A stretch of DNA of 64,000 bases from a virus. The DNA is taken from the IMG/VR virus record IMGVR_UViG_3300044475_000063, positions 1-64,000 of that record; one strand, written 5' to 3'. Of the stretch, positions 1-64,000 are shown in pieces; position 1 is the first letter of the stretch; the number at the start of each line of letters is the position of its first letter. Made by a program: the position numbers and the translations under genes. The notes below the pieces were generated by a model. It was not told where the DNA came from. It searched no databases and saw only the letters and a program-made list of their open reading frames with translations.

Positions 1-261
1 ACTTGACAGCGGCTTAGAGTATGAATGCGCTCCCGAAGTCTCGGTGGCGCTCGACAAGCTGCGCTCCGATGCTGCGGAAGCTGCAACCAAACTCGCGGCC
101 ATTCCAACCCTGACGGCAGAGCGCGATACGCTGAAAGCGCGTGTTGACGGCTTTGCGGCAGAACTGACTAAGGCTAAAGACGAAGGCAAGGCCGCTGGCC
201 GCGCCGAAGTTGAAGCTAAGGCCAAGCTGGATGCGGTTGCTACTGCATTCAAGATCGACGC
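1..261. repeat. 261-bp tract identical to 50011..50271 (edge of the large diverged duplication)
   Basis: Side-by-side reading gives no mismatch until position 262 (C here, T at 50272). Confidence 0.85.
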
Positions 262-514
262 CAAAGACATGACTGAGCGCCAAGTCAAGGAAGCGGTTAT
301 CAAAGCCGTTACCCCAGCGCTGAATCTGGACGGCAAAGACGACGCCTACATTGACGTTGCCTTCGCAATGGCCCAAGAGTTCAAAGGCGATGCAGCCATG
401 GCTAGCCAGCGCCAGCAAGCTCAACATCGTGCAGATGCTGGCGACGGCAACAAGGGCAGCATGTCGGCACGCGACAAGATGATCGCTCGTATGAACGATA
501 AGGAGAAGAAATAA
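1..514 (+). CDS. prohead scaffold/protease-like protein, C-terminal fragment (5' end upstream of window)
   Basis: Open from the window edge in the frame of ORF 44..514. Nt 1-261 are identical and the rest similar to the 3' end of the complete 363-aa ORF 49439..50530. A/K/E-rich coiled coil; directly upstream of capsid genes. Confidence 0.75.
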   Translation, partial: LDSGLEYECAPEVSVALDKLRSDAAEAATKLAAIPTLTAERDTLKARVDGFAAELTKAKDEGKAAGRAEVEAKAKLDAVATAFKIDAKDMTERQVKEAVIKAVTPALNLDGKDDAYIDVAFAMAQEFKGDAAMASQRQQAQHRADAGDGNKGSMSARDKMIARMNDKEKK

Positions 515-1002
515 TGCCTATCCCACAAACTACCTTCGGCCAGTATTCGGCTCCGGGTTTCGCCGGTCTGCTGTATGACTCGGGTTTCCGCGACACTATG
601 TCGTATTCGGCTGAAGGCGCGATTCCTTTCGGCTCGTTCGTTAAGCTGGGTACGAACAAAGAGCGCCAAGTGCTGGCCCCTACTACCGCTGTTGGTCAAG
701 CCGCGCTGCTGATTGGCGTAGCTGCTGCTAGCGCCATGGCAGAGCAAGCTTACCCTTCGACCGGTGCTGCTGCCGCCTACGCTGCAACCGAAACCGTATC
801 GGTACTGAAAGATGGCCGTATTTGGGTTCTGACCAATGATGCTGTAGCGGCTGGTGCTGTCGCTAACTTCGTGCTGGCTAACGGCACTGTTACCGACGAA
901 GCAGTTGCAGCCGGCATCGAAGCCTTCACGCAACTGACCGTGAAGTTTATCACCGGCACTCCCGCTGCTGGCCTCGCTGTTGTGGAGATTGCGCCAAAAT
1001 GA
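514..1002 (+). CDS. head decoration/cement-like protein
   Basis: 162 aa, Ala/Gly-rich, start overlaps the scaffold stop (ATAATG), sits between scaffold and major capsid. Paralog at 50530..51018. Function inferred from position. Confidence 0.55.
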   Translation: MPIPQTTFGQYSAPGFAGLLYDSGFRDTMSYSAEGAIPFGSFVKLGTNKERQVLAPTTAVGQAALLIGVAAASAMAEQAYPSTGAAAAYAATETVSVLKDGRIWVLTNDAVAAGAVANFVLANGTVTDEAVAAGIEAFTQLTVKFITGTPAAGLAVVEIAPK

Positions 1003-1979
1003 ACATGAAAACTGACCAAATGCACTACGATTCGACCGATCTGCGCATCATCGAAAACACCGGCCTGCTGAAAGCTGATGCGGGTGAATCGGTGTTCTTC
1101 GCTCGCCAATTGGAGTATGTGCGCTCCAAGACCTATGACGTTGAGTACGTCAACCTGTCGGCAATGGAACTGTTCCCGATTGATACCTCTGTGCCTGCTG
1201 GCGCAAAGACTATCACTTGGCGTCAGTGGGACGGTGTAGGCGCGGCTAAGATCATCGCTAACTATGCGGACGATCTGCCACGCGTTGACGTTCAAGCGCT
1301 GGAAATGACCACCCCAATCCGCTCGATTGGTGACAGCTACGGCTACGACGTGCAAGAGATTCGTTCGGCGCAGTTCGCCGGCGTGGCTCTGGACGCAAAG
1401 CGCGCTACCCAAGCTCGCAAGGTCATCGATCAGAAGTTCAATCAACTGGCATGGTTTGGCGACACCGCATCGGGCCTTCCGGGCTTCCTGTCGAACGCGA
1501 ATATCCCTGCTGTGGTTCTGGCTGCTGATGGTACTGGCTCGTCCAAGACCTTCGCAAGCAAAACGCCAGATCAGATCATCCGCGATATGAATGCTTTGGT
1601 GAACTCGATCTTCGTTACCACGAAGGGCATTCATCGCGCTAACGAACTGTGGATGCCTCTGGCTCAGTACGCATACATTAGCTCGACTGCTCGCAGCGCA
1701 ACCAGCGATACGACCATTCTCGACTTCTTCCTGGCTAACAATCCGTTCATTCAATCGGTCAAACCGATCTTTGAACTGACCGGCGCAGGTGCAGCCGGTG
1801 CTGATCGTATGGTAGCTGCTGAAAACAGCGCAGAGAACTACCAGATGAACATCACCATGCCGTTCATGCAGCACCCTCCACAGCCTCGCAACCTGTACTT
1901 TGAAGTTCCTTGCGAAGCCCGCTTTGGCGGCGTAACCATCGAACGTCCGCTGGCATTCGCTTACGCTGACGGCATCTAA
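999..1979 (+). CDS. major capsid protein (DUF2184-like)
   Basis: 326 aa, ATGA-coupled to the previous gene, followed by a strong terminator. Sequence recalled as the DUF2184-type phage capsid family. Paralog at 51015..51995. Confidence 0.8.
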   Translation: MNMKTDQMHYDSTDLRIIENTGLLKADAGESVFFARQLEYVRSKTYDVEYVNLSAMELFPIDTSVPAGAKTITWRQWDGVGAAKIIANYADDLPRVDVQALEMTTPIRSIGDSYGYDVQEIRSAQFAGVALDAKRATQARKVIDQKFNQLAWFGDTASGLPGFLSNANIPAVVLAADGTGSSKTFASKTPDQIIRDMNALVNSIFVTTKGIHRANELWMPLAQYAYISSTARSATSDTTILDFFLANNPFIQSVKPIFELTGAGAAGADRMVAAENSAENYQMNITMPFMQHPPQPRNLYFEVPCEARFGGVTIERPLAFAYADGI

Positions 1980-2007
1980 ACTCGCGTGATGGTGAGTGTG
2001 TAGCACT

Positions 2008-2036
2008 AGCCCGCCCTTCACCGGGCGGGCTTTTTA
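2008..2036 (+). terminator. intrinsic terminator after capsid gene
   Basis: AGCCCGCCC-ttcacc-GGGCGGGCT followed by a T run. Conserved at 52024..52051. Confidence 0.8.
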
Positions 2037-2051
2037 CTTTTGGGGAATTAC

Positions 2052-3674
2052 ATGGCACTGTTTGGGCGAACTAAAGCGCAAGCTCTAGCAACGATTGCGC
2101 GAAACAAAGACAAAAAAGGGCGTAAGAGAGTAGGCGGCGGATCGCAACCATCCGTGACTGTACCTGCTGCTCCTACTATTGGCACAGCGACTGTTGGCAA
2201 CGGTATGGCTTTTGTGCCTTACACGGATAACAGCGATGGCGGAGCCGTTATTACTTCGCATGACGTACAAATTTACAATGGCTCGGGCGTTCTCATTGGA
2301 ACGATTACCAACGTAGCCAATCCTGCCTTCCTGACCGCTGCTCAGGGGATTATTAACGGCTCTAGCTACTCATTCAAAGTTCGTGCAAACAACGAAAAAG
2401 GCCCTAGCGCTTATTCGTCTATGTCGAATATCGTAACGCCTGCAATCATCAATCCTGTGCTACCTACGGCTTATCTGATTGAGTCGTTTGAAGATACGGC
2501 AGGATTTACGATTGGCGGTGGCGCAACGCCAGCAATCAATCCTGATTGGAAGGTGCAAGGAACGAACTCGCTTAAGTTGACCGGCGCGCTCTCAAATGCA
2601 ACTGCAACCGCAACCAAAACCATCGCAGGAACGTTCGATCCTAAAGTACCGGGAACCATTGCGCTAATGGCTAATGTTGACCCATCCATGGCAGGGCAAG
2701 TTGTTCAGGCTGGCGCGGGCTTCGTAAAAGGAACTACGGCTACTATTTCTCCTTTGGCTGGTTACACGCAATCTCCACCTGCCTTGCGAACTGGCCCAGC
2801 TATCATTGCAGCAAGCATTGAAAAGGAAATGAACGCGATTTACGTTCAGGCTGCGGGAACGGGATATTCTTTGCGCGTATCTCAGTCTCAAGGCAGTTCG
2901 GGCGGATCAATTGTTAGCTATGACGGTATGATCGGTGGCGCACGAGGCATCCCAACTATCCTTATTGGCGCGGACGATCAATACAACGATCAATATACGT
3001 GGCTATATCAGCAACATTTGGCTAGGGGCATTCCTTTTAACATCAATATCGCTCGTGATGTTATCGGTACGGCTAACCGCTTCACCGAAGCACAATTCAA
3101 TGAAATGTTTGCTTCGGGGATTGTGGGAATTGGGCTTAATGGCACTTGCAACGATGCTGCTTGCGACCAAAACGACGTTGTGGCAGCGACGACTGGCAGC
3201 AACGGCATTATCGCCAATCAGGACTATGTTGTATCTAAAGGTTGGATCACTGACCGGACGAAGCTAGTCATGGGCTGCTGGCCGTTCGGCACATGGTCAG
3301 AGGCACTTTGCGTTGCATTTGAAAATGCCGGTATCAAACACATGCGCACTACGCAACCGGGTGTGCAGCTTGGCAATATGCACACTCGATTTGGCCGAAC
3401 CCCTCAATGGATGACCGCATGGACGTACTCAATGGGGGGCAAGACTGAGGCGCAACTAAAAGCTGCGTATGATCTGTGCAAAGCTGGCGGTTACACGCTG
3501 AATCTGTTCGGGCATCACTGGTATGAAACTCCGGGCGCATCTGATGTAAGCCAGGCAGCCTATATTGCGCTACTTGATTACATGATGCCAGATATTATTG
3601 CTGGCACCGTGCAAGTGCTGAAGTTCCAAGACTGGATTGCACGAGACGGAAACAATACTTTCCCGGTATTGTAA
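2052..3674 (+). CDS. virion-associated multidomain protein: basic N-terminal leader + FN3-like + beta-sandwich + polysaccharide-deacetylase-like C-terminus
   Basis: ATG at 2052 after GGGG. N-terminal 30 aa are shared with 52068..53414. An FN3-like segment (..SSYSFKVRANNEKGPS..) follows, then IGADDQY and FGHHW motifs suggest a NodB-type esterase (weak). Confidence 0.55.
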   Translation: MALFGRTKAQALATIARNKDKKGRKRVGGGSQPSVTVPAAPTIGTATVGNGMAFVPYTDNSDGGAVITSHDVQIYNGSGVLIGTITNVANPAFLTAAQGIINGSSYSFKVRANNEKGPSAYSSMSNIVTPAIINPVLPTAYLIESFEDTAGFTIGGGATPAINPDWKVQGTNSLKLTGALSNATATATKTIAGTFDPKVPGTIALMANVDPSMAGQVVQAGAGFVKGTTATISPLAGYTQSPPALRTGPAIIAASIEKEMNAIYVQAAGTGYSLRVSQSQGSSGGSIVSYDGMIGGARGIPTILIGADDQYNDQYTWLYQQHLARGIPFNINIARDVIGTANRFTEAQFNEMFASGIVGIGLNGTCNDAACDQNDVVAATTGSNGIIANQDYVVSKGWITDRTKLVMGCWPFGTWSEALCVAFENAGIKHMRTTQPGVQLGNMHTRFGRTPQWMTAWTYSMGGKTEAQLKAAYDLCKAGGYTLNLFGHHWYETPGASDVSQAAYIALLDYMMPDIIAGTVQVLKFQDWIARDGNNTFPVL

Positions 3675-3743
3675 GTTAAAGCCTAGCTTCGGCTAGGTGA
3701 TATCATATTGACGCTTCAATCTCCATCACAAAAAGGAAATGAA

Positions 3744-4031
3744 ATGAAAATCGAAAACATTAGCGCACGTCTTTACACTCTTTCGGATGGTACTAAGCTG
3801 ATCCCTAACGAAACTACCAAAGGCGTTTCTGACAGTCTTTTAAAAGAAGTCGAGGGAATCAAAGAACTGAAGGTGACGCAAGAAACCAAGGCTCAAGAAG
3901 TCGAGTTCAAGGAAGTACCAAATACCGTCAAGGAACTGAAAGCGGCGCTCGATGGTCTGAATGTTGAGTACGCATCGAATGCCGACAAGGCCGAACTGCA
4001 AGCCCTGTACGACGAAAACAAAGCCAAGTAA
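3744..4031 (+). CDS. hypothetical structural-module protein (95 aa)
   Basis: The ATG at 3744 matches the start of paralog 53485..53772. K/E-rich. Confidence 0.6.
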   Translation: MKIENISARLYTLSDGTKLIPNETTKGVSDSLLKEVEGIKELKVTQETKAQEVEFKEVPNTVKELKAALDGLNVEYASNADKAELQALYDENKAK

Positions 4032-4033
4032 TC

Positions 4034-4453
4034 ATGACGACCGCGCTGGAATATTTTCGCATCATTGGCAAGCAGTTCGCCGCCCTTTCTGATGCTGAAG
4101 TGCAAGTATGGCTAGATCTGGCTACGACGCTTGGCGCTGCCGGTTGTCTCTTGGGCGATCCGGCCAACCTTGCAACGGCGCTTTATGCTGCGCACCTGCT
4201 GCAACTTGATGCGGAAAATTCCACCGGAGAAGGCGGGCGCGGGCCTGTAAAGTCGGAGAAAGAAGGCGACTTGGCCCGCTCCTATGGCACTAGCGGCTAT
4301 ACCGATGGCTGGCTAGGTTCTACCGGTTACGGCCAGCAATATTCAAACATGCAGCTTGGATGCACGGGCGCTACGATCATGACGCGCTACGGCTTGGAAG
4401 TTCCACAAGGAATCGAGGTAATCAATGGCCTCCCGCCATACTACAGACCGTGA
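4034..4453 (+). CDS. head completion/head-tail connector protein (DUF4054-like)
   Basis: 139 aa; N-terminal pattern EYFRIIGKQFAALSDAEV recalled as DUF4054. Position and paralog 53775..54194 support the call. Confidence 0.55.
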   Translation: MTTALEYFRIIGKQFAALSDAEVQVWLDLATTLGAAGCLLGDPANLATALYAAHLLQLDAENSTGEGGRGPVKSEKEGDLARSYGTSGYTDGWLGSTGYGQQYSNMQLGCTGATIMTRYGLEVPQGIEVINGLPPYYRP

Positions 4454-4883
4454 TTTGGGCCTAAAGCGCTTCATGCGAGAGCTTCAGAAGGCGAAAGTCA
4501 CTGAGGTTGTAGTGGGCGTTCAGCAAGGCTCAGATAACGCCGAGGGCGAGTCTATCGCAGAGTATGCTGCATACAACGAGTTCGGCACAGAAAAGATTCC
4601 TGAGCGCTCGTTTATGCGCTCTGCGTTTGACGAGAATGTGAACGACCTAAGCCGCCAGCTTGATCGAAGCTATGCGCAGATTCAGGCCGGTACGATGACG
4701 GTTTATCGTGCGCTTGGATTAGTGGGATTGCGCCATCAGGACCAGATTCAGCACAAGATTGATACGAACGTGCCTCCGCCTAATGCGCCATCGACAATTG
4801 CCGCTAAAGGCTCAAGCCACACGCTGATTGACACAGGTGCTATGCGCGCATCCATCCGATACATTATCAGGCCAGTACGATGA
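4425..4883 (+). CDS. HK97 gp10-like head-tail joining protein
   Basis: 152 aa; resembles 46200..46685 in this window (GLKK/GLKR.., EFGT.. motifs). Paralog at 54166..54624. Confidence 0.5.
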   Translation: MASRHTTDRDLGLKRFMRELQKAKVTEVVVGVQQGSDNAEGESIAEYAAYNEFGTEKIPERSFMRSAFDENVNDLSRQLDRSYAQIQAGTMTVYRALGLVGLRHQDQIQHKIDTNVPPPNAPSTIAAKGSSHTLIDTGAMRASIRYIIRPVR

Positions 4884-5218
4884 GTTTTAGAAAGCCACAA
4901 ACGATTATCCGCACTACGCCGGGACAGTATGTCGATGGCAAGTGGGTAGAAGGCGTACAAGTTACTGTGCCTATTTTGGCATCGGTTCAGCCTGTAACGG
5001 CAGAAGATCAGATCGTCATGCCAGCCGGTAAGCGGCTTTCGGATTACGTAAAAGCTTACACCTCAACCGAGTTAATCCCATTGAGCGAAGGCAGCGAACA
5101 ACAGCCAGATCGTCTTGTGTGGCGTGGGAAAGAATATGAGTGCATAGAGTTGGGCGTGCGTCAGATGAACGTGATTAACCATTACCGCGCAGTTTTCTCA
5201 TTGGTGCAACAATCATGA
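4880..5218 (+). CDS. neck/tail-completion protein (hypothetical)
   Basis: ATGA-coupled, 112 aa. Paralog at 54621..54959. Confidence 0.55.
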   Translation: MSFRKPQTIIRTTPGQYVDGKWVEGVQVTVPILASVQPVTAEDQIVMPAGKRLSDYVKAYTSTELIPLSEGSEQQPDRLVWRGKEYECIELGVRQMNVINHYRAVFSLVQQS

Positions 5219-5733
5219 TTTCAGATACCGTATTGCAGCGCCTAATCGTTCAGATAAGCGGAGAGCCATCCGGCAAAGTTATCTGGATGAATGAGAACGC
5301 GCCACGCCCTGTCTTGCCTTATTTGGCTATTCGGGTTAGTCCTGCGCGCCGCGTCAACAAAGATCGCTATTCGGACGTTGATGCGAACGGGATTCAGACC
5401 GTAGTAGGCGACCGAGAATTTACCTTGAGTGTGCAAGCATTCGGCTACGATAGCCCTGTCTCGTACCTTCAAGACTTTGCCGACAAGCTTCAACTAATCA
5501 CGAACAATTACCGCTTCAGCGCCCAAGGCATGGCATTGCGCGATACAAGCACGGTTATGGATATTTCGTCTCTGTTGAGCAATACGAAGATCGAGAAGCG
5601 CGCCAATCTGGATTTGACTATCGGCTATCGCTCGGTGCAGACGGATAACGTCGGCGTCATTGAGACGGCGAACATCGAGGGGCGCGACAATGGTATCAAT
5701 TCGCCCGTTTATACCATCATCGCTGACGTTTAA
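5215..5733 (+). CDS. neck/tail terminator-like protein (hypothetical)
   Basis: ATGA-coupled, 172 aa, last gene before the sheath. Paralog at 54956..55474. Confidence 0.55.
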   Translation: MISDTVLQRLIVQISGEPSGKVIWMNENAPRPVLPYLAIRVSPARRVNKDRYSDVDANGIQTVVGDREFTLSVQAFGYDSPVSYLQDFADKLQLITNNYRFSAQGMALRDTSTVMDISSLLSNTKIEKRANLDLTIGYRSVQTDNVGVIETANIEGRDNGINSPVYTIIADV

Positions 5734-6164
5734 ATTTTTACTTGAGGCTCCTTTGCCCATTTTTCTCGGAGCCTTTTTCTTTTTTCTGCCTCACATATTG
5801 AGCAATACCTTTGCTTACCATACTTCCTATCGTACGGATGACCTTTCGAGCAGTGAGTTTTTTGAGAATTAATGTATGGAAGTGAGCAGCTATCTTTCAT
5901 CACATTTTCATATTTCGTAATTGCCTTTAAGTGCTGTGGATTTACACAATTACGATTCCTACAAGTGTGATTTATAACTAGACCATCATCAATAGGGCCA
6001 TGTGCAATGAAATATGCTACTCGATGCGCACGGCGAGTCTTTCTCATTAAGAAGAATGTACCGTAACCATCTTTGTCTAAAGGCCCCTTCCATATATGGC
6101 ATTGACCCACGACAGACCATTTTGCATTGAACCTTTCGCAATCTTTGCTACTTAAATGAGACAT
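5730..6164 (-). CDS. HNH homing endonuclease
   Basis: Motifs CHIWKGPLDKDGYG...AHRVAY...HTCRNRNCVNPQHL. AT-rich, opposite strand, absent from the equivalent site in copy 2. Confidence 0.85.
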   Translation of the reverse strand: MSHLSSKDCERFNAKWSVVGQCHIWKGPLDKDGYGTFFLMRKTRRAHRVAYFIAHGPIDDGLVINHTCRNRNCVNPQHLKAITKYENVMKDSCSLPYINSQKTHCSKGHPYDRKYGKQRYCSICEAEKRKRLREKWAKEPQVKI

Positions 6165-6239
6165 AAAAACTCCCTATAAATGTAGTTGATCTCAAATGGT
6201 AGCATGGATATACATGGTGCGCAACTAGTTCAGTTTAAC
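5736..6239 (-). mobile_element. free-standing HNH endonuclease cassette (about 0.5-kb insertion relative to copy 2)
   Basis: Flanks align with copy 2 (..gtttaaat | ..caatt(t)gttttt..), where only about 9 nt (55477-55485) occupy the site. The cassette carries its own candidate promoter TTGCGC-17-TACCAT and an RBS. Confidence 0.65.
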
Positions 6240-6257
6240 CAATTTGTTTTGACTATG

Positions 6258-6289
6258 GAAATTAAAGGTATAATCAGTTTTATCTAAAA
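6258..6289 (+). promoter_or_regulatory. conserved block with TATAAT (6269-6274) upstream of sheath gene
   Basis: gaaattaaaggTATAATcagttttatctaaa is identical at 55504..55535. No good -35 is present, so it may need an activator. Confidence 0.35.
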
Positions 6290-6311
6290 CCACACATATA
6301 GGACGCCGAGA

Positions 6312-7643
6312 ATGGCTACTCTTGCAGATATTGTCAATGTGGAAATTAGTCTCAACACTGCATCTGTGCAGCGTGGCAATTTCGGCATTCCATTGATCGC
6401 CGCTCCGCTGGCATCGTTCGCGGAGCGAGTACGCAGTTACACCGATTACGATTCGACTAACCCTGATAATCTGCCGCCTTCGGTGATGACGGCGCTTTCT
6501 GACGCATTTGCGCAAACGCCTCGTCCTGCGGTGGTTAAGGTTGGCCGTCTGAGCATTGCGAGCGTGATTGTCACGCCTGTGGACGCAGTAGGCAACGCTG
6601 TCTATTCTCTGAAAGTAGGCGACCAGCTAGTTTCGGTTACTGCGATTGCTTCGCCAACCACTACGACTATTGCGGCTCAACTCGCCACTGCGATTAACAC
6701 CGCTTTGGGTTCGGCGGGAACTGCTACCGCCTCCGCTGCAAACGTGACCATCACCTATAGCGGTGCGGTTGTCCCTCTGACTGCCTTCTCGCGTGTCCAG
6801 TTCGGTGCAATTGCGCCATCGGTAACTGCTAATATCCTGACTACTGATCTTGGCGCGATTCAAGCCGCTGATAGTGCTTGGTACTTCCTGCTGATGACTG
6901 AGCGTACCAAGACCCGAGTTTTGGAAGCTGCTGCTTGGGTTGAGACGCAAGACAAGATGTTCTTCACTGCTTCTGATGAGGCGGGTATCTTGACGCAAGG
7001 CGGAACTACCGATTTGCTGGCTCAACTTAAGGCGCTGAACTACTTCCGTACAGTCGGCGCATACCATAGCACCGCTGCGACCGAATACGCAGATGCAGCA
7101 TGGGTTGGCCGTGTGTCGCCGCTTGCTCCCGGCTCTGAAACTTGGGCTAATATGACGCTTGCTAGCGTCACTAGCGACAATATCTCCAAGACTCAACAAA
7201 TTACGATTTTCGGCAAAGGCGGAAATACCTTTGAGCGCTACAGCGATCAATTCTCGCTGACCAATCCGGGTAAGGTAGAGGCTGGTGAGTGGATCGACGT
7301 TATCCGCTTCCGCGATTGGCTGAAGGATTACATTCAGACGAGCATGGTTCAACTGATGGTGAATCGTGACAAGATTCCTTACACCGATGCAGGTATCCAA
7401 CTGCTGGCAACCAATCTGCGCGCATCGCTGCGCCAAGGTCAAACGGTAGGTGGCATTGCTCCCGATGAAACCGCAGAGGATGGAACTAAGCGTCCTGGCT
7501 TCAACGTTACCGCGCCTCGCGCTTCGGAAGTTGATGACGCAACCAAAGCTTCTCGTGTCGTTAATCTGAAATTTAACGCCCGCATCGCTGGTGCAATCCA
7601 TGTAGCCGAAATTACCGGCGCTCTGGCTTACAGCCTTGACTAA
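6312..7643 (+). CDS. tail sheath protein (DUF3383-like)
   Basis: 443 aa, immediately before the tube and chaperone genes. Paralog at 55559..56890. Confidence 0.8.
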   Translation: MATLADIVNVEISLNTASVQRGNFGIPLIAAPLASFAERVRSYTDYDSTNPDNLPPSVMTALSDAFAQTPRPAVVKVGRLSIASVIVTPVDAVGNAVYSLKVGDQLVSVTAIASPTTTTIAAQLATAINTALGSAGTATASAANVTITYSGAVVPLTAFSRVQFGAIAPSVTANILTTDLGAIQAADSAWYFLLMTERTKTRVLEAAAWVETQDKMFFTASDEAGILTQGGTTDLLAQLKALNYFRTVGAYHSTAATEYADAAWVGRVSPLAPGSETWANMTLASVTSDNISKTQQITIFGKGGNTFERYSDQFSLTNPGKVEAGEWIDVIRFRDWLKDYIQTSMVQLMVNRDKIPYTDAGIQLLATNLRASLRQGQTVGGIAPDETAEDGTKRPGFNVTAPRASEVDDATKASRVVNLKFNARIAGAIHVAEITGALAYSLD

Positions 7644-7657
7644 TCAGGAGAAAATAA

Positions 7658-8086
7658 ATGAGTGCAGGTGATTTGCAACGTACTTATGACCCACAACAGG
7701 TAATCATTACTGTTGGCGGCGTCATCGTTAGCGGCTTCGGGGATGGTGACTTCATCACCGTAAGCTATGATGAAGAACGATACAATTCCAAAGCAGGCGC
7801 AGATGGCGAAGTGGCCCGAGCCAAGAATGCTAACCGCATGGGTACTTTTGAAATGACCCTTTCTGCTACTAGCGCTGCGAATGCTGAACTGTCGGCGCTG
7901 TTCAATCTGGAAATGCTCGGCGGTTTTGACGTAGTTCTGCCTGTAGCAGTCGCTGACTTGTCGGGTACTTCGGGGGCTTTCGCTTCTAAGTGCTGGATTA
8001 AGCAAGCGCCGGAATTTACCCGTGGGAAAGATGTTGCCGATGCCGTATGGCAGATCGCTGCATCCGACCTTACCATTTCGTACTAA
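7658..8086 (+). CDS. tail tube protein (DUF3277-like)
   Basis: 142 aa after the sheath, RBS AGGAG. Paralog at 56905..57333. Confidence 0.75.
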   Translation: MSAGDLQRTYDPQQVIITVGGVIVSGFGDGDFITVSYDEERYNSKAGADGEVARAKNANRMGTFEMTLSATSAANAELSALFNLEMLGGFDVVLPVAVADLSGTSGAFASKCWIKQAPEFTRGKDVADAVWQIAASDLTISY

Positions 8087-8114
8087 GTAGTAACCTCACC
8101 ATCACGGAGAACAA

Positions 8115-8576
8115 ATGCAACGCGAAATTTTTATCATCGGTAACAAAGAATTCTCGGCAATCAAGATCGCGCCGTTTCAGGCAAACTCTATTGCTATGAA
8201 GCTGCAAAAGATTATCCTTCCTGTGCTGGGTGAGTTCACGGGCGGCGGCAAAGGCAACTTGATGGATATGGACATCAGCGGACCGCTTAAAACGCTGTCT
8301 GAGAGCCTTGACGATAAGGTTATGACTGATATCGTACTGCCGATGTTTAAAGCCTCTGGCGTGGTTTGCGTAACAGATACCGTAAAGGTTGATTGCGAAA
8401 CCAATATCAACAAAGTATTCGTTGATGCGGATGGCCTTGCAGACCTGTATGAACTGATTTACGAAGTCGCTATGTTCAATTTCAAGCCTTTTTTTATCAA
8501 GCTGAAGGACCGCTTTGGAGCCAGCGTTACCGCAGCAAATCCAGCGGCATTGACTTCAGCCGTTGCGGCAGCCTAA
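8115..8576 (+). CDS. tail assembly chaperone (G-type, zero-frame product)
   Basis: 153 aa between tube and tape measure; contains a slippery heptamer. Confidence 0.7.
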   Translation: MQREIFIIGNKEFSAIKIAPFQANSIAMKLQKIILPVLGEFTGGGKGNLMDMDISGPLKTLSESLDDKVMTDIVLPMFKASGVVCVTDTVKVDCETNINKVFVDADGLADLYELIYEVAMFNFKPFFIKLKDRFGASVTAANPAALTSAVAAA

Positions 8577-8758
8577 GTCCATCGCTTGAAAAAGAGTTGT
8601 GGATATGGCGTCCAATTCTAGCGGGCAAATGCACTCTAGAAGGCGTTTTAAATGGATTGGTAGGCGTTGAAGAACTTCTAAAGCTAAACGCATTATTGGA
8701 TATGTCAGAAGCCTACCAAGCCTATGCAGATGAGAAATCAAAAAGCAGCCGGAAATGA
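8115..8758 (+). CDS. tail assembly chaperone, -1 frameshift fusion (G-T type, about 214 aa)
   Basis: The -1 frame is open from T_TTT_TTT (8489-8495) to TGA 8756-8758 (87 codons, no stop). The extension is conserved at aa level in copy 2. Confidence 0.6.
8489..8495 (+). promoter_or_regulatory. -1 programmed frameshift slippery heptamer T_TTT_TTT
   Basis: The zero-frame reads cct ttt ttt atc. An identical site occurs at 57736..57742. Confidence 0.6.
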
Positions 8759-8772
8759 CCGGCTGTTTTTTT
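8746..8772 (+). terminator. intrinsic terminator overlapping the stop of the frameshift product
   Basis: CAGCCGG-aaatga-CCGGCTG followed by T7. Conserved at 57993..58019. Confidence 0.7.
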
Positions 8773-8786
8773 AGGAGATATGCACG

Positions 8787-10574
8787 ATGATTGTGCGTGA
8801 ATTGATTACCCGTTTCGGATTTGATTTGAATCAGGCCCAATTGCGGCGCTATGAGCAAGGCGTGAATAACTTCCGCCGCCAAGCGGACGAGGCGGCAGAC
8901 TCATTCCGCAACATGTTTGCTGCTTTCCTTGGCTTTGGTGCTATTCGTGGGATTGCCCGTGTAGCAGATGATATGCAATCGCTTGAGGCCCGAGTAGGTC
9001 AATTGCCTCAGACTATCACGAGCGCGGCTGATGCTTTCGATATGGTTACGGCTCGTGCCAGTGCTGCACGTCAATCCATCGACGCTTACACTAACTTTTA
9101 CATCAAGCTACAACACGCTGGCAAAGAATTTATCAAGACCCAAGAGGAAGGGCTTTTGATTACTGACACGATCAGTAAGGCTCTTATTCTTGGCGGCGCT
9201 ACGGCGCAGGAACAAGCCTCTACGCTGCTTCAATTCGGACAAGCAATCGGCTCAAACGTGCTGCAAGGCGATGAATTCCGCGCCTTGTCCGAATCCGCGC
9301 CTCAGTTGGTTGACGCGATATCGAAGCAATTGAATATTGCTCGCAGCGATCTTAAGAAGTACGCGAGCGAAGGAAAGCTAACCTCAAAAGTCGTTGTTGA
9401 AGCAGTCAAGGCAATATCGAGCGAATTCGATCAGCGATTTAAAGAAATGCCGCTGACAATTGGAGCCGCAACTACAGTAGTTGCTAATCGTTGGGCTGTA
9501 TTCATCAACCGCTTGAATCGTGAAAGTTCAGCAGTTACAAAGACTGCAAACTTTTTCTTGAAGTCGTTTGATGCAATCGAAAGCGGATTGGCGGATATGG
9601 TCAAGTTCTTCGGCGGCGCAACTAATACGCTCAAGTTCTTCGGCATCGCCTTGGCTACTGCACTTGCTCCGTTTGTGTTCCGTACTGCTGCTGGGGCAAT
9701 TGCTTTCCTGCTGTCACCCATGGGCCTTCTGCTGGCCTCCTTGCTGTTGATCGGCTTGGCTATTGAGGACTTCTATCAATGGATGACAGGCGGGCAATCG
9801 GTCTTCCAGCAGTGGTTTGGCAACTTCGATGAGGCCATGAAAAAGTTGAGGGAATACGAAGGTGTAATCACCTTTGTGCGCGATGCTGTAATCGTCGCTG
9901 TTGGCGTCATGGCGCTTAATTGGACTTGGGCGGCTGGCGTAGCTGTGGCAAGTGCCGCTAAAGCTTTTGGGGCTTGGGTTGCAGGGCTTGCGCGCTTCGG
10001 TATCGCTATGGCAGCTAATTTGCTGGCAGTAGGAGCATGGGTCGTAGGCATTTTGGCGCAAACCGCTGTCCTAGTTGCTGGCTGGGTAGCATCTTTCATA
10101 AGTATGGCGCTTGCTGCCGCGCCAGTTGTTTTGCCCATACTCGCAATCATTGCAGCGATTGGACTGCTGGTTGCAGGTATTTATTACCTTTACAAAAATT
10201 GGGATAAAGTATGGGGCGGGATAAAAGACATCGCTTCCAATGTTTGGGATGGCATAGCGGGCGGATTTAATGCAATGGTAAATAAGCTAAAAGGCTATTG
10301 GAATTCGTTTAAGTCGTTCTTTGGAATGAAGGTAGATACGACTCTCGGTGCTAGTAGTGGCGTTCCTGTTGTCACGCCTACAGTTGCCGCTGGTGCTGCT
10401 GTGGCAGGAGGCGGCGTAGCTGGTGCAGGCTCATCGGTAGTCATCAATCAGACGCTTCCTCCTGGCACTACCGCAGAAACGGCCCAAGCAGCTAAGGATG
10501 CAACGCAGCGCGCCGTAGACTCAGCGTTTGACGTTGGCCGTTTGTCGCGGCAGATGGGGCAGGTGGGCGGATGA
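8787..10574 (+). CDS. tail tape measure protein
   Basis: 595 aa. N-terminal tape-measure motif (LQFGQAIGSNVLQGDEFRAL), central TM-rich region, Gly/Ala-rich C-terminus. Confidence 0.9.
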   Translation: MIVRELITRFGFDLNQAQLRRYEQGVNNFRRQADEAADSFRNMFAAFLGFGAIRGIARVADDMQSLEARVGQLPQTITSAADAFDMVTARASAARQSIDAYTNFYIKLQHAGKEFIKTQEEGLLITDTISKALILGGATAQEQASTLLQFGQAIGSNVLQGDEFRALSESAPQLVDAISKQLNIARSDLKKYASEGKLTSKVVVEAVKAISSEFDQRFKEMPLTIGAATTVVANRWAVFINRLNRESSAVTKTANFFLKSFDAIESGLADMVKFFGGATNTLKFFGIALATALAPFVFRTAAGAIAFLLSPMGLLLASLLLIGLAIEDFYQWMTGGQSVFQQWFGNFDEAMKKLREYEGVITFVRDAVIVAVGVMALNWTWAAGVAVASAAKAFGAWVAGLARFGIAMAANLLAVGAWVVGILAQTAVLVAGWVASFISMALAAAPVVLPILAIIAAIGLLVAGIYYLYKNWDKVWGGIKDIASNVWDGIAGGFNAMVNKLKGYWNSFKSFFGMKVDTTLGASSGVPVVTPTVAAGAAVAGGGVAGAGSSVVINQTLPPGTTAETAQAAKDATQRAVDSAFDVGRLSRQMGQVGG

Positions 10575-11227
10575 GCGATCAAGTAGGCGTGTTGTTCAAC
10601 TCGGGGAAAGCCACCTCTCGGTTTGAGTCGGATTTGTTTTCGGTTGAGTTTGACGCGAACTTAAGCGAGGGACATTCTTGGTCTAACGATATCACGGCTA
10701 ATCCAGTAGAGCGCGGGGCGGACGTTACCGACCATATCCGCGAGATTCCAGACCAAGTTACGCTGGTGGGCTTCGTGACGAATACGCCGTTTATCGACTC
10801 GCCTGATGGGAATACTATTACTGACGACAGCGAGGACCGTGTACAGGCTGTGATTGACCGTCTAAAACAGATTCGTGCTGAACGATCTACGGTAATGGTA
10901 TTCACGAAATACGTTCTGTACGAAGATATGGCTATCAAGTCAGTTGACTTCACGCGTGACGCAAGCAACACGAATGCGGTAATTTTTACTGTTCAGTTTC
11001 AGCATATTCGTTTTGCAGAAAATCAAACGGTGGAAGTTCCTGCTGGGATCAGTAAGAAGCTTGATAAAAAGGCAGATGCGAGTACGCAAAAGAAAACCGA
11101 GCCTCAAAAATCAGGTGGTGCAAAACAACCAAAAGCGCCAGAACAATCTAGCTCTGTGCTGTCTAGCACATTGCCTAAATTAAAGAATTTCATATTGGGG
11201 ACTCAGCCTACATTCCCCGGAGGTTAA
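10571..11227 (+). CDS. tail/baseplate protein (hypothetical)
   Basis: ATGA-coupled to the tape measure gene, 218 aa. Paralog at 59812..60468. Confidence 0.55.
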   Translation: MSDQVGVLFNSGKATSRFESDLFSVEFDANLSEGHSWSNDITANPVERGADVTDHIREIPDQVTLVGFVTNTPFIDSPDGNTITDDSEDRVQAVIDRLKQIRAERSTVMVFTKYVLYEDMAIKSVDFTRDASNTNAVIFTVQFQHIRFAENQTVEVPAGISKKLDKKADASTQKKTEPQKSGGAKQPKAPEQSSSVLSSTLPKLKNFILGTQPTFPGG

Positions 11228-11233
11228 AGAGCT

Positions 11234-11599
11234 ATGGCAATCATTTTTGAAATACCATTGCTGCCAAATTCAGCGGATCAGACGTTAGATATAACGATTG
11301 AAAACGTCCCTTATACAATGCGCGTTTTATGGAATGTTCGTTTTGAGTATTTCTCTTTAAGCATTTACGAAAAAGGCGGGGATGCTATCTTAACCAATGT
11401 AAAGATGGTTCCTTACTATCCATTGGTAGCTAGGTATCAGCGCTTGCCTTTTGCTGGTGACTTATATTTTGTTCATCGTGGTGGTAAGACATATCGTCCG
11501 GGTTATGAGGATATCGGCGGAGTAACATATGGCTTGTACTATTATGATGCTGAAACGCCATTGTCTTTGCCGTTTCCGCTAGAGCCTATAGGATTCTGA
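11234..11599 (+). CDS. tail/baseplate protein (hypothetical)
   Basis: 121 aa. Paralog at 60474..60839. Confidence 0.55.
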   Translation: MAIIFEIPLLPNSADQTLDITIENVPYTMRVLWNVRFEYFSLSIYEKGGDAILTNVKMVPYYPLVARYQRLPFAGDLYFVHRGGKTYRPGYEDIGGVTYGLYYYDAETPLSLPFPLEPIGF

Positions 11600-11600
11600 A

Positions 11601-12533
11601 ATGCCTTTGTTTGATAGAGTTGCTGAATTGATCGTTGGGCAATCTGGTAAAGAAGGATTGCTAATCAAAGATTTGCGCATGTCTTTTTCAATTGAAAAGA
11701 CGCTCACTGAAACGCTAAATACATCGACCATTCGCATTTACAACCTTAACGCTACCTCGCGCAAGTTGGTCGAGACGCCAAATAACGCGGTTATCCTCAA
11801 GGCTGGGTATCGGCAAGACAAAGGCGCGCTGACGATATTCGTAGGCATTGTTCGCCGCTCTTTGACCGTACGTGAGGGCGTTGATTGGGTGACTGAGCTA
11901 GAGCTTGATGATGGATTGATTGCATACCGTGACAGTAAGTTTTCAACTAGCTTTCCTCCCGGCGCTAAAGGCGTTGATGTGCTTCGCCAGATCGCAAACA
12001 AGTTCGGCATTGCGGTGGGAAAACTGCCGGATGCTATCGAGCAAAAGATTTACCCTAACGGGTTCTCGTTCGTTGGCCGCGCTCGTGATGCTATGGCTAA
12101 GGTCTGCAATTATTTGGGCCTTGAGTGGTCGATTCAAAATCAGACCATTCAGGTACTCAAAAAAGGCGGCTACCGTGAGCGAACTGCTATAGTCATATCT
12201 ACGGATACTGGCATGATTAAATCGCCGCAGCTTGAGGCAAAGACAATGAGTGACAAGCTGGCAGCAAAGCAGGGTTTGACGACAAATAGCGCAGGCGTAG
12301 TTACGAAGAAATCAGACAAGTTGACGGTAAGCGGGAATCCTCCGAAAGATCGCCTAGAGGTTCAAGGCTACAAGGTTGAAACGCTTATGCAGCCTACTAT
12401 TTTGCCCGGTGACGTTGTAAAGGTTAAGGCGGAAGGCATTGATAACTTCTTCAAAGTGGAGAAAGTGACGCATCAGGGCGATACCCACGGGGATGAATGG
12501 GTATCCGAGTGCAGCGTACGCTTTGTAAATTGA
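11601..12533 (+). CDS. baseplate hub-like protein
   Basis: 310 aa, position between tape measure and spike. Highly conserved paralog at 60841..61773. Confidence 0.55.
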   Translation: MPLFDRVAELIVGQSGKEGLLIKDLRMSFSIEKTLTETLNTSTIRIYNLNATSRKLVETPNNAVILKAGYRQDKGALTIFVGIVRRSLTVREGVDWVTELELDDGLIAYRDSKFSTSFPPGAKGVDVLRQIANKFGIAVGKLPDAIEQKIYPNGFSFVGRARDAMAKVCNYLGLEWSIQNQTIQVLKKGGYRERTAIVISTDTGMIKSPQLEAKTMSDKLAAKQGLTTNSAGVVTKKSDKLTVSGNPPKDRLEVQGYKVETLMQPTILPGDVVKVKAEGIDNFFKVEKVTHQGDTHGDEWVSECSVRFVN

Positions 12534-12534
12534 T

Positions 12535-13125
12535 ATGGCAGAAGACACTAGCGACTTCCTAGCAAGCTTTAAGAACGTCATCCAAAGTGAGATGATGGGC
12601 TTGAATACGTCTGTAGAAGGCACTGTTGAATCATATTCTGGCGGTCTAGCAACCATTCTTCCAGATGCAAATAAATATTTCTCGGATGGTGATGTTTTGC
12701 CATTTCCTAAGCTTTTTAAAGTTCCTATCCGATGGCCGTCTTTCAATGGTGGCCTTTGTGGCGTTAAAGGGCCAATTCGTGCTGGTGATAAGGTCTTGGT
12801 AGTCTTTGCACAGCAAGCTAGGGACGGAACCGACGACGACCGACGTTTTGACATTACAGATGCATATGCCATTCCTTGTGGGAGTGCTATGGTTGGCGAG
12901 GCCGACGACAATGATAATTTTTCACTGTGGTTTCTAGATGCTTATATAAAAATAACTAAGGGTGGTGGTGTTAAAATATATGCACCCGGCGGCGTAAGGG
13001 CTGAGACTCCATCGCTTACCTCTACCGGGAATTTGTCCGCTGGCTCTGGTGCTACAGGCACATTCAATACTGCATCTGGAAATGTTGTTACCGTTCAAGA
13101 CGGCATAATTACGAATATATTCTGA
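12535..13125 (+). CDS. baseplate central spike (gpV/Gp138 N-terminal OB-fold-like)
   Basis: 196 aa. The N-terminal 130 aa are collinear with 61775..62449; the C-terminus differs. Confidence 0.65.
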   Translation: MAEDTSDFLASFKNVIQSEMMGLNTSVEGTVESYSGGLATILPDANKYFSDGDVLPFPKLFKVPIRWPSFNGGLCGVKGPIRAGDKVLVVFAQQARDGTDDDRRFDITDAYAIPCGSAMVGEADDNDNFSLWFLDAYIKITKGGGVKIYAPGGVRAETPSLTSTGNLSAGSGATGTFNTASGNVVTVQDGIITNIF

Positions 13126-13132
13126 GGTAAAA

Positions 13133-13513
13133 ATGAACCCGCAAGGCAGTTCTCTAATAAATGCAGACCATTTTAAGAATTTGGCAAAATCGCTAAAGGG
13201 CGCTGAATCTTGCGAAGAGTTGCAAGTTCTCGTTGACGAGGCAATGAGTTCAATCTCGGCGGTAGAGGACGCTATTGCTAGTGAGTTGGCTAAAGCTAAT
13301 GCTTTGCTGGCTCTTTTAGTCGTTCCGGGTGCCAATTTGGGGCAAATTGTGACGTGGATAACAAACGTGGTTAACAATTTCCTTACGCCTCTAGTTAAGC
13401 CAACTATTACTTTCCCGGCCCAACTTGCTGAAATAACATTGGCGATTCAGGAATTAAAAGATGCAATCGACAGCTTGAAGTTGCAATTCCCTAATTGCTC
13501 TATAAGCTATTAA
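13133..13513 (+). CDS. hypothetical protein specific to copy 1 (possible spike tip/cap)
   Basis: 126 aa, helical-looking, RBS GAGGT. No counterpart between the spike and DUF2634 genes in copy 2. Confidence 0.55.
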   Translation: MNPQGSSLINADHFKNLAKSLKGAESCEELQVLVDEAMSSISAVEDAIASELAKANALLALLVVPGANLGQIVTWITNVVNNFLTPLVKPTITFPAQLAEITLAIQELKDAIDSLKLQFPNCSISY

Positions 13514-13516
13514 TTT

Positions 13517-13870
13517 ATGGCAGACGATATCTATCTTGATCCAATAACGCATGATTTGTCTGTGACAAATCTTGATCTGCACATTGTGAAAGGTGCTGAT
13601 AGAGTTCGCCAAAATCTCTTGATAAAGCTTAGGCTTTGGACAAATGAATGGTTTTTAGATATGGAGGCTGGAACTCCATATTTAGAGAGGATTTTAGGAA
13701 AGCAGATCACGCTGAATGCTGCTAATGCTGCATTGAGGAAGTCAATTCTTGAGGTTGCTGATGTTAAGTCAATTACTTCTCTAAGAATGAATTTCTCACG
13801 CTCAGAAAGAAAACTAACAGTTTCATTTGAGTGCGACACTGAATATGGATTGATTAGGATGAATAGCTAA
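13517..13870 (+). CDS. baseplate protein (DUF2634/XkdS-like)
   Basis: 117 aa with motif LD..T.DL......G.D.V.Q.L...L....GEWFLD. Paralog at 62458..62808. Confidence 0.65.
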   Translation: MADDIYLDPITHDLSVTNLDLHIVKGADRVRQNLLIKLRLWTNEWFLDMEAGTPYLERILGKQITLNAANAALRKSILEVADVKSITSLRMNFSRSERKLTVSFECDTEYGLIRMNS

Positions 13871-15294
13871 TGGCACTCACCGAAGAAGGTTTTGAGCGGA
13901 CTAGGCTTGCTGAGTTCAAAGAGCAACTAGACCAGCGTATGAATAATGCATTGGGGCCGGTTAATACTGGCCCTGATGCTGTTGTTGGTCAAATAGACGG
14001 CATTCTTGCAGAGGCTTTTGACAACTTCTCGGAGGCGTTGCAAGACGTTTATGATAGCCTCTATCCGTACAGCGCAGAGGGAACTAGCCTAGACGGTGCT
14101 GTGGCCTTGGTGGGGCTATCGCGTCTGCCAGCTACCTATACAACCGTGAATGCCGTTGCTTACGGCGCAGAAGGAACGCTTGTCGCCGCTGGTTCTCTGG
14201 CTCGTGCAGATATCCAGTATTCTAGTACGTCTGATGTTGTAATCAGCCGTGCGAGTGTGGTTGATGCTGAAATTCAGGTTGGCGCGGTGGCCGCTTCGAC
14301 CGCATATCAGATCATTGCTGGTGGCGTATCTGAGACTTACACGAGTTCCGCAAGCCCAACTGAAGAAGAGATTTTGAATGGCCTTGCTGCCCAATTTGAT
14401 CCTTTGCAAGTTACCGCAGTAGTTAATGGCCTGACGCTGCGCCTCACTTCGGCAGATAAGATCACGCCATTTGCACTTACTGTGGACAGCAAGCTCAATA
14501 TTACAAAGCGCGGTTCACCAATCGTTTTTGTCGCTTCAAGCACGGGAGCCAATGCGGTTCCAATCGGTGCTTTAAGCATCATTGACACTCCTACGCTTGG
14601 ATGGGACTCAGTAACCAATTTGGTTATTGGCGATGTTGGCCGAAATGTAGAGACTGACATTGAATTGCGCCTTCGTCATGCGTCGTCGGTGCGGTCTACT
14701 GGCTCGGCTACTGTAGAAGCTATTAAAGCTCGCATGCTAGCTGATGTGCCTGCGGTCACGTCGATCAAAATCTATGAGAACAGAACTTCTGTGACAAGTA
14801 GTGATGGCATCCCGCCGCATGCGTTTGAATCGGTCATTGTAGGCGGCAACGATCAGGCAATCGGGAACGAGCTTTGGCTTGTAAAGCCAGCAGGCATTGA
14901 GACTCATGGAAACGTGACCGTGACCGTACAAGACTCTGCGGGCGATGCTCAGATCGTAAAATTCAGCCGTGCAGTAAGCAAATATGGCTGGATTACTGTC
15001 GCCGTCACGGCTTTGAACAGTGAGGAAACTTTGCCTACAGATGCCGCTGCCGCTATCAAACAAGCGGTTGTTGACTATGCAAACGCAAATCTCAACAATG
15101 GCGATGATGTGATTTTGCAGCGCTTCTATGGGCCTATTTACGATAGCGTACCGGGTATTGGTCAGATGACGATTACGGGCGCTATTACGGCCTCTCCTGG
15201 CGATACCCCAACTTATTCCGCTTCTAATATCGTTATCGGAAAATCTGAGCGAGCAGTATTTGATATCTCGCGTGTTGTAGTTACGGGGGTTTAA
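13870..15294 (+). CDS. baseplate J-like protein
   Basis: 474 aa; N-terminal pattern typical of the Baseplate_J family. Paralog starts at 62805. Confidence 0.8.
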   Translation: MALTEEGFERTRLAEFKEQLDQRMNNALGPVNTGPDAVVGQIDGILAEAFDNFSEALQDVYDSLYPYSAEGTSLDGAVALVGLSRLPATYTTVNAVAYGAEGTLVAAGSLARADIQYSSTSDVVISRASVVDAEIQVGAVAASTAYQIIAGGVSETYTSSASPTEEEILNGLAAQFDPLQVTAVVNGLTLRLTSADKITPFALTVDSKLNITKRGSPIVFVASSTGANAVPIGALSIIDTPTLGWDSVTNLVIGDVGRNVETDIELRLRHASSVRSTGSATVEAIKARMLADVPAVTSIKIYENRTSVTSSDGIPPHAFESVIVGGNDQAIGNELWLVKPAGIETHGNVTVTVQDSAGDAQIVKFSRAVSKYGWITVAVTALNSEETLPTDAAAAIKQAVVDYANANLNNGDDVILQRFYGPIYDSVPGIGQMTITGAITASPGDTPTYSASNIVIGKSERAVFDISRVVVTGV

Positions 15295-16028
15295 TGCTGG
15301 ACTATGAAGGCATAGCCGAAGGAAGGCTAACAAACCAATTCCAAGAAGCGCCGAAGCTTAAAGCGATGGTGCGCGCTCTTGTATCGCCACTCGTTGATCT
15401 TGAAAATCAGGCCGATGAATTGCGTACTGAGCGTTGGATAGGCACGGCTGTAGGCGTACAACTTGACGGTTTAGGATACTTGGTGCGCGAGCCTCGCCTC
15501 GGTCGCACTGACGAAGAATACAGAGAGGCAATTCTATTCCGCATCTTTGTCAATACCTCAAATGCTACGCCGCGTGACTTGATTCGGGCTATCTATTCGC
15601 TTACCAAGCCTGATGAAGTTCAGTATATCGAGCAATACCCGGCGACGGCTATGTTGTTCACGGATGGGCCTGTTATACCTTCAAATCTTCAGCAGATCAT
15701 GCAGGGGCTAGCGCCAGCAGCTATCAGCCAAGTTCCTATTCTTGTTTCGTATAGCTTCAAAAGCCCTTTCAGGTTTGGCCGAAGCTCGCCTCCGTCAGAG
15801 CTTTTCGTAAATAACGACGCTGATTATCTGACTGCTAACGATGCTGATCTTCAAGTTCAAGTAGAAAATGTCTCGACAGGCTCTAGATTGGCTGGTATTT
15901 CTGCTGCTGATCTAATGGTGAACGAGCAATATCTTGAGCTAAGTGACGGCAGCACATTGGCTATCAATACGCCAAACTATGCGACAGTGGTAGAATCTGG
16001 ATATAACCTCGTGGGCGTATTCCAATGA
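15294..16028 (+). CDS. baseplate/tail-fibre connector (DUF2612-like)
   Basis: 244 aa, coupled to the J-like gene. Confidence 0.6.
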   Translation: MLDYEGIAEGRLTNQFQEAPKLKAMVRALVSPLVDLENQADELRTERWIGTAVGVQLDGLGYLVREPRLGRTDEEYREAILFRIFVNTSNATPRDLIRAIYSLTKPDEVQYIEQYPATAMLFTDGPVIPSNLQQIMQGLAPAAISQVPILVSYSFKSPFRFGRSSPPSELFVNNDADYLTANDADLQVQVENVSTGSRLAGISAADLMVNEQYLELSDGSTLAINTPNYATVVESGYNLVGVFQ

Positions 16029-16465
16029 CATCATTTGCAGAAAACAGTGTAAATTTTCCTGATGGACAGGTTAATGTTCAGCCGCCGCCTGATGCAACGC
16101 TTTTTTCTGGATTTATCCCAGAGCAAGCCGGTACTAGGGGCCAGCCTTTGGCTGCACAGTGGTTGAATTGGCTTTTCCGCCAACTCTTCCGGCTTGCTAA
16201 TCGAGACAAAGTAGGTGACGCATCAGGAGTGGGGCTTTTCCCATACCCTAACGCCATGATCCGACTTGACGCTGTTGATATGACGGATAACACGAAATTC
16301 CTTGTGGCAGTGGGATACAAAGGCGCTACTGGCGCTCACTTCCTACGCGTCACGGCTAGCTCTGGCCTAGCATTAGGCTCATCTACGGTTGACGGGAATC
16401 AAGCTATAACAGGCGGCACAAACATTCGATGCGTTGGCTATAACCGTATGATTGGAGATATTTAA
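16025..16465 (+). CDS. tail fibre-associated protein
   Basis: 146 aa, ATGA-coupled. Call is from position only. Confidence 0.5.
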   Translation: MTSFAENSVNFPDGQVNVQPPPDATLFSGFIPEQAGTRGQPLAAQWLNWLFRQLFRLANRDKVGDASGVGLFPYPNAMIRLDAVDMTDNTKFLVAVGYKGATGAHFLRVTASSGLALGSSTVDGNQAITGGTNIRCVGYNRMIGDI

Positions 16466-17361
16466 TGGCACTGACGCCAACAGAAGAAGCACAACTTCGC
16501 CAACTAATTGCCCAAGAAGCGGCATTGCTTTCGCTAGCCGGTAATGAGCCGACCATCATAAGCAAGCTTGGCGCTGCTAAAGTAAATCTCTCTCAGCTTC
16601 CGGCGGCTAGCTCAGTAAGCGATGCTGATCTGATATTGTTAAGGCAGGGTACGTCAGATAAAAGCGCGACTTTGGGCAGTGCTAGAGGTCAGGGTAGGTT
16701 AATTGGGGTTCAAGTATTTCCGGCAAGCGGGACATATACGCCAAGCGCTGGCCTTACTTCCGCCATTGTTGAAGTTCAAGGTGGTGGGGGCGCTGGTGGT
16801 GGGTCATCTTCTACTGGGGCTGGTCAAGTCGCTATCTGTGGAGGCGGCGGCGGCGGTTCATATGGTCTTGGACGTTTAACATCAGCTCAAATTGGCGCTA
16901 GTGTTGCAGTAACAGTTGGGGCTGGCGGTGTAGGCTCAGCCGGTGCATCTGGTGGAAATGGCGGTGCTAGTAGCTTTGGTACGCTTATTTCTGCGCCAGG
17001 AGGCTTGGGGGCTGTTAATCATGGAGCGGCATCACCTTCTAGTGTTGACTCTATTCAAGGCAGTTCTGCTAGTTCGGCTGCTACTGGATCAGGAGCAAAT
17101 TTACTCGCTTTGCCGGGTTCAATAGGTGGGAATGGCTTTGTGTCCACAGTATCTGTTTATGGTGGTGCTGGCGGTGGCTCTCCTATGGCGCATGCATCAG
17201 GCGGTGGCCTTCCAGTAGGTATAGGCTCTGGCGGTTCGGCAGGAATGGCAGGAACGACGCCGGGTTCTGGCGGTGGTGGGGCCGCTAGTGCCGCCAACGA
17301 CATTGCGCGTGCTGGTGGAAATGGTTTTAGAGGTCAAGTTATCGTATGGGAATACGCATAG
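16465..17361 (+). CDS. glycine-rich tail fibre protein
   Basis: 298 aa, Gly/Ala/Ser-rich C-terminal two thirds ending GGNGFRGQVIVWEYA. Last gene of the tail module. Confidence 0.65.
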   Translation: MALTPTEEAQLRQLIAQEAALLSLAGNEPTIISKLGAAKVNLSQLPAASSVSDADLILLRQGTSDKSATLGSARGQGRLIGVQVFPASGTYTPSAGLTSAIVEVQGGGGAGGGSSSTGAGQVAICGGGGGGSYGLGRLTSAQIGASVAVTVGAGGVGSAGASGGNGGASSFGTLISAPGGLGAVNHGAASPSSVDSIQGSSASSAATGSGANLLALPGSIGGNGFVSTVSVYGGAGGGSPMAHASGGGLPVGIGSGGSAGMAGTTPGSGGGGAASAANDIARAGGNGFRGQVIVWEYA

Positions 17362-17389
17362 GTTTTTAACTCAGTAAGAAAGGCAACAA

Positions 17390-17494
17390 ATGAAAATTTA
17401 TCAAATGTCTGGTCACGGCGATCCACCACCAAAGCCGCGCAAGCTGCCAGAGCCTCAAGCAGTCCCGCCAGTGGACGACGAGCCTAAGTCGTAA
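17390..17494 (+). CDS. small Pro-rich ORF (34 aa)
   Basis: Below the ORF-track cutoff. ATG at 17390; its stop abuts the next start. Confidence 0.25.
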   Translation: MKIYQMSGHGDPPPKPRKLPEPQAVPPVDDEPKS

Positions 17495-17495
17495 A

Positions 17496-17894
17496 ATGCT
17501 GTACGCGGCATTTGGGGTATTTGTACTGATTGCCGCAGTCCTCAACTCAGAGGACAAGAAAACGCTCGCGCTCTGCCTCGTGGTAAGCGCGGGCTTTTTT
17601 TCGCCACTCCCAAAAAACGATTGGTTGATGTTCTATGTGTGTGGCATTTGCACTGAATTGTGCGTTGCCTTACTCGCTTGGCGTTTAAATTGCGCCGCTT
17701 CTAAACCAATCGTGGTAGTGTCGTTCTCAATGGCGCTCTGTCACGCAGCAGGGATAATTTACGATGGATACCCGCCACTTAGCCCGTACAGAATTCTCGT
17801 GCCAGCCTTTGAGCTTGCAGAACCGATTTTCATCATTCTTACTTCGCGTTGGGTTTCAAGCCTACTTCACAATCATGAATCGCCGTCTGTCTGA
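17496..17894 (+). CDS. membrane protein (about 4 TM)
   Basis: 132 aa, hydrophobic segments, upstream of the lysis genes. Confidence 0.5.
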   Translation: MLYAAFGVFVLIAAVLNSEDKKTLALCLVVSAGFFSPLPKNDWLMFYVCGICTELCVALLAWRLNCAASKPIVVVSFSMALCHAAGIIYDGYPPLSPYRILVPAFELAEPIFIILTSRWVSSLLHNHESPSV

Positions 17895-18303
17895 TTACGC
17901 ATTGACTTTGCTCCGAATCTACATGGGCGGGAATGCTATTGTTTCGTGGCATACGGCTATGAGTGAGCCGCGCTCGTTGATTGCTGAGTCGACAAAAACG
18001 CCTGATTCTCAGGTGCTTATATGGCTGCTAGGCGTTGTGGGAGTCCTATTCGTAATAGACGTTATAATTAATGACATTATGCCAAAGCGCTTTATTTGGA
18101 AGCGAGCGCTAAAACATCGGCACTTTCTGTTTTCCGCTTTGGCCTACTGTTACGTTGCGCAATTGTTTGTAGGTGTTATGGCACATCAAGGCGTAGCACT
18201 TTTAATTTCTTTCGTCTGGAATGCCTCGATAATTATGGTTGCGGCATTTTTGGACGCGAAAAAACGTTCAAGGGACGCGGGATGCGCAATGTTATACAAC
18301 TGA
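17875..18303 (+). CDS. membrane protein
   Basis: Internal ATG at 17875 (MNRRLSDY..) of ORF 17764..18303. Several TM segments. Confidence 0.45.
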   Translation: MNRRLSDYALTLLRIYMGGNAIVSWHTAMSEPRSLIAESTKTPDSQVLIWLLGVVGVLFVIDVIINDIMPKRFIWKRALKHRHFLFSALAYCYVAQLFVGVMAHQGVALLISFVWNASIIMVAAFLDAKKRSRDAGCAMLYN

Positions 18304-18713
18304 AGAAGTTTGTCTTTGCATGGCTGATAGTTCTATGGAGCGTGGCCGCATGGGCGGCTGAATCAACCTTCGCAAAAGATATGGCTTCTATTCCTTTGGA
18401 AGCTATTCAGTTGACAGTATTTCTAGCATTTATCGGTGGATTAGCTTTTACTACCAACAAAATATCTCGGCCTGATGTAATCGTTAAAAACGTGTGGCTG
18501 GAAATGGCAAAAGATATTTTGATGTCTCTTGTCGCTGGTCTGATTACCTTCTTTTTTACCTCGTGGGTTGGCTCGCCGTACTGGCTGCAAGCTGGCCTGA
18601 TTACCATTTCTGGCTATGGTGGATCAAAAGCACTCGATAAGTATCTGAACGATGCTTTATTCGCTTGGATCGATAAGGCAAAGCCAGCGCCAACCGGAGA
18701 TAAAGCACCATGA
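18282..18713 (+). CDS. holin-like membrane protein
   Basis: ATG at 18282 (MRNVIQLKK..). TM segments; ATGA-coupled to the endolysin. Confidence 0.5.
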   Translation: MRNVIQLKKFVFAWLIVLWSVAAWAAESTFAKDMASIPLEAIQLTVFLAFIGGLAFTTNKISRPDVIVKNVWLEMAKDILMSLVAGLITFFFTSWVGSPYWLQAGLITISGYGGSKALDKYLNDALFAWIDKAKPAPTGDKAP

Positions 18714-19168
18714 CTAAAAACATGCAAGCCTTTCTAGATATGCTGGCCGTTAGTGAGATTGGGCCTGCTTTGCTAGCCATTAGTGACAATGGATACAATG
18801 TGTGCGTGGGCAGCACACCAAAAAAACCGATCCTCTTCAACAGCTATGCAACCCATCCAAAAATTAGAAGTGTCGCTTTAAATAGCGATGCGGCGGGGCG
18901 TTATCAGTTCATGGGCCGATATTGGGAGCATTACAAAGCCTTGCTTAAGCTACCTGACTTTGGGAAAGCTTCTCAAGACAAGTGGGCAATTCAACTTATT
19001 AAAGAGTGCCGAGCAATTGATGATATCGAGGCGGGCCGCTTCAAGGAAGCAGTCCATAAATGTCGTAGCCGTTGGGCCTCGCTTCCTGGCGCTGGATATG
19101 GCCAGCCAGAGAACAGCATGTTTGCCCTTGAGGCTGCATACAAAGCTGCTGGCGGAGATGTAGCATAA
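18710..19168 (+). CDS. endolysin, lambda R-like lytic transglycosylase
   Basis: Matches lambda R by eye: AFLDMLA.SE, GRYQ...RYW, WASLPGAGYGQ. Confidence 0.85.
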   Translation: MTKNMQAFLDMLAVSEIGPALLAISDNGYNVCVGSTPKKPILFNSYATHPKIRSVALNSDAAGRYQFMGRYWEHYKALLKLPDFGKASQDKWAIQLIKECRAIDDIEAGRFKEAVHKCRSRWASLPGAGYGQPENSMFALEAAYKAAGGDVA

Positions 19169-19222
19169 GAACGATTAGTCATGGTATATTACTCTCTAAA
19201 TATCAGTGATTTGGAGATAAAA

Positions 19223-19762
19223 ATGCCAAAGTGCAAGAACTGCAATATTGTTTTTGATGGTGAGTATAGAAAGAAGTTTTGTTGTGCGAATTGTCAGTTT
19301 TTCTTTAGAGTAAATTCTAAAGAGGAATGCTGGGAGTGGCAAGGAAATATAGGCTCGCATGGTTACGGAGTTTTCTCTTTAGAGAAAAAATTCTATACCT
19401 CACATAGGTATTCCTATGAATTTTTCCGTGGCCAAATTCCAGAAAAAATGTTTGTTTGCCATACTTGTGATAATAGATCTTGCATAAGGCCAGATCATTT
19501 ATTCTTGGGTACTCCAGCGGAAAATGCAGCCGATATGGCTAAAAAAGGCAGATCTCCTTGGAAGGGGAAAAAGCGAAGCGATGAATCAAGGTTAAAAATG
19601 AGTTTGGCTAAAAAAGGAAGGAATGGTGTAGCTAGCGATGCTCAAAGAAAAATCGCTTCAGAAACAATGAAAAAACTATGGTCTGACAAAAACTTCAGAG
19701 AAAAAATTTCTTTTGTGACAAAAGAGCGGCATGCAAAAAATAGAATTAAGGAAGAGATTTAA
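19223..19762 (+). CDS. HNH homing endonuclease
   Basis: ATG at 19223 after GGAG. Motifs [14 protein letters not shown]...HRYSYE...[21 protein letters not shown]-rich; sits between the endolysin and spanin genes. Confidence 0.85.
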
Positions 19763-19767
19763 TAAAT

Positions 19768-20256
19768 ATGCTTATCCTTGCCCAATATAAACGCTGGTTT
19801 GAGATAGGCGCTATTGCGCTGGTGATTATCGGCTTGTTTTGGGCTGTGCATTCTTGGTCTGAAAAGCAGCGTGAGATAGGCCGCGAGGAAATACGTAAAG
19901 AATACGCGGAGCAATTGCGCTTGGCAAAAGAGGCGTCTGACAAGGTGGAAAAAGTTTTACGCGAGCGCGTAGACGATGCAGTAACAAAGGGGAATGAACG
20001 TGAGCAAACAATCCGCACTCTTGCTAGTGCCAATAGCAATGCTTCTATCGGGCTGCGCAACGCAACGGCCTCAATTGGCAACAGCTTGCCCAGCCTATCC
20101 CAAGATGCCCTACGTAACCTCGCCAGTGCCTACGGGTCAGTACTTACAGAGTGCAACGCAAGACTCGGTGAAATGGCAACAAACGCTGAGCGACTCAATT
20201 CCGAAAAAATGACGCTCATTCAAGCTTGGCCTACTGCTCCTGCCGAAGCAAAATAG
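19768..20256 (+). CDS. i-spanin (Rz-like)
   Basis: N-terminal TM, coiled-coil periplasmic part, contains an embedded lipoprotein ORF. Confidence 0.7.
   Translation: MLILAQYKRWFEIGAIALVIIGLFWAVHSWSEKQREIGREEIRKEYAEQLRLAKEASDKVEKVLRERVDDAVTKGNEREQTIRTLASANSNASIGLRNATASIGNSLPSLSQDALRNLASAYGSVLTECNARLGEMATNAERLNSEKMTLIQAWPTAPAEAK
19994..20212 (+). CDS. o-spanin (Rz1-like lipoprotein), embedded in +1 frame
   Basis: Signal peptide with lipobox LLSGC. Pro-rich; entirely inside 19768..20256. Confidence 0.7.
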   Translation: MNVSKQSALLLVPIAMLLSGCATQRPQLATACPAYPKMPYVTSPVPTGQYLQSATQDSVKWQQTLSDSIPKK

Positions 20257-20428
20257 GAATCCACTTAGCAAGCCATTCCTTGTCTGCTTGCGAATATCGG
20301 CGAAGCTTGATCTTTGCCCGTTTCACGCAAGACAGAAATAATTCCTCGCTCGATTGAATATCGCCAAGACGCCCGATAAGCGCTTGGCGTTCTTCCTCAT
20401 CACGCATTGAGATATCCATAGAAGCCAT
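20231..20428 (-). CDS. hypothetical protein (65 aa)
   Basis: ATG at 20428 after AGGA (MASMDISMRDEE..). Last gene of the leftward operon. Confidence 0.45.
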   Translation of the reverse strand: MASMDISMRDEEERQALIGRLGDIQSSEELFLSCVKRAKIKLRRYSQADKEWLAKWIPILLRQEQ

Positions 20429-20480
20429 CCTTAAAACTCTATTCTGAATGCATTCTATAATACCGTCCAATTGATTGTTG

Positions 20481-20558
20481 CTATGAATTTCGACCAAGCA
20501 AATAGCCGACAATTGCACCGAAAAGTACGAGAAGGATTGCGAATAGTTCGTTGGTCAT
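20481..20558 (-). CDS. tiny hydrophobic peptide (25 aa)
   Basis: MTNELFAILLVLFGAIVGYLLGRNS. ATGA overlap with the stop of 20555..21235. Confidence 0.25.
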   Translation of the reverse strand: MTNELFAILLVLFGAIVGYLLGRNS

Positions 20559-21235
20559 GGCTCATCCACTTCACGATAAATAAAGCACTTTTCGCATTGG
20601 TCATTAAGTCCAATACCTGCTGGTTTCCATTGGTGAGTGCATGGATCACTTACGCCAGCCGCATTGAGGGCAGCACAGCAGAACTCGCTAAGCCACACAT
20701 CGCCAATCGGACAGTCTTCTTTCTCTACTGCCGACTTGCGGATCGTTTGCAACGCCGCTACCAGCGCCTTGTTAGGCGCACTGTTGGCGAGGATGGCGGC
20801 ATGTGCGCGCTGGTCTTCCACGATCCATTCAAGCTTGGACTTGCAGCGGTCGATGGGCACAAGGCTGTCGCCATCGTTGTAGCCGCCAGCGGCATAGCAA
20901 CAGAAGAACTCACGCAGCATTTCGCTGTATTCTTCAGCGCTTGGCTTCGCTTGTGCAGCGATGGCAGCTTGCCAGATACGCAAAAAGCCTTGCACCGCAA
21001 TTTCCTGATAACTGCCGTCTTGGTTACGGGTCATAAGCCATTTCCCAAGCTTGCTTACCTCAATCTCAAACGCCGAACGATCACCTTGCGCACCGCTGGC
21101 GACTGAGGGAGCGGCGAGAGCGGCGTTCCAGATTGCAGCGCCTTTGCTGTAAATCGAAAAGTTGCGCAGCTTCTCACGATTCGCGTCCCACCATGCGCTG
21201 TATTCTGGAGTCGATTTGAAGTCTGTCTTGCTCAT
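20555..21235 (-). CDS. hypothetical protein (226 aa, Cys-rich C-terminus)
   Basis: ATGA-coupled. The antisense ORFs are lower quality. Confidence 0.65.
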   Translation of the reverse strand: MSKTDFKSTPEYSAWWDANREKLRNFSIYSKGAAIWNAALAAPSVASGAQGDRSAFEIEVSKLGKWLMTRNQDGSYQEIAVQGFLRIWQAAIAAQAKPSAEEYSEMLREFFCCYAAGGYNDGDSLVPIDRCKSKLEWIVEDQRAHAAILANSAPNKALVAALQTIRKSAVEKEDCPIGDVWLSEFCCAALNAAGVSDPCTHQWKPAGIGLNDQCEKCFIYREVDEP

Positions 21236-21672
21236 GCTTTCTCCTTTGCGATAGCCGCAGAAATCATTTCATCAACGGCGCTTGGTACAGCTTGGCCGTC
21301 CTCATACATGGCGCGAATACACCGTCCAGAGTCAGGGCTATCACGTAGCCACCGATACCGCTCAGCATCAGCAGCGAGGGATTCGATGCGAGCGATCAGG
21401 GCGAGGACAACGTCTGGCGATGCGGCAGCGATGTATGCGCTGTCGTTGTCACCGCAGTCGTCGCCTGCCAGATTCACAGGTGGATAGCTTTGGTGGAAGG
21501 TCACGGCGATCAGTGCTTCTTCGCCAAACATGCCCATGTTATGGCTACGGCTGTTGGTGGCCGAAATAGCGGTCATGCACTGGTAGCGCTCGTCGTCGCC
21601 GTATTGCACGTACCACGGCCCCGGCGTTGCTGCCATCGCCAGCGCCTTCAGTTGTTGCAGGTCGTTGTTCAT
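21232..21672 (-). CDS. Ead/Ea22-like protein
   Basis: ATG at 21672 (MNNDLQQLKALA..TPGPW). C-terminal AERYRWLRD motif is shared with 32379..32651. Confidence 0.6.
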   Translation of the reverse strand: MNNDLQQLKALAMAATPGPWYVQYGDDERYQCMTAISATNSRSHNMGMFGEEALIAVTFHQSYPPVNLAGDDCGDNDSAYIAAASPDVVLALIARIESLAADAERYRWLRDSPDSGRCIRAMYEDGQAVPSAVDEMISAAIAKEKA

Positions 21673-21818
21673 TTTTGACGCCCTTTCCAATATTTAGATG
21701 CAACCACAGCAGACAGGCTCAATCCGAACTTCTTTGCCAGTTCCATTGCTGTAGTGCCGGGGTTTGCTTTTAGGTATGCGGCAGCTTTTTCAGCTGCTGC
21801 GCTTGGTCGTCCTGCCAT
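21669..21818 (-). CDS. small HTH protein (49 aa)
   Basis: Below the ORF-track cutoff: MAGRPSAAAEKAAAYLKANPGTTAMELAKKFGLSLSAVVASKYWKGRQK. RBS AGGAGG; ATGA overlap with the next gene. Confidence 0.55.
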   Translation of the reverse strand: MAGRPSAAAEKAAAYLKANPGTTAMELAKKFGLSLSAVVASKYWKGRQK

Positions 21819-21895
21819 ATAGCCTCCTGTGTTAGAAATTTCATACTAACACAAATACTTAAGATAGCAAACAAAGATTGTGGTATTATTGATGA

Positions 21896-22942
21896 ATGAT
21901 CTTGACCTATCGTTACCGCGTGAAATCTCTTAATGGGCTGCTCAACAAGCAAGCTCGTGCGGTAAGTTATGTCTTTAATTACTGTAATGATAGGCAAAAG
22001 GATGCTTTGCGCTTTGGCCGTAAATGGCTATCCGGTTTCGATCTGAATTACCTAACTGCTGGTAGCAGTAAAGAACTCGGACTGCATTCCGGTACGGTTC
22101 AGGCAGTATGTGAGCAATATGCAAAATCACGCTCTCAGAAGAAATTACCATACCTAAGGTATAGAGGTAAGCACTCTCTTGGCTGGGTGCCTCTGAAAGG
22201 TTGTTATTTGAAACGAGAGGGTAATTCTTTCCGCTTTGCCAGCAACACATTCCGAGTATTTGATAGTAGGCCTCTTCCAGAAGGCAAGATCAAAGATGGC
22301 ACGAATTTCTCTCAGGATTCGCGTGGCAACTGGTTCCTCAATATCGTGATCGAAGTAGAGGATGCCCCGCGCCGTGAAATATCTAGCAGATTGGGCGTTG
22401 ATCTTGGCTTGAAGGAGTTTGCGACTTTCTCGACTGGCGAGAAGATAGATGCACAAAGGCTGTATCGCAAAGCCGAGAAGCAGCTAGCAATAGCCCAGCG
22501 TGCCCGTAAGAAAAGTCGGGTGAAGGCTATTCACGCCAAGATTGCGGCACAGCGCAGAGACTTCCACCACAAGCTATCAACGCGCCTGGTGCGTGAATTC
22601 GACTACATCGCAGTTGGAAACGTCAATGCCGCTGCACTTGCAAAAACCAGTATGGCTAAATCTGTCTTAGACGCTGGCTGGTATTCCTTCAAACAAATGC
22701 TAGCGTACAAGTCCATTAGGAATGGCGCATGGTATGAAGAAGTGAATGAGAGTTTTACCACCCAAACCTGCTCTACTTGTGGCGCTTTGCCAGAGTCGAG
22801 GCCGAAAGGTATCGCAGGACTTGGAATAAGAGAATGGGTTTGTAGTGACTGCGGTACGAAACATGACCGTGATACCAATGCTGCTATAAACATTCTCCGT
22901 CGCGGACGTGCGACGCTTGCAGAAGGAAAAGCCGCCTTTTAG
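21896..22942 (+). CDS. tnpB: TnpB (IS605 OrfB-type RNA-guided nuclease family)
   Basis: 348 aa. RuvC-I GVDLG, Zn finger CSTCG...CSDCG, RuvC-III HDRDTNAAINI. The canonical RuvC-II Glu position reads AVGNVN. Confidence 0.9.
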   Translation: MILTYRYRVKSLNGLLNKQARAVSYVFNYCNDRQKDALRFGRKWLSGFDLNYLTAGSSKELGLHSGTVQAVCEQYAKSRSQKKLPYLRYRGKHSLGWVPLKGCYLKREGNSFRFASNTFRVFDSRPLPEGKIKDGTNFSQDSRGNWFLNIVIEVEDAPRREISSRLGVDLGLKEFATFSTGEKIDAQRLYRKAEKQLAIAQRARKKSRVKAIHAKIAAQRRDFHHKLSTRLVREFDYIAVGNVNAAALAKTSMAKSVLDAGWYSFKQMLAYKSIRNGAWYEEVNESFTTQTCSTCGALPESRPKGIAGLGIREWVCSDCGTKHDRDTNAAINILRRGRATLAEGKAAF

Positions 22943-22949
22943 GCGGCTT
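22929..22949 (-). terminator. hairpin AAGCCGCC-ttta-GGCGGCTT (IS right-end hairpin and/or minus-strand terminator)
   Basis: 8-bp stem. On the minus strand it is followed by TTTT. It overlaps the tnpB stop and lies 6 nt from the stop of 22955..23470. Confidence 0.5.
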
Positions 22950-22954
22950 GGACG

Positions 22955-23470
22955 TCAATCCTTGGTTGCGGTGTTCTCCACATCGCCAGAAGGCGCGGCG
23001 GCTGGCTGCGTGGCCACGGCGAGCATCGCTTTATAAGCATCGGCCATATCGGGGTCATCGATAACTTGGCGCTTGCTGTACCACTCTTCCGCAAACGCTA
23101 CGATCATTTCATCAGTGACCGAAAGCGGCACGATGGCGTAGCCTTCCGGCACCGCGGCTACTGCTTGCTGGGATGCGACAGGGTCGGCGTAGAGTGGCTC
23201 AGGGTCTTCATGTTCGTCTTCCCCTACAGAATTCTCGTATTGGAGTCGCTCTTCTTTTGCTGTAGCGTAGTCAGGGAAATATTCCCACATGCCAGAAATG
23301 ACGACTCGGTACGCAACCGGCTCTAGCTCAGGCCGCTTCATCACCTCTTCCGCCACCTGTTGCGCAGCATTGAGCTTGTGCCAGCGCGCATCATCTTTGC
23401 CGCAGTCAGTAAAGTCTACTTCCTTCATCGCCTCTACGCACTGGCGGAGGGCTTCGTGAGCGGTCGTCAT
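22955..23470 (-). CDS. hypothetical protein (171 aa)
   Basis: ATGA-coupled. Motif VPEGYAIVP..T.EM is shared with 25215..26645. Confidence 0.65.
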   Translation of the reverse strand: MTTAHEALRQCVEAMKEVDFTDCGKDDARWHKLNAAQQVAEEVMKRPELEPVAYRVVISGMWEYFPDYATAKEERLQYENSVGEDEHEDPEPLYADPVASQQAVAAVPEGYAIVPLSVTDEMIVAFAEEWYSKRQVIDDPDMADAYKAMLAVATQPAAAPSGDVENTATKD

Positions 23471-23757
23471 GCTGGCACCTCGCCGATGCAGAGCGCACGG
23501 CTAATTCCCGCCACAAGCACATGCTGGTTCAAGCCTAACTGCTTGTAGGCGATGAAGTGGATGAGCAGGTCAAACAGGTTATCGCTGCTACGGCCGATTT
23601 CATCGCAGTGATACGCCACAGCAGTGCTGTACTCGCCGCGAATAGATTGATTATGACTATCACGCTTTGGCTCGTAGTATTTCGTGACTTCCATTTTCAC
23701 GCCGTCGAAGTCATAATCAAAAACTTCGATCACTCGGCCCCATGGGAATTTACTCAT
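23467..23757 (-). CDS. hypothetical protein (96 aa)
   Basis: ORF with an RBS, part of the operon. Confidence 0.6.
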   Translation of the reverse strand: MSKFPWGRVIEVFDYDFDGVKMEVTKYYEPKRDSHNQSIRGEYSTAVAYHCDEIGRSSDNLFDLLIHFIAYKQLGLNQHVLVAGISRALCIGEVPA

Positions 23758-23787
23758 TCTCTTCTCCTATGCTGGCACTGCCAGCGG

Positions 23788-24090
23788 TTAATCATCTACT
23801 TGTTTGTCTGGGTCGTTTTCTGGATCGGTGCAAAAGCTGCACGGAGGGCTGCAAGTCGGCGCGCTGCAATAGCACTCTGTATGCTTGTAGTCATCCGGTG
23901 GCTCGACGTGCATTGAACCATTGCGAAGCTGATCGCTGACGCGGCCCCAAGCTGCAATGCCCTGCTCGATTTGCTGCTGTGATGAACGCACGCTGTCTCG
24001 CGCATCGACGCCTTGCACTTTTCGGCTAAGCCAATCGGCAACTTGGCGCGCTTCCATTAGCGCCATGTAGATATCGTCTTTATCGCTCAT
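23788..24090 (-). CDS. hypothetical protein (100 aa, Cys-rich C-terminus)
   Basis: ATG at 24090 in an ATGA overlap with the upstream gene. Confidence 0.55.
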   Translation of the reverse strand: MSDKDDIYMALMEARQVADWLSRKVQGVDARDSVRSSQQQIEQGIAAWGRVSDQLRNGSMHVEPPDDYKHTECYCSAPTCSPPCSFCTDPENDPDKQVDD

Positions 24091-24308
24091 GACTTCACCC
24101 ACCAAGCCGCAAACTCAGGCGCATAAAGCAGCACCACACAGCCAGCCACCAGACCAGCAACGCCAGCCAGATACCACGCGGTGTATTTGTTCAGCCACCA
24201 GGGGCGCGTGGTTGGAAGCTTATTATTCACTTCGATCCCTCCTTGATGAAGCCGCCAGCTATAGGCGAGAAGATCAAGGAAACCAGAAACCAAATAGTTA
24301 AGAACCAC
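24087..24308 (-). CDS. small membrane protein (73 aa from GTG; alternatively 27-aa + 47-aa peptides)
   Basis: C-terminal TM segment. Alternative reading: ATG 24310..24227 (27 aa) followed by GTG 24230..24087 preceded by AAGGAGGG. Confidence 0.45.
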   Translation of the reverse strand: MVLNYLVSGFLDLLAYSWRLHQGGIEVNNKLPTTRPWWLNKYTAWYLAGVAGLVAGCVVLLYAPEFAAWWVKS

Positions 24309-24312
24309 ATTT

Positions 24313-24438
24313 TTATTCTCCGATCATTTCAATTGGCGTTTTCCCGCCCTTATGGTTGACGATAAAAGGGAGCGCGACACTCACTGCGAAGGTAGCCACA
24401 GCCAACAGGCCTACGGCGATGCGAAATGCTTTTTCCAT
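24313..24438 (-). CDS. small membrane peptide (41 aa)
   Basis: MEKAFRIAVGLLAVATFAVSVALPFIVNHKGGKTPIEMIGE. RBS AGGAAA; first ORF after the promoter. Confidence 0.4.
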   Translation of the reverse strand: MEKAFRIAVGLLAVATFAVSVALPFIVNHKGGKTPIEMIGE

Positions 24439-24474
24439 GATTTTTCCTTTTTTCTGGTTGATTCGATGTGTTTA

Positions 24475-24503
24475 ATCATACGCACATGATTATCCGTCGT
24501 CAA
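24475..24503 (-). promoter_or_regulatory. sigma70-type promoter TTGACG-N17-TATGAT
   Basis: The minus strand reads TTGACGacgGATAATCatgtgcgTATGAT. A twin lies at 34147..34175. Confidence 0.6.
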
Positions 24504-24539
24504 CTACGAAGTTGAATTGTGCGAAAATACAACAGGCAT

Positions 24540-24570
24540 AAAAAAGCCCGACTAACAAGCGGGCTTTTCC
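24540..24570 (-). terminator. intrinsic terminator (usable in both directions)
   Basis: AGCCCG-9 nt-CGGGCT with an A6 run on one side and T4 on the other. Lies downstream of 24584..24880. Confidence 0.7.
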
Positions 24571-24583
24571 TTTGGTGCTGGCG

Positions 24584-24880
24584 TTACGTTACTTCACGCC
24601 ACATGCCGCGATGTACATAGTTTAGACAAGTAAGTAGCGTGAAATCACCATATCCATGTGACTGCCTTCCGTCTTTCATTTCAGCTATGGTTTCGCCATC
24701 TTTTACGACAATATATGCCACGTCACTTGAGAATCCGCCGATGCACTCAAAGCGACGAGTGCAGAATGAATTGTTTATTTCATCTGCTCTCTTTCGAGCA
24801 ATAGCTTCAGCAATATGTGCCTTTGCTAGCAAAATATCTGCATTGTTTTTCAGAGCAAGGTATTCTTGATATTCATTCAT
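24584..24880 (-). CDS. hypothetical protein (98 aa)
   Basis: ORF with an RBS; the antisense ORF was rejected. Confidence 0.6.
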   Translation of the reverse strand: MNEYQEYLALKNNADILLAKAHIAEAIARKRADEINNSFCTRRFECIGGFSSDVAYIVVKDGETIAEMKDGRQSHGYGDFTLLTCLNYVHRGMWREVT

Positions 24881-24909
24881 GATGGTTATCCTTTGTGTTG
24901 GTGATTATG

Positions 24910-25218
24910 TTACTCCGCTGGCTTGGCGGCAAGCAGGGCGCGGACATCTCTTATCGCCTCGTTGTATCCTTGCTCCCAAACAATTTCATCTTGCCGATTC
25001 CAATCCCAATTTTCCGGCGCTTTGCCTTTAAGCTTGCTCAGATCAACCGGAGCTGCCGTCTGTGCTTCAAAGGCGGCGCGCAACTCGGCGACAAGCGTTT
25101 CGTAGTCCGCCAACTCTTCCTTCATTGCCCTGATGTGCGCTTCGCTGCCGTAGGCTGTTCCAAAAGGAATGCGCGATTGCCAAGGCTCAGGCGTCTTTAT
25201 TTCTTTATTGGTCTTCAT
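24910..25218 (-). CDS. hypothetical protein (102 aa)
   Basis: ATGA-coupled to the 476-aa gene. Confidence 0.6.
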   Translation of the reverse strand: MKTNKEIKTPEPWQSRIPFGTAYGSEAHIRAMKEELADYETLVAELRAAFEAQTAAPVDLSKLKGKAPENWDWNRQDEIVWEQGYNEAIRDVRALLAAKPAE

Positions 25219-26645
25219 GGCTTACTCCGCTGGCCGTCAATGTCGCGTTCCCACTCACCAATAAGAGTCATGACAACAGCGAAAAACTCAGATAAAGGGT
25301 GGCTTTCATTGCTCCGGACTTCATAAGCTAAACGGTTGCCAAGTGTAAGCATGGCTTCATAATCCGCCTCGCTGTTTATCGCACGTAGGCCAGAGATATT
25401 GGTGATGCTATTCCACGCGCTAACCAAATTATTTTTTACATCGTCCGCTGGCTTGGCGGCGAGAGCGCGGATAGCGGCGGCGTCCAGTCCGAAGCGGACG
25501 CAGTCGCCATAGGTCAGCTTGTCGGCAGGTACAGGCACCATGCCCGCCTGCTGGCTCAGCGCATCACCCTGCGCGGGGGATGTCTGGACTTCAAGGAACT
25601 TGCGCACTTGGGTGTTGATGTACGCATCTTCTGTTGGCCCTTTGCGCGCCTTCGCCACATCAATTGCACGGGGCGGGATATGCGGCAGCACGTAGCGCAG
25701 CATGGCGACGGCATCGGCTACTGGCTGCGCCTGTGCTGGCGATGGGGCGGCGGAAAGCATAGACTCCCATACGTGCAATGCGTGTGCCGGTGATCCGCCG
25801 ATGCCAGATGGGGTTCCATTGTAAGCATCCACCATGGCTAAAGTCGGCTCTTTCGGCACCAACTGCCATCCTTCCGGCACCCCCGCACCCTTGCTTGCTT
25901 GGGATGCGAGAGCGGCGCGGCGATTCCACAATGCTTCTGCTTCTTCACGCGTACTCGACCCGAAGACGTTAAACCTGCAGTCTTTAGTGGTGCTGGAGCA
26001 CATCACGTCGTAGCCCTCTTCTTCGCCATCAGGGTAGTGCTCAGCAGGCGATCCGCAAAACGGGCACGGCATCAAACCGTCATCTTGCGCCTTCACCTGC
26101 ACGCTTGGCGCATCATTCCCGTTTGCGCGGGAACGGCCCGGTGCTGCGGCTGGCCGCTGGCTAACGGCGAGGATGGCGCGGGAGAATGCCCTGTAATTTT
26201 CGATTCCGCCTAAACCGGCGTATGGTTTGGCAATGGTATCGATCTGCTCATCACTCAGCGCCGCTTGCGCATGCTGCTGCGGGGCGGCGGCACGGTTGGC
26301 ACGCAATGCCAGATCGCGCTCATGCGTGAGGTGCGCAATCTGCGCCTTCAAGAGCTTGCGCTCGTCAGCCACAGCCTTTGCCGCAAATGCTGCGGCGTGG
26401 CTATCGATGTGGGCTACCAGAGAAGCATGATTCTCGCGGTAATTTTCAATTCTTGCGGCGTATTGGCCTAGCAGGTTGTTGAATTCAGGCGTGTCTATCG
26501 TATCTTCTATCACTATAGGTTGCGTAAAAAGCACGCGTCCTTCCCAATGGCATTCGTTGACAAGGCTTTCTTGTTGTTCTTGGCTTGTTTCAAACCAAGG
26601 GAAAGATTGGTCTTTTCGCGCTTGAAATATTTTTTCTTGGCTCAC
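25215..26645 (-). CDS. mosaic 476-aa protein with central Lar-like restriction-alleviation zinc ribbon
   Basis: CPFCGSPAEHYPDGEEEGYDVMCSSTTKDCRFNVFGSSTREEAEALWNRR resembles the Lar family. PEGWQLVP repeat domain; the C-terminal 50 aa resemble the leader of HigA-type regulators. Confidence 0.65.
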   Translation of the reverse strand: MSQEKIFQARKDQSFPWFETSQEQQESLVNECHWEGRVLFTQPIVIEDTIDTPEFNNLLGQYAARIENYRENHASLVAHIDSHAAAFAAKAVADERKLLKAQIAHLTHERDLALRANRAAAPQQHAQAALSDEQIDTIAKPYAGLGGIENYRAFSRAILAVSQRPAAAPGRSRANGNDAPSVQVKAQDDGLMPCPFCGSPAEHYPDGEEEGYDVMCSSTTKDCRFNVFGSSTREEAEALWNRRAALASQASKGAGVPEGWQLVPKEPTLAMVDAYNGTPSGIGGSPAHALHVWESMLSAAPSPAQAQPVADAVAMLRYVLPHIPPRAIDVAKARKGPTEDAYINTQVRKFLEVQTSPAQGDALSQQAGMVPVPADKLTYGDCVRFGLDAAAIRALAAKPADDVKNNLVSAWNSITNISGLRAINSEADYEAMLTLGNRLAYEVRSNESHPLSEFFAVVMTLIGEWERDIDGQRSKP

Positions 26646-26872
26646 TTTGGTTCCTCTTTAATGGTGATTTCGCTTGCTGGTATGAGTTCGGGATTTCCAG
26701 CTAGATACACTGCTGTTGTCCATCCAGCGCCAACCGGACTAGGGTAGCGCTGGAACTCCTGAATGAATTCTTTCTTGCCGCGATAAATTACAGGCCAGCC
26801 CAATTCCTGCGCATTCATTAGCATGCGAGCGTGTTTGTACTCGGCTTCGGCTGGGCTGGTTTTATCGTTCAT
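26642..26872 (-). CDS. hypothetical protein (76 aa)
   Basis: ATGA-coupled. Confidence 0.55.
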   Translation of the reverse strand: MNDKTSPAEAEYKHARMLMNAQELGWPVIYRGKKEFIQEFQRYPSPVGAGWTTAVYLAGNPELIPASEITIKEEPK

Positions 26873-27045
26873 TGCTTAACGCAAACGAAACGATGTTCTT
26901 TCGTAGAGCCAGATACAAACTTTTCAGTCTTTTTCCCAGCGTCATTGCAAGTTGCTTCACTGGTAAATCCCGGAATACTTACAATTGCTACAGAATCGCC
27001 TTTTGCCAAAAGTCCAGCGTAAATATAAATCACTAAGATAAACAT
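26869..27045 (-). CDS. small secreted/membrane protein (58 aa)
   Basis: Below cutoff. MFILVIYIYAGLLAKG.. is a hydrophobic N-terminus. ATGA overlap with the next gene. Confidence 0.4.
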   Translation of the reverse strand: MFILVIYIYAGLLAKGDSVAIVSIPGFTSEATCNDAGKKTEKFVSGSTKEHRFVCVKQ

Positions 27046-27118
27046 CTTATTTACCCTTATTTATCCCGCAGCCCAACGCCGCGCCATGTAGAAAGCATAC
27101 CTATTGAATTATCAATCG

Positions 27119-27400
27119 TCAACCAATATCGCTAAACGAAACGCCCATGTGACTTCCTAGCCACAGCATAAACTCAATAAAGCAATCGGCGCGTGAAACG
27201 TCCATGCGCGATGTTTTTTCTGGTAGCGGGATATCTGAAACCGGCCTGCCGTCTGCCTCAGCAAGCGCCAGTTCAAAGTATGAGCATAAGACTATCTTCC
27301 ACTCGGCAGAGGTAAGATAAATTCCTTCGTGATTCCAGGAGCGCGCAAAATCGCCTATCAGACTGTGGATAGCGCGATTCTGAGCGTTCGAGCGAAGCAT
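27119..27400 (-). CDS. NinB/Orf-like recombination mediator
   Basis: QNRAIH..., EWK, and TSRMDVSRADCFIEFMLWLGSHMGVSFSD compared with lambda Orf TSRMRVGEFAELLELIQAFGTERGVKWSD. Confidence 0.55.
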   Translation of the reverse strand: MLRSNAQNRAIHSLIGDFARSWNHEGIYLTSAEWKIVLCSYFELALAEADGRPVSDIPLPEKTSRMDVSRADCFIEFMLWLGSHMGVSFSDIG

Positions 27401-28560
27401 TAGTATGCGATGCTCACGTTAGCCACTTTGCCTTGTGCAATCAGCGTTACGGCAAGCTTGGCTTGTTCTTCGGTCAAGCCGCCAGCAACAAGCGATTCCA
27501 GCGCCTCGCGGTTGATCTTGGCTTTGTGGGCCTTATTACGTTCTCGGGCGGCTGCTTCATCGGCTACGCGTTTAGCTTCCACTGCCACGCGGTCTTGTTC
27601 AGCTTTGATTGCGCGTTGTTTTTCTTCCTCTGCACGCTTCTCGGCGGCGATACGGCGCTGCTCTGCCTCAGCTGCTTCTGCAATGCGGCGACGTTCTGCG
27701 GCTTCTGCATCTGCCACACGGCGGCGCTCGGCTTCCTCGGCCTGCAAGCGCAGTTCCATTTCGCGGCGCTGCGCGGCTTCGGCGTCACGTTGGGCCTTTT
27801 CTTCAGCTTGCTTGATTGCCAGTGCTGCCGCCTCTTCCTTGCGCTTGGCTTCGGCTTGGGCTGCTTCCAATTCTTTGCGCGCCTTCTCGGCTTCGGCTGC
27901 TGCTTTTGCTTCCGCTTCGCGCTGGGCTTGCTCAGCCGCCGCCTTAGCGATTGCCGCCTCATGTTCAGCTTTGGCGCGGGCTTCTGCTTCGGCGCGCAAG
28001 CGGGCCAGTTCAGCGGCTTCCTCGTCGCGTTTGATCGCTGCTTGCAGAGTGTCATTCAGCTTCTGCAAAACTGCTTCCTTGGTAGTGGCAGCTTGCGCCA
28101 TCATTTCTTCCCAATCGGCAGTAATCGCAATTGCTTCAACACGCGCAATCTCAGTGCGAATATCTGCCGCATCGTTGAATGCGCCAAGGTTTTGCGAGAT
28201 TTCCTCGTAGCGTTTTTGCAGCGCTGCCACACGATCTTTCTCGCGCTGCTCGATTTCGTCAATCTTGGTCTGGTGAACCGTAATCATTGCCTCAATCCGC
28301 GCCTCAATCTCGGCGGCTTCCGAGTCAACGGCGCGGCCTAAGCGCAGGTATTCCGCCTTTGCTTCCTTGCGGACGCGCTCCAATGCGCCCTTGGTTTTGC
28401 GCAGGCTGAAAACGTGGCTGCGCGCCTCCTTGTTTCCTTTGGGAGATTCGTAGTTGAACACTAGCGCTGCATTGTCCGCTTCCAGCTTCGCCAGTTCAGA
28501 ATAAAATGGTTGATAAGCTGCTACTTGCGTAGTTTGTGCATCAAGGATTTCAGTGGTCAT
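27400..28560 (-). CDS. DUF1351-like protein with a ~200-aa E/R/K/A single-alpha-helix-type segment
   Basis: N-terminus typical of recT-linked DUF1351. The long AEAEAKAAAE/EERRR tract explains the many antisense ORFs. Confidence 0.65.
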   Translation of the reverse strand: MTTEILDAQTTQVAAYQPFYSELAKLEADNAALVFNYESPKGNKEARSHVFSLRKTKGALERVRKEAKAEYLRLGRAVDSEAAEIEARIEAMITVHQTKIDEIEQREKDRVAALQKRYEEISQNLGAFNDAADIRTEIARVEAIAITADWEEMMAQAATTKEAVLQKLNDTLQAAIKRDEEAAELARLRAEAEARAKAEHEAAIAKAAAEQAQREAEAKAAAEAEKARKELEAAQAEAKRKEEAAALAIKQAEEKAQRDAEAAQRREMELRLQAEEAERRRVADAEAAERRRIAEAAEAEQRRIAAEKRAEEEKQRAIKAEQDRVAVEAKRVADEAAARERNKAHKAKINREALESLVAGGLTEEQAKLAVTLIAQGKVANVSIAY

Positions 28561-28562
28561 TT

Positions 28563-29186
28563 TTATTTCCTCAAGATAGATTCATTACGGGAGACAACTT
28601 TTTCAAACTCAGCAAGTTCTAGCACCATGTTGTCAATGAACTTTTCATCGCGCATTACTCGCCTGATAAACAACTCTTTTCCTACACTGGCAAGCTGTGG
28701 GCAATACATAACAAAATCACACCACTTGCGGGCCATCATCCACATGCCTCCTTGCATCTGGTGCATGTACTCGGACATATCTTCTGTATCCCACATAGCA
28801 ATCAAGGTTTCCGCGCCCACAATGCACTTGATTTCAAGCATTCCGTCATTGTCTATAAGCCCATCCGTGCTATATCCGAATAGCCGATCATCTGTAAGAA
28901 CCACACCAGCTTCGGTAGCGAGGTTGCCAGTACGAACCTCATAGGCCATTCGCGCTTCTGGCTCCAATTCTTTGCCGCGCTTCATTTGCCATGAGTTAAA
29001 CATTTCATCGCATGGCTGCTTGCTAATACGCTCAACAGCTACTTGTGCAGCATATAGGCGACTTTTTGCTGTTGGTAAGCCCTTTGCTGTCGTCTCCGTT
29101 GCATCACGAAACTTGCTGGCTGTAATAACGCCGCAGCGCGCAAGATGCCATTCTTCTGAGCCTTGTTCGCATTCAATAAAAATCAT
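28563..29186 (-). CDS. YqaJ-type recombination exonuclease
   Basis: QGSEEWHLARCGVITASKF... and LEIKC (PD-(D/E)XK). ATGA-coupled to recT. Confidence 0.85.
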   Translation of the reverse strand: MIFIECEQGSEEWHLARCGVITASKFRDATETTAKGLPTAKSRLYAAQVAVERISKQPCDEMFNSWQMKRGKELEPEARMAYEVRTGNLATEAGVVLTDDRLFGYSTDGLIDNDGMLEIKCIVGAETLIAMWDTEDMSEYMHQMQGGMWMMARKWCDFVMYCPQLASVGKELFIRRVMRDEKFIDNMVLELAEFEKVVSRNESILRK

Positions 29187-30181
29187 TGCATTCCTCCGTG
29201 GCGCTGGGCGTCGAGTTCCTCATCAGTAAGCGGCGGAACATCGCTCGGCGGCATTTCGATAGTGCGCTCTTCGTCCTGCTGCTGTTGCGCGGCGTCCGCC
29301 AGCGCTTGGCGGTGCATGGCAATGGCTGCTTTTAGGCGCTTATGATCTTCTGGCTGTTGAGCGAGACGTGCATTGTTTGAGCGCCAGTAAGCCAGAGCCT
29401 CAGAGTCGGTGCGCGTCTGCTTTGCCTCGGCAATCATCACAGCAACATCAACATAGTTCTGATTGGTTTCACTCGTAGCCAGCCCTTCGGCATTGTCAAT
29501 GTTCAAGCGATCCATTGCATAATCCATGCGCTCGGTCTTAGGCCAGCCTTTATAGGCGCGTTTGATGACGGTCTTTTTAATCATTTCGCCTTCGTCGCTA
29601 TGCCAAGGCGTAGACTTGATTTTCTTGGCTATAAATGCCTTCCAGCCTTCCGAACGGTCACGCACGCGATGCACTTCCTCAAGCGACATTTCAGTAACCA
29701 GAAAATCGCCGCTATGAATCTTGGCAACCACATACACGCCGATAATGTCGCCGCGCTCGGCTTCCTTGGAAAATCGCTTAAATTCGTGCGTAGGCTGATC
29801 GCCCAGCTTGCCAGGAGTGTAGATGTCATGTTCGCGCACAATCTCAGCGTGCGCCCACAAAACGCTGCCAGAAGCTACAGCAATATCGCGCAGGCCCATG
29901 TAGCTGATATCAAGGCAAATCTTGCCATCACGTGGCACCAGATAGGCTTGTTTGCGCGCCGGATTCAAGCTTATGCCAATCGCCGCAATGTTGGTCACGG
30001 CGTTGATAACGCTCTGCTTGTTCTTCATCGCGCACGAAAGCGCATACTCGTTGTTTTGCAGAACTTGAATCGCAAATCCAGATTCACGCTCAAAGTTTAT
30101 GTTCTGATCGACAGACACCCGCGCAAAGTCGTCGCGTGCGTTGGCAATCTCGCCTGTGATAATGGCAAGTGCGTTAGACAT
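29183..30181 (-). CDS. recT: RecT single-strand annealing protein
   Basis: 332 aa with GISLNPARKQAYLVP and downstream RecT-family blocks. Confidence 0.85.
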   Translation of the reverse strand: MSNALAIITGEIANARDDFARVSVDQNINFERESGFAIQVLQNNEYALSCAMKNKQSVINAVTNIAAIGISLNPARKQAYLVPRDGKICLDISYMGLRDIAVASGSVLWAHAEIVREHDIYTPGKLGDQPTHEFKRFSKEAERGDIIGVYVVAKIHSGDFLVTEMSLEEVHRVRDRSEGWKAFIAKKIKSTPWHSDEGEMIKKTVIKRAYKGWPKTERMDYAMDRLNIDNAEGLATSETNQNYVDVAVMIAEAKQTRTDSEALAYWRSNNARLAQQPEDHKRLKAAIAMHRQALADAAQQQQDEERTIEMPPSDVPPLTDEELDAQRHGGMQ

Positions 30182-30441
30182 GGTTTCTCCGTGATGGGTA
30201 GTGTAAGGAGGGGATTTTCACCCCATGCGTTTTTAAGCTTCGTAGCTGTATGCGCTCTTGTGAGTTACGCATCTTCGATTCTGACCATATCGACCATGGG
30301 CATGTGCGCGTTCATGCTAGCGTGAAAAGGAAAATTTTGCACATTAGCCGCAGCCGTTAGCTACGAAGTGTTTTTCCTATGTTATCAGTGGCCCCTTACG
30401 AGGGCTAGGCGATACTAGGAATTACACCCTTGTCCTAGTAG

Positions 30442-30621
30442 CTACTTGAAAGCCTTGTCTGCTGCATCAACGATCATCCATGCAACGAAAGGCAGAAGAA
30501 TCAAGCATGTAACGATGATAGCAACTTTATCGGCAAAGGCGTTATCCTTTTTGTGTCGCTGCTGCATTTCTTTCCACGTTTCGTTGTTTTTTGGAAAATT
30601 GTCGAATGGATCGTTAAGCAT
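30442..30621 (-). CDS. small tail-anchored membrane protein (59 aa)
   Basis: ATG at 30621 after AGGGGA. C-terminal TM segment. Confidence 0.4.
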   Translation of the reverse strand: MLNDPFDNFPKNNETWKEMQQRHKKDNAFADKVAIIVTCLILLPFVAWMIVDAADKAFK

Positions 30622-30622
30622 T

Positions 30623-30925
30623 TCATTCCCCTTTAGTATGGATAAACATCTCGTCGCGCTCGCGCTGCTCTGCCCGCATCTGCTTTTCAAGTGCGCGGCG
30701 GTCGCAAAGGTGCGTTACTTCGTAGCAGGAGCCGTAGCTCAGTTTGATGCCGCCGCCTTCCGTGGCAAATTCCACGCCGTCATCTGCATAAACGCGAACA
30801 ATAGTGCCGTCTTCGATGATACAGGTGAGCGTCACTGCTTGCACTTGTTTCACTAGCATAGGCAAATCACCTCCTACGCTGATATCCGTCTCAAGGTCAC
30901 TTACTACTAATCCGATTGCTGGCAT
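30623..30925 (-). CDS. hypothetical protein (100 aa), first leftward early gene
   Basis: ATG at 30925 after GGAGGA. The 190-aa ORF-track version is over-extended. Confidence 0.5.
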   Translation of the reverse strand: MPAIGLVVSDLETDISVGGDLPMLVKQVQAVTLTCIIEDGTIVRVYADDGVEFATEGGGIKLSYGSCYEVTHLCDRRALEKQMRAEQRERDEMFIHTKGE

Positions 30926-30949
30926 ATTTCCTCCGTGTCGATGGGATGA

Positions 30950-30955
30950 ATTATA
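30950..30955 (-). promoter_or_regulatory. -10 hexamer TATAAT of leftward early promoter (candidate)
   Basis: Perfect TATAAT 25 nt upstream of the 30925 start. The -35 is weak. Confidence 0.4.
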
Positions 30956-31058
30956 CGCAGTCAATTTATCTGTGTCTGTAGTTTTCTCGCAACAATCTAA
31001 ATTTGACACGAAACAACAGAAGTGACACACTACAACCTTATCGTAAAAGGAGAAGTAA

Positions 31059-31304
31059 GTGGAAAAACCCCAAAAGAAGTACCCCAATGATGCCTCTGGC
31101 AATCTGTTTGAGGCCATTAAGCGCGACTTCAATCTAAAGACAGATATGGAGCTAGGCGCGTTTCTCGGCATGTGGCGTGACACTATCTGCCGCATCCGTT
31201 ACAACAAGCGGCAGGTACTTGGGAGCCACAAGTACAAGATTGCTGATGTTACTGGCTACTCGGTCTATAAGATCGACCAGCTTATCGCTAAGGATGAAGA
31301 ATGA
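31059..31304 (+). CDS. Cro-like HTH regulator
   Basis: 81 aa, GTG start after AAAGGAG. HTH-like segment KTDMELGAFLGMWRDTICRIRYNKRQV. First rightward gene. Confidence 0.5.
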   Translation: MEKPQKKYPNDASGNLFEAIKRDFNLKTDMELGAFLGMWRDTICRIRYNKRQVLGSHKYKIADVTGYSVYKIDQLIAKDEE

Positions 31305-31474
31305 ACAACCACAAACTGGCCCGAGTAGCAGAAATCCAATATGGCCTTCTGATGAGCAAGATTCAGCAGCTTATCGCAAGCGGCAAGAAACCCGGCTTCA
31401 ACTACAGCCCACAAGATCACTACAAGAGCATCAGCTATAACGTTCAATTGCGCTTTAAGCAGGTGAAGCCATGA
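31301..31474 (+). CDS. hypothetical protein (57 aa)
   Basis: Below cutoff; ATGA overlaps at both ends. Confidence 0.4.
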   Translation: MNNHKLARVAEIQYGLLMSKIQQLIASGKKPGFNYSPQDHYKSISYNVQLRFKQVKP

Positions 31475-31767
31475 GCGGCCAGCATAAAGCAACATTGTCA
31501 CATTTTGCGACAGTTCACGAATACAAAGCATATTGCAAAGGATATGAAGAATCCGAAAAAGAACTCGCCGCCGCCCGCGCTCGTATCGCTGAACTTGAAT
31601 TCAACATCGCGCAATACGATACGCAACTCGGCAAGCGCCCATGCAAAAACAGTCGATGCAATGAGTTGAACGCCGCCCGCGCTCTGCTGCAAGAGGTTTC
31701 TACAGCCACTATTGGCGAGCTTCAATCGACAATCCCGCGTATCCGCAGCTTCTTGGAGGGGAAATGA
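31471..31767 (+). CDS. hypothetical protein (98 aa)
   Basis: Coupled ORF. Confidence 0.55.
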   Translation: MSGQHKATLSHFATVHEYKAYCKGYEESEKELAAARARIAELEFNIAQYDTQLGKRPCKNSRCNELNAARALLQEVSTATIGELQSTIPRIRSFLEGK

Positions 31768-32012
31768 GCCAAACAATATTTAAAGAAGGCGACAAAATAC
31801 GCATGATTCCTGAACGTCTTGGCGGATATTTGGTCGCATATCAAAATCAAATAAAAGACCGCGTTGCAATTGTTACGCATGTTTGGTTTTACGGCGATGA
31901 TCTAGAGAAAAAAAGACCCAAATTCAAAATTGTTTGGCAAAAGCGTAATGGCCGTGGAAAAGAAATTACGGACACATTGCATTCAATCAGAGATTTTGAG
32001 ATAGCACCATGA
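31764..32012 (+). CDS. hypothetical protein (82 aa)
   Basis: Coupled ORF. Confidence 0.55.
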   Translation: MSQTIFKEGDKIRMIPERLGGYLVAYQNQIKDRVAIVTHVWFYGDDLEKKRPKFKIVWQKRNGRGKEITDTLHSIRDFEIAP

Positions 32013-32116
32013 CCGAAATCCCCCACGTAATGCCAATCAAAGACTATGAGCGCATCAAGGCGCAGGAGGAAAAGAAATGCCAGCTTTACAAGCAAGCAAT
32101 TTCAAATGCTTCATGA
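32009..32116 (+). CDS. hypothetical peptide (35 aa)
   Basis: ATGA overlaps at both ends. Confidence 0.3.
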   Translation: MTEIPHVMPIKDYERIKAQEEKKCQLYKQAISNAS

Positions 32117-32382
32117 TTATGCCCGATGGAAAAGAAGTTGAATTGAAAGCATATTGCGAGCCTTTAAACCCGCGCCGCTTTCCATCAAGAATTATGAAAA
32201 TGTCACATCGACGGAAAAAGAAAGCAGCTTCGGCATGGCTTAAAAATCTTCTTATTGCGCAGATTCATGCCAAATGTCATTTAACCGACAAAGGCTACCA
32301 AGCTTCTGATGTCGAAAAAGTGATGATTGAAACGCTGGATAGTTTTGAAGACAAACCGAAATATAAATTGGAAATACTATGA
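32113..32382 (+). CDS. hypothetical protein (89 aa)
   Basis: ATG at 32113 (MIMPDGKEV..). Confidence 0.5.
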   Translation: MIMPDGKEVELKAYCEPLNPRRFPSRIMKMSHRRKKKAASAWLKNLLIAQIHAKCHLTDKGYQASDVEKVMIETLDSFEDKPKYKLEIL

Positions 32383-32651
32383 CCATCAACCTAACCCAAA
32401 TCCGCAGCGACTTCGATAACGGCATCATCGTAAGCAAGCAGACTTTGCTTGCTCTGGTGGATTATGCAAAAAGCCTTGAGAAAGATGCGGAGCGCTATCG
32501 TTGGCTGCGCGATCCACAAACTGACGTTGCCTTAGTCATTGACAAGTTGTCGCATGAAAAGGATGCATACGGCGGCGATATCTATGAATACCGCGCTAGT
32601 GATGAATTGGATTCTGAGATTGATAAGGCAAGGGCTAGCCATGCGCTTTGA
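32379..32651 (+). CDS. hypothetical protein with ERYRWLRD motif
   Basis: 90 aa. The motif is shared with 21232..21672. Confidence 0.55.
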   Translation: MTINLTQIRSDFDNGIIVSKQTLLALVDYAKSLEKDAERYRWLRDPQTDVALVIDKLSHEKDAYGGDIYEYRASDELDSEIDKARASHAL

Positions 32652-32826
32652 ATCCGATAAATCCGGCCTGTACCGCTTCAATACCCAGCAGATGAAGCCG
32701 GGGCCGAATGCTACGTTTTTCTGCTGCCGCTGCGCTAAACCAAAACAGATCGTAGGACGCAAAAAAGTAGGCCAGAACGGGCGGCAAAAACTTTACGCTT
32801 GTGTGGCTTGCCAGGAGGACAAATGA
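32641..32826 (+). CDS. small zinc-ribbon protein (61 aa)
   Basis: ATG at 32641. CCRC...CVAC motifs. Confidence 0.45.
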   Translation: MRFESDKSGLYRFNTQQMKPGPNATFFCCRCAKPKQIVGRKKVGQNGRQKLYACVACQEDK

Positions 32827-33278
32827 GCCTAAAACGCTCAGAGATTAAGCGCAAAGTCTCCTTGCGGCCCTCTTCTATAACTAAGACGCCAAAGCCGCCG
32901 AAGATCAAAAGTGCCAAATCTGGCACCTCTAAGGCAGCGCCAGCGCCACGCGCAAAGCTTAAAACAAAGCAACGCGCAGTAACAGATAAGGAAAAAGCGC
33001 TATGGGATGATCTTGCGCAGATTGGCTGCATTGCTTGCTTTAAAGAAGGAATTTACGAGCCTGATGTTTCGATCCATCACATTGATGGTCGAACAAAGCC
33101 TGATTGCCATAAGCTGGTTTTACCGCTGTGCGCAAGTCATCACCAAGACGGCACAGGCAAGAATCCTTATTACATTGCCGTGCATCCTTGGAAGGCTCGT
33201 TTTGAAGCAAGGTTTGGTGCGCAGTTGGAGCTTAGAGCTTTGTGCTTTGAATTGATTCGATATAAGGAGGCGGCATGA
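32823..33278 (+). CDS. HNH-type nuclease (Ref / RecA-dependent nuclease-like)
   Basis: GCIAC...SIHHIDGR...LPLCASHHQ motifs. ATG at 32823 in an ATGA overlap. Confidence 0.6.
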   Translation: MSLKRSEIKRKVSLRPSSITKTPKPPKIKSAKSGTSKAAPAPRAKLKTKQRAVTDKEKALWDDLAQIGCIACFKEGIYEPDVSIHHIDGRTKPDCHKLVLPLCASHHQDGTGKNPYYIAVHPWKARFEARFGAQLELRALCFELIRYKEAA

Positions 33279-33595
33279 GGGCGGCGAGGGTTGATGCAAA
33301 CCAAGGGAAAATCGTTGCTGTGCTGCGCAATGCTGGTGTGACTGTGCAGCCTTTGCATACGGTAGGCGGAGGCGTCCCAGACCTCCTATGCGCTTTTCTT
33401 GGCCTAAACTTCCTTGTTGAGGTGAAGGACGGGGCGAAGATTCCAAGCGAACAAAAGCTGACGCCGGATCAAGTAGAGTGGCATCAAAAATGGGGCGCTC
33501 CTGTTCATATTGTTAATTCAGAACAGGCAGCGCTTGAGGTAGTCGAATACTATCAGCGCCGAGTGCGCGAAATGAAAAGGGAAATCCATGACTGA
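33275..33595 (+). CDS. PD-(D/E)XK nuclease (VRR-NUC / resolvase-like)
   Basis: VDANQGKIVAVLRNAG...GVPDLL...FLVEVKDG...Q..W pattern. Confidence 0.65.
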   Translation: MRAARVDANQGKIVAVLRNAGVTVQPLHTVGGGVPDLLCAFLGLNFLVEVKDGAKIPSEQKLTPDQVEWHQKWGAPVHIVNSEQAALEVVEYYQRRVREMKREIHD

Positions 33596-33800
33596 CAATA
33601 TAAATCACCCGAAGCACTATACCAGCCATCCTAGCGGCATCGAGTGCATCCAGATCACAGAGCATATGTCGTTCAACCTTGGAAACGCGATCAAGTACCT
33701 ATGGCGCGCTGACGAGAAGGGAGCGCCGCTAGATGACTTAAAAAAAGCAGCTTGGTACATTCAGCGCGAGATTGCAAAGCGTGAGCGCGAGGCAAAATGA
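33588..33800 (+). CDS. DUF3310-family protein
   Basis: NHPKHY...GNAIKYLWRA..KG...DL.KA.WYI motif. Confidence 0.7.
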   Translation: MTDNINHPKHYTSHPSGIECIQITEHMSFNLGNAIKYLWRADEKGAPLDDLKKAAWYIQREIAKREREAK

Positions 33801-34099
33801 AAGTCACATACGGCGCACTCGCTGACTTAGTAGGCCAAGCAGAGCCTCTAGACCCAAGCAAGATGCAGTATCGGTCTGTCCCTGCTGTAGTGTGGGTATC
33901 GCGCAAGGATGCCTTAAAGTCTGAGCGAGCATGCAACCAGTGTGTGTTTAAGGGCCAGAAATCTAAAGTCTGTGTCCAAGCTGGGCAACTTGCGCGCCTT
34001 GCTGGTCACAACGACTGCGAGGATAGGGACGTTGAGACAGACAAGACTTTCATCTATGAGCTAGTCCCTACAGACCCACGCCAACTAACCATAGCCTAA
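33797..34099 (+). CDS. hypothetical protein (100 aa)
   Basis: Coupled ORF followed by a terminator. Confidence 0.55.
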   Translation: MKVTYGALADLVGQAEPLDPSKMQYRSVPAVVWVSRKDALKSERACNQCVFKGQKSKVCVQAGQLARLAGHNDCEDRDVETDKTFIYELVPTDPRQLTIA

Positions 34100-34103
34100 C
34101 CCT

Positions 34104-34126
34104 AAGCCGCCTAGTGCGGCTTTTTT
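34104..34126 (+). terminator. intrinsic terminator
   Basis: AAGCCGC-ctagt-GCGGCTT followed by a T run. Confidence 0.75.
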
Positions 34127-34146
34127 GCAACCTCTTCATTTAGTTG

Positions 34147-34175
34147 TTGACGCGTGATAATCTTAGGGCTATGAT
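34147..34175 (+). promoter_or_regulatory. sigma70-type promoter TTGACG-N17-TATGAT (twin of 24475..24503)
   Basis: TTGACGcgtGATAATCttagggcTATGAT. Confidence 0.6.
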
Positions 34176-34212
34176 TCATACATCAGCAGCAAACAACCAA
34201 ACGGAGAAAATC

Positions 34213-34407
34213 ATGAATGCAGACCAAGCAAAAATTATCGGCAAACTCGTAACTGAATCGACCTTGGATTTTCTGGCATCGAAGCACAACACTACCGCCG
34301 TAGTAATTGCCGATCTGGTGCGCGCTGGTCATGAAAACATCAGCAAACAGTTTTATAAACTGATGCAACTAGGTTTGCAACAGGCTATTGTTGAATACAC
34401 TATCTAA
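34213..34407 (+). CDS. hypothetical protein (64 aa)
   Basis: ATG at 34213 after GGAG. The upstream part of the track ORF overlaps the promoter. Confidence 0.5.
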   Translation: MNADQAKIIGKLVTESTLDFLASKHNTTAVVIADLVRAGHENISKQFYKLMQLGLQQAIVEYTI

Positions 34408-34447
34408 CCCACCCAGCGCCTTCGGGCGCTACCTGAAAGGATGAATC

Positions 34448-34657
34448 ATGTTTGATGATTACGAAGACGAGCCAGAAGCAAAGCGTATTTTTGATATGGC
34501 CGATCAGTTGGATGATCGATTGGATGATTATGCGCTTGAGCGCTGCAAATCGTCGGAGCACGTTATACGCGGTGGCAATCATGGGCGCGTGTACACCTTT
34601 CACGATGGGAGCAAACTGACCACGGCTGAAACTGGCTATGTTGGTTGCGAATACTGA
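34448..34657 (+). CDS. hypothetical acidic protein (69 aa)
   Basis: RBS AAAGGA. Confidence 0.5.
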   Translation: MFDDYEDEPEAKRIFDMADQLDDRLDDYALERCKSSEHVIRGGNHGRVYTFHDGSKLTTAETGYVGCEY

Positions 34658-34731
34658 TTGACCGGCCCGCTAGACGGGCCTAAGCCACTAGAACCTAGCG
34701 CAATGGTGCGCTGGTATATTAAGGAGGAAGT

Positions 34732-34920
34732 ATGGATTGGCAGCCTATTGAAGTTTATGACGCGCTCAAAGTTAAGCCAAAAATGGCGGTGTTTCGATTT
34801 GAACCAGTTCCAAGCAAAAATGGTCGGGGCTTGTCTTTGCCGGAGCATTTTGAAATGAAAAGGACTTTCGGCTCTCGTGTCTGCACCCATTTCGTTGAGC
34901 TTCCACAGATTCAAAAATAG
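34732..34920 (+). CDS. hypothetical protein (62 aa)
   Basis: RBS AGGAGG. Confidence 0.5.
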   Translation: MDWQPIEVYDALKVKPKMAVFRFEPVPSKNGRGLSLPEHFEMKRTFGSRVCTHFVELPQIQK

Positions 34921-34971
34921 CACCTAGCAACCAGCAGTAGAATAAACCAAGTTCACTAAGCGGAGGCTGTC

Positions 34972-35160
34972 ATGATTAGTATCGGTCAGATGGTGCGTGT
35001 TCTGAATTCGGATAATGTGTGTCGTCTTGAATCATGGGAGCGCGATGCTATCCATATGATTCATTCTAAGTCTGTAAATGGGCTGCGGCAGAATCTGCTA
35101 GACCTCCGCGAGTGCCAACTTATCATCACTATTTTTAACAGGGTATATCAAAATGCGTAA
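34972..35160 (+). CDS. hypothetical protein (62 aa)
   Basis: RBS GGAGG. Confidence 0.5.
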   Translation: MISIGQMVRVLNSDNVCRLESWERDAIHMIHSKSVNGLRQNLLDLRECQLIITIFNRVYQNA

Positions 35161-35251
35161 ATTGAATTGGGGATTAATCATCGCGCTTCTCACTTGCGTG
35201 ATTATCTGGACTGCTTTTGGCGTGCGTATGTACAGGTACTATCATGGCTAA
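35153..35251 (+). CDS. small membrane peptide (32 aa)
   Basis: MRKLNWGLIIALLTCVIIWTAFGVRMYRYYHG. Overlaps both neighbouring genes. Confidence 0.3.
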   Translation: MRKLNWGLIIALLTCVIIWTAFGVRMYRYYHG

Positions 35252-35453
35252 GATCGGACGACCATCGCACCTTGAAGCAGTAGCTTCTGCGCTTCCTGGC
35301 ACTCGCAACCAGATCGCCAAGCGAGTAGGAATCAGCGCAGCTTGTGTAGGCCGCTTGCTGCGCGTTCTGGAAGCGAATCGGGCGGTTTATGTGGTTACGC
35401 ATGCCGTTCCGAAATGCGGTCCTAAAATGCCTGTATTCGCTTTGAGGCGCTAA
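35244..35453 (+). CDS. winged-HTH protein (69 aa)
   Basis: ATG at 35244. NQIAKRVGISAACVGRLLRVLE. Confidence 0.5.
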   Translation: MAKIGRPSHLEAVASALPGTRNQIAKRVGISAACVGRLLRVLEANRAVYVVTHAVPKCGPKMPVFALRR

Positions 35454-35843
35454 ATGGACCGCGTTGAAATGATCCTCAAGGCCATGCCAGCAACGCGCCT
35501 TGAGATTCAGCTACAAACGCGCATGGGCAAAAGCACGGTGCAGCATATCATTGAGCGATTGCATGAGCGCGGTTGGATTCACATCAGCGGCTGGGAGCGT
35601 ATCCTCAAGAACGGAACGGGCAAGTTCGTCATGCGATATAAAGCAGGTCAAGGCACTGACAAGCCCTGCAAGCTGGAACCAATGCCCCGCGCCGAGCTTG
35701 AAAAGCGCCGCCGCAAAAAGCTTCTCAAGACCGGCGAAATAGAAGAACGCAACAAGCGCAACCTCATGCGGTACTACGAGAAGCGAGCAAAGGAAAAATC
35801 CAAGGCAAAGCCTCAAACGTGGCTTTCTGCGCTTGGTGTGTGA
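35454..35843 (+). CDS. winged-HTH protein with basic C-terminal tail
   Basis: 129 aa, MarR-like wHTH pattern. Confidence 0.55.
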   Translation: MDRVEMILKAMPATRLEIQLQTRMGKSTVQHIIERLHERGWIHISGWERILKNGTGKFVMRYKAGQGTDKPCKLEPMPRAELEKRRRKKLLKTGEIEERNKRNLMRYYEKRAKEKSKAKPQTWLSALGV

Positions 35844-35851
35844 AAAACCTC

Positions 35852-35880
35852 TTGCAATTGGGTTTTTGCTGACCTAGAAT
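35852..35880 (+). promoter_or_regulatory. promoter TTGCAA-N17-TAGAAT
   Basis: Exact 17-nt spacing. Lies directly upstream of the structured element. Confidence 0.5.
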
Positions 35881-35886
35881 TCTAAC

Positions 35887-36041
35887 TGTCAACGCCTGCC
35901 AGCGAAGACGAAAAAGAAAATGACTCTGTAGCAGCCCCAAGGTTTTTTGGTGGATCGCAAAATGGAGTGTGGACGTAACAGAGTCCGTTCACACTTCAGG
36001 TTGGCAGACCCGATCCACCAAAGCATCTTGGGGCTTTTTTT
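35887..36041 (+). ncRNA. candidate ~155-nt structured sRNA ending in an intrinsic terminator
   Basis: Coaxial helices 35933-41/36027-35 (9 bp), 35946-57/36011-22 (12 bp) and 35966-75/35986-95 (10 bp), followed by U7. No ORF. Confidence 0.45.
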
Positions 36042-36271
36042 CGTCTGCACTGTCTGAATTGACTAGCCTATCGTCGGGAACGAAAGCAACAGGGCGATAG
36101 CGTGAATACTGGAACTGTGGCAAAGCAAGGGAAGCACCAGAATGAGGCGTCGAAGATAGCACCTCACTTGCGCAAGGCTGTCGGGTCAGCGATTCCTCAA
36201 TGGATACGTTGTGATGGGCCTTAGCTAAGTCTAGGTCCGCTCAAACCTCTTGGATAATACGAAAGATAAGA

Positions 36272-36970
36272 ATGAACCTGATGCTTGTAAATACTAAAGA
36301 ACAGACCATGACAAGCAAGGAAATGGCTGAGCTTACAGAAAAGCGCCATGACAGCGTCAAACGGACCATTGAAAACCTTGCTTCTACTGGCGTGATCGGC
36401 CAACCACAAATTGTGGATGGAGAAAAAGCAGGCAACAACGTTGTTGAAAAGCTATATTTGTTTGGGAAGCGTGACAGCTATGTGATCGTTGCCCAGCTTT
36501 CGCCGCTGTTCACTGCCCGACTTGTAGACCGCTGGCAAGAGTTGGAATCCCGAGAATCCTCGGTAGATGGCTTTGAGATTCCCAAGACTTTTGCAGAGGC
36601 ATTGCGGCTTGCTGCTGACCAGCAAGAGACGATTGCAAAACAGGCCTTGCAGATTGAGACGAATGCGCCAAAGGTTGCATTTGCCGAAGCAATTCGCGCC
36701 ACTGAGGGCGTTTGCAGCGTTGAGAAGATCGCAAAAACGCTTGGCTGGGGGCGTAACAAGTTTTTCGACAGGCTGCGCACTGATGGCATTCTGATGGCTA
36801 ACAACCTGCCATATCAGAAGTACATTGACCGCGAGTATTTCACCGTCATTGAGCAGGAACCATACACGGATAGTAAAGGAGTCGTGCACCCTACGTTCAC
36901 GACTCGTGTAACGGGCGCTGGACAGGTGTTCCTTGCCAAAAAGTATGCAAACATCATGGGTGTAGTATGA
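36272..36970 (+). CDS. Rha-family N-terminus + KilAC/ANT antirepressor-like C-terminus
   Basis: SKEMAELTEKRHDSVKRTIENL (Rha-like). C-terminal KilAC-like block FAEALRLAADQ....AP.VAFAEA. Confidence 0.75.
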   Translation: MNLMLVNTKEQTMTSKEMAELTEKRHDSVKRTIENLASTGVIGQPQIVDGEKAGNNVVEKLYLFGKRDSYVIVAQLSPLFTARLVDRWQELESRESSVDGFEIPKTFAEALRLAADQQETIAKQALQIETNAPKVAFAEAIRATEGVCSVEKIAKTLGWGRNKFFDRLRTDGILMANNLPYQKYIDREYFTVIEQEPYTDSKGVVHPTFTTRVTGAGQVFLAKKYANIMGVV

Positions 36971-37272
36971 CTACATTGCCTGATTGGATTCCTGCCGATG
37001 CGTGGGCCGGATACGTTGAAATGCGCAAGAAAAAGCGCGCCGTGATGACTGAGCGCGCTACCGAGCTACGCATTAAAGACCTTGCCAAGCTGCGCGATGC
37101 AGGGCAAGACGTAGGCGCGGTCTTAGATCAATCGACTGCGAACGGCTGGACTGATGTGTATCCGGTGAAAGAGCGCCGTGTCGAGCCGCGCAACCAGTTC
37201 GACACTTCGCGCCTTGGAAAGCACGGGCAGGCTACCGCAAATAACGCACTTGATTGGTTGGAGGGGAAATGA
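36967..37272 (+). CDS. replication-region protein (hypothetical)
   Basis: 101 aa, LPDWIPADAWAGYVEMRKKKRAVMT pattern common upstream of phage replication genes. Confidence 0.5.
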   Translation: MTTLPDWIPADAWAGYVEMRKKKRAVMTERATELRIKDLAKLRDAGQDVGAVLDQSTANGWTDVYPVKERRVEPRNQFDTSRLGKHGQATANNALDWLEGK

Positions 37273-37433
37273 AATACATAATTATTTATAGCGATGGCTG
37301 TTACGAAAAAGCGGGTAGAGGAACTGGTTTTCCCACTACTGAAAAAGATGAGGCAAAAGTTTTTGATTCTGAAGATGATGCTCATGAATATTGCGCGTGG
37401 TTGATAGAGGCAAAAGTTATTCCGTTGAAATAA
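37269..37433 (+). CDS. hypothetical protein (54 aa, AT-rich)
   Basis: Below cutoff; ATGA overlap. Confidence 0.4.
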   Translation: MKYIIIYSDGCYEKAGRGTGFPTTEKDEAKVFDSEDDAHEYCAWLIEAKVIPLK

Positions 37434-37434
37434 T

Positions 37435-38067
37435 ATGATTGATAATCTAGAAGAAAAGCGCCGCTTCGCCTCGCTCATGACTGCCCTTGCTGACTATTAC
37501 GAGAAGTCGCTTTCTAAAGGTGTCCTGTCTCTCTATTGGGAAGGGCTGCGCCAGTATGACTATGAGGCAATCGAAAAGGCCGCATGGGCGCATACGCAAC
37601 TACCAGACGAGGCGGGGCGCTGGATGCCCAAGGTCAGCGACCTAAACAAGATGCTGGCGGGGCGCACCTCTGACCAAGGGCAGAGTGCATGGAGCAAGGT
37701 TGATCGCGCCGTGCGCACCATTGGCCCTTATAGCGACGTTGCTTTTGACGATCCGATTATCCACCGAGTTATTCAGGAAATGGGCGGCTGGATTCATCTT
37801 TGCGGACAAGACGAGAAACAATGGCCTTTCACAGCAAAAGAATTTGTTACGCGCTACCAGTCATACAAAATGACCGGTGATATTCCAGAACATGCGGGCT
37901 ATTTGACAGGAATCGCCTCATCGCAAAATGAGCATTCAGGTAATAAACAAAAGCGCGAGATTCATTTAATAGGCGATAAACAAAAAGCAATCGAATTAAT
38001 CCTTGGCGAGAAAAAGAAAGTCGAATCGCTAGGTTTATCAGTTCCAAAAGCAGCAGACGCTATTTAA
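37435..38067 (+). CDS. replication-associated protein (hypothetical, 210 aa)
   Basis: Call is from position. No helicase or primase motifs seen. Confidence 0.5.
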   Translation: MIDNLEEKRRFASLMTALADYYEKSLSKGVLSLYWEGLRQYDYEAIEKAAWAHTQLPDEAGRWMPKVSDLNKMLAGRTSDQGQSAWSKVDRAVRTIGPYSDVAFDDPIIHRVIQEMGGWIHLCGQDEKQWPFTAKEFVTRYQSYKMTGDIPEHAGYLTGIASSQNEHSGNKQKREIHLIGDKQKAIELILGEKKKVESLGLSVPKAADAI

Positions 38068-38079
38068 AAGGAGAAGGAA

Positions 38080-38280
38080 GTGAAGAAAAACGAATACCCT
38101 TATTTGCAAATTATTGTTCACCACGGTCCGACAAATTCAACATCGATAACTGGCGATGAAGGAGTTATTGCTGCTGGGGTTTCATATCTTCCTCGGTCAA
38201 TGCAAAACAAACTTAAGGTGGAAACAATCAAGCGCTGGTCACGATTCATTAAAAGCAAATCAAAAGGAGAAGGAAAATGA
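38080..38280 (+). CDS. hypothetical protein (66 aa)
   Basis: GTG start after AAAGGAGAAGGAA. Confidence 0.4.
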   Translation: MKKNEYPYLQIIVHHGPTNSTSITGDEGVIAAGVSYLPRSMQNKLKVETIKRWSRFIKSKSKGEGK

Positions 38281-38471
38281 AGAAATCTCGTCTTGCATCA
38301 GCAATCAAAGAAGCAAAGCGGTTTTTAGAAATTGCAGAAACCGTAGAAATTGATCCGGACAGCCGTAATGATTACATCTACAGAAGCAAAGAATCGGCAT
38401 CTGTTCGCCGCGCTAGTATGGATTTGACTAATGCACTTGTTGAATTGCGTAAAGGAGATTACACAAAATGA
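38277..38471 (+). CDS. hypothetical protein (64 aa)
   Basis: ATGA overlap. Confidence 0.5.
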   Translation: MKKSRLASAIKEAKRFLEIAETVEIDPDSRNDYIYRSKESASVRRASMDLTNALVELRKGDYTK

Positions 38472-38701
38472 GCAAAGCGAAATTAACCGACTGGTTCCCT
38501 GCTGATGTTAAGCCGGTGCATGTGGGTGTGTATGAGGTTCTTTATGAGAATGGCTGCTTTGGTAGCCGATATCGATACTGGAATGGCGTTCGGTTTTGCT
38601 ATCAATGTATGAATTCTCAGAAAGCTTTTCAAAAAAGGAACAATCACACTGGGCTTGACGCCTTTGTATCTTGGCGCGGCATCGCTGAAAAACCAAACTA
38701 A
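38468..38701 (+). CDS. hypothetical protein with RYRYWNG...WRG motif
   Basis: 77 aa. The motif is shared with the C-terminus of 47646..48104. Confidence 0.55.
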   Translation: MSKAKLTDWFPADVKPVHVGVYEVLYENGCFGSRYRYWNGVRFCYQCMNSQKAFQKRNNHTGLDAFVSWRGIAEKPN

Positions 38702-38713
38702 AGGAGAATCACA

Positions 38714-39088
38714 ATGTACACTTCTGGCCGACTGATATACCAAGAGGATAGTGATGTATATACGCACATACTTCGTGATGTGACGGGCAATCGCATCATA
38801 CATCAAGGTCCGCAGGATTCTCGCGGTGAGGCTGAGGCAAATGCGCGAAGGCTTGCCGCATGTTGGAACGTTTGCGATGGGCTTGAAACTGCTGACCTTG
38901 AGGTAGGTGCGACGCTTGGAGATATTTGCGCCGATAGAAACGGCCTTGTAATCAAACTAGGTAAAGCGCAAGAAAAACTAGACATGGCCCGATCTATGCT
39001 GGAAGAGGCTTTAGATACATTTGACGACAACCCAGCAGAGGGCCATGAAATTGCAGACCGTATCCGTAGCTTTTTGGAGGTTAAATGA
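38714..39088 (+). CDS. hypothetical protein (124 aa)
   Basis: RBS AAAGGAG. Confidence 0.55.
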   Translation: MYTSGRLIYQEDSDVYTHILRDVTGNRIIHQGPQDSRGEAEANARRLAACWNVCDGLETADLEVGATLGDICADRNGLVIKLGKAQEKLDMARSMLEEALDTFDDNPAEGHEIADRIRSFLEVK

Positions 39089-39435
39089 GCAATGCAGAAC
39101 TATTGACTCTGGCAGCTAATGCCGCAGGATTGAAAGTCTTTAGCGTTACTCATCGTGGCATGGGTGGCTACAGTGACGATACTTTGCTCGGCTTGATTAT
39201 TGCGGATAGCGTTGGAACTCTATGGAATCCGCTAGAGAATGATTCTCAGGCGCTGCGCTTGGCGGTTGATTTGGGATTGCGATTGACACTGCCTAAATAC
39301 AAAGGATTTGGCACGACTGCCGATCATCAGGCGGATGGTATTGCTGGTTGCACGGCTTTCCGAGATGACCCAATGGCGCAGACGCGAGAGGCTATTGTGC
39401 GCGCTGCCGCCGAAAAAGGAAGGGCTATGCAATGA
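39085..39435 (+). CDS. hypothetical protein (116 aa)
   Basis: ATGA overlap. Confidence 0.55.
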   Translation: MSNAELLTLAANAAGLKVFSVTHRGMGGYSDDTLLGLIIADSVGTLWNPLENDSQALRLAVDLGLRLTLPKYKGFGTTADHQADGIAGCTAFRDDPMAQTREAIVRAAAEKGRAMQ

Positions 39436-39854
39436 AGGTTAAATCTTCCCGATTAATGGGTGTTAATGATATCGACGATTTGTTCAAGGCCAAGGCGCGC
39501 TTGATGCCTGATGATGTGAGCGAGATTCAGCTTAGGGTGCTTCTGGCGCTCGATTCGGCCAAGCGCTCACGCTGCCCACCAGGCCTCGCAAACCTGCTTA
39601 TCAAGCACATGGTCATGGCTGCTGCAATCGGTAGCCAGATGCGAGACCAAAGCTTCTACAATCTGGCGCAAAGGGCCTATGAGGCGCTTTACAACGCTTG
39701 CATGCGAGATACGGTGGACCTTGATCTAACAACCGGCGAGTACAGCGTAATCAAGCGAACGATTGCGCTATACTTGAACCATCTGCCTAAAGTCGAGCGC
39801 GGCTTGTTTGAGTTTGCAAGCAATCATGCTCAGAAAGTTTTAGCGCAAGGTTAA
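39432..39854 (+). CDS. hypothetical protein, last rightward early gene (possible late-gene regulator by position)
   Basis: 140 aa, ATGA overlap, followed by a strong terminator. Confidence 0.5.
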   Translation: MKVKSSRLMGVNDIDDLFKAKARLMPDDVSEIQLRVLLALDSAKRSRCPPGLANLLIKHMVMAAAIGSQMRDQSFYNLAQRAYEALYNACMRDTVDLDLTTGEYSVIKRTIALYLNHLPKVERGLFEFASNHAQKVLAQG

Positions 39855-39890
39855 AAATAGCGGCTAATTTAATAATTAGCCGCTATTTTT
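39853..39890. terminator. bidirectional terminator, perfect 17-bp palindrome
   Basis: AAAAATAGCGGCTAATT-taat-AATTAGCCGCTATTTTT between convergent genes. Confidence 0.8.
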
Positions 39891-40400
39891 CTATATTTCT
39901 ATATCAGCCCAGCTTTTCCCAAGTTTTATCATGCTTACGGTCGAATGGTGAACATTGAAGAGTTTTCCTAGCTCTTTGTTCGACATTCTAATCATAGAGG
40001 CTAGCTTTATATATCTAGCCTCTTCTTTGGTTAAGATTGATCTAGGATTCAACTCGCCAAAAATAGGTCGGCATGGCGATCTGCCTTTTGAAACCATATC
40101 ATTTGAATTGTCTTGTGCAGTACCAAGAAAAAGATGATTTGGGTTGGTACAGATAGGGTTATCACATTTATGGCATACCATAAAATCACCCGGCTCTATA
40201 CCAAAATGCAAAGCATAAGAAATTCTATGCGCGAATACAGATTGTCCGCGCTTGCCAACATGGGCAAGCCTCGCGTATCCCTTTTTGTCTACGAAACCAT
40301 TCCAAGACCAGCAATTGTCTTGCTTGACAACCTTTGACAGGTATCTCTGTTCTATTTTTGACAGAGGATCATTGATAAGAGGTAAAATAAGAATAGCCAT
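39891..40400 (-). CDS. HNH homing endonuclease
   Basis: ATG at 40400 after GGAG. CWSWNGFVDKKGYA...AHRISYA...CHKCDNPICTNPNHLFLGT, with a C-terminal HTH-like tail. AT-rich. Confidence 0.85.
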   Translation of the reverse strand: MAILILPLINDPLSKIEQRYLSKVVKQDNCWSWNGFVDKKGYARLAHVGKRGQSVFAHRISYALHFGIEPGDFMVCHKCDNPICTNPNHLFLGTAQDNSNDMVSKGRSPCRPIFGELNPRSILTKEEARYIKLASMIRMSNKELGKLFNVHHSTVSMIKLGKSWADIEI

Positions 40401-40454
40401 GAAGACTCCATGAAAGTCATTTGTGGTTAAAAGCCAACACGTGTGCAACCACTG

Positions 40455-40484
40455 TTGGCTTTGTCATTCTAACTCAGATACAAT
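40455..40484 (+). promoter_or_regulatory. candidate tRNA promoter TTGGCT-N18-TACAAT
   Basis: The -10 ends 9 nt before the tRNA 5' end. Confidence 0.45.
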
Positions 40485-40493
40485 GAATTTGTC

Positions 40494-40569
40494 GCGGGGA
40501 TAGCTCAGTTGGTAGAGTCTCTGATTTCCAATCAGATTGTCGTCGGTTCAAGCCCGATTCCCCGCTCCA
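40494..40569 (+). tRNA. tRNA-Gly (anticodon UCC), CCA encoded
   Basis: Hand-folded cloverleaf. 7-bp acceptor GCGGGGA/TCCCCGC, D arm GCTC/GAGT, anticodon stem TCTGA/TCAGA with loop TTTCCAA, T arm GTCGG/CCGAT with loop TTCAAGC, discriminator U, CCA. Confidence 0.9.
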
Positions 40570-41022
40570 AGAATTAGCGAAGGCAGATAGCCATGAACAA
40601 AAGCGCGTGCGCAAGTAGTCATGCTGGCATACTGGAAGTAGCTAAAGCAAAGCCGCTAATGCGTTATTAGGAATTGCGCCACACAGTTCGGAAACTGCGG
40701 CATGTGGCAAGAATAGTTGGTCCGATACCGCAGGGGCGCTCGGGACAATAAACGCCCCAGCATAAGCGCCGCCCTCCTTTCCCCAGCTATCGCTAGTGGG
40801 CGCAACAAGTAATTAGGCGTGATTATGCAGAGCCAAGTACAAGGGCGCAGAGCGTGGAAGCCGCTAGTTGTTTGTCTCGCAAGAGACGCCACATAAAACC
40901 AGCCCGTGACGCCCTATTGCAGGGCATATGAGCGAACGAAGTAAGGGCGGCAGTCTTTGCATCTTAGTAGGCCAAGGAAACGTTGGTTGGTTTTATGTGG
41001 TGCAATGCTCGGGGATTTTTTT
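40570..41022 (+). ncRNA. candidate large structured RNA (or packaging-site region) downstream of tRNA
   Basis: No credible ORF. 16-bp stem 40889-904/40985-41000, GNRA hairpin 40874-87 and several further helices; U7 at 41016-22. Confidence 0.3.
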
Positions 41023-41035
41023 GTCTATTGCCTAT

Positions 41036-41047
41036 CTAGAGTAGAAT
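41036..41047 (+). promoter_or_regulatory. CTAGAGTAGAAT motif (-10-like) 40 nt upstream of terS
   Basis: 11/12 identical to 43796..43807 upstream of the portal gene. Confidence 0.4.
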
Positions 41048-41086
41048 GTCAAGACAGAATTCACCATCACAGATTCAAGGCAAAAC

Positions 41087-41509
41087 ATGGCACTTACTCC
41101 AAAGCAAGCACTATTCGTCAAAGAATACCTAATCGACCTGAATGCAACTCAGGCCGCGATTCGTGCTGGTTATTCGGAAAAGACGGCTTACTCTATTGGT
41201 GAAGAAAACCTGAAGAAGCCTGAAATTGCAGAGGCGATTGCCGAGCATCAACAGGCCAAGGCAAAGAAGCTAGATATCACTGTTGATACGATACTTGCGG
41301 AGCTTGAGGAAGCGCGTCAATTGGCTCTAGAAACTGGTAAGGCTGGCCCAGCAGTTCAGGCTTCGATGGGTAAGGCAAAGATTTTAGGTTTGGAAAAGCA
41401 AGTCATCGATCATACATCTAGCGATGGCACTATGACGCCTAAAGCGCCTATCGTTGTTGACAAGGATACTGCTGCGCAGGTGGCGGCGAATATCAATGGT
41501 GGCATCTGA
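41087..41509 (+). CDS. terminase small subunit (Terminase_2/P27 type)
   Basis: ALTPKQALFVKEYLIDLNATQAAIRAGYSEKTA motif. Confidence 0.85.
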   Translation: MALTPKQALFVKEYLIDLNATQAAIRAGYSEKTAYSIGEENLKKPEIAEAIAEHQQAKAKKLDITVDTILAELEEARQLALETGKAGPAVQASMGKAKILGLEKQVIDHTSSDGTMTPKAPIVVDKDTAAQVAANINGGI

Positions 41510-42926
41510 CGACCCAGAGGTAATCAAGGCAGTAACTCGCGCACTATGCCTTGAGGATCACCTATTCTTTACTCGCTACTTCTTTAAGCTGCGCGAGGGG
41601 ATTAAATTCCGCGTCAACTGGCACCATAAGCGCATGGCTGAGGCTATCCAGCGCGTGATTGATGGGCATTGCAAGCGGCTAATCATCAATGTGCCTCCTG
41701 GCTCGTCTAAGACGGAAATGGCGGTTATTAACCTGATTGCGCGTGGGCTTGCGATTAATCCTCGTGCGCGCTTCCTGCACCTATCGTACTCTGCTGACCT
41801 TGCCGAACTGAATAGCGCCAAGGCAAAGGAGCTAATCACGTCCAGCGAGTATCAAGAGTTATTCACGATCCCGATTAAGACCGACTCCAAGGCGCGGGGC
41901 CGCTGGAACGTGGTTGATGAAAAAGGCGTGTCTATCGGCGGATGCTATGCGACCTCGACGCTTGGTCAGGTAACTGGCTTTCGTGCCGGTCACATGGCTG
42001 ATGGGTTTCAGGGCGCGATCATCATCGATGATCCATTAAAGCCTGTAGACAGCCTATCAAAGACCAAGCGCGATGCAGTCAACAATGCCTTTATCAATAC
42101 CGTGCAGAGCCGCAAGGCATCGCCTGATACTCCTATCATCGTCATCATGCAACGCCTCGCAGACGAGGATTTAACGGGCTTCCTGTTGAATGGCGGCGAC
42201 GGCAAAGAGTGGGAGCATGTTTGCATCCCAGCTATTGACGACGATTCCGGCAAGAGCTATTGGCCTGAGAAAGAGCCTATCGAATCGCTCTTGCAACTTA
42301 AGGAAAAGGGTAACTTCACCTTTGAGGGGCAGTACCAGCAGCGACCATATGTGCTAGGTGGTGAAATTATCAGGGGCGAATGGTTCGGGCGCTATAGCGA
42401 ACTGCCGCCGCAGAAATGGTGTGTGCAGCGCGCCGTATTCGCTGATACAGCCATGAAAACAGGCGAGCAGAACGACTACACGGTATTTATTGATGCCGCG
42501 CTCTATACCGATGGCAAGGTACGTATCCTTAACCTATGGCGCAAGAAAGTGAATGCCGTGGGCCTTCTTCAATTAGCCAAAGAGGTTTGGGCCTCGACAG
42601 AAGGGCTAGCTAGCGCCATGTACATTGAAGACAAGGCATCTGGCACCGGCCTAATCCAGCAGCTACAGGAAAACGACGTATTTATCCCGGTTATCCCAAT
42701 CGAGCGCACCAAAGACAAGCTAACCCGCGTCATGGAAGTGCAGCCAAGGATTCAGGCTGGCGGCGTTTTGCTGCCTACCTATGCGCCTTGGGTAACTGAG
42801 TTCATTAGCGAATGTGAGGCATTCACTGCAAACGATAGCCATAAACACGATGACCAAGTAGACCCGCTTGTAGATGCTGTAAATACGTTCATGGCTAACA
42901 GTTTCAACCTATCAGCCTTGGTTTAG
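41496..42926 (+). CDS. terminase large subunit
   Basis: ATG at 41496 overlapping the terS end. Walker A-like PPGSSKTE; C-terminal nuclease-type acidic motifs (HDD). Confidence 0.9.
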   Translation: MVASDDPEVIKAVTRALCLEDHLFFTRYFFKLREGIKFRVNWHHKRMAEAIQRVIDGHCKRLIINVPPGSSKTEMAVINLIARGLAINPRARFLHLSYSADLAELNSAKAKELITSSEYQELFTIPIKTDSKARGRWNVVDEKGVSIGGCYATSTLGQVTGFRAGHMADGFQGAIIIDDPLKPVDSLSKTKRDAVNNAFINTVQSRKASPDTPIIVIMQRLADEDLTGFLLNGGDGKEWEHVCIPAIDDDSGKSYWPEKEPIESLLQLKEKGNFTFEGQYQQRPYVLGGEIIRGEWFGRYSELPPQKWCVQRAVFADTAMKTGEQNDYTVFIDAALYTDGKVRILNLWRKKVNAVGLLQLAKEVWASTEGLASAMYIEDKASGTGLIQQLQENDVFIPVIPIERTKDKLTRVMEVQPRIQAGGVLLPTYAPWVTEFISECEAFTANDSHKHDDQVDPLVDAVNTFMANSFNLSALV

Positions 42927-42940
42927 ATAAGAGAACATAA

Positions 42941-42963
42941 ATAAAAACCCGCCGAAGCGGGTT
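42941..42963 (-). terminator. terminator of the minus-strand repeat-protein gene
   Basis: AACCCGC-cgaa-GCGGGTT with the T run on the minus strand only. Confidence 0.6.
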
Positions 42964-42970
42964 GATTATG

Positions 42971-43345
42971 TTAGCCGTCGCCGGAGCCGTAGCCGTAGCC
43001 GGAGCCGTAGCCGTAGCCGGAGCCGGAGCCGTAGCCGTAGCCGGAGCCGGAGCCGTAGCTGTCGCCGGAGCCGTCGCCGTAGCCGGAGCCGTAGCCGGAG
43101 CCGTCGCCGGAGCCGGAGCCGTAGCCGTAGCCGGAGCCGGAGCCGTAGCTGTCGCCGGAGCCGTCGCCGTAGCCGGAGCCGTAGCCGGAGCCGTCGCCGG
43201 AGCCGTAGCCGGAGCCGTAGCCGGAGCCGGAGCCGTAGCTGTCGCCGGAGCCGTCGCCGGAGCCGTCGCCGGAGCCGTCGCCGGAGCCGTCGCCGGAGCC
43301 GTAGCCGTAGCCGGAGCCGTCAGTAAAAGTTTTATTGGTAGCCAT
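42971..43345 (-). CDS. (Gly-X)n low-complexity protein, G/S/Y/D only after residue 10
   Basis: MATNKTFTD then GSGYG/GSGDG repeats. ATG at 43345 after AAGGA; overlaps the upstream gene by 14 nt. All codons are C-ending (GGC/TCC/AGC/TAC/GAC). Confidence 0.6.
   Translation of the reverse strand: MATNKTFTDGSGYGYGSGDGSGDGSGDGSGDGSGDSYGSGSGYGSGYGSGDGSGYGSGYGDGSGDSYGSGSGYGYGSGSGDGSGYGSGYGDGSGDSYGSGSGYGYGSGSGYGYGSGYGYGSGDG
42975..43320. repeat. hexanucleotide-based tandem repeat array (gccgga/gccgta/gccgtc/gctgtc)
   Basis: Read directly from the sequence. Always a multiple of 6 nt, so it stays in frame. Confidence 0.9.
43021..43200. repeat. perfect 2 x 90-bp tandem duplication inside the array
   Basis: 43021-43110 is identical to 43111-43200 base for base. 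Confidence 0.9.
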
Positions 43346-43706
43346 CAATGCTGTCCTTTGCAGCTTGGGTAGCTGGGATCAGTTCGCAGATGCCAGTCAG
43401 ATAAATTTCTGGGTTGACCACATCGACTTTCCCGCCGTCTTTTTTAAGGCCGTGTTGAGCAACGCCCGATAGCGCAACGCCGTCTTTAGCTTTCCACGAC
43501 CACAGGCGGCGCGAGTTTTTCAGAACTGCGGTATCGCCGTCAACGCTTACGACTTCGCCAGCATGCACACCAGCGGCATAGCAGCGTGCGATTACGTACT
43601 TGCCAACGAATGGATGAGGTAATACGGCTTGATATACTTGAGCCGACGCGCCAAACAAGGCGGCAAGTTCTTTAGCTTGGCCGATGGTGAGTTCGTTAAT
43701 GTTCAA
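43332..43706 (-). CDS. hypothetical protein (124 aa), partner of the repeat protein
   Basis: RBS present, globular-looking sequence. Transcribed away from the portal gene. Confidence 0.6.
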   Translation of the reverse strand: MNINELTIGQAKELAALFGASAQVYQAVLPHPFVGKYVIARCYAAGVHAGEVVSVDGDTAVLKNSRRLWSWKAKDGVALSGVAQHGLKKDGGKVDVVNPEIYLTGICELIPATQAAKDSIDGYQ

Positions 43707-43795
43707 TTTACTTCTCCTATGGTTTTGCCTTTCGGCGTTGTGCTACGGATGACTAATGATAACTAAGGTTTCTCTATCTGTATATTTGAAATAAA

Positions 43796-43807
43796 CTATA
43801 AAATACT
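43796..43807 (+). promoter_or_regulatory. CTAGAGTAAAAT motif (-10-like) 35 nt upstream of portal gene
   Basis: See 41036..41047. Flanked by the 9-bp inverted repeat TTTCTCTAT/ATAGAGAAA (43759-67/43806-14). Confidence 0.4.
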
Positions 43808-43841
43808 AGAGTAAAATAGAGAAATACTATGAGGGGTTAAG

Positions 43842-45197
43842 ATGGGCCGACCATTGGGAAGTAAGAACAAGCCGAAAGAGCCGCAGCAGAATGTAGTTGT
43901 GACGGACGGGTACGCTGAGGCATTTACGGGAGCAGGAACAAATCGGGACCGTAGCAGCTACACGCGCATCGGGCGCACCGCCATGCTGCAACAGATGGAA
44001 TGTTCGCTACTGTACTTGGGTGATGGCTTTGCGCGCAAGATTGTGGACGTTCCAGCAGAGGAAATGACGCGCTCGGGCCTTGAGCTTGAGGATTTAGAGG
44101 ACGAGGAACTAGAGCAATTCGTCATGGCGCGTCTTGATGATCTGGACGCCATGCGGCACTTTAACGATGCGGTGGCGTGGTCTAGGTTGCACGGCGGCGC
44201 TGTGATGATCTTCGGCCTGAATGATGGCGGCACGCTTGATGTGCCTCTTAATCCCGAAGGGATCAAGAGCGTTGAATTTCTCCGAGTCTATGACCGCTGG
44301 CAAGCGACTATCCAGACCCGCGTGACCGATCCGAACAGCCCGGACTACGGCAAGCCGGACATCTGGCTCATTTCGCCGCTTGATGGTGCGCAACCGTACA
44401 AAGTGCATAACTCGCGCCTTTGGATGTTCGACGGCGACCGCATTCCAGACTTTGACCGCAATGCCAATCTCGGCTGGGGCGCATCGGCCCTGCAAGCCTG
44501 CCAAGATCAGCTTAAGCGCCTCGGCATGGGCCACCAATGGACGCTGGCGATTCTTGAGAGGGCGCAACAGGCAGTTCATAAGATTCCACGCCTCGGCCAA
44601 ACGCTGCAATCCCCAGGCGGCGAAGCAATGGTACGCAAGCGCGTGGACGTTGTAGACATGGTGCGCGGCATCCTGAATACGATTGTTGTAGACGGAGAAG
44701 AGGATTACCAAGTAACAACAGCTACGCTAACCGGCTATACGGACGTGCTAGACCGCTTTGCAGAGGCTTTGGCTGCTACTAGTGGCATCCCAGTATTTAA
44801 GCTGATGGAGCGCACGCAAGGGGGGTTGAGCAATACCGACAAGGGCGCTAGCGATGCTTGGTATGCTCGCATTGAGTCATGGTGGAATAATCTGCTTCGT
44901 AAGCCTCAAGACTTGCTAATCCAGTACATCATGATTTCTAAGAACGGCGAAGCGCCAGATTACAAGCTGTGCATGGCCCCGCTGTCGGTACTGAGCGCGA
45001 CTGAGCAAGCAGAGGTTGATTTGAAGAAAGCACAGGCATTGCAGGCTCGTGCAGATGCAGCTATTAAATTCATGACTGGTGGTGTTCTTGCGGCGGATGA
45101 TGTACGCCCTTCTATCGCGGAAGAATATGGTCTGAAAGAAGATAGCCAAGCGCCGGGGATTATTGAACCAGATGACGGCATGACAGAAAATGGCTAA
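43842..45197 (+). CDS. portal protein (DUF1073-like)
   Basis: 451 aa; position between terL and the MuF-like gene. Confidence 0.7.
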   Translation: MGRPLGSKNKPKEPQQNVVVTDGYAEAFTGAGTNRDRSSYTRIGRTAMLQQMECSLLYLGDGFARKIVDVPAEEMTRSGLELEDLEDEELEQFVMARLDDLDAMRHFNDAVAWSRLHGGAVMIFGLNDGGTLDVPLNPEGIKSVEFLRVYDRWQATIQTRVTDPNSPDYGKPDIWLISPLDGAQPYKVHNSRLWMFDGDRIPDFDRNANLGWGASALQACQDQLKRLGMGHQWTLAILERAQQAVHKIPRLGQTLQSPGGEAMVRKRVDVVDMVRGILNTIVVDGEEDYQVTTATLTGYTDVLDRFAEALAATSGIPVFKLMERTQGGLSNTDKGASDAWYARIESWWNNLLRKPQDLLIQYIMISKNGEAPDYKLCMAPLSVLSATEQAEVDLKKAQALQARADAAIKFMTGGVLAADDVRPSIAEEYGLKEDSQAPGIIEPDDGMTENG

Positions 45198-46203
45198 ACA
45201 ATGGTTATATCCTCATGCTCAAGAGAGGCAACTTGATAAAGCGATGCAGGCTTATGCACGTCAGGTGATGGCTGACGTTGATGCTGTTATAGTATCCAAC
45301 ATGGGTTACTTCATGTCGAAGGCTAAGCTTGATGCTGAATCTAGCGAAGAACCAGAAGAACAGGAGTCCTGGAGTGAAGAGCTAGCACTTTTAGTGGCTA
45401 TTCTTTTGACGCGATCTGCTAGCTATGATTTCTCAGCAATCTACACTGCTGGTAGAAACATTGCCGCATTTAATGATTATCAATTCAAATCAGTAATTAA
45501 TTCTGTATTAAACGTTGTTCCGCGAATAGCAGAGCCTTTTTTAAACGGAATTCTTTCTGATTGGTATAAAAAAACCACGGATTTAGTTAAAGACAAAGCT
45601 TCTGAATACATAAAGTCAGTAGAGGCAATTATTAGAAATCAGTCGGCAATTGAATCAACTCAAAAAGCAGCAAAAGAAGTAATAGCAAAGAGAAAAGAAG
45701 TTTTCTCAGGCAAAATGACATTCACTGCTATTAATGAAACAGGGATGCTGAACTCAATGCTGCAACGTAGCCGCTTGATGGCAATTGGAGCGCTGTCGTA
45801 CATCTGGACTACTCAACGGGACGAGCGAGTTAGGCCGCTTCACCAGCAAAGGCAAGGTAAGATGTTTTCATGGACTGTTCCTCCATCAGATGGGCATCCA
45901 GGTATGCCGATTCGTTGCCGATGCATCGCTACGCCAGTAATTGATTTCGATTTTGAAGGACAATTCCCAACTGATCCAGCAAAAGTTTTTGAGCTTCGGC
46001 AATATCGACGTGGAGTTTCAGAAAATCAGCGCCTAGAAAGAAATAAAGATTATGGCGCAGCATTTAGAAGTGGGAAATTGACGCCCGGGGAAATTATTTC
46101 TCTTAACAGAGATAAGACCTCTGCACGATCTGTTGTAAACTCCTTATTGACAAGCGGGCGACTCACCCAATCCCAACTAAACAATCTCTACAAGGATTTG
46201 TGA
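45190..46203 (+). CDS. head morphogenesis protein (Mu F / SPP1 gp7 family)
   Basis: TTQRDERVRPLHQQRQGKMF...GHPGMPIRCRC motif. Confidence 0.85.
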   Translation: MAKQWLYPHAQERQLDKAMQAYARQVMADVDAVIVSNMGYFMSKAKLDAESSEEPEEQESWSEELALLVAILLTRSASYDFSAIYTAGRNIAAFNDYQFKSVINSVLNVVPRIAEPFLNGILSDWYKKTTDLVKDKASEYIKSVEAIIRNQSAIESTQKAAKEVIAKRKEVFSGKMTFTAINETGMLNSMLQRSRLMAIGALSYIWTTQRDERVRPLHQQRQGKMFSWTVPPSDGHPGMPIRCRCIATPVIDFDFEGQFPTDPAKVFELRQYRRGVSENQRLERNKDYGAAFRSGKLTPGEIISLNRDKTSARSVVNSLLTSGRLTQSQLNNLYKDL

Positions 46204-46685
46204 TGGCTACTAGAGATAGAGACATGGGCTTAAAAAAAATACTGAATGGTATGCGTGTGCTGAAGCGTAAATCAATCACTATCGGCCTTCACGAAGATTT
46301 AGGAATTCATCCCGGAGAGCATAATTCAGAAGGTCTTACTCATGCTCAGATCGGGGCTATACAGGAGTTTGGCGCTACGAGGACATTCTTGGACGGACAT
46401 ACGATGGAGATTCCGTCTCGCCCATTCACAAGAGATTCTTTCGATAGAAACCTAGAAAATATATGGCGAGACATACAGAGGTCATTTGAGGCAGCAAAAC
46501 CAACTGGAAATTTTATACAAGCAATGTTTGATGTTGGCAAGCGTCATGCAGAATACCAGCGGAAAGTAATGGATGCTTGGTCTGATCCGCCAAATTCTGC
46601 GCGGACTATCAAGTACAAAAAGAAAAATGATCCGCTTGATTGGACTGGTGCAATGATCCATGCAGTAAAGGCAAAAATAGAATGA
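46200..46685 (+). CDS. HK97 gp10-like protein (second paralog)
   Basis: 161 aa; similar blocks to 4425..4883. Confidence 0.5.
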   Translation: MMATRDRDMGLKKILNGMRVLKRKSITIGLHEDLGIHPGEHNSEGLTHAQIGAIQEFGATRTFLDGHTMEIPSRPFTRDSFDRNLENIWRDIQRSFEAAKPTGNFIQAMFDVGKRHAEYQRKVMDAWSDPPNSARTIKYKKKNDPLDWTGAMIHAVKAKIE

Positions 46686-46888
46686 ATTGCGAAAAAGGAG
46701 ATATTGCTATAGTTACAGCAATCGGAGAATTGGAAGGCAAGGTAGTTATCCTTACTGATCTTATAAAAACCGAAAAGGGGTATGCTTGGAGATATGAGCC
46801 TCCCTTGCTAAAGCTTAAAAATGGCAACGAACAATCTAGCTTATTTGATAGCGCTTTAATGCCTGTAGAAATGAAATTTTCCAATTAG
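46682..46888 (+). CDS. hypothetical protein (68 aa)
   Basis: ATG at 46682 in an ATGA overlap. Confidence 0.45.
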   Translation: MNCEKGDIAIVTAIGELEGKVVILTDLIKTEKGYAWRYEPPLLKLKNGNEQSSLFDSALMPVEMKFSN

Positions 46889-46930
46889 GGCACTTCGATA
46901 GGCTATGATCGCCTTTGCAGAGTGGGCAGG

Positions 46931-47125
46931 TCATAACTTCACCACTTCTTCAAGATGAATAGTGGCCTGGAATCGATTTGGAACAAGCGCAGAAAAATAT
47001 GATGAATGCTCTTCAAACCTGATTTCCTTAATCATGTATGTTACGCCAACAATATCAATTAAGCCATTTGAATCGTAGACTTTTTTGTACGCCTCAAAGG
47101 TTTTGCGGTTGTTTGTGGTAATCAT
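46931..47125 (-). CDS. hypothetical protein (64 aa), last gene of antisense cassette
   Basis: The ATG overlaps the upstream stop (TGATG). Confidence 0.5.
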   Translation of the reverse strand: MITTNNRKTFEAYKKVYDSNGLIDIVGVTYMIKEIRFEEHSSYFSALVPNRFQATIHLEEVVKL

Positions 47126-47463
47126 CACGCTTCCCCAAAAAGGGCAGCGACCAGCGGGTCACGTTGCACACGCTCAGGAAGCAACTCACCCTGAACATTG
47201 CGCGGCTTCTTAAAGGTGTAGAACTGCACTTTTTGGCTATCGTCGCCAAGAATTCTCTTCTCGCCTTTAAAAATCCCCTCGGCTTGATAAAGACCACGGA
47301 ACAAGCTCGTGGCCTCCTGAATGCTCAAGCCTAGCTCTTTGGCTACATACTGTGGACAGCTTTCGCCGTCGCGCTCTATGATTTCCTCAACCTCGGCCAT
47401 GAGTTCTAACCGTGACTTCTTCGTAGCCGCCTGCAAAAACTTGATAGTGAGCGATTTAAGCAT
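47125..47463 (-). CDS. winged-HTH-like protein (112 aa)
   Basis: CPQYVAKELGLSIQEATSLFRGL segment. Confidence 0.55.
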   Translation of the reverse strand: MLKSLTIKFLQAATKKSRLELMAEVEEIIERDGESCPQYVAKELGLSIQEATSLFRGLYQAEGIFKGEKRILGDDSQKVQFYTFKKPRNVQGELLPERVQRDPLVAALFGEA

Positions 47464-47502
47464 TTTAAGTTCCGATGGTTGATTTGCATTAATCTATCAC
47501 AA

Positions 47503-47649
47503 TCAATGCTGGACTTTTTGAAAGCATTTCTTAGGGCCTTCCCAACTGCCGCCAGATTTTGAGCAATTAGCAATTTCCTTTTCGTTGGCAAGAAATACAA
47601 AGCTCAAGAACGCAACAAAGCATAGAATTGACAGAAAGAGGCGCATCAT
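47503..47649 (-). CDS. small secreted Cys-containing peptide (48 aa)
   Basis: MMRLFLSILCFVAFLSFVFLA signal-like N-terminus. ATGA overlap. Confidence 0.4.
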   Translation of the reverse strand: MMRLFLSILCFVAFLSFVFLANEKEIANCSKSGGSWEGPKKCFQKVQH

Positions 47650-48104
47650 TCCTCCGTGTTGATTGGTTCTTGGCTTAGACCGCGCCAGAAAAGAAGATCA
47701 CTTTTCCACCAAGCATGTTTGCCCATAGACGATGCGCTATTCACATCATAAGCACCATACATGAAAGCAGCTCCATCCCAATAGCGATAGAACTCCTCGC
47801 CGCGATCTACAGTTGCTAGATACACCCCTTTTTTATTCCGATCAGGAAGCTCATTTACTCCATATCGCCAATCAGTTAGAGGAATCGCCGCATTGATTTC
47901 GTCCGCTACTTCGGAGAAGGATTTGACCTTAATTCCACTCATGCGAAGATTAAATGGCCCGTCAACGAAATAGACATAACCACGGCTTGAAATCATGCCG
48001 ATGTTGAATAATCCGCCATTGCGCAGCCCATAGAACTTAGCAATCCTCTCAGCGAAGCGAGTTTTGCCGTTGGGAACGCCGTATATGATTAGGGATGGTT
48101 TCAT
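47646..48104 (-). CDS. degenerate P-loop-like N-domain fused to YRYWDG/WRG C-domain
   Basis: IIYGVPNGKTRFAERIAKFYG (one residue short of the Walker A spacing). C-terminus similar to 38468..38701. ATG at 48104 in an ATGA overlap. Confidence 0.55.
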   Translation of the reverse strand: MKPSLIIYGVPNGKTRFAERIAKFYGLRNGGLFNIGMISSRGYVYFVDGPFNLRMSGIKVKSFSEVADEINAAIPLTDWRYGVNELPDRNKKGVYLATVDRGEEFYRYWDGAAFMYGAYDVNSASSMGKHAWWKSDLLFWRGLSQEPINTEE

Positions 48105-48373
48105 TTGCACACCTGTTTTCCATTGTTGTCCATGCGAGGCGTAATTGCTGCGCCTCGGTTATAAGCGCCGTCCCAGCCAAGATAGTGACAGCCGGTGCGC
48201 GCATCAATTAGAACCCACATACCGCTGCGCCCATTTGGTGGGTCTGAGTCATCGCGTACAGTGTTGTCATAGGGCTTCGCTTCGGCTTTTATTGGGGCGA
48301 TTTTAGGCTCACATTGAGGCGAGCCAGAGCAGCCAGATAAAAGAACAAACAAAACACCAAAGAAGATTTTCAT
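48101..48373 (-). CDS. lipoprotein (90 aa)
   Basis: Signal peptide plus lipobox LLSGC. Confidence 0.7.
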   Translation of the reverse strand: MKIFFGVLFVLLSGCSGSPQCEPKIAPIKAEAKPYDNTVRDDSDPPNGRSGMWVLIDARTGCHYLGWDGAYNRGAAITPRMDNNGKQVCK

Positions 48374-48618
48374 TTCTCGCGCTCCTTAAGCATGGCATCG
48401 GCAATTAAGAAAGCTTGCTTAGCCGCAAAATCATAAACATCAACAAGATAGTTATCCCCTGGCCGTGTTAAATCGACATTGAGCCACGCTTGCATCGCCT
48501 TTGCCGCGAAGTAGTCACGGATCGAAAGGCCGGGGAATTGCCAAGTATTAGGGCCGTCTTGATGCCCCTCTACGCCAGAAGTAGAAACTGGGAATGCTGG
48601 CTCACTAACTTTGCTCAT
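48370..48618 (-). CDS. hypothetical protein (82 aa)
   Basis: ATGA-coupled. LSIRDYFAAKAMQAWL motif is common in prophage ORFs. Confidence 0.55.
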   Translation of the reverse strand: MSKVSEPAFPVSTSGVEGHQDGPNTWQFPGLSIRDYFAAKAMQAWLNVDLTRPGDNYLVDVYDFAAKQAFLIADAMLKEREK

Positions 48619-48986
48619 TCCTTCTCTCCCGGCAGCACTACGTCTCCGTCTTGGATGGCGCGGCGGATGGCGGCGTTGGCGATTGTTCGCTTAGAGAACA
48701 AAGCTGCTGAATCGCTTACTGCGTCCAATTCCTCATTGGTCATGCGAGTCTCTGGAGACTTAGGTTCTGGCTTGATGCGGAACGTGCCATGCAGAGGAAA
48801 ATTCCAATCATCATCCTCCATATCCTTAAAGAAAGCTTTGCCATCTGCAACACCAGCGAATCGTTGCACAACTTCTCCGTTTGCCTTGGCAATAATGAAT
48901 TCTGCTAGTTTGTGAGGTTTTTTCATTTGCATTCCTTTGAAGTATATTTCAGAGCGAATTTCTGCCATAAAGTCTACGGCGCTCAT
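48615..48986 (-). CDS. hypothetical protein (123 aa)
   Basis: ATGA-coupled. Confidence 0.5.
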   Translation of the reverse strand: MSAVDFMAEIRSEIYFKGMQMKKPHKLAEFIIAKANGEVVQRFAGVADGKAFFKDMEDDDWNFPLHGTFRIKPEPKSPETRMTNEELDAVSDSAALFSKRTIANAAIRRAIQDGDVVLPGEKE

Positions 48987-49201
48987 TTTGAAAGTTCCCA
49001 GCCTTCCTCTTGAAGCTTTTCAGCATAGAGGCGGTTAATCGAGAACATGTAGTAGAAATTGGCGAAACCGAACGTAAAGAACGAGATAGCCGCTTGAGGC
49101 CACATGCCACGGCTGATGAAAACGAGGAAGCCGAAGAAGAAAGTAGTCCAGCTAAAGCCCTCGGGGACGTGGCGGGTGATGTTGTTGCGGGTTGCGATCA
49201 T
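48983..49201 (-). CDS. DUF2628-like membrane protein (72 aa)
   Basis: GFSWTTFFFGFLVFISRGMW with two TM segments. Confidence 0.6.
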   Translation of the reverse strand: MIATRNNITRHVPEGFSWTTFFFGFLVFISRGMWPQAAISFFTFGFANFYYMFSINRLYAEKLQEEGWELSK

Positions 49202-49335
49202 TACATTTCCTTTGGGTGGACTCGTTCGGTTTTAATGAAAAGTGGGATAAAACCAAATAGACACACTTTGGTTGTACGATGAAGTTTTTCATTTTGTGGG
49301 CCAGATAGGTGATAGCTCACATCAAAAGTAATCAT
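49201..49335 (-). CDS. small ORF (44 aa), first gene of antisense cassette
   Basis: RBS TAGGAG. Its stop overlaps the next ATG. Confidence 0.3.
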   Translation of the reverse strand: MITFDVSYHLSGPQNEKLHRTTKVCLFGFIPLFIKTERVHPKEM

Positions 49336-49438
49336 TTAAATCTCCTATAAATTATTCAGTAACAACATCATGCCTTAGATGGTTGCGCGTTACCAATAGA
49401 TTTTTTCTATTGAATTTGGATTGTGATATTATTCCGCT

Positions 49439-50530
49439 ATGGCTACCTATCAAAGATACGACCGCGCCGAATTTAAGGCAACCAAGACTGACGAGGGCTT
49501 TCTAGTCGATAGCCCTATCGTCGGTCGAGTCGGCATTCAAGAGTATCGCCGCGCTGATGGCACGATGCGACGTGAGTTGCGCTTGCCTGAGAATGTATTC
49601 CATGCCGATGCGCTGGCTTCAATGCGCGGCAAGCCGATTACTAGCGGCCATCCGGGCTCGGGAAAAGTTACTGCGGCTGATTCTCACCGCGTGACTATTG
49701 GAACGATCCTGAGTGAAGGTCGTCAAGATGGCGATAATATGCGCACCGACATTGTTATCCATAATGTGGCGGCAATGGGGAAGAATAAAGAGCTTTCCCT
49801 AGGATATACGTGCCATATGGACGAAACGCCCGGTGTGCATCCGGTGTATGGCCCTTACGACGCTATTCAAGGCGTCCCAATTACCAATCATTTATCCGTT
49901 GTCCCCGTTGCTCGCGCTGGCGCAATCGCCCGCTTGAACTTGGATAGCATGGATCAGGAAGATTTTTCAACCCAGCAGGAGCAACAAACTATGAGCATGG
50001 TCAAAGTACGACTTGACAGCGGCTTAGAGTATGAATGCGCTCCCGAAGTCTCGGTGGCGCTCGACAAGCTGCGCTCCGATGCTGCGGAAGCTGCAACCAA
50101 ACTCGCGGCCATTCCAACCCTGACGGCAGAGCGCGATACGCTGAAAGCGCGTGTTGACGGCTTTGCGGCAGAACTGACTAAGGCTAAAGACGAAGGCAAG
50201 GCCGCTGGCCGCGCCGAAGTTGAAGCTAAGGCCAAGCTGGATGCGGTTGCTACTGCATTCAAGATCGACGCTAAAGACATGACTGAGCGCCAAGTCAAGG
50301 AAGCGGTTATCAAAGCCGTTACCCCAGCGCTGGTTCTGGATGGCAAAGACGATGCCTATATCGATGTTGCCTTCGCAATGGCCCAAGAGTTCAAAGGCGA
50401 TGCAGCCATGGCAGATCAGCGCCAGAAAGCGCAACATCGCAACGACGGAGGCGATAACAAAGCCCAAGGCAGCATGTCGGCGCGTGACAAAATGATTGCT
50501 CGTATGAGCGGTAAGAAGGAGGACAAATAA
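49439..50530 (+). CDS. prohead scaffold/protease-like protein (DUF2213-like N-domain + coiled coil)
   Basis: 363 aa. No obvious SD; TATTAT lies 7 nt upstream of the ATG. Confidence 0.7.
   Translation: MATYQRYDRAEFKATKTDEGFLVDSPIVGRVGIQEYRRADGTMRRELRLPENVFHADALASMRGKPITSGHPGSGKVTAADSHRVTIGTILSEGRQDGDNMRTDIVIHNVAAMGKNKELSLGYTCHMDETPGVHPVYGPYDAIQGVPITNHLSVVPVARAGAIARLNLDSMDQEDFSTQQEQQTMSMVKVRLDSGLEYECAPEVSVALDKLRSDAAEAATKLAAIPTLTAERDTLKARVDGFAAELTKAKDEGKAAGRAEVEAKAKLDAVATAFKIDAKDMTERQVKEAVIKAVTPALVLDGKDDAYIDVAFAMAQEFKGDAAMADQRQKAQHRNDGGDNKAQGSMSARDKMIARMSGKKEDK
50011..50271. repeat. 261-bp tract identical to 1..261
   Basis: Direct comparison of the two stretches. Confidence 0.85.
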
Positions 50531-51018
50531 TGCCTATCCCACAAACTACCTTCGGCCAGTACTCGGCTGCTGGCTTCGCTGGCTTGCTGTACGATTCTGG
50601 CTTCCGCGACACTATGTCTTATTCGGCAGAGGGCGCGATTCCATTCGGCACCTTCGTTAAACTGGGTACGAACAAAGAACGCCAAGTTCTGGCCCCTACC
50701 ACTGCTGCCGGTCAAGCCGCGCTGCTGATTGGCGTAGCTGCCGCAAGCGCCATGGCAGAACAAGCCTACCCTTCGACTGGCGCGGCTGCCGCATATGCTG
50801 CTACTGAAAGCGTATCGGTGCTGAAAGACGGCCGTATTTGGGTCCAAACCAATGATGCCGTAGTAGCTGGTGCAACCGCTAACTTTGTGCTGGCTAACGG
50901 CACTGTTACCGATGAAGCCGTTACTACCGGCATCGAAGCCTTCACGCAACTGACCGTGAAGTTTATCACCGGCACGACTGCTGCTGGCCTCGCTGTTGTG
51001 GAGATTGCGCCAAAATGA
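50530..51018 (+). CDS. head decoration/cement-like protein (copy 2)
   Basis: Paralog of 514..1002. Confidence 0.55.
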   Translation: MPIPQTTFGQYSAAGFAGLLYDSGFRDTMSYSAEGAIPFGTFVKLGTNKERQVLAPTTAAGQAALLIGVAAASAMAEQAYPSTGAAAAYAATESVSVLKDGRIWVQTNDAVVAGATANFVLANGTVTDEAVTTGIEAFTQLTVKFITGTTAAGLAVVEIAPK

Positions 51019-51995
51019 ACATGAAAACTGACAACATGCACTACGATGCCCAAGACCTGCGCATCATCGAAAACACCGGCCTGCTGCGTGAGGATGCTGG
51101 CGAGTCGGTATTCTTCGCTCGACAACTGGAGTATGTGCGCTCCAAGACCTATGATGTTGAGTACGTCAACCTGTCGGCAATGGAACTGTTCCCGATTGAT
51201 ACTTCGGTTCCCTCTGGCGCGAAGTTCATTACGTGGCGTCAATGGGACGGCGTAGGCTCGGCAAAGATCATCGCCAACTATGCGGACGATCTGCCACGCG
51301 TTGACGTGCAAGCGCTGGAAATGACCACTCCAATCCGTTCGATTGGTGACAGCTACGGCTACGACGTGCAAGAGATTCGTTCGGCGCAGTTCGCTGGCGT
51401 GGCTCTGGACGCAAAGCGCGCTACCCAGGCTCGCAAGGTCATCGACCAGAAGTTCAATCAACTGGCATGGTTTGGCGACACCGTATCAGGTCTGCCGGGC
51501 TTCCTGTCGAACGCGAATATCCCTGCTGTGGTTCTGGCTGCTGATGGTACTGGCTCGTCCAAGACCTTCGCAAGCAAAACGCCAGATAATATCATCCGCG
51601 ATATGAATGCTTTGGTGAACTCGATCTTCGTTACCACGAAGGGCATTCACCGCGCTAACGAACTGTGGATGCCTCTGGCTCAGTATGCCTACATTAGCTC
51701 GACTGCTCGCAGCGCAACCAGCGATACGACCATTCTCGACTTCTTCCTCGCCAACAACCCGTTCATTCAATCGGTCAAGCCGATCTTCGAACTGACTGGC
51801 GCTGGCGCTGGCGGTGTTGATCGCATGGTGGCTGCTGAAAACAGCGCTGATAACTACCAGATGAACATCACCATGCCGTTCATGCAGCACCCTCCACAGC
51901 CTCGCAACCTGTACTTTGAAGTCCCTTGCGAAGCCCGCTTCGGCGGCGTAACCATCGAACGTCCGCTGGCATTTGCATACGCTGACGGCATCTAA
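51015..51995 (+). CDS. major capsid protein (copy 2)
   Basis: Paralog of 999..1979 with few aa changes. Confidence 0.8.
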   Translation: MNMKTDNMHYDAQDLRIIENTGLLREDAGESVFFARQLEYVRSKTYDVEYVNLSAMELFPIDTSVPSGAKFITWRQWDGVGSAKIIANYADDLPRVDVQALEMTTPIRSIGDSYGYDVQEIRSAQFAGVALDAKRATQARKVIDQKFNQLAWFGDTVSGLPGFLSNANIPAVVLAADGTGSSKTFASKTPDNIIRDMNALVNSIFVTTKGIHRANELWMPLAQYAYISSTARSATSDTTILDFFLANNPFIQSVKPIFELTGAGAGGVDRMVAAENSADNYQMNITMPFMQHPPQPRNLYFEVPCEARFGGVTIERPLAFAYADGI

Positions 51996-52023
51996 ACTCG
52001 CGTGATGGTGAGTGTGTAGCACT

Positions 52024-52051
52024 AGCCCGCCCTTCACCGGGCGGGCTTTTT
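52024..52051 (+). terminator. intrinsic terminator after capsid gene (copy 2)
   Basis: Same hairpin as 2008..2036. Confidence 0.8.
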
Positions 52052-52067
52052 ACTTTTGGGGAATTAC

Positions 52068-53414
52068 ATGGCACTTTTCGGGCGTACAAAACAGCAGGCG
52101 CTAGCTGCGATAGCGCGCACAAAAGATCGCAAGGGGCGTCGTCGCGTAGGTGGAGGGCAGGGGAATATTGTTCCAGCAGTTTCGCCTCTGCGTTTTGTTA
52201 CCACGCAAAACAGGATGGCTAGCGGCCTTGGAACCGTTCCTGCAAATCGTTCTGCATGGGACTTCCGTATGCCTTACGTAATCGCCAGTGGCGACGTGGA
52301 TGGTATCGTTTTCACATGGACCAATCAGAACCCAGCAGCCCCAGACTCAACCGCGCTTTCGCCTATTGTTCTGAATGACGTCTACATCGAAAACTCTAAC
52401 GCAACCGCTGCAAAACAGCTTTCGCTCGACGGACAAAGCTACCCATACACGCTGGTATCTGGAGCCAATGATATCCGGCATGTGAAATTGCTCCCATCCG
52501 ACCTTGGCGTTTCAGTTTTCACGCCCGGCGATACCTTGTACGTAAAAGGCCGTGGCAGCATGACTCCTGGTATGCAGTTCCCGAACATGGCAGACCGTAT
52601 TCCAGTATCGGACGCTAGCAAAATTTTGTGGACCCTCTACGACCCTACCGCTACTACGCCATCCGCGCTGTCAACGCCGGGAGTCCAGACGGTTGTATCG
52701 GGGGCTGCCTTCCCGATTACCAGCAGCGGCGGATTCTGCCCGTTTGCTCTCGGCACGTTTGTGCAGCCGTTGGCCTCTCGTAAGCCAACGTTTGCCGGCT
52801 TCGGCGACAGTAATTTGTTTGGCTTCCGGGATACCGCCCTTTTGTACCATGGAAAAGGCGAATTCCAGCGCATGCTTACTGGCAACGGAACGAATAGCGA
52901 CCTCATGGCAGGCGGGAATTTCTCTGTGACTGGTTACACGATTCAGCAGATTAACCACCCAAAAATCATCTACTGGAGCCAGTTTGCGGACAAGATTATT
53001 GATGAAGTTCTGGTCAATTCGTTTGGCTCCACTGGTGTAACCGACCAAGCCACTATTCGGCCTATTAAACAAGCTCTATGGGACGCCTATAAATCAGCAA
53101 ACCCAAATGCTACGGTGTATAGCTGCGATGTCGGCCCGCGCACTAATGGTGCATGGACACTTGCAGATCAGTCGGACCAAACTTATTTTGCTGGCTTTGG
53201 TCCGGGCGGCAACATTGAGACGTTCCGCACATGGTTTATTGCACAGGCCGGGCTGCCGAACACCTACAACACGCTGGTGCAGTTCACTGCATGGCGCGGC
53301 AGTCCAGACCCGCTGAAATGGCCGGGGGGTGGCCTTACTGATGACGGCACTCACGCGCTATCAACGACCGTAGCAGCAAAAGCAGCACAACTGCGTAGTA
53401 TTGTTTTGTCTTGA
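52068..53414 (+). CDS. virion-associated protein: same basic N-terminal leader + SGNH/GDSL-type esterase
   Basis: Leader MALFGRTKQQALAAIARTKDRKGRRRVGGG. FAGFGDSNLFG (block I) and DDGTHAL (block V). Confidence 0.6.
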   Translation: MALFGRTKQQALAAIARTKDRKGRRRVGGGQGNIVPAVSPLRFVTTQNRMASGLGTVPANRSAWDFRMPYVIASGDVDGIVFTWTNQNPAAPDSTALSPIVLNDVYIENSNATAAKQLSLDGQSYPYTLVSGANDIRHVKLLPSDLGVSVFTPGDTLYVKGRGSMTPGMQFPNMADRIPVSDASKILWTLYDPTATTPSALSTPGVQTVVSGAAFPITSSGGFCPFALGTFVQPLASRKPTFAGFGDSNLFGFRDTALLYHGKGEFQRMLTGNGTNSDLMAGGNFSVTGYTIQQINHPKIIYWSQFADKIIDEVLVNSFGSTGVTDQATIRPIKQALWDAYKSANPNATVYSCDVGPRTNGAWTLADQSDQTYFAGFGPGGNIETFRTWFIAQAGLPNTYNTLVQFTAWRGSPDPLKWPGGGLTDDGTHALSTTVAAKAAQLRSIVLS

Positions 53415-53484
53415 TATTTAGACATAAAAACAGAAATCTTCTGCAAGGTTATAATCTAATTTCATCATCACTACGGAGAATCAA

Positions 53485-53772
53485 ATGAAAATCGAAAACA
53501 TTAGCGCACGTCTGTACATTCTTTCGGATGGTACTAAGCTGATCCCTAACGAAACTACCAAAGGCGTTTCTGACAGTCTTGCAAAAGAAGTCGAGGGCAT
53601 CAAAGAACTAAAGGTGACGCAAGAAACTAAGGCTCAAGAAGTTGAGTTCAAGGAAGTACCAACTACTGTCAAGGAACTGAAAGCGGCGCTTGATAGTCTG
53701 AATGTTGAGTACGCATCGAATGCCGACAAGGCTGAACTGCAAGCCCTGTACGACGAAAACAAAGCCAAGTAA
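53485..53772 (+). CDS. hypothetical structural-module protein (copy 2)
   Basis: Paralog of 3744..4031. Confidence 0.6.
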   Translation: MKIENISARLYILSDGTKLIPNETTKGVSDSLAKEVEGIKELKVTQETKAQEVEFKEVPTTVKELKAALDSLNVEYASNADKAELQALYDENKAK

Positions 53773-53774
53773 TC

Positions 53775-54194
53775 ATGACGACCGCGCTGGAATATTTTCG
53801 CATCATCGGCAAGCAGTTCGCCGCGCTATCTGACGCTGAGGTACAGGCATGGTTAGATATGGCGACGACACTTGGTGCTGCCGGTTGTCTCTTGGGCGAT
53901 CCGGCTAACCTTGCTACGGCGCTTTATGCTGCACACTTGCTGCAACTAGATGCGGAGAATTCCAGCGGCGAAGGCGGGCGCGGGCCTGTGAAGTCAGAGA
54001 AAGAAGGCGACTTGGCCCGCTCCTATGGTACTGGCGGCTATACCGATGGCTGGCTAGGTTCCACAGGCTACGGGCAACAGTACGCAAACATGCAGCTTGG
54101 ATGCACTGGCGCTACGATCATGACGCGCTATGGTCAAGATATCCCACAAGGAATCGAGGTAATCAATGGCCTCCCGCCATACTACAGACCGTGA
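53775..54194 (+). CDS. head completion protein, DUF4054-like (copy 2)
   Basis: Paralog of 4034..4453. Confidence 0.55.
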   Translation: MTTALEYFRIIGKQFAALSDAEVQAWLDMATTLGAAGCLLGDPANLATALYAAHLLQLDAENSSGEGGRGPVKSEKEGDLARSYGTGGYTDGWLGSTGYGQQYANMQLGCTGATIMTRYGQDIPQGIEVINGLPPYYRP

Positions 54195-54624
54195 TTTGGG
54201 CCTAAAGCGCTTCATGCGAGAACTTCAGAAGGCGCGAGTCACTGAGGTTGTAGTGGGTGTGCAGCAAGGCTCTGATAACGCCGATGGTGAATCTATTGCT
54301 GAGTATGCCGCATACAATGAGTTCGGCACAGAAAAGATTCCTGAGCGCTCTTTTATGCGCTCAGCGTTTGATGAAAACGTAAATGACCTGAGCAATCAAC
54401 TGGATCGAAGCTATGCGCAGATTCAAGCAGGAACGATGACCGTTTATCGTGCGCTCGGCTTAGTCGGTTTGCGCCATCAAGATCAGATACAGCACAAGAT
54501 TGATACGAACGTGCCGCCGCCCAATGCGCCAGCAACGATTGCAGCTAAAGGATCAAGCCACACGCTGATTGACACAGGCGCTATGCGCGCTTCAATTCGA
54601 TACATTATCAGGCCCGTACGATGA
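54166..54624 (+). CDS. HK97 gp10-like protein (copy 2)
   Basis: Paralog of 4425..4883. Confidence 0.5.
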   Translation: MASRHTTDRDLGLKRFMRELQKARVTEVVVGVQQGSDNADGESIAEYAAYNEFGTEKIPERSFMRSAFDENVNDLSNQLDRSYAQIQAGTMTVYRALGLVGLRHQDQIQHKIDTNVPPPNAPATIAAKGSSHTLIDTGAMRASIRYIIRPVR

Positions 54625-54959
54625 GTTTTAGAAAGCCACAAACGATTATCCGCACTACGCCGGGACAGTATGCCGATGGCAAGTGGGTAGAAGGCGCACA
54701 AGTTACTGTGCCTATTTTGGCATCGGTTCAGCCTGTAACGGCAGAAGATCAGATCGTCATGCCAGCCGGTAAGCGATTGTCAGACTACGTGAAGCTTTAC
54801 ACCTCGACGGAGCTAATCCCGTTGAGTGAAGGTAGTCAGCAGCAGCCTGACCGCTTAGTTTGGCGCGGCAAGGAATATGAATGTATTGAGCTTGGAGTAC
54901 GACAGATGCGGGTAATTGACCACTTCAAAGCGATCTTCTCATTGGTGCAGCAATCATGA
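54621..54959 (+). CDS. neck/tail-completion protein (copy 2)
   Basis: Paralog of 4880..5218. Confidence 0.55.
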   Translation: MSFRKPQTIIRTTPGQYADGKWVEGAQVTVPILASVQPVTAEDQIVMPAGKRLSDYVKLYTSTELIPLSEGSQQQPDRLVWRGKEYECIELGVRQMRVIDHFKAIFSLVQQS

Positions 54960-55474
54960 TTTCAGATACCGTATTGCAGCGCCTAATTGTGCAAATCAGC
55001 GGCGAACCATCCGGCAAAGTTATCTGGATGAATGAGAATGCGCCGCGCCCCGTTTTGCCATATCTGGCGATTCGGGTTAGCCCTGCGCGCCGCATCAACA
55101 AAGACCGCTATTCAGACGTAGATGCTAACGGAATTCAGACGGTAGTAGGCGACCGAGAATTTACCTTGAGTGTGCAAGCGTTCGGCTACGATAGCCCTGT
55201 CTCGTACTTGCAAGACTTTGCCGACAAGCTGCAACTAATCACGAACAATGACCGCTTCCGCGCCCAAGGAATGGCTTTGCGCGATACAAGTACGGTCATG
55301 GATATTTCTTCGTTGCTGAGCAATACTAAAATCGAGAAACGCGCCAATCTAGATTTGACTATCGGCTATCGCTCGGTGCAGACGGATAATGTGGGCGTCA
55401 TCGAAACCGCAAACATCGAGGGGCGCGACAATGGTATTAATTCGCCCGTTTATACCATCATCGCTAACGTTTAA
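54956..55474 (+). CDS. neck/tail terminator-like protein (copy 2)
   Basis: Paralog of 5215..5733. Confidence 0.55.
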   Translation: MISDTVLQRLIVQISGEPSGKVIWMNENAPRPVLPYLAIRVSPARRINKDRYSDVDANGIQTVVGDREFTLSVQAFGYDSPVSYLQDFADKLQLITNNDRFRAQGMALRDTSTVMDISSLLSNTKIEKRANLDLTIGYRSVQTDNVGVIETANIEGRDNGINSPVYTIIANV

Positions 55475-55558
55475 ATCAGAAATAGCAATTGTTTTTACCT
55501 ATTGAAATTAAAGGTATAATCAGTTTTATCTAAACCACGTTTGATAGGAAGCCCGAGA

Positions 55559-56890
55559 ATGGCTACTCTCCAAGACATCACAAATGTAGTTATTACTTTG
55601 AACACTGCTTCTGTTCAGCGTGGTAACTTTGGTATTCCCCTGATTGCTGCTCCTTTGGCGTCTTTCTCTGAGCGAGTCCGTAGCTACACGGATTATGACG
55701 CTCTGAATCCAGATAACCTCCCGGCAAATGTGCAAACCGCACTGTCGGACGCATTCGGCCAAACACCTCGCCCTTCCGTGGTTAAAGTAGGCCGCTTGAG
55801 CATTGCAAGCGTGGTTATTACGCCTGTTGATGCAACGCCTAACGGCGTGTACTCGCTGAACGTAGGCGCTACGCTTGTTTCGGTGACTGCCGTTGCATCG
55901 CCAACCACTACCACTATCGCCGCGCAGCTTGCAGCCGCGATTACTACTGCGCTTGGCGCTGGTGGCACGGCAACCGCATCCGGCGCTAACGTGACGATTA
56001 CTTACAGCGGCAATGTTATCCCGCTAACCAACTTCGTAAAAGTGGCATTCGGCATGATTACCCCATCGTCTACTGCTGGTATCGTCGCAACCGATCTGGC
56101 TGCAATCCAAGCTGCTGATAGCGTTTGGTACTTCCTGATTATGGCGGAGCGTACCAAGCAACGCGTACTAGATGCTGCTGCATGGGTTGAGACGCAAGAC
56201 AAGATGTTCTTCGCCGCAGCAGACGAGGCTGCGATTCTGACTCAAGGCGGCACTACTGACCTTCTGGCGCAATTGAAGGCGCTGAACTATTTCCGAACTG
56301 TTGGCGCATATCACAGCACCGCAGCGACCGAATACGCCGATGCCGCATGGGTTGGCCGCGTCTCGCCTACTCAGCCGGGTTCGGAAACTTGGGCGCTGAA
56401 ACGCCTTGCTAGCGTCACTAGCGACAATCTGTCGAAAACCGATCAAACTACGATCTTTGGCAAAGGCGGCAATACCTTTGAGCGCTATAGCGATCAATTC
56501 TCGCTGACCAATCTGGGTAAAGTTGCTGCTGGTGAGTGGATCGACGTTATCCGCTTCCGCGACTGGCTGAAAGATTACATTCAGACGAGCATGGTTCAAC
56601 TGATGGTGAACCGTGACAAGATTCCGTACACCGATGCGGGTATCCAACTGCTGGCAACCAATCTGCGCGCCTCGCTGCGCCAAGGTCAGACCGTTGGCGG
56701 CATCGCACCGGATGAAACCGCAGAGGATGGCACCAAACGTCCCGGCTTCAATATTACTGTGCCTCGCGCTTCGGAAGTTGACGACGCAACCAAAGCATCG
56801 CGCATCGTCTATCTGAAATTCAACGCCCGCATCGCTGGCGCTATCCATGTAGCCGATATTAACGGCGCGCTGGCTTACAGCCTTGACTAA
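55559..56890 (+). CDS. tail sheath protein (copy 2)
   Basis: The ATG at 55559 matches the copy-1 start (MATL..). Confidence 0.8.
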   Translation: MATLQDITNVVITLNTASVQRGNFGIPLIAAPLASFSERVRSYTDYDALNPDNLPANVQTALSDAFGQTPRPSVVKVGRLSIASVVITPVDATPNGVYSLNVGATLVSVTAVASPTTTTIAAQLAAAITTALGAGGTATASGANVTITYSGNVIPLTNFVKVAFGMITPSSTAGIVATDLAAIQAADSVWYFLIMAERTKQRVLDAAAWVETQDKMFFAAADEAAILTQGGTTDLLAQLKALNYFRTVGAYHSTAATEYADAAWVGRVSPTQPGSETWALKRLASVTSDNLSKTDQTTIFGKGGNTFERYSDQFSLTNLGKVAAGEWIDVIRFRDWLKDYIQTSMVQLMVNRDKIPYTDAGIQLLATNLRASLRQGQTVGGIAPDETAEDGTKRPGFNITVPRASEVDDATKASRIVYLKFNARIAGAIHVADINGALAYSLD

Positions 56891-56904
56891 TCAGGAGAAA
56901 ACAA

Positions 56905-57333
56905 ATGAGTGCAGGTGATGTGCAACGTACTTATGACCCGCAACAGGTGATTATCACTGTTGGCGGTGCAATTGTAAGTGGCTTTACGGACGGCGACTTT
57001 ATTACCGTAAGATATGACGAAGAACGCTACAACGTTAAGGCAGGCGCTGATGGCGAGGTAGCACGAGCCAAGAATGCTAACCGTATGGGGACATTTGAAA
57101 TTACCCTTTCGGCTACTAGTGCTGCAAATGCTGAATTGTCGGCGCTGTTCAATCTGGAAATGCTCGGCGGCTTTGACGTAGTTCTGCCTGTTGCTGTGGC
57201 TGACTTGTCTGGAACTTCTGGCGCCTTTGCTTCCAAGTGCTGGATTAAGCAAGCGCCTGATTTCACTCGTGGCAAGGAGGTAGCAGACCAGACGTGGGCT
57301 ATTTCGGCTGCTGATTTGACCATTTCGTACTAA
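56905..57333 (+). CDS. tail tube protein (copy 2)
   Basis: Paralog of 7658..8086. Confidence 0.75.
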   Translation: MSAGDVQRTYDPQQVIITVGGAIVSGFTDGDFITVRYDEERYNVKAGADGEVARAKNANRMGTFEITLSATSAANAELSALFNLEMLGGFDVVLPVAVADLSGTSGAFASKCWIKQAPDFTRGKEVADQTWAISAADLTISY

Positions 57334-57361
57334 GTAGTAACCTCACCATCACGGAGAACAA

Positions 57362-57823
57362 ATGCAACGCGAAACTTTTATCATCGGTAACAAAGAATTC
57401 TCGGCAATGAAGATCGCGCCGTTCCAGGCGAACTCTATTGCTTTGAAACTGCAAAAGATCATCCTGCCAGTATTGGGTGAATTCACTGGTGGCGGCAAAG
57501 GCAACTTGATGGATATGGATATCAGCGGCCCGCTTAAAACGCTGTCTGAGAGCCTTGACGACAAGGTTATGACTGATATCGTGCTGCCGATGTTTAAAGC
57601 CTCTGGCGTGGTTTGCGTAAGCGAGAACGTCAAGGTTGATAGCGAAGGCGCTATCAATAAAGTATTCGTTGACGCCGATGGCTTGGCTGATCTATACGAA
57701 CTGATTTACGAAGTCGCCATGTTCAACTTCAAGCCTTTTTTTATCAAGCTGAAGGACCGCTTTGGAGCCAGCGTTACCGGAGCAAATCAAGCGGAATTGA
57801 CTTCAGCCGTTGCGGCAGTCTAA
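57362..57823 (+). CDS. tail assembly chaperone (copy 2)
   Basis: Paralog of 8115..8576. Confidence 0.7.
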   Translation: MQRETFIIGNKEFSAMKIAPFQANSIALKLQKIILPVLGEFTGGGKGNLMDMDISGPLKTLSESLDDKVMTDIVLPMFKASGVVCVSENVKVDSEGAINKVFVDADGLADLYELIYEVAMFNFKPFFIKLKDRFGASVTGANQAELTSAVAAV

Positions 57824-58005
57824 GCCCTACGTTGCAAGATGAGCTTTGGCTATGGCGTCCAATACTAGCTGGGAAATGCACGCTAGAGGGAGTTAAAAGC
57901 GGAGTAGTGACAGTAGAGGATTTGCTTAAGCTAAATGCTTTGCTTGATATGTCTGAATGCTACCAAGCCTATGCAGATGAGAAATCGAAAAGCAGCCGGA
58001 AATGA
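57362..58005 (+). CDS. tail assembly chaperone -1 frameshift fusion (copy 2)
   Basis: T7 slippery run at 57736-57742. The -1 frame is open to TGA 58003-58005. Confidence 0.6.
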
Positions 58006-58019
58006 CCGGCTGTTTTTTT
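57993..58019 (+). terminator. intrinsic terminator before tape measure gene (copy 2)
   Basis: Same hairpin plus T7 as 8746..8772. Confidence 0.7.
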
Positions 58020-58030
58020 AAGGAAGAGAG

Positions 58031-59815
58031 ATGATTGTACGGGAGCTTTTAAGTCGCTTCACTTTCGCGGTTAATGAAAGCCAATTGCGCCGCTATGAGC
58101 AAGGCGTGAATAACTTCCGTCGCCAAGCAGACGAGGCTGCGGAATCGTTCCGTAATATCTTCTTGGCCTTTGCTGGCTTTGGCGCTTTGCGCTCTATTGC
58201 GCATGTCGCAGATGATATGCAATCGCTTGAGGCCCGAGTAGGCCAATTGCCGCAAACGATCACGAGTGCTGCTGATGCTTTCGACGTTGTTACGGCCAGC
58301 GCAAGCGCCGCACGTCAATCTATTGACGCATACACCAACTTCTACATTAAGCTGCAACACGCTGGCAAAGATTTCATCAAGACCCAAGAGGAAGGGCTTT
58401 TGATTACTGATACGATCAGTAAAGCCCTTATTCTTGGCGGCGCTACGGCGCAAGAGCAAGCTTCTACGCTGCTCCAATTTGGCCAAGCAATCGGCTCAAA
58501 TGTGCTGCAAGGCGATGAGTTCCGCGCCCTTGCGGAATCCGCGCCTCAATTGGTCGATGCAATTGGTAAGCAACTAGGAATTGCTCGTGCTGACCTGAAA
58601 AAATACGCTAGTGAAGGAAAGCTAACCTCTAAAGTAGTAGTAGAGGCGGTGAAAGCTATTTCTAGCCAGTTCGATGACAGGTTCAAAGAAATGCCGCTGA
58701 CTATCGGATCAGCAACAACTATCGTTGCTAACCGATGGGCTGTATTTATCAATCGCTTGAATCGTGAAAGTTCTGCCGTCACAAAAACTGCTAATTTTTT
58801 CTTGAAGTCGTTTGATACCATCGAAAAAGGTTTGGCGGATATGGTCAAGTTCTTCGGAGGCGCAACCAATACTCTCAAGTTCTTCGGTATCGCCTTGGCT
58901 GCTGCATTGGCTCCGTTCGTGTTCCGCACTGCTGCGGGAGCAATCGCATTCCTGCTTTCTCCTATGGGCCTATTACTGGCTTCGCTGCTGCTGCTTGGCT
59001 TGGCTATTGAGGACTTCTACCAATGGATGACAGGCGGTAAATCTGTATTCCAAGAGTGGTTTGGCAACTTTGATGATGCCAAGAAAAAGCTTGATGAATA
59101 TAGTGGCTGGATTCAGGCAGTGAAAATTGCTGTTGTATCCGCTGTTGGTGTGATGGTTGCAAATTGGATTTGGGCTGCTGGCATTGCCATAGTGAGTGCT
59201 GGGCAAGCATTTGGTGCTTGGATAGCTGGCCTTGTACGTTTTGGTATTGCAATGGCAGTTAATTTATTAGCAGTTGGCGCTTGGGTTGTAGGAATTTTGG
59301 CGCAAACCGCAATTCTTGTGGCTGGTTGGATTGCATCATTCGTAAGTATGGCGCTGGCTGCTGCACCAGTGATTTTACCAATCCTAGCAATTATCGCTGC
59401 TATAGCATTGGTTGTATCAGGTATTTACTACCTGTACAAAAATTGGAATAAAGTATGGACAGGAATAAAAGATATAGCATCTAATGTATGGGATGGTATA
59501 TCAGGCGGATTTAGTGCTATGGTAAATAAGTTAAAAGTCTACTGGAATTCTTTTAAATCATTCTTCGGAATGAAGGTAGATACAACTATCGGCGCAACTG
59601 GAACAGCACCTGTTGTTACTCCTACCGTTGCTGCTGGGGCTGCTGTTTCTGCTGGTGGAGTTGCTGGCGGTAATTCATCTGTTGTTATTAATCAGACTTT
59701 GCCACCAGGAAGCCCGGCGGAAACAGCAGAAGCAGCTAGGGTAGCAACTCAACAGGCTTTGGATGATGCAGCAATTAGCCGTTTATCTCGGCAGATGGGG
59801 CAGGTAGGTGGATGA
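58031..59815 (+). CDS. tail tape measure protein (copy 2)
   Basis: 594 aa paralog. Confidence 0.9.
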   Translation: MIVRELLSRFTFAVNESQLRRYEQGVNNFRRQADEAAESFRNIFLAFAGFGALRSIAHVADDMQSLEARVGQLPQTITSAADAFDVVTASASAARQSIDAYTNFYIKLQHAGKDFIKTQEEGLLITDTISKALILGGATAQEQASTLLQFGQAIGSNVLQGDEFRALAESAPQLVDAIGKQLGIARADLKKYASEGKLTSKVVVEAVKAISSQFDDRFKEMPLTIGSATTIVANRWAVFINRLNRESSAVTKTANFFLKSFDTIEKGLADMVKFFGGATNTLKFFGIALAAALAPFVFRTAAGAIAFLLSPMGLLLASLLLLGLAIEDFYQWMTGGKSVFQEWFGNFDDAKKKLDEYSGWIQAVKIAVVSAVGVMVANWIWAAGIAIVSAGQAFGAWIAGLVRFGIAMAVNLLAVGAWVVGILAQTAILVAGWIASFVSMALAAAPVILPILAIIAAIALVVSGIYYLYKNWNKVWTGIKDIASNVWDGISGGFSAMVNKLKVYWNSFKSFFGMKVDTTIGATGTAPVVTPTVAAGAAVSAGGVAGGNSSVVINQTLPPGSPAETAEAARVATQQALDDAAISRLSRQMGQVGG

Positions 59816-60468
59816 GTGAGCAAGTAGGGATTCTGTTTAGGGATGGGAAACCATTATCTAGGTTTGAATCTGATCTATTTTCCATGGAGTTTGACGCTGT
59901 TCTTACAGAGGGCCACTCATGGTCAAATGATATTACGTCTAACCCTGTAGAGCGTGGCGTAGATGTTACTGACCATATCCGCGAGATTCCAGATCAAATT
60001 ACACTTGTTGGGTTTGTTACTAATACGCCTTTTCTTGAAGGCGTAGATACAAACACAATTACAGATGACGACGAGGATAAAGTACAAGCAATAATTGATA
60101 GGATGCGTCTTATCAGGGCAGAAAGATCAACTGTAGTCATATATACTAAATATGTTCAATATAAAGATATGGCTATTAAGTCAATAGACTTTACGCGTGA
60201 TTCAAGCAATACAAATTCTGTAATTTTCACAATACAATTCCAGAATATAAAATTGGTTGAAACACAAACAGTTGATGTTCCTGCTGGTATAAGCAAAAAA
60301 CTAGACAAAAAATCTGGCGATGCGGTAAAGAAAAAAACTGAGCCACAAAAGGCAGGCGGGGCAAAGCAGCCGAAGGAGCCTGAAAAGGCAAGTTCCGTAC
60401 TTTCAAACACTTTGCCAAAACTAAAAGATTTTATTTTGGGGAAACAGCCAACAATCCCAGGATCGTAA
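59812..60468 (+). CDS. tail/baseplate protein (copy 2)
   Basis: Paralog of 10571..11227. Confidence 0.55.
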   Translation: MSEQVGILFRDGKPLSRFESDLFSMEFDAVLTEGHSWSNDITSNPVERGVDVTDHIREIPDQITLVGFVTNTPFLEGVDTNTITDDDEDKVQAIIDRMRLIRAERSTVVIYTKYVQYKDMAIKSIDFTRDSSNTNSVIFTIQFQNIKLVETQTVDVPAGISKKLDKKSGDAVKKKTEPQKAGGAKQPKEPEKASSVLSNTLPKLKDFILGKQPTIPGS

Positions 60469-60473
60469 TAATC

Positions 60474-60839
60474 ATGACAATAGCATTTGAAATACCATTA
60501 CTTTCTGAAACTGCGGATCAAACGCTAGATATCACGATTGATAGCATTCCTTACACAATGCGCGTATTGTGGAATGTGCGCTTTGAATACTTCTCTCTAA
60601 GCATCTATGAGAAGGGAGGCGATGCTATCCTGACCAATGTTAAGATGGTTCCATACTTCCCACTGGTAGGCATATATAGGAAATTTCCTTTTGCTGGCGA
60701 TCTTTATTTTCTTCATCGTGGTGGAAAGACCTATCGCCCAGGATATGAGGATATTGGAGGATCGGCCTATGGGCTGTACTACTACGATCCAGAAACGCCG
60801 ATTGAGTACCCTATACCTTTAGAGCCTGTGGAGCCTTGA
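60474..60839 (+). CDS. tail/baseplate protein (copy 2)
   Basis: Paralog of 11234..11599. Confidence 0.55.
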   Translation: MTIAFEIPLLSETADQTLDITIDSIPYTMRVLWNVRFEYFSLSIYEKGGDAILTNVKMVPYFPLVGIYRKFPFAGDLYFLHRGGKTYRPGYEDIGGSAYGLYYYDPETPIEYPIPLEPVEP

Positions 60840-60840
60840 T

Positions 60841-61773
60841 ATGCCATTGTTCAATAGGGTTGCTGAGTTGGTTGTAGGCCAATCAGGCAAGGAAGGCTTG
60901 CTCATTAAGGATTTGCGTATTTCATTTTCGATTGAGAAGACGCTCACGGAGACGCTTAACACGTCAACAGTTCGCATCTACAACCTGAATCCGACCTCGC
61001 GCAAGCTGGTGGAGACGCCAAACAATGCGGTTATATTGAAAGCTGGATATAGTCAGGACAAAGGGGCGCTGACAATCTTTGTTGGAATCGTGCGCCGCTC
61101 CTTGACAGTGCGCGAGGGTGTTGATTGGGTGACTGAGCTAGAGCTTGATGACGGACTGATTGCATACCGTGACAGCAAGTTTTCGACTAGCTTTGCTCCG
61201 GGCGCAAAAGGCGTTGATGTTCTTAAGCAGGTCGCTGATAAATTCGGCATTACTGTAGGCAAGCTGCCGGATGCAATCGAGCAAAAGATTTACCCTAACG
61301 GCTTCTCGTTCGTTGGCCGCGCTCGTGACGCTATGGCAAAGGTCTGCAATTACTTGGGCCTTGAATGGTCGATTCAAAATCAGACTATTCAAGTTCTGAA
61401 AAAAGGCGGCTACCGAGAGCGCACGGCAATTGTCATTTCACCAGAAACCGGCATGATTAAGTCGCCGCAGCTTGAGGCTAAGACGATGAGTGATAAGCTA
61501 GCAGCAAAGCAGGGCTTGACGACGAATAGCGCAGGCGTAGTGACAAAGAAATCAGATAAACTGACTGTCAGCGGGAATCCGCCAAAAGACCGCCTTGAGG
61601 TGCAGGGATACAAGGTTGAGACTCTTATGCAGCCTACTATCTTGCCTGGTGACGTAGTTAAGATCAAAGCAGAAGGTGTTGATAACTTCTTTAAAGTGGA
61701 GAAAGTTACCCATCAAGGAGATACTCATGGTGATGAATGGGTATCCGAATGCAGCGTACGATTTATAAGTTGA
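60841..61773 (+). CDS. baseplate hub-like protein (copy 2)
   Basis: Paralog of 11601..12533. Confidence 0.55.
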   Translation: MPLFNRVAELVVGQSGKEGLLIKDLRISFSIEKTLTETLNTSTVRIYNLNPTSRKLVETPNNAVILKAGYSQDKGALTIFVGIVRRSLTVREGVDWVTELELDDGLIAYRDSKFSTSFAPGAKGVDVLKQVADKFGITVGKLPDAIEQKIYPNGFSFVGRARDAMAKVCNYLGLEWSIQNQTIQVLKKGGYRERTAIVISPETGMIKSPQLEAKTMSDKLAAKQGLTTNSAGVVTKKSDKLTVSGNPPKDRLEVQGYKVETLMQPTILPGDVVKIKAEGVDNFFKVEKVTHQGDTHGDEWVSECSVRFIS

Positions 61774-61774
61774 T

Positions 61775-62449
61775 ATGGCAGAAGAAACTAATGACTTCGT
61801 AGCGAGCCTGCGAACCCTAATTCAAAGCGAACTACTGGACTTCAATACGTCCGTAGAAGGCACTGTGCGAGCCTATGCAAACGGCTTGGCTACGGTTCTT
61901 CCTGACGCTACTAAACGATTTGCAGACGGCGATACGCTGCCCTTCCCCCAGCTTTTCCAAGTTCCCATCCGTTGGCCTTCTTTTAATGGTGGAAGTTGCG
62001 GCATCAAAGGCCCGATTCGTGTAGGTGATAAAGTTCTAGTAGTGTTCGCGCAGCAAGCACGAGATGGGACTGACGACGAACGCCGCTTTGATATGACTGA
62101 TGCCTACGCTATCCCATGCGGAAATGCACAAGCTGGTCAGGCATCAAACAATGCTGACATGATTATGTGGTTTGGTGATGCGTATATCAAATTGACAGAA
62201 AGCGGCGCTCTTGAGATTAATGCCCCAGGCGGCAGTAAGATTATCACGCCAAACAATGAATTTACCGGAAATAATAAAGTTGATGGAAATCAGCAGACTA
62301 TCGGGACAACAACTAATACTGGAGCAACTGCAATGAATGGCGGATTTAGTAGCATTGGCTCTGCAACCAATGATGGTAAAAACATTGGTGACGATCATCG
62401 CCATAGCGGCGTACAAACTGGCACTGGTCAGTCTGGTCCAGTTGTATAA
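61775..62449 (+). CDS. baseplate central spike with extended C-terminal tip
   Basis: 224 aa. C-terminus ..GDDHRHSGVQTGTGQSGPVV is absent from copy 1. Confidence 0.65.
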   Translation: MAEETNDFVASLRTLIQSELLDFNTSVEGTVRAYANGLATVLPDATKRFADGDTLPFPQLFQVPIRWPSFNGGSCGIKGPIRVGDKVLVVFAQQARDGTDDERRFDMTDAYAIPCGNAQAGQASNNADMIMWFGDAYIKLTESGALEINAPGGSKIITPNNEFTGNNKVDGNQQTIGTTTNTGATAMNGGFSSIGSATNDGKNIGDDHRHSGVQTGTGQSGPVV

Positions 62450-62457
62450 TCTAGAAT

Positions 62458-62808
62458 ATGAACGATTTAGCCCTAGACCCTGCAACTGGAGATCTTTCCA
62501 TAGTTGGCTTTGAACTTTATGTAGTTCAAGGCGCTGATGCTGTACGACAACAGCTTGATATGAAATTATCGCTATGGACTGGCGCATGGTTTCTGGATAC
62601 TGAGTTTGGTACACCATATTTGGATAGTGTCTTGGGCAAACAAGTAAGTTTGAATGGTGCTATATCAGCGCTTAAAAAGTCGATCCTTGAAGTTCAAGAC
62701 GTGGATAAAATTACACAATTCAATTTCAGTTTTGATCGACAGCAACGGAAAATAAGCGTTTCTTTTGAATGCTCAACGGCATACGGACTAATTAGGACTA
62801 GCACATGA
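62458..62808 (+). CDS. baseplate protein DUF2634-like (copy 2)
   Basis: Paralog of 13517..13870. Confidence 0.65.
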   Translation: MNDLALDPATGDLSIVGFELYVVQGADAVRQQLDMKLSLWTGAWFLDTEFGTPYLDSVLGKQVSLNGAISALKKSILEVQDVDKITQFNFSFDRQQRKISVSFECSTAYGLIRTST

Positions 62809-64000
62809 GTTTGACCTCAACAGGGCTTGAGCGACCACGCCTAGCCGAACTAAAGGCCGATCTGGATCAAAGCATTACTGATGTGCTTGGTCCGGTAAAT
62901 GTCGCGCCAGATGCAGTTCTAGGACAGATTGACGGCATCAATGCCGCTGCCTTAGATGATGTATGGGAAGCAGTTCAGGATAATTATGACAGTATGTATC
63001 CATCTAGCGCGGAAGGTGTTAGTTTGGACCGTGCTGTATCGTTCTTGGGCCTTGTGCGAATCCCTGCTGCACCTGTTGTAGTTACAGCAGCTATCTATGG
63101 CACAGAAGGGGCAGTAGTTCCTGTAAATGCGCTGGCACATGCTGACGTACAATATTTCAATACTTCTCAAGTCACGATTACTCAAGCAAGCGTGATTGAT
63201 ACTATTGTTGGTGTTGCAGCCGCATTTGATGCGGTTACTTACACGGTGACACTTAATGGTACGCCATACTCTTATTTGTCAGGCGCTGGCGCTACAAAAA
63301 CTTCTATTGCACTTGGCTTAAAAACTGCAATTGGCGCTGCATATATAGTTTCTGTAACTGACGATAAGCTGCGCATCAGCGCATTGGATGGCGAAACGCC
63401 ATTTCCTATTCTCATAACTGATAATCTGACGCTTGATAGCATCGGCTCTCCTGCTATCTTCGTTTCTGTAGTTAGTGGCGCTCGTGGTTTGCCTGTTGGT
63501 GCATTATCGAATGTAGATACTCCTGTATTCGGCTGGACTGGTATATATAACTTGCTTCCAGGCGCTGGCAGTCGAGATGTTGAGTCAGATATTGATTTGC
63601 GCCTACGTCATGCTACGGCATCTCGTGCTACTGGTTCAGCAACCGTTAAGGCAATTCGTGCGCGCTTGCTAGCAGAGGTTCCAGGGGTTACGGCTGTCTC
63701 TATCTATGAGAATCGTACCAGCAGTGTAGTTTCTTCGCGTCCACCTCATTCATTTGAAGCAGTTGTACAAGGTGGAGTAGACCAGCTTGTAGGAAACAAC
63801 ATTTGGGAAAATAAACCAGCAGGTATAGAAACTTATGGCAACGTGACAGTTAATGTCACTGATGATAATGGCGATCTGCAAGCTACTAAATTTTCGCGCC
63901 CAACCTCTAAATATCTATGGGTACGCGTGACTGTTACCGCACTTTATCCAGAAGAGGATTTGCCGTCAAATACTGAGCAAGCAATCATAGATGCTGTGTT
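62805..64000 (+). CDS. baseplate J-like protein (copy 2; 3' end beyond window)
   Basis: ATG at 62805 in an ATGA overlap. Open to the window end and collinear with 13870..15294. Not in the ORF track because it has no stop. Confidence 0.75.
   Translation, partial: MSLTSTGLERPRLAELKADLDQSITDVLGPVNVAPDAVLGQIDGINAAALDDVWEAVQDNYDSMYPSSAEGVSLDRAVSFLGLVRIPAAPVVVTAAIYGTEGAVVPVNALAHADVQYFNTSQVTITQASVIDTIVGVAAAFDAVTYTVTLNGTPYSYLSGAGATKTSIALGLKTAIGAAYIVSVTDDKLRISALDGETPFPILITDNLTLDSIGSPAIFVSVVSGARGLPVGALSNVDTPVFGWTGIYNLLPGAGSRDVESDIDLRLRHATASRATGSATVKAIRARLLAEVPGVTAVSIYENRTSSVVSSRPPHSFEAVVQGGVDQLVGNNIWENKPAGIETYGNVTVNVTDDNGDLQATKFSRPTSKYLWVRVTVTALYPEEDLPSNTEQAIIDAV

Follow-up and report, generated by a model that had tools for sequence, protein, structure and literature searches.

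A tnpB gene located within the early operon of a temperate phage was analyzed together with its surroundings in a stretch of viral DNA of 64,000 nucleotides, referred to here as the window. The locus is interpreted, with slightly better than even confidence, as a TnpA-independent, homing-type selfish cassette, derived from an IS605 element, that has lost its transposase and is regulated by an HTH protein. The features of the locus are as follows.

21673 to 22958, plus strand: whole cassette as proposed (1,286 bp), consisting of the HTH gene, the control region, tnpB, and the omega-RNA right end
21669 to 21818, minus strand: gene for a 49-aa HTH protein, divergent from tnpB; proposed cassette partner and regulator
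21819 to 21895: divergent control region, conserved across five HTH-tnpB contexts
21896 to 22942, plus strand: tnpB (rearranged RuvC-II type), predicted to be an RNA-guided nuclease with the triad D169/E285/D326
22898 to 22958, plus strand: 3′ part of the putative omega-RNA scaffold and right end, with three covarying helices, ending with the conserved GGACGTCAA at 22958
22919 to 22949, minus strand: candidate terminator-like site, in which helix 3 is read as AAGCCGCCTAAAAGGCGGCTT followed by TTCCTTCTGC
22955 to 23470, minus strand: 171-aa phage gene of unassigned function, the right-hand neighbor of the cassette
22959 to 22974, plus strand: predicted guide, TCCTTGGTTGCGGTGT, the first variable sequence beyond the conserved right end

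Genomic setting, HTH partner, and cassette limits

The tnpB gene (348 aa) is the sole long plus-strand gene amid the minus-strand genes extending from 20231 to approximately 31195, a layout in agreement with the original prediction of a plus-strand TnpB within a minus-strand early operon. A RecE-like exonuclease (28563 to 29186) and RecT (29183 to 30181) are encoded in the same operon. Elsewhere in the window, an HNH/NUMOD3 endonuclease gene is present at 19181 to 19762. A megablast search with the region from 20200 to 24600 against 50,697 phage records produced 0 matches and no close reference phage without the insert, while no relatives of the 171-aa neighbor protein were detected in IMG/VR. 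Two related loci, L001 and L002, were identical to the window over 21371 to 23149 and 21365 to 23787, respectively, and were uninformative on the cassette boundaries.

TnpA had been predicted to be absent, and a tblastn search of the window for a Y1 TnpA, using an IS608 TnpA query, gave a best E value of only 0.29; as a positive control, this query did detect TnpA in six other loci. No transposase domains were detected in the neighboring genes. A divergent Y1 TnpA and a left-end hairpin were both found in L100 and L105, which are autonomous relatives. Clustering of the ORFs flanking approximately 100 bacterial copies revealed no recurrent TnpA-like ORF, most of these copies being solo.

The adjacency of TnpB to a 49-aa HTH gene had also been predicted and stood, but the HTH gene is not a mere operon neighbor; it is the constant partner of this TnpB. 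The HTH protein fell into just 4 protein clusters among 5.8 billion sequences, and all three close clusters adjoin this TnpB. The HTH-tnpB pair was detected in at least five phage contexts (the window, L083, L212, L213, and L215), among which the outer flanks differ on both sides and the block from the HTH gene to the right end is common. In L083, tnpB is split into two ORFs and the HTH gene is intact. Scans of JGI metagenomes and IMG/VR with DNA patterns for the start of the HTH gene, meant to catch short genes that gene callers skip, detected only the L083 contig, and every contig returned by exact look-ups of the neighbor proteins also carried the cassette. A distant homologue of the HTH protein (P0150; 53% identity) is present in phages without TnpB. 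The dN/dS values of 0.03 to 0.08 for the HTH gene and 0.07 to 0.13 for tnpB (at a dS of ∼1.4 to 2.9) point to strong purifying selection on both genes. An AlphaFold2 model of the HTH protein contained three helices (7 to 18, 24 to 31, and 35 to 48) and no N-terminal strand; Foldseek matched it to generic HTH domains with E values above 0.29, and the Pfam matches to HTH domains were weak. By analogy with Arc in other IS605 elements, this protein would repress the divergent promoters.

Within the control region, an extended −10 element (TGG at 21881 to 21883 and TATTAT at 21884 to 21889) is located 6 nt before the tnpB ATG, implying a leaderless tnpB mRNA. A simple promoter scan detected nothing at its threshold. 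No conserved operator palindrome for the HTH protein was found: an 8-nt inverted repeat, TGTGTTAG (10 nt) CTAACACA, is present in the window at 21828 to 21853 but is not conserved in relatives.

The HTH gene ends in a TGA that shares bases with the start codon of the following phage gene (ATGA), such that the HTH ORF takes its stop from the flank, and the plus strand reads TTCAT at 21668 to 21672. The left boundary and TAM could alternatively be at a TTCAT at 21840 to 21844, and (T/G)TCAT is found at both candidate left limits (21668 to 21672 and 21840 to 21844). The left boundary is ambiguous, as no allele carrying the HTH gene and lacking tnpB was found; TTCAT is present at two positions. 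Linkage of the pair suggests that the left end probably lies beyond the HTH gene and not, as originally proposed, at most 77 nt before the ATG. The right limit of the cassette is firm from comparison of the copies.

These observations bear on an alternative explanation, namely, that the locus is an ordinary non-autonomous IS605/IS1341-type insertion, extending from approximately 21845 to 22958 and located 3′ of the TTCAT at 21840 to 21844, with the HTH gene as a chance neighbor. Such an element would have originated in a Burkholderiales host, a Y1 TnpA of which would have mobilized it in trans. The tnpB family is indeed multicopy in Burkholderia, Cupriavidus, and Ralstonia genomes and common in phages, the right end is of canonical form, TTCAT lies 51 nt before the ATG, and the distant HTH homologue resides in TnpB-less phages. 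However, the canonical left end (TTCAT CAG..GCTCCGAGAAACC-hairpin), found in 68 relatives, was absent from the window, neither its consensus nor its hairpin being detected at up to 3 mismatches, and the putative TAM at this position varies among relatives (TTCAT, TACAT, TTTAT, or TGCAT). Furthermore, every close HTH homologue is accompanied by this TnpB, and the two genes have diverged in parallel to a dS of ∼1 under purifying selection, remaining together while both outer flanks change. An ordinary insertion is, on this evidence, a possible but rather unlikely explanation. L215 has a canonical-type right end and a TnpB that is nearer to the bacterial copies, indicating that ordinary recombination also shuffles the parts.

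Omega-RNA, guide, and target junction

Three helices were identified at the 3′ end of tnpB: 22898 to 22904 pairs with 22909 to 22915 (helix 1), 22916 to 22918 with 22923 to 22925 (helix 2), and 22929 to 22935 with 22943 to 22949 (helix 3), the tnpB stop codon, TAG (22940 to 22942), being inside the span of helix 3. Across 42 related right ends, 96.8% of cells were paired and compensatory changes were observed in 16 of the 18 pairs; none of 500 shuffles was as good, and slid controls were 38% to 57% paired. This covariation argues for a genuine omega-RNA scaffold, encoded by the tnpB 3′ end and the following 16 nt, whose 5′ start probably lies further upstream within the tnpB ORF. An Rfam scan of 21600 to 23300 at an E value of ≤10 gave just two chance-level matches (Sphinx_2 and P9), both under the gathering score, and no curated omega-RNA family of Rfam covered the element in this region.

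Homology among copies ends precisely after GTCAA, at 22958; the conserved right end therefore reaches 16 nt past the stop codon rather than the ∼12 nt originally estimated. It carries a subterminal hairpin and a TCAA-type cleavage site, as in IS200/IS605 elements. The hairpin predicted at 22929 to 22949, with a U-tract on the minus strand, is present and, judged by its covariation, is foremost the terminal stem of the omega-RNA. Two terminator-like sites, one of them at this hairpin on the minus strand, were found, compared to 1.7 expected by chance; any role in termination or polarity would be hypothetical. The A-run behind the minus-strand U-tract is GGAAAAGCC in the window, L083, L212, and L213 and GGAATCCCC in canonical copies.

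As the scaffold ends at 22958, the guide would be the adjoining phage DNA, which holds the last codons of the 171-aa gene. The predicted guide is antisense to these codons (T-A-T-K-D) and starts at 22959, in keeping with the earlier proposal that it reads into the 3′ end of this gene. A guide length of 16 nt was assumed by analogy with ISDra2, with up to ∼20 nt being possible. No further copies of the guide sequence and no self-target were detected in the window. The right end of the cassette supplies the stop codon (TGA; 22955 to 22957) of the 171-aa gene and part of its last codon, GAT, so that the gene product ends in ...TATKD*; homologues end in ...TATKE*. By these alignments, the cassette sits exactly on a stop/start junction, where its right end (..GTCAA) restores the TGA with a change of Glu to Asp as the sole alteration. 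Re-creation of the stop codon with the same geometry was observed in L212 and L213.

An unoccupied junction was found in a related phage, L134, in which the flanking genes are homologous and TTCAT precedes a sequence that agrees with the guide at 14 of 16 bases. In L135, a second site has TTTAT and 12 matching bases. Hence, the relative has TTCAT plus the target and the carrier has GTCAA instead of the TAM, the arrangement of a homing-endonuclease target, and the occupied allele would be immune because GTCAA, rather than the TAM TTCAT, precedes the target. The putative TAM is assigned as TTCAT from a conservation that was seen only beside canonical left ends. An exact empty allele of the window phage was not found; when IMG/VR was scanned with exact patterns, the empty junction, GCAACCAAGGAATGA, and the occupied junction, GTCAATCCTTGGTTGC, gave 60 and 16 matches, respectively, all of which were unrelated chance matches on inspection. 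A second phage copy in the source contig, 79% to 91% identical, may contain the homologous junction in empty or occupied form.

These findings are consistent with homing by a three-part cassette, in which the gene for the 49-aa HTH protein is joined by a divergent, leaderless tnpB and by an omega-RNA that the tnpB 3′ end and 16 further nt encode. During co-infection, related phages or prophages with an unoccupied junction (TTCAT plus the target, as in L134) would be cut, and the RecE/RecT-like genes of the phage would repair the break with the cassette-bearing genome as the template. Repair would copy the cassette in a TnpA-independent, “non-restorative” form of homing, or the competitor would be eliminated. 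TnpA-independent spread and “non-restorative homing” have been described in a review (PMC13565253). A further proposal is put forward tentatively: that the cassette represents a natural RNA-guided, TnpA-independent “free-standing homing endonuclease” of temperate phages, which targets conserved stop/Shine-Dalgarno/start junctions (..AAGGAATGA..) and spreads and in which the HTH protein replaces Arc. The targeted junctions would then separate early-gene modules, and insertion would be near-silent because the two cassette ends regenerate stop codons. If this proposal is true, cassette spread between co-infecting phages would help to drive phage mosaicism.

Another possibility is that the cassette is not a homing element but a domesticated phage weapon, its TnpB being guided to the conserved ...ACCGCAACCAAGGA(A)TGA junction and cutting competing or resident related phages, in superinfection exclusion or interference competition, while making no copies of the cassette. 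Recurrence of the target junction with its Shine-Dalgarno sequence in L134, L135 (two sites), L083, and L212 would fit such a function, as would the absence of a second target copy from the window and the precedent of phage nucleases acting in competition (cited in PMC13565253). However, the cassette is found in varied flanking contexts with exact ends, like a mobile unit, and the guides differ among L212, L215, and L083, as they should if each guide is simply the adjoining flank; moreover, killing and homing can coexist. A weapon with no self-copying is, hence, considered improbable.

Catalytic site of the TnpB

The tnpB product matched OrfB_IS605 (PF01385; 55.8 bits, cutoff of 30.5) and Cas12f1-like_TNB (PF07282; 82.9 bits, cutoff of 26.3) in Pfam and guided_TnpB (NF040570; 231.6 bits, cutoff of 100) in NCBIfam. 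An AlphaFold2 model (pLDDT of 71.5) had TnpB, Cas12f, and Fanzor2 structures as its top Foldseek matches. The RuvC-I Asp, zinc finger, and RuvC-III Asp of the original prediction were located as D169 in GVDLG (codon 22400 to 22402), C292/C295/C316/C319 (CxxC...CxxC; codons within 22769 to 22852), and D326 in HDRDTN (codon 22871 to 22873). A HMMER alignment with ISDra2 TnpB (PDB 8bf8 and 8h1j) placed G241 (codon 22616 to 22618) opposite E278, confirming that Gly occupies the canonical RuvC-II Glu site. Three glutamates, E281, E282, and E285, are present in WYEEVNE, 40 to 44 residues downstream of G241; this motif had been named as the source of a likely substitute, no choice being made among the three. 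E285 (codon 22748 to 22750; +44 from G241) was picked out here: it aligns with E467 of the mimivirus Fanzor2 (9b0l_P) and, by secondary structure, directly follows strand 279 to 284, on or just past the next beta-strand. G241, E285, D326, and the four Cys were each found in 105 of 105 relatives and D169 in 104 of 105, such that Gly, and not the Glu of a canonical D-E-D triad, is in the RuvC-II strand in all 105 relatives. The suggested likeness to rearranged TnpB and Fanzor sites was, therefore, upheld by both the E285-E467 correspondence and this conservation.

The catalytic site is accordingly a predicted one, D169/E285/D326, and the motifs place this TnpB in the published rearranged RuvC-II type (RIIr-5/TnpB2). 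By the same comparisons, Gly241 appears to mark neither a dead nuclease nor a novel active site; a Gly at RuvC-II is already known and widespread and is not unusual (PMC10691335; PMC10530073). The RIIr-5 group combines the Glu-to-Gly change with a compensating Glu and shows mobility equal to that of other clades (PMC10691335), while Fanzor2 with the E467A substitution no longer cleaves and TvTnpB, a rearranged enzyme, is active (PMC10530073). The TnpB of the window would likewise be an active nuclease. A nuclease-dead, TldR-like RNA-guided repressor, inactive through loss of the RuvC-II Glu, had been offered as an alternative on account of the Gly, and some TnpBs with active-site substitutions are indeed inactive (bioRxiv 10.64898/2026.09.24.754181), but this reading is rejected as highly improbable because the catalytic site is conserved, with an invariant compensating Glu and the remaining site and zinc finger kept in 104 to 105 of 105 relatives, the protein is full length with no truncation, the family is mobile and present in multiple copies, DNA cleavage is known for enzymes rearranged in the same way (PMC10530073), and the guide is the local flank at the 3′ end of a gene, not a promoter, with no other match in the window.

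Comparison with known systems

The nearest known enzymes are those of RIIr-5 (Altae-Tran et al. 2023, PMC10691335) or TnpB2, such as TvTnpB of Thermoplasma volcanium (Jiang et al. 2023, PMC10530073), which share with the window TnpB the Gly for Glu, an alternative Glu ∼45 residues downstream, the zinc finger, the DRDxN RuvC-III motif, and a 3′-end omega-RNA. The window tnpB differs in having no TnpA or left-end hairpin, in its 49-aa HTH partner, and in its location in a phage early operon. As rearranged-clade TnpBs are a large group expected to be active, the Gly is an ordinary feature. Fanzor2 of Acanthamoeba polyphaga mimivirus (PDB 9b0l) is a structural match with the same Gly, ..I.(V/I)G..N.. 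at RuvC-II, and VNE..TT(Q/K)TCS.CG, but it is larger, comes from a eukaryotic virus, is linked to IS607-type elements, and has an overall identity of only ∼20%. ISDra2 TnpB of the IS200/IS605 group (PDB 8bf8 and 8h1j) shares the fold (TM of 0.71), an omega-RNA that overlaps the tnpB 3′ end, and a guide consisting of the DNA directly past the right end, and its insertion 3′ of a short TAM with no duplication may also apply to the window cassette; it differs in its canonical E278, its own TnpA, and both subterminal hairpins. TldR has TnpB ancestry and no transposase alongside, as here, but has lost catalytic residues or the C terminus and has guides targeting host promoters, none of which applies to the window TnpB.

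Arc-containing IS605 elements (Moon et al., bioRxiv 10.64898/2026.09.24.754181) also have a tiny DNA-binding gene inside the element: the Arc gene and tnpB diverge from a short region that contains their promoters, which Arc represses. Arc is, however, a ribbon-helix-helix (RHH) protein, and its elements usually keep TnpA, whereas the window partner is a three-helix HTH protein predicted to bind DNA. An RHH gene was observed immediately upstream of tnpB in a sister group of this TnpB family.

The cassette has further parallels with the free-standing homing endonucleases of phages (T4 Seg/Mob; intronless homing), in which a nuclease gene is likewise flanked by conserved genes of the phage and directed at the cognate site of relatives that do not have it, spread being expected through recombinational repair with co-conversion. 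Unlike these, the window cassette would be RNA guided and immune to itself by loss of the TAM, not by sequence polymorphism. Its interest lies in a compact TnpB unit of 1.29 kb, now devoid of transposase and left-end hairpin, that is nevertheless conserved under strong selection with the 49-aa HTH gene in several phages and that sits on translationally coupled gene junctions with a guide matching the empty junction of relatives. If it does home, the cassette would exemplify in nature the “non-restorative homing” of OMEGA elements between phages, which has so far been mainly theoretical, and its 348-aa and 49-aa proteins would offer a small RNA-guided nuclease system with its own regulator for study. 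Compared with the systems above, what is new is the constant HTH partner in place of a transposase and a guide that points at a gene junction common to related phages.

Active site of a solo TnpB in the phage early operon

The phage genome in the window is ~50 kb and encodes a terminase, portal, protease and tail sheath, the closest terminases (~51% identity) being those of Burkholderia phages. Its early operon is located on the minus strand, within which the ORF at 21896-22942 is the sole plus-strand gene. Other genes of this phage include the following.

21232-21672, minus: Ead/Ea22-like protein, early operon
25215-26645, minus: Lar-like protein, early operon
28563-29186, minus: RecE-like exonuclease, early operon
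29183-30181, minus: RecT, early operon
19181-19762, plus: free-standing HNH_3/NUMOD3 homing-endonuclease gene (193 aa), the second mobile nuclease gene of the phage
40494-40569, plus: tRNA-Gly (anticodon TCC), just upstream of the terminase region

The homing-endonuclease gene, some 2 kb away from the TnpB cassette, lies in a low-GC patch (35-39%) amid late/lysis-region genes. Two copies of the structural-gene block are present (1-13000 and 50011-62239, an offset of ~50 kb) with only 79-91% nucleotide identity between them, indicating that the source contig contains two related phage genomes in tandem, either as tandem prophages or through an assembly joining two strains; the early region of the second falls beyond the window.

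The plus-strand ORF matched the Pfam families OrfB_IS605 and Cas12f1-like_TNB over cutoff and NCBIfam guided_TnpB with 231.6 bits (cutoff 100), and an AlphaFold2 model (pLDDT 71.5) had ISFba1 TnpB, ISDra2 TnpB, Cas12f and Fanzor2 as top structural matches. This TnpB family comprises >5,600 proteins at E ≤1e-10, has multiple copies in the genomes of Burkholderia, Cupriavidus and Ralstonia and is present on 49 IMG/VR contigs. Strong purifying selection was detected on both tnpB (dN/dS of 0.07-0.13) and the divergent 49-aa HTH gene at 21669-21818 (minus strand; dN/dS of 0.03-0.08), with saturating synonymous divergence in both (dS of ~0.7-2.9). The GC content of tnpB was 42-50% versus 55-60% in the flanking early genes and, judged from the relatives' sequences, was well under that of Burkholderiales chromosomal relatives. 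Family-wide, a -10 hexamer was located 6 to 7 nt 5′ of the tnpB ATG (21879-21898 in the window; also in fetched loci L003-L082, L212, L213 and L215) and no Shine-Dalgarno sequence preceded the gene, which suggests translation from a leaderless mRNA. The hexamer was TATTAT with an extended TG in the window; Oxalobacteraceae copies had TATAAT, and Burkholderia copies had TAGGAT together with a -35 element, TTGACA.

The original prediction, from a hand alignment, was of a solo TnpB with glycine at the RuvC-II glutamate position. The profile searches confirmed the TnpB, and HMMER alignments with a single sequence and with a 47-member profile placed G241 opposite the catalytic E278 of ISDra2 TnpB. 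No substitution of G241, E285, D326 or any of the four Cys residues was seen in a set of 105 relatives sharing 50-100% identity, and 104 of them retained D169, with weaker conservation of E282 (103/105) and E281 (95/105). Mimivirus Fanzor2 (9b0l) likewise has Gly at RuvC-II, and E285 (V-N-E-S-F-T-T-Q-T-C) aligned with its E467 (V-N-E-Y-L-T-T-K-T-C); Fanzor cleavage is lost in E467A (PMC10530073). The same rearrangement, with a conserved Glu ~45 residues downstream, is found in the 'TnpB2' proteins, one of which, TvTnpB, cleaves DNA (PMC10530073). In RIIr-5, the largest rearranged clade, a Glu-to-Gly change is accompanied by a compensating Glu, and mobility is reported to equal that of other clades (PMC10691335). 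These sequence comparisons demonstrated an intact TnpB, under selection, whose odd-looking site is a known, presumably active configuration (D169/E285/D326). The Gly at RuvC-II, the headline feature of the prediction, is thus already known; the interpretation as a rearranged site was upheld, while that of a nuclease-dead, TldR-like repressor was not supported, given the conservation of D169, E285 and D326.

Omega-RNA, guide and gene junction

The right end is conserved among the aligned copies as ...GGGAATCC(stem)TTTAG(stem)GAGGACGTCAA, with unrelated flanks beyond, and in the window copy falls 16 nt downstream of the tnpB stop codon, at 22958. An alignment of 42 related right ends and its consensus fold were used to call helices. 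Three were detected by massive covariation.

22898-22904 with 22909-22915, plus: helix 1
22916-22918 with 22923-22925, plus: helix 2
22929-22935 with 22943-22949, plus: helix 3, spanning the tnpB stop codon

In this alignment, 96.8% of cells were paired, compensatory changes were present in 16 of 18 pairs and none of 500 shuffles was as good as the observed values; pairing in slid controls was 38-57%. Comparative evidence thus establishes the omega-RNA scaffold as real, and frequent G-U pairs argue for an RNA of the plus (tnpB) strand. No Rfam family matched the omega-RNA region. Helix 3 is the right-end hairpin of the original prediction. On the minus strand it is followed by TTCCTTCTGC, giving a terminator-like call (2 sites found versus 1.7 expected by chance). 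The A-run giving this U-tract (GGAAAAGCC) is common to the window and three fetched loci (L083, L212 and L213); in canonical right ends its place is taken by GGAATCCCC. A putative insulating or polar effect of minus-strand helix 3 is possible.

As the scaffold stops at 22958, the predicted guide starts at 22959 (TCCTTGGTTGCGGTGT...) and runs antisense to the terminal codons of the gene at 22955-23470 (minus strand), as originally predicted. Homologues of the 171-aa product of this gene are internally very variable and all end in ...(T/S)ATKE-stop, the window copy ending in ...TATKD-stop. In two related phage loci with an unoccupied junction (L134 and L135), the sequence ACC GCA ACC AAG GAA TGA(or TAA) ACC ATG AAC... 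runs straight into a homologue of the Ea22-like gene (21232-21672), for which AAGGA is the Shine-Dalgarno sequence. The window junction reads ...ACC AAG GA|T TGA CGTCC..., so that the terminal GTCAA of the element supplies the last base of the neighbour's final codon and its entire stop codon (22955-22957). L212 and L213 have the same geometry, the neighbour's stop codon beginning 13 nt after that of tnpB. These alignments place the element exactly at the junction, with flanking phage DNA as guide, and insertion there would be near-silent.

On the tnpB strand, the unoccupied junction of L134 reads TTCAT followed by TCCTTGGTTGCGGT, in which 14/16 guide bases match. TTCAT is the likely TAM of this family, as canonical copies read flank-TTCAT-CAG..GCTCCGAGAAACC-hairpin in 68 loci; a related phage, therefore, carries an unoccupied, TAM-bearing, near-matching site. 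At the window's own target GTCAA stands in the TAM place, and no second guide target was found in the window. By analogy with the logic known for TnpB, the carrier would itself be immune and an empty site cleavable.

The shared junction ...(T/A)(A/V)(T)KE-stop-ACC-ATG (ACCAAGGAAT(G/A)AACCATG) also ends unrelated early genes of related phages (L134, ~3026-3046; L135, 3310-3330 and near 5700; L083, ~3745-3775; L212, ~4810-4835). Its AAGGA provides the following gene with its ribosome-binding site, it is matched by the window's guide, and it looks like a common module-boundary sequence.

The HTH partner and the limits of the cassette

No Y1 TnpA was found in the window by tblastn with an approximate IS608 TnpA query (best E of 0.29), in agreement with the original prediction. 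Six fetched loci were positive for Y1 TnpA with the same query. Two of them, L100 and L105, carry members of this TnpB family, and in both tnpA is divergent from tnpB with a left-end hairpin and TCAT beyond it; the family is, therefore, IS605-type. The HTH gene occupies the place of tnpA in these elements. Its product is very rare (4 clusters in 5.8 billion proteins), and DNA-pattern scans independent of gene calling detected no further copies. All close homologues are divergent beside this TnpB across a conserved ~80-nt region, with outer-flank genes varying on both sides among the contexts (window, L001 and L002; L083, L216 and L217; L212; L213; L214 and L215). The HTH ORF extends to where the shared block ends and borrows its stop from a flanking ATGA, which on the plus strand is a TAM-like (T/G)TCAT. 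Taken together, the shared block, differing flanks and position of this ORF point to a unit of ~21673-22958, the left limit being inferred.

The strongest competing explanation is that a non-autonomous IS simply inserted beside a phage HTH gene. A TTCAT at 21840-21844 would provide an alternative left limit, and a distant HTH homologue (P0150, 53% identity) occurs in phages without TnpB. However, the window lacks the canonical left-end consensus, and the close HTH homologues stay with this TnpB while both outer flanks change; this explanation is considered rather unlikely. A further caveat on the left limit is that no allele was found in which the HTH gene is present and tnpB missing.

The HTH protein was modelled as three helices with generic HTH structural and family matches only. 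It may regulate the divergent promoters, by analogy with Arc, a small RHH repressor that other IS605 elements encode divergently from tnpB (bioRxiv 10.64898/2026.09.24.754181). An 8-nt inverted repeat at 21828-21853 is present in the window and not conserved in relatives.

Possible spread and relationship to known elements

The RecE-like exonuclease and RecT genes are in the same operon as the cassette (HTH gene, control region, tnpB and omega-RNA right end). The RNP may cut unoccupied junctions in co-infecting or resident relatives, and the cassette could then be copied by recombinational repair, a TnpA-independent 'non-restorative homing' of the mode discussed in PMC13565253; alternatively, the cut genome would be lost. 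In L083 (contig shared with L216 and L225; L217 is similar), tnpB (5991-7031) is split between ORFs of 152 and 115 aa beside an intact 49-aa HTH gene and a non-coding right flank, reflecting either decay of this copy or an error in sequencing. In L214/L215, the HTH gene is 96% identical to that of the window, with the same control region, and TnpB resembles bacterial IS copies more closely (84% for L003 of Duganella), with a canonical GGAATCCCC-type right end, indicating recombination within the cassette. The split L083 tnpB and the recombinant TnpB and right end of L215 fit an invade-and-decay cycle of a selfish element; they also show reshuffling of cassette parts by ordinary recombination.

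In a sister TnpB group (L008, L009, L010, L012, L014, L021, L084, L085, L092 and L098), a same-strand ORF ends right at the tnpB ATG, with a C-terminus (...SELIRRAI.EFLKKQK) suggestive of an Arc/CopG-type ribbon-helix-helix protein. This arrangement seems to match the Arc-tnpB elements of bioRxiv 10.64898/2026.09.24.754181. The phage cassette described here is an IS605-derived TnpB element whose organisation is a new variant, its new traits being the HTH partner, the lack of TnpA or a left end, the stop-regenerating ends and a guide to a conserved junction.

Follow-up and report, generated by a model that had tools for sequence, protein, structure and literature searches.

What occupies the gene-free slot that separates the early genes of a temperate phage from its terminase genes? 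In phages this pre-late slot often holds tRNAs, and its other content is rarely annotated. We analyzed one such slot, at positions 40455–41086 of a 64,000-nucleotide stretch (the window) of the IMG/VR virus record IMGVR_UViG_3300044475_000063. An earlier sequence-only reading had proposed a structured RNA linked to the tRNA and perhaps representing a new class. This proposal holds for the 3′ third, where covariation supports it; the rest of the stretch shows no unusual folding. We put a probability of about 60% on the following reading: the region is a non-coding leader, or "RNA-gene island," of the kind found between the early and terminase genes in this group of temperate phages, it carries a degenerate copy of a two-helix RNA module (Pa-Pb), and it is a deletion derivative. 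The features of the region are collected in Table 1.

Table 1. Features in and around the tRNA-terS interval of the window.
Feature	Position	Strand	Evidence and remarks
Bidirectional intrinsic terminator	39853-39890		17-bp perfect hairpin between A5 and T5; terminator scan
Free-standing HNH_3 homing-endonuclease gene	39891-40400	-	Pfam PF13392; PHROG HNH endonuclease
Promoter-like site TTGGCT-N18-TACAAT	40455-40484	+	Directly 5′ of tRNA; consensus match, 9/12 positions
tRNA-Gly(UCC), CCA encoded	40494-40569	+	ARAGORN; Rfam RF00005 65.4 bits (gathering score 29)
Leader block common with L231 3527-3596	40572-40642	+	79%; nhmmer, blastn
Leader block common with L245 3009-3079	40645-40715	+	93%; holds nested hairpin 40678-40708
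Helix GCAUAAGCGCC / GGCGUGAUUAUGC	40760-70 with 40816-28	+	Encloses variable hairpin; RNAalifold
Hairpin AGCG-UGGAAGC-CGCU	40851-40865	+	RNAalifold; new relative to the earlier list of helices
Pa, 5-bp hairpin GUCUC-GCAA-GAGAC	40874-40887	+	GNRA loop
Pb, long helix closing 80-nt two-hairpin apical domain	40889-41000	+	
CUUAGUAGGCC	40963-40973	+	Putative relic of ancestral Pb 3′ strand; L245 counterpart CUUAGUCGGCC; three-way alignment
UGCAAUGC	41001-41022	+	After Pb, common with L231; then junction 41008/41009; then UCGGGGA + U7
terS-proximal leader	41023-41086	+	Inside 41011-41232, 88% identical to L245 4563-4785
terS (Terminase_2)	41087-41509	+	Opens packaging/structural operon; Pfam, PHROGs
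TerL	41454/41496-42926	+	3′ of terS; Pfam, PHROGs

The tRNA-Gly(UCC) with its encoded CCA, already recognized from the sequence, was confirmed by ARAGORN and by the Rfam covariance model, and shares 83% identity with the tRNA-Gly gene of a relative, L099. The promoter-like site described in front of it is present, but such sites are not above chance (4 vs 2.6 ± 1.4 expected). Further upstream, a bidirectional terminator ends both the early operon, read rightward, and the HNH gene, read leftward. The HNH gene is an insertion that separates the tRNA from the last early gene, and it has no counterpart in the closest relative, L245. Among GTDB genomes, TerL found no match above 50% identity, and exact protein look-ups for the HNH, 140-aa, and TerL products of the window were unsuccessful.

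The 517 nt between the end of the tRNA and terS contain no credible ORF, in agreement with the initial reading. Stop-to-stop fragments reach at most 85 aa; the six-frame fragments have no Pfam match, and the 85-aa fragment has no relative among 5.8 billion proteins. A pseudogene remnant was rejected after tblastn searches with the VRR-NUC-like ORFs of relatives and with all ORFs of 102 loci gave negative results. A small ORF or type I toxin, in the form of the 38-aa ORF at 40928–41041, was likewise rejected, its two matches being to long multi-stretch proteins and to no small-protein family. An Rfam cmscan of 40300–41200 (E≤10, lax filters) matched the tRNA alone, as did a search of the whole window at gathering threshold as far as this stretch is concerned, and neither ARAGORN nor Rfam found a tmRNA in the window. 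Blastn of the region gave tRNA matches only among INPHARED phages and none among PLSDB plasmids, while an exact-pattern scan with a 19-mer from the terS leader gave 10 chance matches. In the relatives with syntenic terS genes (L098–L102 and L132), the slot is occupied by tRNAs and nucleases, and their leaders show no blastn similarity to that of the window.

The stretch had been described as having an unusual density of helices. All of the helices listed were located, as was the U7 run at 41016–41022; the density itself was not borne out. The sequence from 40570 to 41030 folds like shuffled sequence (+ strand, z = +0.12; − strand, z = −1.69), and 150-nt sliding windows over 40500–40850 give + strand z values from −0.7 to +1.9. 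Only the 112-nt inverted-repeat hairpin at 40889–41000 is exceptional (z = −4.4 on the + strand, −3.8 on the − strand). It contains 21 pairs, allowing G-U and one mismatch, and at least 20 such pairs are found in just 2 of 425 300-nt tiles of the window. Among 73 relatives, the region 5′ of terS shows no enrichment for long hairpins. A single helix thus exceeds chance from sequence alone; the remaining helices can be judged only against relatives.

About 440 nt on the 3′ side of the tRNA are leader sequence with homologs in the leaders of two phage contigs, L245 and L231. In nhmmer searches, window positions 40721–40898 match L231 at an E-value of 1e-15, with a further block directly behind the tRNA (Table 1), and blastn against L245 returned blocks at 93%, 84%, and 88% identity. 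The flanking genes are also homologous in L245, namely the 140-aa gene (83% DNA identity) and terS. Conservation of the 5′ 300 nt of the leader rests on these two relatives, and the fold there is no better than random. The arms of the nested hairpin at 40678–40708 are identical in L245, so that no covariation test is possible there. The arms of the 6+4-bp helix at 40760–70/40816–28 do not vary among the window, L245, and L231, whereas the interior does, a pattern that fits a helix but does not prove one. Comparison with the relatives gives no support to the GGGGCG/CGCCCC and GCCCT/AGGGC pairings, nor to the long-range pair GCCGCCCT/AGGGCGGC, of which L245 keeps the first arm and not the second. 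The hairpin at 40851–40865 reads CGGA-UGAAAGC-UCCG in L231, with three pairs altered on both sides.

Of the helices listed earlier, the GNRA hairpin and the 16-bp stem are the two helices of a recurrent, covariation-supported module that occupies the orthologous place in L245 and L231. In the window, the Pa-Pb architecture spans 40869–41004, the 3′ 135 nt, with Pa followed by Pb within 0–1 nt. The loop of Pa is GGAA in L245 and GUAA in L231, and is thus of GNRA type in all three leaders. The arms of Pb (40889–40904/40985–41000) form 15 Watson-Crick pairs and one G.U, with an extension at 40905–07/40980–82, and alignments place the outer CCACA...UGUGG at a position orthologous to that in the relatives. 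The MFE fold of the window copy is shaped like those of L245, L231, and L100. The module lies on the same strand as the terminase genes and upstream of them, inside the tRNA-bearing ORF-free leader.

The module is widespread. A pattern search found 28 distinct copies, and R1, the covariance model of the Pa-Pb module defined in this analysis, gave 41 forward matches with E<1e-6 in 37 loci and in L001, L245, and Ralstonia phage Gervaise. Overall, we count 42 copies on 38 phage contigs plus phage Gervaise. Family members are 90–147 nt long with a variable apical domain, and in most of them Pb is broken by an internal loop. Paired cells make up 94.5% of the alignment compared with 80.1% in shuffles, and slid controls are 26–52% paired. 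Covariation in the family is strong: 19 of 23 pairs vary on both sides, with a covariation score of 0.361 against 0.128 that none of 500 shuffles reaches, these counts coming from an alignment fitted by the covariance model and therefore biased towards the structure. The Pa stem covaries freely over the family, and one U.G pair is conserved in 40 of 41 sequences. Five copies folded independently by MFE all show the same Pa + Pb architecture, with continuous-helix variants in L245 and L100. The copies are found on the tRNA/terminase strand, 5′ of the terminase genes, and a tRNA on the same strand lies within 300 nt of 10 of the 42 modules. The Pa-Pb fold has no entry in Rfam 15 and no annotation in the inspected GenBank phage records and RefSeq E. 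coli genomes. It is a recurrent leader RNA fold, present in dozens of phages, that we found undescribed, and the local copy is a degenerate one. A likeness of some members to the 23S rRNA stretch CGUAACUUCGGGA was dropped, as there was no match to an LSU model.

The strong covariation together with the U.G pair conserved in the family favors an RNA over either of the two DNA-level explanations offered earlier for the hairpin. The first of these is a pac or cos region, with the hairpin serving as a site that terminase binds or cuts just 5′ of terS. Consistent with such a site, the hairpin lies 87 nt 5′ of terS, the proteins nearest to TerL come from headful packagers, Vibrio phage CP-T1 among them, and two Logan contigs from different runs (L096 and L097) both begin exactly at 41009. 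This coordinate is, however, both the end of the L231 homology and the junction of a deletion relative to L245, so that a mosaic boundary accounts for the contig ends. Moreover, four types of terminase genes are found downstream of the modules (Terminase_2/6C, Sf6-type terS with Terminase_6, Terminase_3, and Terminase_6N), so the module is not specific to one terminase small-subunit family, and its distance from the terminase genes can reach 0.4–2.7 kb. The module is also strand-specific: reverse-strand R1 scores, where any reverse match was reported, are ~17–73 bits lower, and the conserved U.G would be A.C on the other strand. Because one strand-specific module precedes four terminase types, we regard a packaging site as very unlikely.

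The second DNA-level explanation, a MITE-like mobile element with the 16-bp inverted repeat as its ends, is less probable still, to the point that we give it almost no weight. The 16-nt terminal inverted repeat around 80 nt has the appearance of such an element, but there is no second copy within the window and no target-site duplication, the flanks GAGACG and TGCAAT being different. The 29 IMG/VR matches to the 16-mer are all single arms, chance matches without flanking similarity, and a search of the metagenome collection with a 20-mer from the element gave 0 matches. In addition, homology to the family helix in L231 and L245 covers the outer 5 bp of the stem as well as both flanks.

The window copy departs from the family in several ways. 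Family consensus is retained only in the outer CCACA/UGUGG of Pb, the inner 11 bp having been replaced, and neither the 3×3 internal loop nor the conserved U.G is present. The top R1 match in the region (40869–41002, + strand) scores 10.9 bits, with an E-value of 0.002 for 751 nt with filters off; with default filters, R1 has no match in the whole window. The family boxes CACGCAUGCUGAUUG and CAGUCAGCAGYCGUGUGG do not match the region at up to 3 mismatches, and the three 3-mismatch matches found elsewhere in the window are fewer than chance predicts. The inner 11 bp appear to have been rebuilt, recently, by an inverted duplication of the Pb 5′ strand, which would explain the near-perfect 16-bp repeat. 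In the three-way alignment, the inserted inverted copy GGUUGGUUUUA seems to have displaced CUUAGUAGGCC into the apical domain.

The end of the leader also appears to have been remodeled. Judged against L245, about 1 kb has probably been deleted at 41008/41009, comprising a second module, a two-piece tmRNA (detected in the L245 leader as beta_tmRNA at 148 bits), and the 5′ arm of a terminator. The UCGGGGA + U7 that follows the junction corresponds to the 3′ arm and U-tract of the L245 terminator, GCCCUGA-CUCCUA-UCAGGGC-A-U7, whose 5′ arm is missing in the window. A terminator scan called no intrinsic terminator at 41016–22, the 3′ arm of the relative's hairpin remaining alone.

With the boxes, the internal loop, and the U.G pair missing and a weak covariance-model score, the window copy may be a non-functional relic. 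According to this explanation, nothing but the tRNA matters in this prophage; the deletion and a template-switch duplication would count as damage, with the 16-bp stem a by-product of the duplication and not a maintained helix. The ~1-kb deletion that splits the terminator, the young appearance of the near-perfect repeat (a single G/A difference), and the thermodynamically ordinary 5′ part all speak for decay. On the other hand, Pa is intact, with its GNRA loop kept in the window, L245, and L231, and in the rebuilt helix pairing has been restored, not lost. The continuous-helix Pb of L245 and L100 likewise keeps only the outer CACA/UGUG, with many compensating changes, which places the form of Pb seen in the window within the range of the family. 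A decaying relic is accordingly a possibility to be taken seriously, though one that we consider improbable.

If the module is functional, what could it do? GOLLD and ROOL are non-coding RNAs without an assigned function, frequent in prophages and beside tRNAs and possibly co-transcribed (Weinberg et al. 2017, PMC5737381), and the window stretch resembles them in its prophage location adjoining a tRNA gene. A large ornate RNA of their type had been suggested here, but no Rfam model matched at E≤10 and the folding is not thermodynamically unusual. GOLLD and ROOL are multi-junction, pseudoknotted RNAs of 580–800 nt, whereas the Pa-Pb unit consists of two helices; the window stretch, at 517 nt in total with a conserved unit of ~135 nt, falls short of that length. 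The carriers of Pa-Pb, unlike those of GOLLD and ROOL, are phages of Proteobacteria.

The late leader between pR′ and tR′ of lambdoid phages (lambda 6S RNA; pR′/qut/tQ of HK620, NC_002730) occupies the same slot, being untranslated, ended by a terminator, and located between the last early or regulatory gene and the first late gene. The HK620 leader has a further conserved block in common with some family members; it does not contain the Pa-Pb module in an R1 search. Unlike the lambdoid leader, the window has no identified Q gene or qut site, and its late genes open with terS where lambdoid late genes open with lysis genes.

Another possible parallel is the put RNA of phage HK022, which is ~70 nt long and V-shaped (PMC9378689). 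Like Pa-Pb, put has two stem-loops side by side in the nascent leader of a phage, and it works without a phage protein (PMC9378689). By analogy, the two stems of the module would bind RNA polymerase and allow readthrough of the terminator that precedes the late genes. In its favor, the two stems of the module are separated by no more than 1 nt, and the module, in L231 and L245 for example, is flanked by a promoter-like site and an intrinsic terminator, 5′ of the late genes. Several members also have a T-run 90–170 nt after Pb, and the conservation of Pb at sequence level in phages whose proteins differ points to a target in the host. Against this, there is no sequence or covariance-model similarity between the two, R1 having no match in the HK022 genome at E≤1, and the module is larger, with a variable apical domain, stands at a different distance from the promoter (more than 1 kb in L231), and occurs as two tandem copies. 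The HK620 leader already has an annotated Q/qut system, and the window copy lacks the conserved nucleotides. We consider processive antitermination of the put type unlikely.

We instead favor a cis-acting processing or stability stalk as the role of the module, by analogy with the RNase III stalks of rRNA operon spacers and the R1.1-type sites of T7. The resemblance is limited to an analogy, in which a domain of a polycistronic precursor is closed by a helix of ~16–20 bp that frequently contains a small internal loop; the sequence of the Pa-Pb helix is conserved far beyond what RNase III requires, and the interruption of Pb in most members also weighs against this role. Tentatively, and with the whole scheme rated clearly below even odds, the island would be transcribed rightward as a single precursor from which RNase P and 3′ processing release the tRNA. 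Pa-Pb would act in cis as a double-stranded target of the RNase III type, comparable to the stalks that flank rRNAs, and would separate and protect the island RNAs and the start of the terminase mRNA. As only half of the terminator is left, transcription that begins at the tRNA promoter probably continues into terS. It is similarly tentative that Pa-Pb represents a new class of phage-borne structured RNA that is read by a conserved host machine (RNA polymerase, RNase III/P, or a tRNA/tmRNA-handling enzyme) and organizes both expression of the RNA island and entry into the late operon, with the continuous-helix form of the window as a working variant.

The slot described here thus contains a recurrent, covariation-supported RNA module beside tRNAs and, in one relative, beside a two-piece phage tmRNA. 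If the module does control processing or readthrough, it would open a new way to study the coupling of RNA-gene expression to late transcription in temperate phages. Ralstonia phage Gervaise, deposited as MT740740 with a length of about 55.8 kb, is cultivable and carries the module, which makes the module testable. What the window itself contributes is more modest, a normal tRNA and, behind it, a truncated and remodeled copy of the leader. Small structured RNAs have precedents beside phage tRNAs: the species 1 and 2 RNAs of T4 are stable small structured RNAs of phage tRNA clusters, and these, like phage tmRNAs, are probably co-processed with the neighboring tRNAs. The island of L245, with its own tmRNA, shows the same association.

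The region between the tRNA-Gly gene and terS holds a truncated, remodelled member of a phage leader RNA module family that we found undescribed. The tRNA predicted from the sequence alone was recovered by two programs (table below). It lies, with the leader, in the second of two related prophages arranged in tandem within the window, whose structural modules (1–14780 versus 50011–63712) are 79–91% identical, with local replacements. The promoter proposed for the tRNA matches the consensus at 9 of 12 positions, although the number of such sites there is not enriched. A 10-bp hairpin (AAAGCCAACA-N13-TGTTGGCTTT, 40430–40462) overlaps the −35 element of this site, upstream of the HNH gene start, and no 150-nt window nearby folds more strongly than the one that contains it (z −3.3 and −3.9).

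Table. Annotated features of the leader locus and RF02278-like sequences in related leaders
Feature	Position	Remarks
Bidirectional terminator, perfect 17 bp	39853–39890	Closes the rightward early genes, ahead of the HNH_3 gene
HNH_3 endonuclease gene, homing-type	39891–40400	Ahead of tRNA-Gly, on the opposite strand
tRNA-Gly(UCC), CCA encoded	40494–40569	ARAGORN and Rfam agree
terS (Terminase_2)	Start 41087	Followed by TerL
RF02278, sub-threshold	L163 1682–1754; L176 2766–2822; L170 1741–1807; L231 4575–4622	3′ end of module-bearing leaders

As the sequence-only reading had held, the 517 nt from the tRNA to terS contain no credible gene. None of the stop-to-stop fragments (all ≤85 aa) matched Pfam, the longest had no relative among 5.8 billion proteins, no small-protein family was found for a 38-aa ORF within the hairpin at 40889–41000, and none of 6857 ORF fragments of related loci aligned to the region. 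A relationship to the large phage RNAs GOLLD and ROOL had also been suggested. No Rfam 15 model, these two included, matched the leader at E≤10, and the region consequently falls outside both families; what it has in common with them (PMC5737381) is context only, a prophage and an adjoining tRNA.

Direct DNA searches with the window leader (phages, plasmids, and exact k-mers in IMG/VR and JGI metagenomes) returned no relatives. Phages with related terS genes (loci L098–L102 and L132, 69–86% identity) retain the slot, an ORF-poor stretch with same-strand tRNAs (Gly-Met-Thr in L099; Asn and Glu in L100), with either small ORFs or a nuclease gene (VRR-NUC-like or GIY-YIG) between these and terS; their leaders showed no blastn similarity to that of the window. 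L098 (2437–2512, 48 bits with the tRNA model) and L101 (3486–3561) carry tRNA-like genes immediately ahead of the VRR-NUC-like gene and terS; ARAGORN reports both as “tRNA-???”, with anticodon loops whose length is irregular. In a set of 73 terS relatives at greater distance, a same-strand tRNA occurs no more than 2 kb upstream in 18%, and an ORF-free gap of >300 nt stands at about the 90th percentile. Two of the related-terS leaders have in common a box, CACGCATGCTGATT, preceded by a hairpin that differs in stem sequence and still pairs, and a scan of IMG/VR for this box added 98 loci. One of these 98, L231, was matched by the window leader (nhmmer E ~1e-13 against all fetched loci, 1.4e-15 against L231 alone). 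A closer relative, L245, was reached via an upstream 140-aa gene (P0124, 89% identical).

The module has one architecture in 28 distinct copies: a 5–8-bp hairpin (Pa) of free stem sequence with loops such as CGUAA, GNRA or GAAAG, a spacer of ≤1 nt, and a long helix (Pb) closing a variable apical domain of about 30–100 nt. The Pb strands, 5′-CCACACG-CAU-GCUGAUUG and CAGUCAGC-AGY-CGUGUGG-3′, form 7 bp, a 3×3 internal loop and 8–9 bp. A covariance model built on 13 copies (R1) recovered 41 copies on the forward strand (E<1e-6), distributed over 37 loci. It gave one further match each in L001, which is the best full-length relative for terS in IMG/VR, in L245 (31 bits) and in a cultured phage, Ralstonia phage Gervaise (30.5 bits); reverse-strand matches, where reported at all, scored ~17–73 bits lower. 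In the 41-sequence alignment, which was fitted to the model so that covariation counts lean towards structure, 94.5% of cells are paired versus 80.1% in shuffles, both sides change in 19 of 23 pairs (122 cells), covariation scores 0.361 versus 0.128, a value that none of 500 shuffles attained, and sliding the partners lowers pairing to 26–52%. A U.G pair persists in 40 of the 41 sequences, and the Pa stem by itself presents GC, CG, AU and UA at one and the same pair. No Rfam family matches the module copies, and their sites are without annotation in the records inspected (HK620, Gervaise and RefSeq E. coli genomes).

The copy in the window is weaker. With filters off, the top R1 match in the region is 40869–41002 on the plus strand (10.9 bits, E 0.002 for 751 nt), while the whole window gave no match under default filters. 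Pa is GUCUC-GCAA-GAGAC, and its loop, like those of L245 (GGAA) and L231 (GUAA), is thus a GNRA tetraloop. Of the family helix, Pb retains only the outer CCACA/UGUGG; its inner 11 bp differ on both strands and still pair perfectly, and the 8 nt that follow (UGCAAUGC) match L231. The Pb of L245 is intermediate (CCACAAG-AAA-GCCGAUUGA/UUAGUCGGC-CUC-CUUGUGG). The former 3′ strand of Pb is recognizable at 40963–40973 (CUUAGUAGGCC) and is followed by an extra GGUUGGUUUUA, an inverted copy of the Pb 5′ strand; the near-perfect 16-bp repeat would thus stem from an inverted duplication by which the helix was rebuilt. Continuous helices with only CACA/UGUG also occur in the second module of L245 (CACACAUCAUCGG/CCGAUGAUGUGUG) and in L100 (CACAAAUAGUAGG/CCUACUAUUUGUG), which places the window form within the family range.

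A MITE-like element bounded by the 16-bp repeat, the third option raised from the sequence, is unlikely: the window and the collections searched hold no further copies, no target duplication is visible, and the element ends are homologous to the family helix.

The window leader also appears to be shortened. Its homology to L231 ends at 41008 and that to L245 restarts at 41011 (L245 4563), skipping ~1.05 kb of L245 that includes module 2, a tmRNA and the 5′ arm of a terminator. The U7 run noticed earlier is real, but it is the 3′ arm and U-tract of the relative's terminator (UCGGGGA-U7 in the window versus UCAGGGCA-U7 in L245) rather than a lone run. Two short Logan contigs identical to the window (L096 and L097, from SRR35899580 and SRR35908198; 100%) both start at 41009, the point of the deletion or mosaic junction; these starts fit such a junction, and a physical DNA end is not needed. 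It is less likely, though quite conceivable, that the window copy is only a relic.

Every helix named in the sequence-only reading is present at the coordinates given there. Their density is not unusual, since the leader folds like its dinucleotide shuffles (z +0.12 on the plus and −1.69 on the minus strand), and 150-nt windows over 40500–40850 range from −0.7 to +1.9 on the plus strand. The sole exceptional fold is the 112-nt hairpin at 40889–41000 (z −4.4), one of 2 window tiles, out of 425, with at least 20 pairs when inverted repeats are counted leniently; its one non-Watson-Crick position reads G.U on the plus strand, against C.A on the minus. Comparison of three relatives backs a hairpin at 40851–65, where L231 has both partners of 3 pairs altered. 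The helix 40760–70/40816–28 has both arms invariant around a variable interior, and the nested hairpin at 40678–708 recurs unchanged in L245 but is missing from L231. By the same comparison, GGGGCG/CGCCCC, GCCCT/AGGGC and the long-range pair GCCGCCCT/AGGGCGGC are unsupported.

Modules and neighbouring tRNAs share a strand; for 10 of 42 modules such a tRNA lies no further than 300 nt away, in some cases directly adjoining. Downstream stand packaging genes of several kinds: Terminase_2 with Terminase_6C, Sf6-type terS with Terminase_6, Terminase_3, or Terminase_6N. A pac or cos site just upstream of terS, the main alternative raised from the sequence, is unlikely, given that the module does not track terminase type, is specific to one strand and retains U.G pairs. 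Overall, the sequence-only observation is confirmed in part, and its interpretation has partial support. The region is neither GOLLD nor ROOL, and most probably neither a pac site nor a MITE.

Some family members share another conserved block (GGUGUGGUGAAUGCGCAGGCUGAUGCGCGC...CCGGCCACCACA), which in HK620 (16034–16194) falls between the annotated pR′/qut and the late terminator tQ. From this context, together with the tRNAs and terminase genes, the slot is the late-operon leader and, in several phages, also an island of RNA genes. The L245 slot carries 3 tRNAs, 2 modules and, between the tRNAs and terS, a permuted two-piece tmRNA of beta-proteobacterial type (3958–4380, RF01850, 148 bits), and a terminator 60 nt ahead of terS closes it. 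The HK620 block recurs in ~100 phage records, lytic phages among them, at 92–99% identity in Klebsiella, Escherichia, Salmonella and Erwinia phages of ~39–159 kb, including Ackermannviridae; it has no Rfam match and is without annotation in most of the listed records.

We tentatively favour a cis-acting element of the RNA-island precursor, in which the module would form a double-stranded stalk serving processing or stability; the probability given to this mechanism is about 0.3. A put-like antiterminator RNA is a less likely candidate: its architecture and position are compatible, but the module (R1) has no similarity to put.

A subset of modules has, within 40–170 nt downstream, CCACCACA, then UCUCCUCC, which resembles an anti-Shine-Dalgarno sequence, and a terminator; this tail gives sub-threshold matches (25–43 bits; gathering score 50) to RF02278, “Betaproteobacteria toxic small RNA”, comprising UGUCUCCUCC and the terminator. 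Elsewhere in the window, the TerL-portal gap (42962–43372) is repetitive and, if translated, would give an Ala/Gly/Val repeat from the plus or a Gly/Ser/Tyr/Asp repeat from the minus strand. A second ORF-free stretch (35844–36271, 430 nt), after which an Ant-like anti-repressor gene begins at 36272, contains a Betaproteobacteria-1 RNA (RF02932, 36066–36186, 57.2 bits; gathering score 49.4). Ahead of this RNA lie a promoter-like TTGCAA-N17-TAGAAT and a ~150-nt hairpin (arms 35933–57/36011–35 and 35900–15/36037–52, with a T-run at its end), the strongest inverted repeat in the window.

Follow-up and report, generated by a model that had tools for sequence, protein, structure and literature searches.

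What is a gene for a polymer made almost only of glycine, serine, tyrosine and aspartate doing between the terminase and portal genes of a phage? The question is raised by a minus-strand insert in a 64,000-nucleotide stretch of viral DNA (positions 1 to 64,000 of IMG/VR record IMGVR_UViG_3300044475_000063; hereafter the window). We find that the repeat gene is real and that, together with the small gene upstream of it, it forms a self-contained two-gene unit found in a very large number of phages, with no function described in the papers and databases that we could search.

A two-gene unit lies antisense between terL and the portal gene

We first examined whether the features described in the original prediction were present, and all of them were, so the observation is confirmed. 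The unit comprises a promoter-like site, two overlapping genes and a terminator-like hairpin (Table 1). The flanking genes are correctly identified as terL (PF17289, phrog_38) and the portal gene (PF06381), and in distant relatives the portal and terL features abut. The AT-rich region upstream of the unit contrasts with a GC content of 49% for the window and 77% for the array. The hairpin is followed by TTTATTTATG on the minus strand and only GATTATGTTA on the plus strand; because it lies 20 nt after the terL stop, it may also attenuate plus-strand late transcription. The single sigma-70-like site is weak on its own, being no better than expected from shuffled sequences, although the relatives L006, L007 and L009 have a clearer TTGCAA-N16-TATGAT just after an upstream terminator hairpin.

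Table 1. Positions of the unit and its flanks in the window.
Position	Strand	Feature	Detail
41454..42926	+	Terminase large subunit (terL)	Flank
42936..42963	-	Intrinsic-terminator-like hairpin with T-tract on the minus strand	Hairpin at 42946-42963: 7 bp, 5 GC, TTCG loop
42971..43345	-	Gene 2, 124 aa: MATNKTFTD followed by (Gly-Ser/Tyr/Asp)n	ATG start 8 nt after AAGGA (43358-43354); overlaps gene 1 by 14 nt
42977..43318	-	(GGC-NNC)n array	6-nt units with higher-order periods of 12 and 18
43016..43205	-	Exact 100-bp direct duplication	43016-43115 = 43106-43205, offset 90
43332..43706	-	Gene 1, 124 aa: DUF6948 protein, Sm/LSm-like predicted fold	TTG start 7 nt after AGGAG (43718-43714)
43707..43841		AT-rich (33% GC) divergent intergenic region	Between the portal start and the cassette start
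43756..43784	-	Sigma-70-like promoter candidate	TATACA-17-TATCAT; 9 of 12 matches
43842..45197	+	Portal protein	Flank

The 115 residues that follow MATNKTFTD consist only of G (55), S (29), Y (19) and D (13), and all 115 repeat codons end in C (GGC 55, TCC 26, TAC 19, GAC 13, AGC 3). The original prediction had counted about 16 Asp, where there are 13, and had placed glycine at every second position, whereas Gly occupies 55 of the 58 alternate positions; the other three are Ser (AGC, one step from GGC) in the recurring unit GAC-AGC-TAC. It had also reported a perfect 2 x 90-bp duplication, which is contained within the 100-bp duplication found here. We cannot exclude that this perfect duplication is influenced by assembly of a repeat. 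Tandem Repeats Finder gave periods of 12 and 18 with scores of 435 and 423, so the array is not a chance feature. The period of two residues (6 nt) rules out collagen-like (G-X-Y)n and RTX (GGXGXDXUX) repeats, which have periods of 3 and 9 residues. Only one (GX)n array is present in the 64-kb window and no reverse transcriptase was seen among the neighbours scanned, a set that does not cover the whole window; we therefore rejected a diversity-generating retroelement, which would need a nearby template repeat copy and a reverse transcriptase. A tRNA-Gly(UCC) at 40494-40569 was considered as serving the array and rejected, as it decodes GGA/GGG and not GGC.

Gene 1 is a DUF6948 protein with a predicted Sm/LSm-like fold

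The interpretation offered in the original prediction was supported only in part, because it treated the unit as an oddity of this phage and gene 1 as simply a globular protein. A Pfam search placed gene 1 in DUF6948 (PF22253; E 7.9e-26, 90.5 bits against a gathering cutoff of 27, covering profile positions 1-85 of 85). The family has about 1,850 clusters at 50% identity (1852 counted), and a homology search returned 1797 homologues, with 66-82% identity among the 120 listed. An AlphaFold2 model (pLDDT 84) has a helix at 8-19, strands at 37-42, 46-56, 59-70, 98-103 and 107-111, and an extra helix at 78-85, for comparison with the N-terminal helix and five-stranded, strongly bent beta-sheet of the Sm/LSm fold. 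The top 50 Foldseek PDB hits are all Sm/LSm or annotated as Sm/LSm-like, but with E-values of only 0.013-0.13 and target-normalised TM-scores of 0.46-0.70. BFVD hits include proteins named 'RNA binding protein' and 'Sm-like domain containing protein'. By sequence, no LSM or Hfq Pfam match was found at E <= 0.01, and a PDB sequence search gave only a weak uL24 hit (E 0.09).

The residues counted as invariant across the family are R41, G46, V47, H48, G50, R66, R67, W69, W71, S80 and E108. Among 142 cluster representatives R41 is 100% conserved, R67 98%, W71 96%, E108 96%, W69 90% and R66 89%, while H48 is 85% conserved and replaced only by F or W. This conservation resembles that of a binding site, although the protein is near-neutral (pI 6.8) and not an obviously basic nucleic-acid binder. 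A catalytic Cys/His pair was rejected because C42 and C107 are not conserved in distant members.

These features raised the possibility of a self-inhibited effector with toxin–antitoxin-like logic, in which DUF6948 would be the active RNA-binding or RNA-cleaving component and the acidic, disordered polymer its labile inhibitor, occupying the active groove as the MazE tail does in MazF. Two small overlapping genes with what look like their own promoter and terminator, mobile and moron-like in position, a small predicted beta-barrel with invariant Arg, His, Glu and Ser, and an acidic partner predicted to be disordered would fit. We consider this unlikely. PADLOC, Pfam and NCBIfam gave no toxin or antitoxin match (PADLOC nothing, NCBIfam only a sub-threshold hit, Pfam only the DUF), the putative catalytic His48 is Phe or Trp in 12% of clusters, the partner has no DNA-binding domain, Foldseek finds Sm proteins and not MazF/CcdB, and covalent fusions of the two parts exist, which is unusual for a toxin and its antitoxin. 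A type III (ToxIN-like) module was also rejected, since the array is downstream, has a 6-nt unit and is translated, rather than forming untranslated tandem RNA repeats of about 34-36 nt upstream of the toxin gene.

A (Gly-X)n ORF follows DUF6948 in every assessable locus

In each of the DUF6948 loci that we could assess (about 95), from Proteobacteria, Chlorobi and human-gut phages, a (Gly-Ser/Tyr/Asp)n ORF follows directly on the same strand, usually overlapping the DUF6948 stop. These comprise 80 IMG/VR loci, 4 MAG contigs, 4 contigs found by exact protein look-up, and cultured or GenBank phages (Koroua, NK-7, PhiPLPE, IKEMa6-1, CV-1-33 and a human-faecal contig). The arrangement also holds for (GX)n proteins that carry unrelated extra domains. 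One homologue, P0378, is a natural single-chain fusion of the two parts, and the profile of phrog_18306, the only PHROG match and itself of unknown function, matches both. A single (GX)n protein, the DUF7666-(GX)n protein of locus L096, has no recognisable DUF6948 upstream.

Other searches were negative. Megablast of 41000-46500 against GenBank phages and complete E. coli genomes gave no match; a metagenome scan with the 20-mer GATGGCTACCAATAAAACTT returned only 8 chance matches with no DUF6948; the exact window proteins are absent from a 15-billion-protein collection, and protein P0001 has no contig on record. Literature searches on DUF6948, DUF7666, the repeat motifs, fibroin heavy chain in phages, and phage low-complexity proteins or condensates found nothing relevant.

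The array is translated in the Gly-X frame and changes length rapidly

The original prediction would have been undermined if the plus-strand AVAG frame were the translated one, and we therefore compared the frames. The stop falls within 3 codons of the array end in 55 of 68 arrays for the Gly-X frame, against 9 and 7 for the other two frames. Ser is encoded by both TCY and AGY, Gly by GGG or GGT in a few arrays, and in-frame fusions to globular domains exist. The AVAG frame is not conserved as protein: in arrays whose X codons end in T, the genetic code turns it into (Ala-Arg/Ile)n. We conclude that the Gly-X frame is the translated one. Arrays differ in length between loci whose DUF6948 3' ends are 100% identical, so that the recent expansion originally proposed is plausible. 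Array length is very variable overall (span 16-128 aa). Residue order and length are not conserved but composition is, and function should therefore depend on composition and valency.

A non-functional by-product, either a slippage-expanded microsatellite that happens to be open or an assembly artefact, might be suspected because all forward frames of (GGCNNC)n are open and contigs often break in the array. This reading is close to refuted by the conservation of frame, start overlap and stop placement across about 95 loci and of composition despite synonymous turnover.

Gly is GGC in 92% of 2187 codons, and GGC makes up at least 90% of Gly codons in 66 of 84 arrays whatever the flank GC (36-70%), while neighbouring genes use GGC for 15-57% of Gly. 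One explanation would be that the array also, or mainly, works at the RNA or DNA level, the Sm-like protein binding the (GGC-N3)n tract of its own transcript or of DNA, much as the TRAP ring reads spaced triplets, and so regulating the cassette or marking a site; the predicted Sm-like fold belongs to a class of RNA-binding proteins. This seems quite unlikely given the strong protein-level signal above, and the 6-nt unit has only three fixed bases. A search of Rfam gave no hit, and the array RNA folds less well than shuffled versions (z +4.85), which led us to reject a stable RNA structure. The GGC rule nevertheless offers a clean, testable case of selection on a synonymous site.

The X residues are similarly restricted. 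Across arrays, one-step neighbours are nearly excluded (Phe 15 against Tyr 665, Glu 30 against Asp 541, and Thr, Ala and Pro about 27 together against Ser 947). As Ser-OH, Tyr-OH and Asp-COO- are all oxygen nucleophiles, the polymer could be a high-capacity acceptor or decoy substrate for phosphorylation, nucleotidylation, ADP-ribosylation or glycosylation, or a cation binder. We regard this as improbable, since no modifying enzyme is conserved next to the pair, DUF6948 is too small and lacks any known catalytic fold, and Thr would be expected for most O-linked modifications.

The polymer is acidic (pI 4.05, charge -12.5), and AlphaFold2 gives the homologous tail of P0378 no secondary structure (pLDDT 41-54). 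The 'silk-like' label of the original prediction thus holds only for the period of 2. A silk-like fibre, or a virion or matrix protein of stacked beta-sheets, would fit the period-2 Gly, the position of the unit inside the head-morphogenesis block of this window, and the GenBank annotation of the NK-7 homologue as 'fibroin heavy chain-like'. It is very unlikely, because Ala is absent, Asp is frequent, the tail is predicted to be disordered, there is no signal peptide, array length is very variable, and in most phages the pair lies among early and not structural genes.

The unit usually lies among recombination and replication genes

Pfam-annotated neighbours of the pair are mostly recombination or replication proteins (Gp157, AAA_24, PDDEXK/DUF2800, ERF, RecT, SSB, NinB, YqaJ, SNF2, primases and methylases), and very few are structural proteins; the position in this window is therefore atypical. 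No conserved third gene lies beside the pair, as the most frequent Pfam family among 94 downstream and 102 upstream neighbours has only 3 members. The neighbourhood signal may, however, only reflect the accumulation of accessory genes in early regions. A cassette about 90% identical lies in a different context in L111, with homology to the window starting only near the ribosome-binding site, and the unit thus behaves as a mobile cassette. It occurs in phages reported as strictly lytic (PMC11445585) and in phages that carry recombination and regulatory genes like those of temperate phages, which argues for a role in the infection cycle.

This context makes a decoy or mimic aimed at the host possible. 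The flexible polymer of alternating carboxylates and aromatic rings would imitate single-stranded nucleic acid and soak up a host ssDNA/RNA-binding protein, nuclease or defence sensor, with DUF6948 as its chaperone, loader or specificity factor. The acidity of the polymer fits, as does its place beside recombination genes, where phages keep RecBCD and nuclease inhibitors (lambda Gam, T7 gp5.9). Neighbours include anti-defence-type genes (Tad2-like, methylases and pentapeptide-repeat proteins), the cassette is mobile and mosaic, as anti-defence genes are, and rapid array length change fits an arms race. We nevertheless think it less likely than the model given below. Known DNA mimics such as Ocr and ArdA are rigid folded proteins whose acidic surface imitates B-DNA, whereas this polymer is predicted to be disordered and shares only the acidity, no Pfam or PHROG match or hit to any known anti-defence family was found, DUF6948 is unusually conserved for an arms-race gene, and the idea does not explain why a conserved partner, or a fusion to it, is always required.

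Interpretation of the pair

We are highly confident that the locus holds one copy of a widespread, self-contained phage module. Gene 1 encodes a small DUF6948 protein whose predicted fold is an Sm/LSm-like bent beta-barrel, and gene 2, translationally coupled to it in this view, encodes an acidic, tyrosine-rich (Gly-X)n polymer that is probably intrinsically disordered and changes length quickly by in-frame slippage of 6-nt units. The module moves between phage genomes as a cassette and here has landed antisense between terL and the portal gene, with its own terminator and probably its own promoter, so that the original view of a real and probably autonomous unit is supported.

How it works is a tentative inference. 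We suggest that the two products act as one physical unit, a nucleic-acid-binding-type core plus a separately encoded disordered tail, which would make a split Hfq/SSB-like nucleic-acid-binding assembly. The invariant Arg/Arg/Arg, Trp/Trp, His(Phe/Trp), Glu surface of DUF6948 would bind the Asp carboxylates and Tyr rings of the array, a chemistry that resembles binding of phosphate plus base in single-stranded nucleic acid. One array offers many equivalent sites and would string together several cores, thereby gating the core's nucleic-acid site, building a multivalent assembly or condensate, or both, early in infection and alongside the phage's recombination and replication proteins. Our analysis establishes the gene structure, conservation, pairing, fusion, translation frame, array instability, predicted fold, predicted disorder and genomic neighbourhoods; core–array binding (both structure predictions were of single chains), nucleic-acid binding, oligomerization, timing and biological role are inferred, and the fibre, condensate, decoy and cation-binding roles first proposed likewise remain hypotheses. 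Some observations sit poorly with the model. The near-exclusive use of Ser, Tyr and Asp, with alternatives one mutation away almost absent, points to more specific chemistry than generic stickers and spacers; about 11% Asp and no basic residues should oppose self-association; and the GGC constraint is not explained.

A more far-reaching but unlikely possibility is that the pair is a previously unrecognized class of phage machinery working at two levels at once, an Sm-like ring with a hypervariable polymer. The polymer would act as a multivalent nucleic-acid-like ligand that builds or gates a ribonucleoprotein-type assembly or condensate in the infected cell, while the (GGC-N3)n mRNA or DNA tract would be read directly by the same Sm-like protein, which would explain the GGC codon fixed across lineages.

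The partner that follows DUF6948 is one of the most extreme low-complexity proteins a phage encodes. The strict pairing, natural fusions and invariant Arg/Trp surface make the pair a well-posed and cheap problem. Cultured carriers (Pectobacterium Ymer genus, Ralstonia NK-7, Iodobacter PhiPLPE) are available for genetics. If the polymer is a nucleic-acid mimic or a condensate scaffold, it would add a new principle to how phages organize or protect their DNA metabolism. In practice, the array breaks short-read assemblies and the ORF is left unannotated in some records (for example PhiPLPE), so the family is under-counted.

Comparison with known systems

The closest comparison is with Hfq, with its acidic C-terminal domain, and with the Sm/LSm proteins SmB, SmD1 and SmD3, with their (Arg-Gly)n tails. 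By predicted fold gene 1 encodes a small bent beta-barrel of Sm type, joined, here mostly non-covalently, to a long low-complexity tail that in the Sm proteins is also a Gly-X dipeptide repeat, and an aromatic position (H48, or F/W) and Arg residues are conserved, as in Sm nucleotide pockets. However, there is no sequence match to LSM or Hfq families, and the tail is acidic and aromatic (S/Y/D) rather than basic (R) and is usually a separate polypeptide. Bacterial SSB and T7 gp2.5 combine an OB fold with a Gly-rich disordered linker and an acidic, aromatic tip; the pair likewise combines a small predicted barrel with a Gly-rich acidic segment predicted to be disordered, in the same genomic neighbourhood as SSB and recombination genes, but there is no homology, the fold hit is Sm-like rather than OB, and the tail is a strict period-2 repeat of hypervariable length.

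FUS-family low-complexity domains, which undergo phase separation, share the dense [G/S]Y[G/S] motifs (19 Tyr, each flanked by Gly or Ser, in 115 residues) and the predicted disorder, but they have few charged residues and are Gln/Asn-rich, whereas the array has 11% Asp, no Gln or Asn, and strict alternation with Gly. The crystalline repeat of Bombyx fibroin heavy chain (GAGAGS/GAGAGY) also has Gly at every second position, with Ser and Tyr among the X residues. Here, however, Ala is absent (0 in this array; 24 of about 2,300 X codons across arrays), 22% of X is Asp, no beta structure is predicted, and the protein is a cytoplasmic phage product of 25-142 aa. MazE–MazF type pairs, in which an acidic disordered antitoxin tail inhibits a small beta-barrel toxin, resemble the unit in comprising two small overlapping genes in a mobile cassette, here for a predicted beta-barrel protein and an acidic partner predicted to be disordered, but differ in gene order as well as in the respects given above. 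Finally, although the residues, organisms and known roles differ and there is no homology, the EBNA1 Gly-Ala repeat and the staphylococcal Ser-Asp repeats share with the array 6-nt coding units, in-frame length polymorphism and a marked codon bias inside the repeat.

The two-gene unit and its flanks

We first read the minus strand of positions 42800-43950 and listed its ORFs, and the observation set out in the original prediction, an antisense pair of small genes whose second member encodes a (Gly-X)n protein, is confirmed. The features of the window and of the other loci referred to below are collected in the table. The product of gene 2 is MATNKTFTD followed by 115 residues of composition G55, S29, Y19 and D13; Gly occupies 55 of the 58 alternate positions, the three exceptions being Ser (AGC), and all 115 repeat codons end in C. 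The count of about 16 Asp given earlier should therefore be 13, while the 2 x 90 bp duplication described there is correct but conservative, because the exact duplication is 100 bp long. Tandem Repeats Finder scores the array at 435.

The 135-bp region upstream of the pair is 33% GC, against 77% in the array, and the single promoter-like hit on the minus strand is weak by itself. The pair is flanked by terS, terL, the portal gene and a gene for a Mu-F-like head protein. Plus-strand late transcripts must read through the terminator hairpin of the cassette, and through the antisense cassette itself, to reach the portal gene, unless the AT-rich spacer holds a second promoter; the promoter scan found none on the plus strand.

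Coordinates of the features of the window and of related loci
Feature	Location	Strand	Remarks
Gene 1 (DUF6948)	window 43706..43332	minus	124 aa; TTG start preceded by AGGAG
Gene 2 ((Gly-X)n)	window 43345..42971	minus	124 aa; ATG start preceded by AAGGA; overlaps gene 1 by 14 nt
Array	window 42977-43318		
Exact duplication	window 43016-43115 = 43106-43205		100 bp, offset 90
Hairpin	window 42946-42963		7 bp, GC-rich; T-run only on the minus strand; 20 nt after the terL stop
HNH endonuclease gene	window 39891-40448	minus	just upstream of terS
tRNA-Gly(UCC) gene	window 40494-40569		just upstream of terS
TnpB/IS605 OrfB-like gene, Lar-like protein, YqaJ exonuclease with RecT, Rha/KilAC antirepressor	window 21896-22942; 25215-30181; 36272-36970		RecT/YqaJ module at 28.5-30.2 kb
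First repeated block	window 1-2123 and 50011-52139		91% identity
Second repeated block	window 3738-5735 and 53479-55476		90% identity
Third repeated block	window 6244-12998 and 55489-62239		79% identity
Tandem copies of the whole (GX)n gene	L032 5401-5885; L041 5383-5657		two copies after a single DUF6948 gene
Array fused in frame to the downstream ORF	L040 about 3206-3700; L051 about 2870-3100		
Unannotated (GX)n ORF of Iodobacter phage PhiPLPE (EU876853)	L098 1164-1409		81 aa, downstream of gp84
Cassette and surroundings in a relative	L111 1130-3416		

Gene 1 belongs to a large family that is paired with a (Gly-X)n gene

Gene 1 matches Pfam DUF6948 at 90.5 bits, against a cutoff of 27. A word-indexed search found 1797 homologues, of which the best 120 are 66-99% identical, and an exhaustive profile search found 1852 clusters at 50% identity with E <= 1e-3. 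All named members are 'hypothetical', and no paper in the literature searched contains the name DUF6948.

We then asked what accompanies DUF6948 elsewhere. Eighty IMG/VR loci and 4 MAG contigs were retrieved through DUF6948, together with four contigs found by exact protein look-up. In every locus with sequence downstream, an ORF follows of the form M-[A/T/P]-[S/T]-[N/K]-K-x-[F/W]-x-x-(G-[S/Y/D])n, usually overlapping the DUF6948 stop by 8-17 nt. The apparent exceptions fall into three groups: arrays that start with GTG, contigs that end too soon, and two arrays fused to the next ORF, in loci L040 and L051. In L050, a locus nearly identical to L051, the array has its own stop, so the fusion in L051 arose by a recent deletion.

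The same arrangement holds in cultured or GenBank phages, although tblastn found only 17 such records. These include Pectobacterium phage Koroua; Ralstonia phage NK-7, whose partner is annotated 'fibroin heavy chain-like protein'; Iodobacter phage PhiPLPE, where the partner ORF is present but not annotated; Vibrio phage IKEMa6-1; Chlorobiaceae phage CV-1-33; and a human-faecal contig. ORFs of this type are probably missed often.

A search with the repeat protein itself found (GX)n proteins carrying unrelated extra globular domains. Four of these that were looked up lie directly downstream of a DUF6948 gene, and a fifth, P0378, is a natural fusion of DUF6948 and (GX)n in one chain. The profile of phrog_18306 matches both parts. 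In proteins P0271-P0273, P0300, P0349, P0283, P0314, P0383, P0389, P0302 and P0327 (loci L089-L096), the (Gly-Ser/Tyr/Asp)n segment is joined to several unrelated small domains, namely DUF7666, a C-terminal region that looks DUF7666-like by eye, an N-terminal 'GAC...W' domain and an 'IKTFNGDKVYIIDD' domain. Nearly all of those looked up are still directly downstream of DUF6948, but one DUF7666-(GX)n protein has no recognisable DUF6948 upstream.

The Gly-X frame is translated and its array evolves fast

The Gly-X frame is translated and under protein-level selection. In 55 of 68 arrays it reaches a stop within 3 codons of the array end, whereas the other two frames do so in 9 and 7 arrays. Ser is encoded by both TCY and AGY, and a few arrays use GGG or GGT throughout for Gly. 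One-step neighbours of the favoured residues are almost absent: Phe 15 against Tyr 665, Glu 30 against Asp 541, and Ala 24 plus Thr and Pro about 3 against Ser 947. A polymer acting as a modification acceptor or cation binder remains a possible, although improbable, reading, and a non-functional ORF is the least likely of the explanations considered. Translation of the antisense frame had been named beforehand as something that would refute the original prediction. That frame would read (Ala-Val/Gly)n here but, by the genetic code, (Ala-Arg/Ile)n in the 25 arrays whose X codons end in T, and is therefore not conserved as protein.

Some loci have identical sequence over the last 330 nt of DUF6948 yet carry arrays of different length, 85 against 67 residues in one case and 127 against at least 134 in another. 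In two loci, L032 and L041, the whole (GX)n gene is present in tandem copies. Array span ranges from 16 to 128 residues, with a median of 66, and many contigs end inside the array. The perfect 100-bp duplication in the window fits this behaviour, although assembly effects cannot be excluded.

Glycine codon usage in the arrays

Across 64 distinct arrays, 2019 of 2187 Gly codons (about 92%) are GGC. In 84 arrays in loci L002-L099 and the window array, GGC makes up at least 90% of Gly codons in 66, with no dependence on flank GC (Spearman 0.07, flanks 36-70% GC). This holds even in a 37% GC gut-phage locus whose neighbouring genes use GGC for only 15% of Gly. The third base of the Ser, Tyr and Asp codons switches together, being C in 55 arrays and T in 25, with only 4 mixed arrays, and it follows flank GC weakly (rho 0.32, p 0.003). 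Concerted evolution of the units, combined with selection for an S/Y/D mix, can explain the two classes, but cannot explain GGC being fixed across lineages. The tRNA-Gly(UCC) encoded upstream of terS in the window reads GGA/GGG, so it does not serve the GGC-only array.

The array mRNA (42971-43345, minus strand) has an MFE of -146 kcal/mol, against -176.7 +/- 6.3 for dinucleotide-preserving shuffles (z +4.85), and is therefore less structured than expected for its composition; no Rfam family matches. The preference for GGC may arise from avoidance of Shine-Dalgarno-like GGAG/GGUGAU hexamers, demand on tRNA-Gly(GCC), avoidance of GGC:GCC pairing, or direct reading of the tract by the partner protein. 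We regard an RNA- or DNA-level role for (GGC-N3)n as unlikely overall.

Predicted structure of the two products

AlphaFold2 models DUF6948 with a mean pLDDT of 84, as a helix, a disordered linker, five strands with one inserted helix, and a C-terminal helix. The 50 best Foldseek matches in the PDB are all Sm/LSm or annotated as Sm/LSm-like, with probability 0.89-1.0; however, E is only 0.013-0.13 and target-normalised TM is 0.46-0.70. In the viral library the matches are other DUF6948 proteins, uncharacterised proteins, one 'RNA binding protein' and one 'Sm-like domain containing protein'.

Across 142 cluster representatives, the conserved polar and aromatic residues are R41 (100%), R67, W71, E108, W69, R66, S80 and H48, the last being replaced only by Phe or Trp. 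We infer from this pattern a stacking and phosphate- or carboxylate-binding site rather than a catalytic centre. C42 and C107 are invariant in the close subfamily but are not conserved more widely. A self-inhibited effector with toxin-antitoxin-like logic is a further, rather doubtful, explanation.

For the natural fusion P0378, AlphaFold2 is confident about the core (pLDDT about 90) but gives the (GX)n tail no secondary structure (pLDDT 41-54), and we consider a silk-like structural protein very unlikely. The polymer of the window has a pI of 4.05 and a charge of -12.5, whereas DUF6948 is near neutral. A nucleic-acid mimic or decoy directed at the host is possible, and is the strongest of the alternatives to the mechanism proposed below, though it too is only a tentative reading.

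Genomic location of the pair

Among 196 neighbouring ORFs from 56 loci, the Pfam-annotated ones are mostly recombination and replication functions, including Sipho_Gp157, AAA_24, PDDEXK/DUF2800, ERF, RecT, SSB, NinB, YqaJ, SNF2 helicases, primases, methylases and a RecA-dependent nuclease. Only four or five structural families appear, and no third gene is conserved. Downstream neighbours are co-directional in 38 of 50 loci. In some genomes the pair forms its own transcription unit: loci L006, L007 and L009 have a terminator followed by TTGCAA-N16-TATGAT upstream of it. The TTG start after AAGGAGAA recurs in five of the seven relatives aligned with the window.

In Koroua the pair lies antisense among tail genes, and in NK-7 it lies next to terS. 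The relative L111 carries a cassette about 90% identical in nucleotide sequence to that of the window, but its upstream neighbour is different and homology to the window begins only near the ribosome-binding site; an unrelated 575-aa ORF lies between the cassette and a portal gene, and the 50-kb contig ends inside the array. The window has its own RecT/YqaJ recombination module, but the pair is not there. The position between terL and the portal gene is therefore atypical and reflects a mobile, mosaic cassette, which supports the original description of it as an insert. The three repeated blocks show that the window holds the late regions of two related phages, which could be tandem or neighbouring prophages, or a join of two relatives. 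The Ymer-genus carriers of the pair are reported as strictly lytic (PMC11445585), and a purely lysogen-specific role is therefore unlikely.

A tentative mechanism

The analysis establishes a conserved pair that is sometimes fused, a small barrel protein (by predicted fold) with a binding-site-like invariant surface, a partner whose composition and valency are conserved but whose sequence is not, and an early, DNA-metabolism neighbourhood. What follows is inference. From these findings together we infer that DUF6948 binds the array directly. The array is the only element common to all partners. The combination would then behave like a nucleic-acid-binding core with a detachable acidic, aromatic disordered tail, which would gate the binding site of the core, cross-link several cores into a multivalent assembly, or both. 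The closest working analogies are Hfq with its C-terminal domain, SSB with its linker and tip, and the (Arg-Gly)n tails of Sm proteins. We favour this explanation over its rivals, but only tentatively.

Comparison with known systems

The genes of the window are ordinary members of families that databases already list as unknown (DUF6948 and phrog_18306). The obligatory pairing, the nature of the partner and the codon rule were not described in any of the literature and databases searched. The original interpretation is partly supported, in that the description of the pair as an insert holds, whereas the likeness to silk holds only for the period of 2. The assignment of the predicted Sm-like fold is only moderately supported, and any function proposed for the pair is inferred. 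No characterised system shares the architecture: the defining features that were tested for silk, FUS-like domains, TA modules, DNA mimics, DGRs, collagen and RTX repeats were not found, or only in part, and we therefore place the pair outside known kinds of system.
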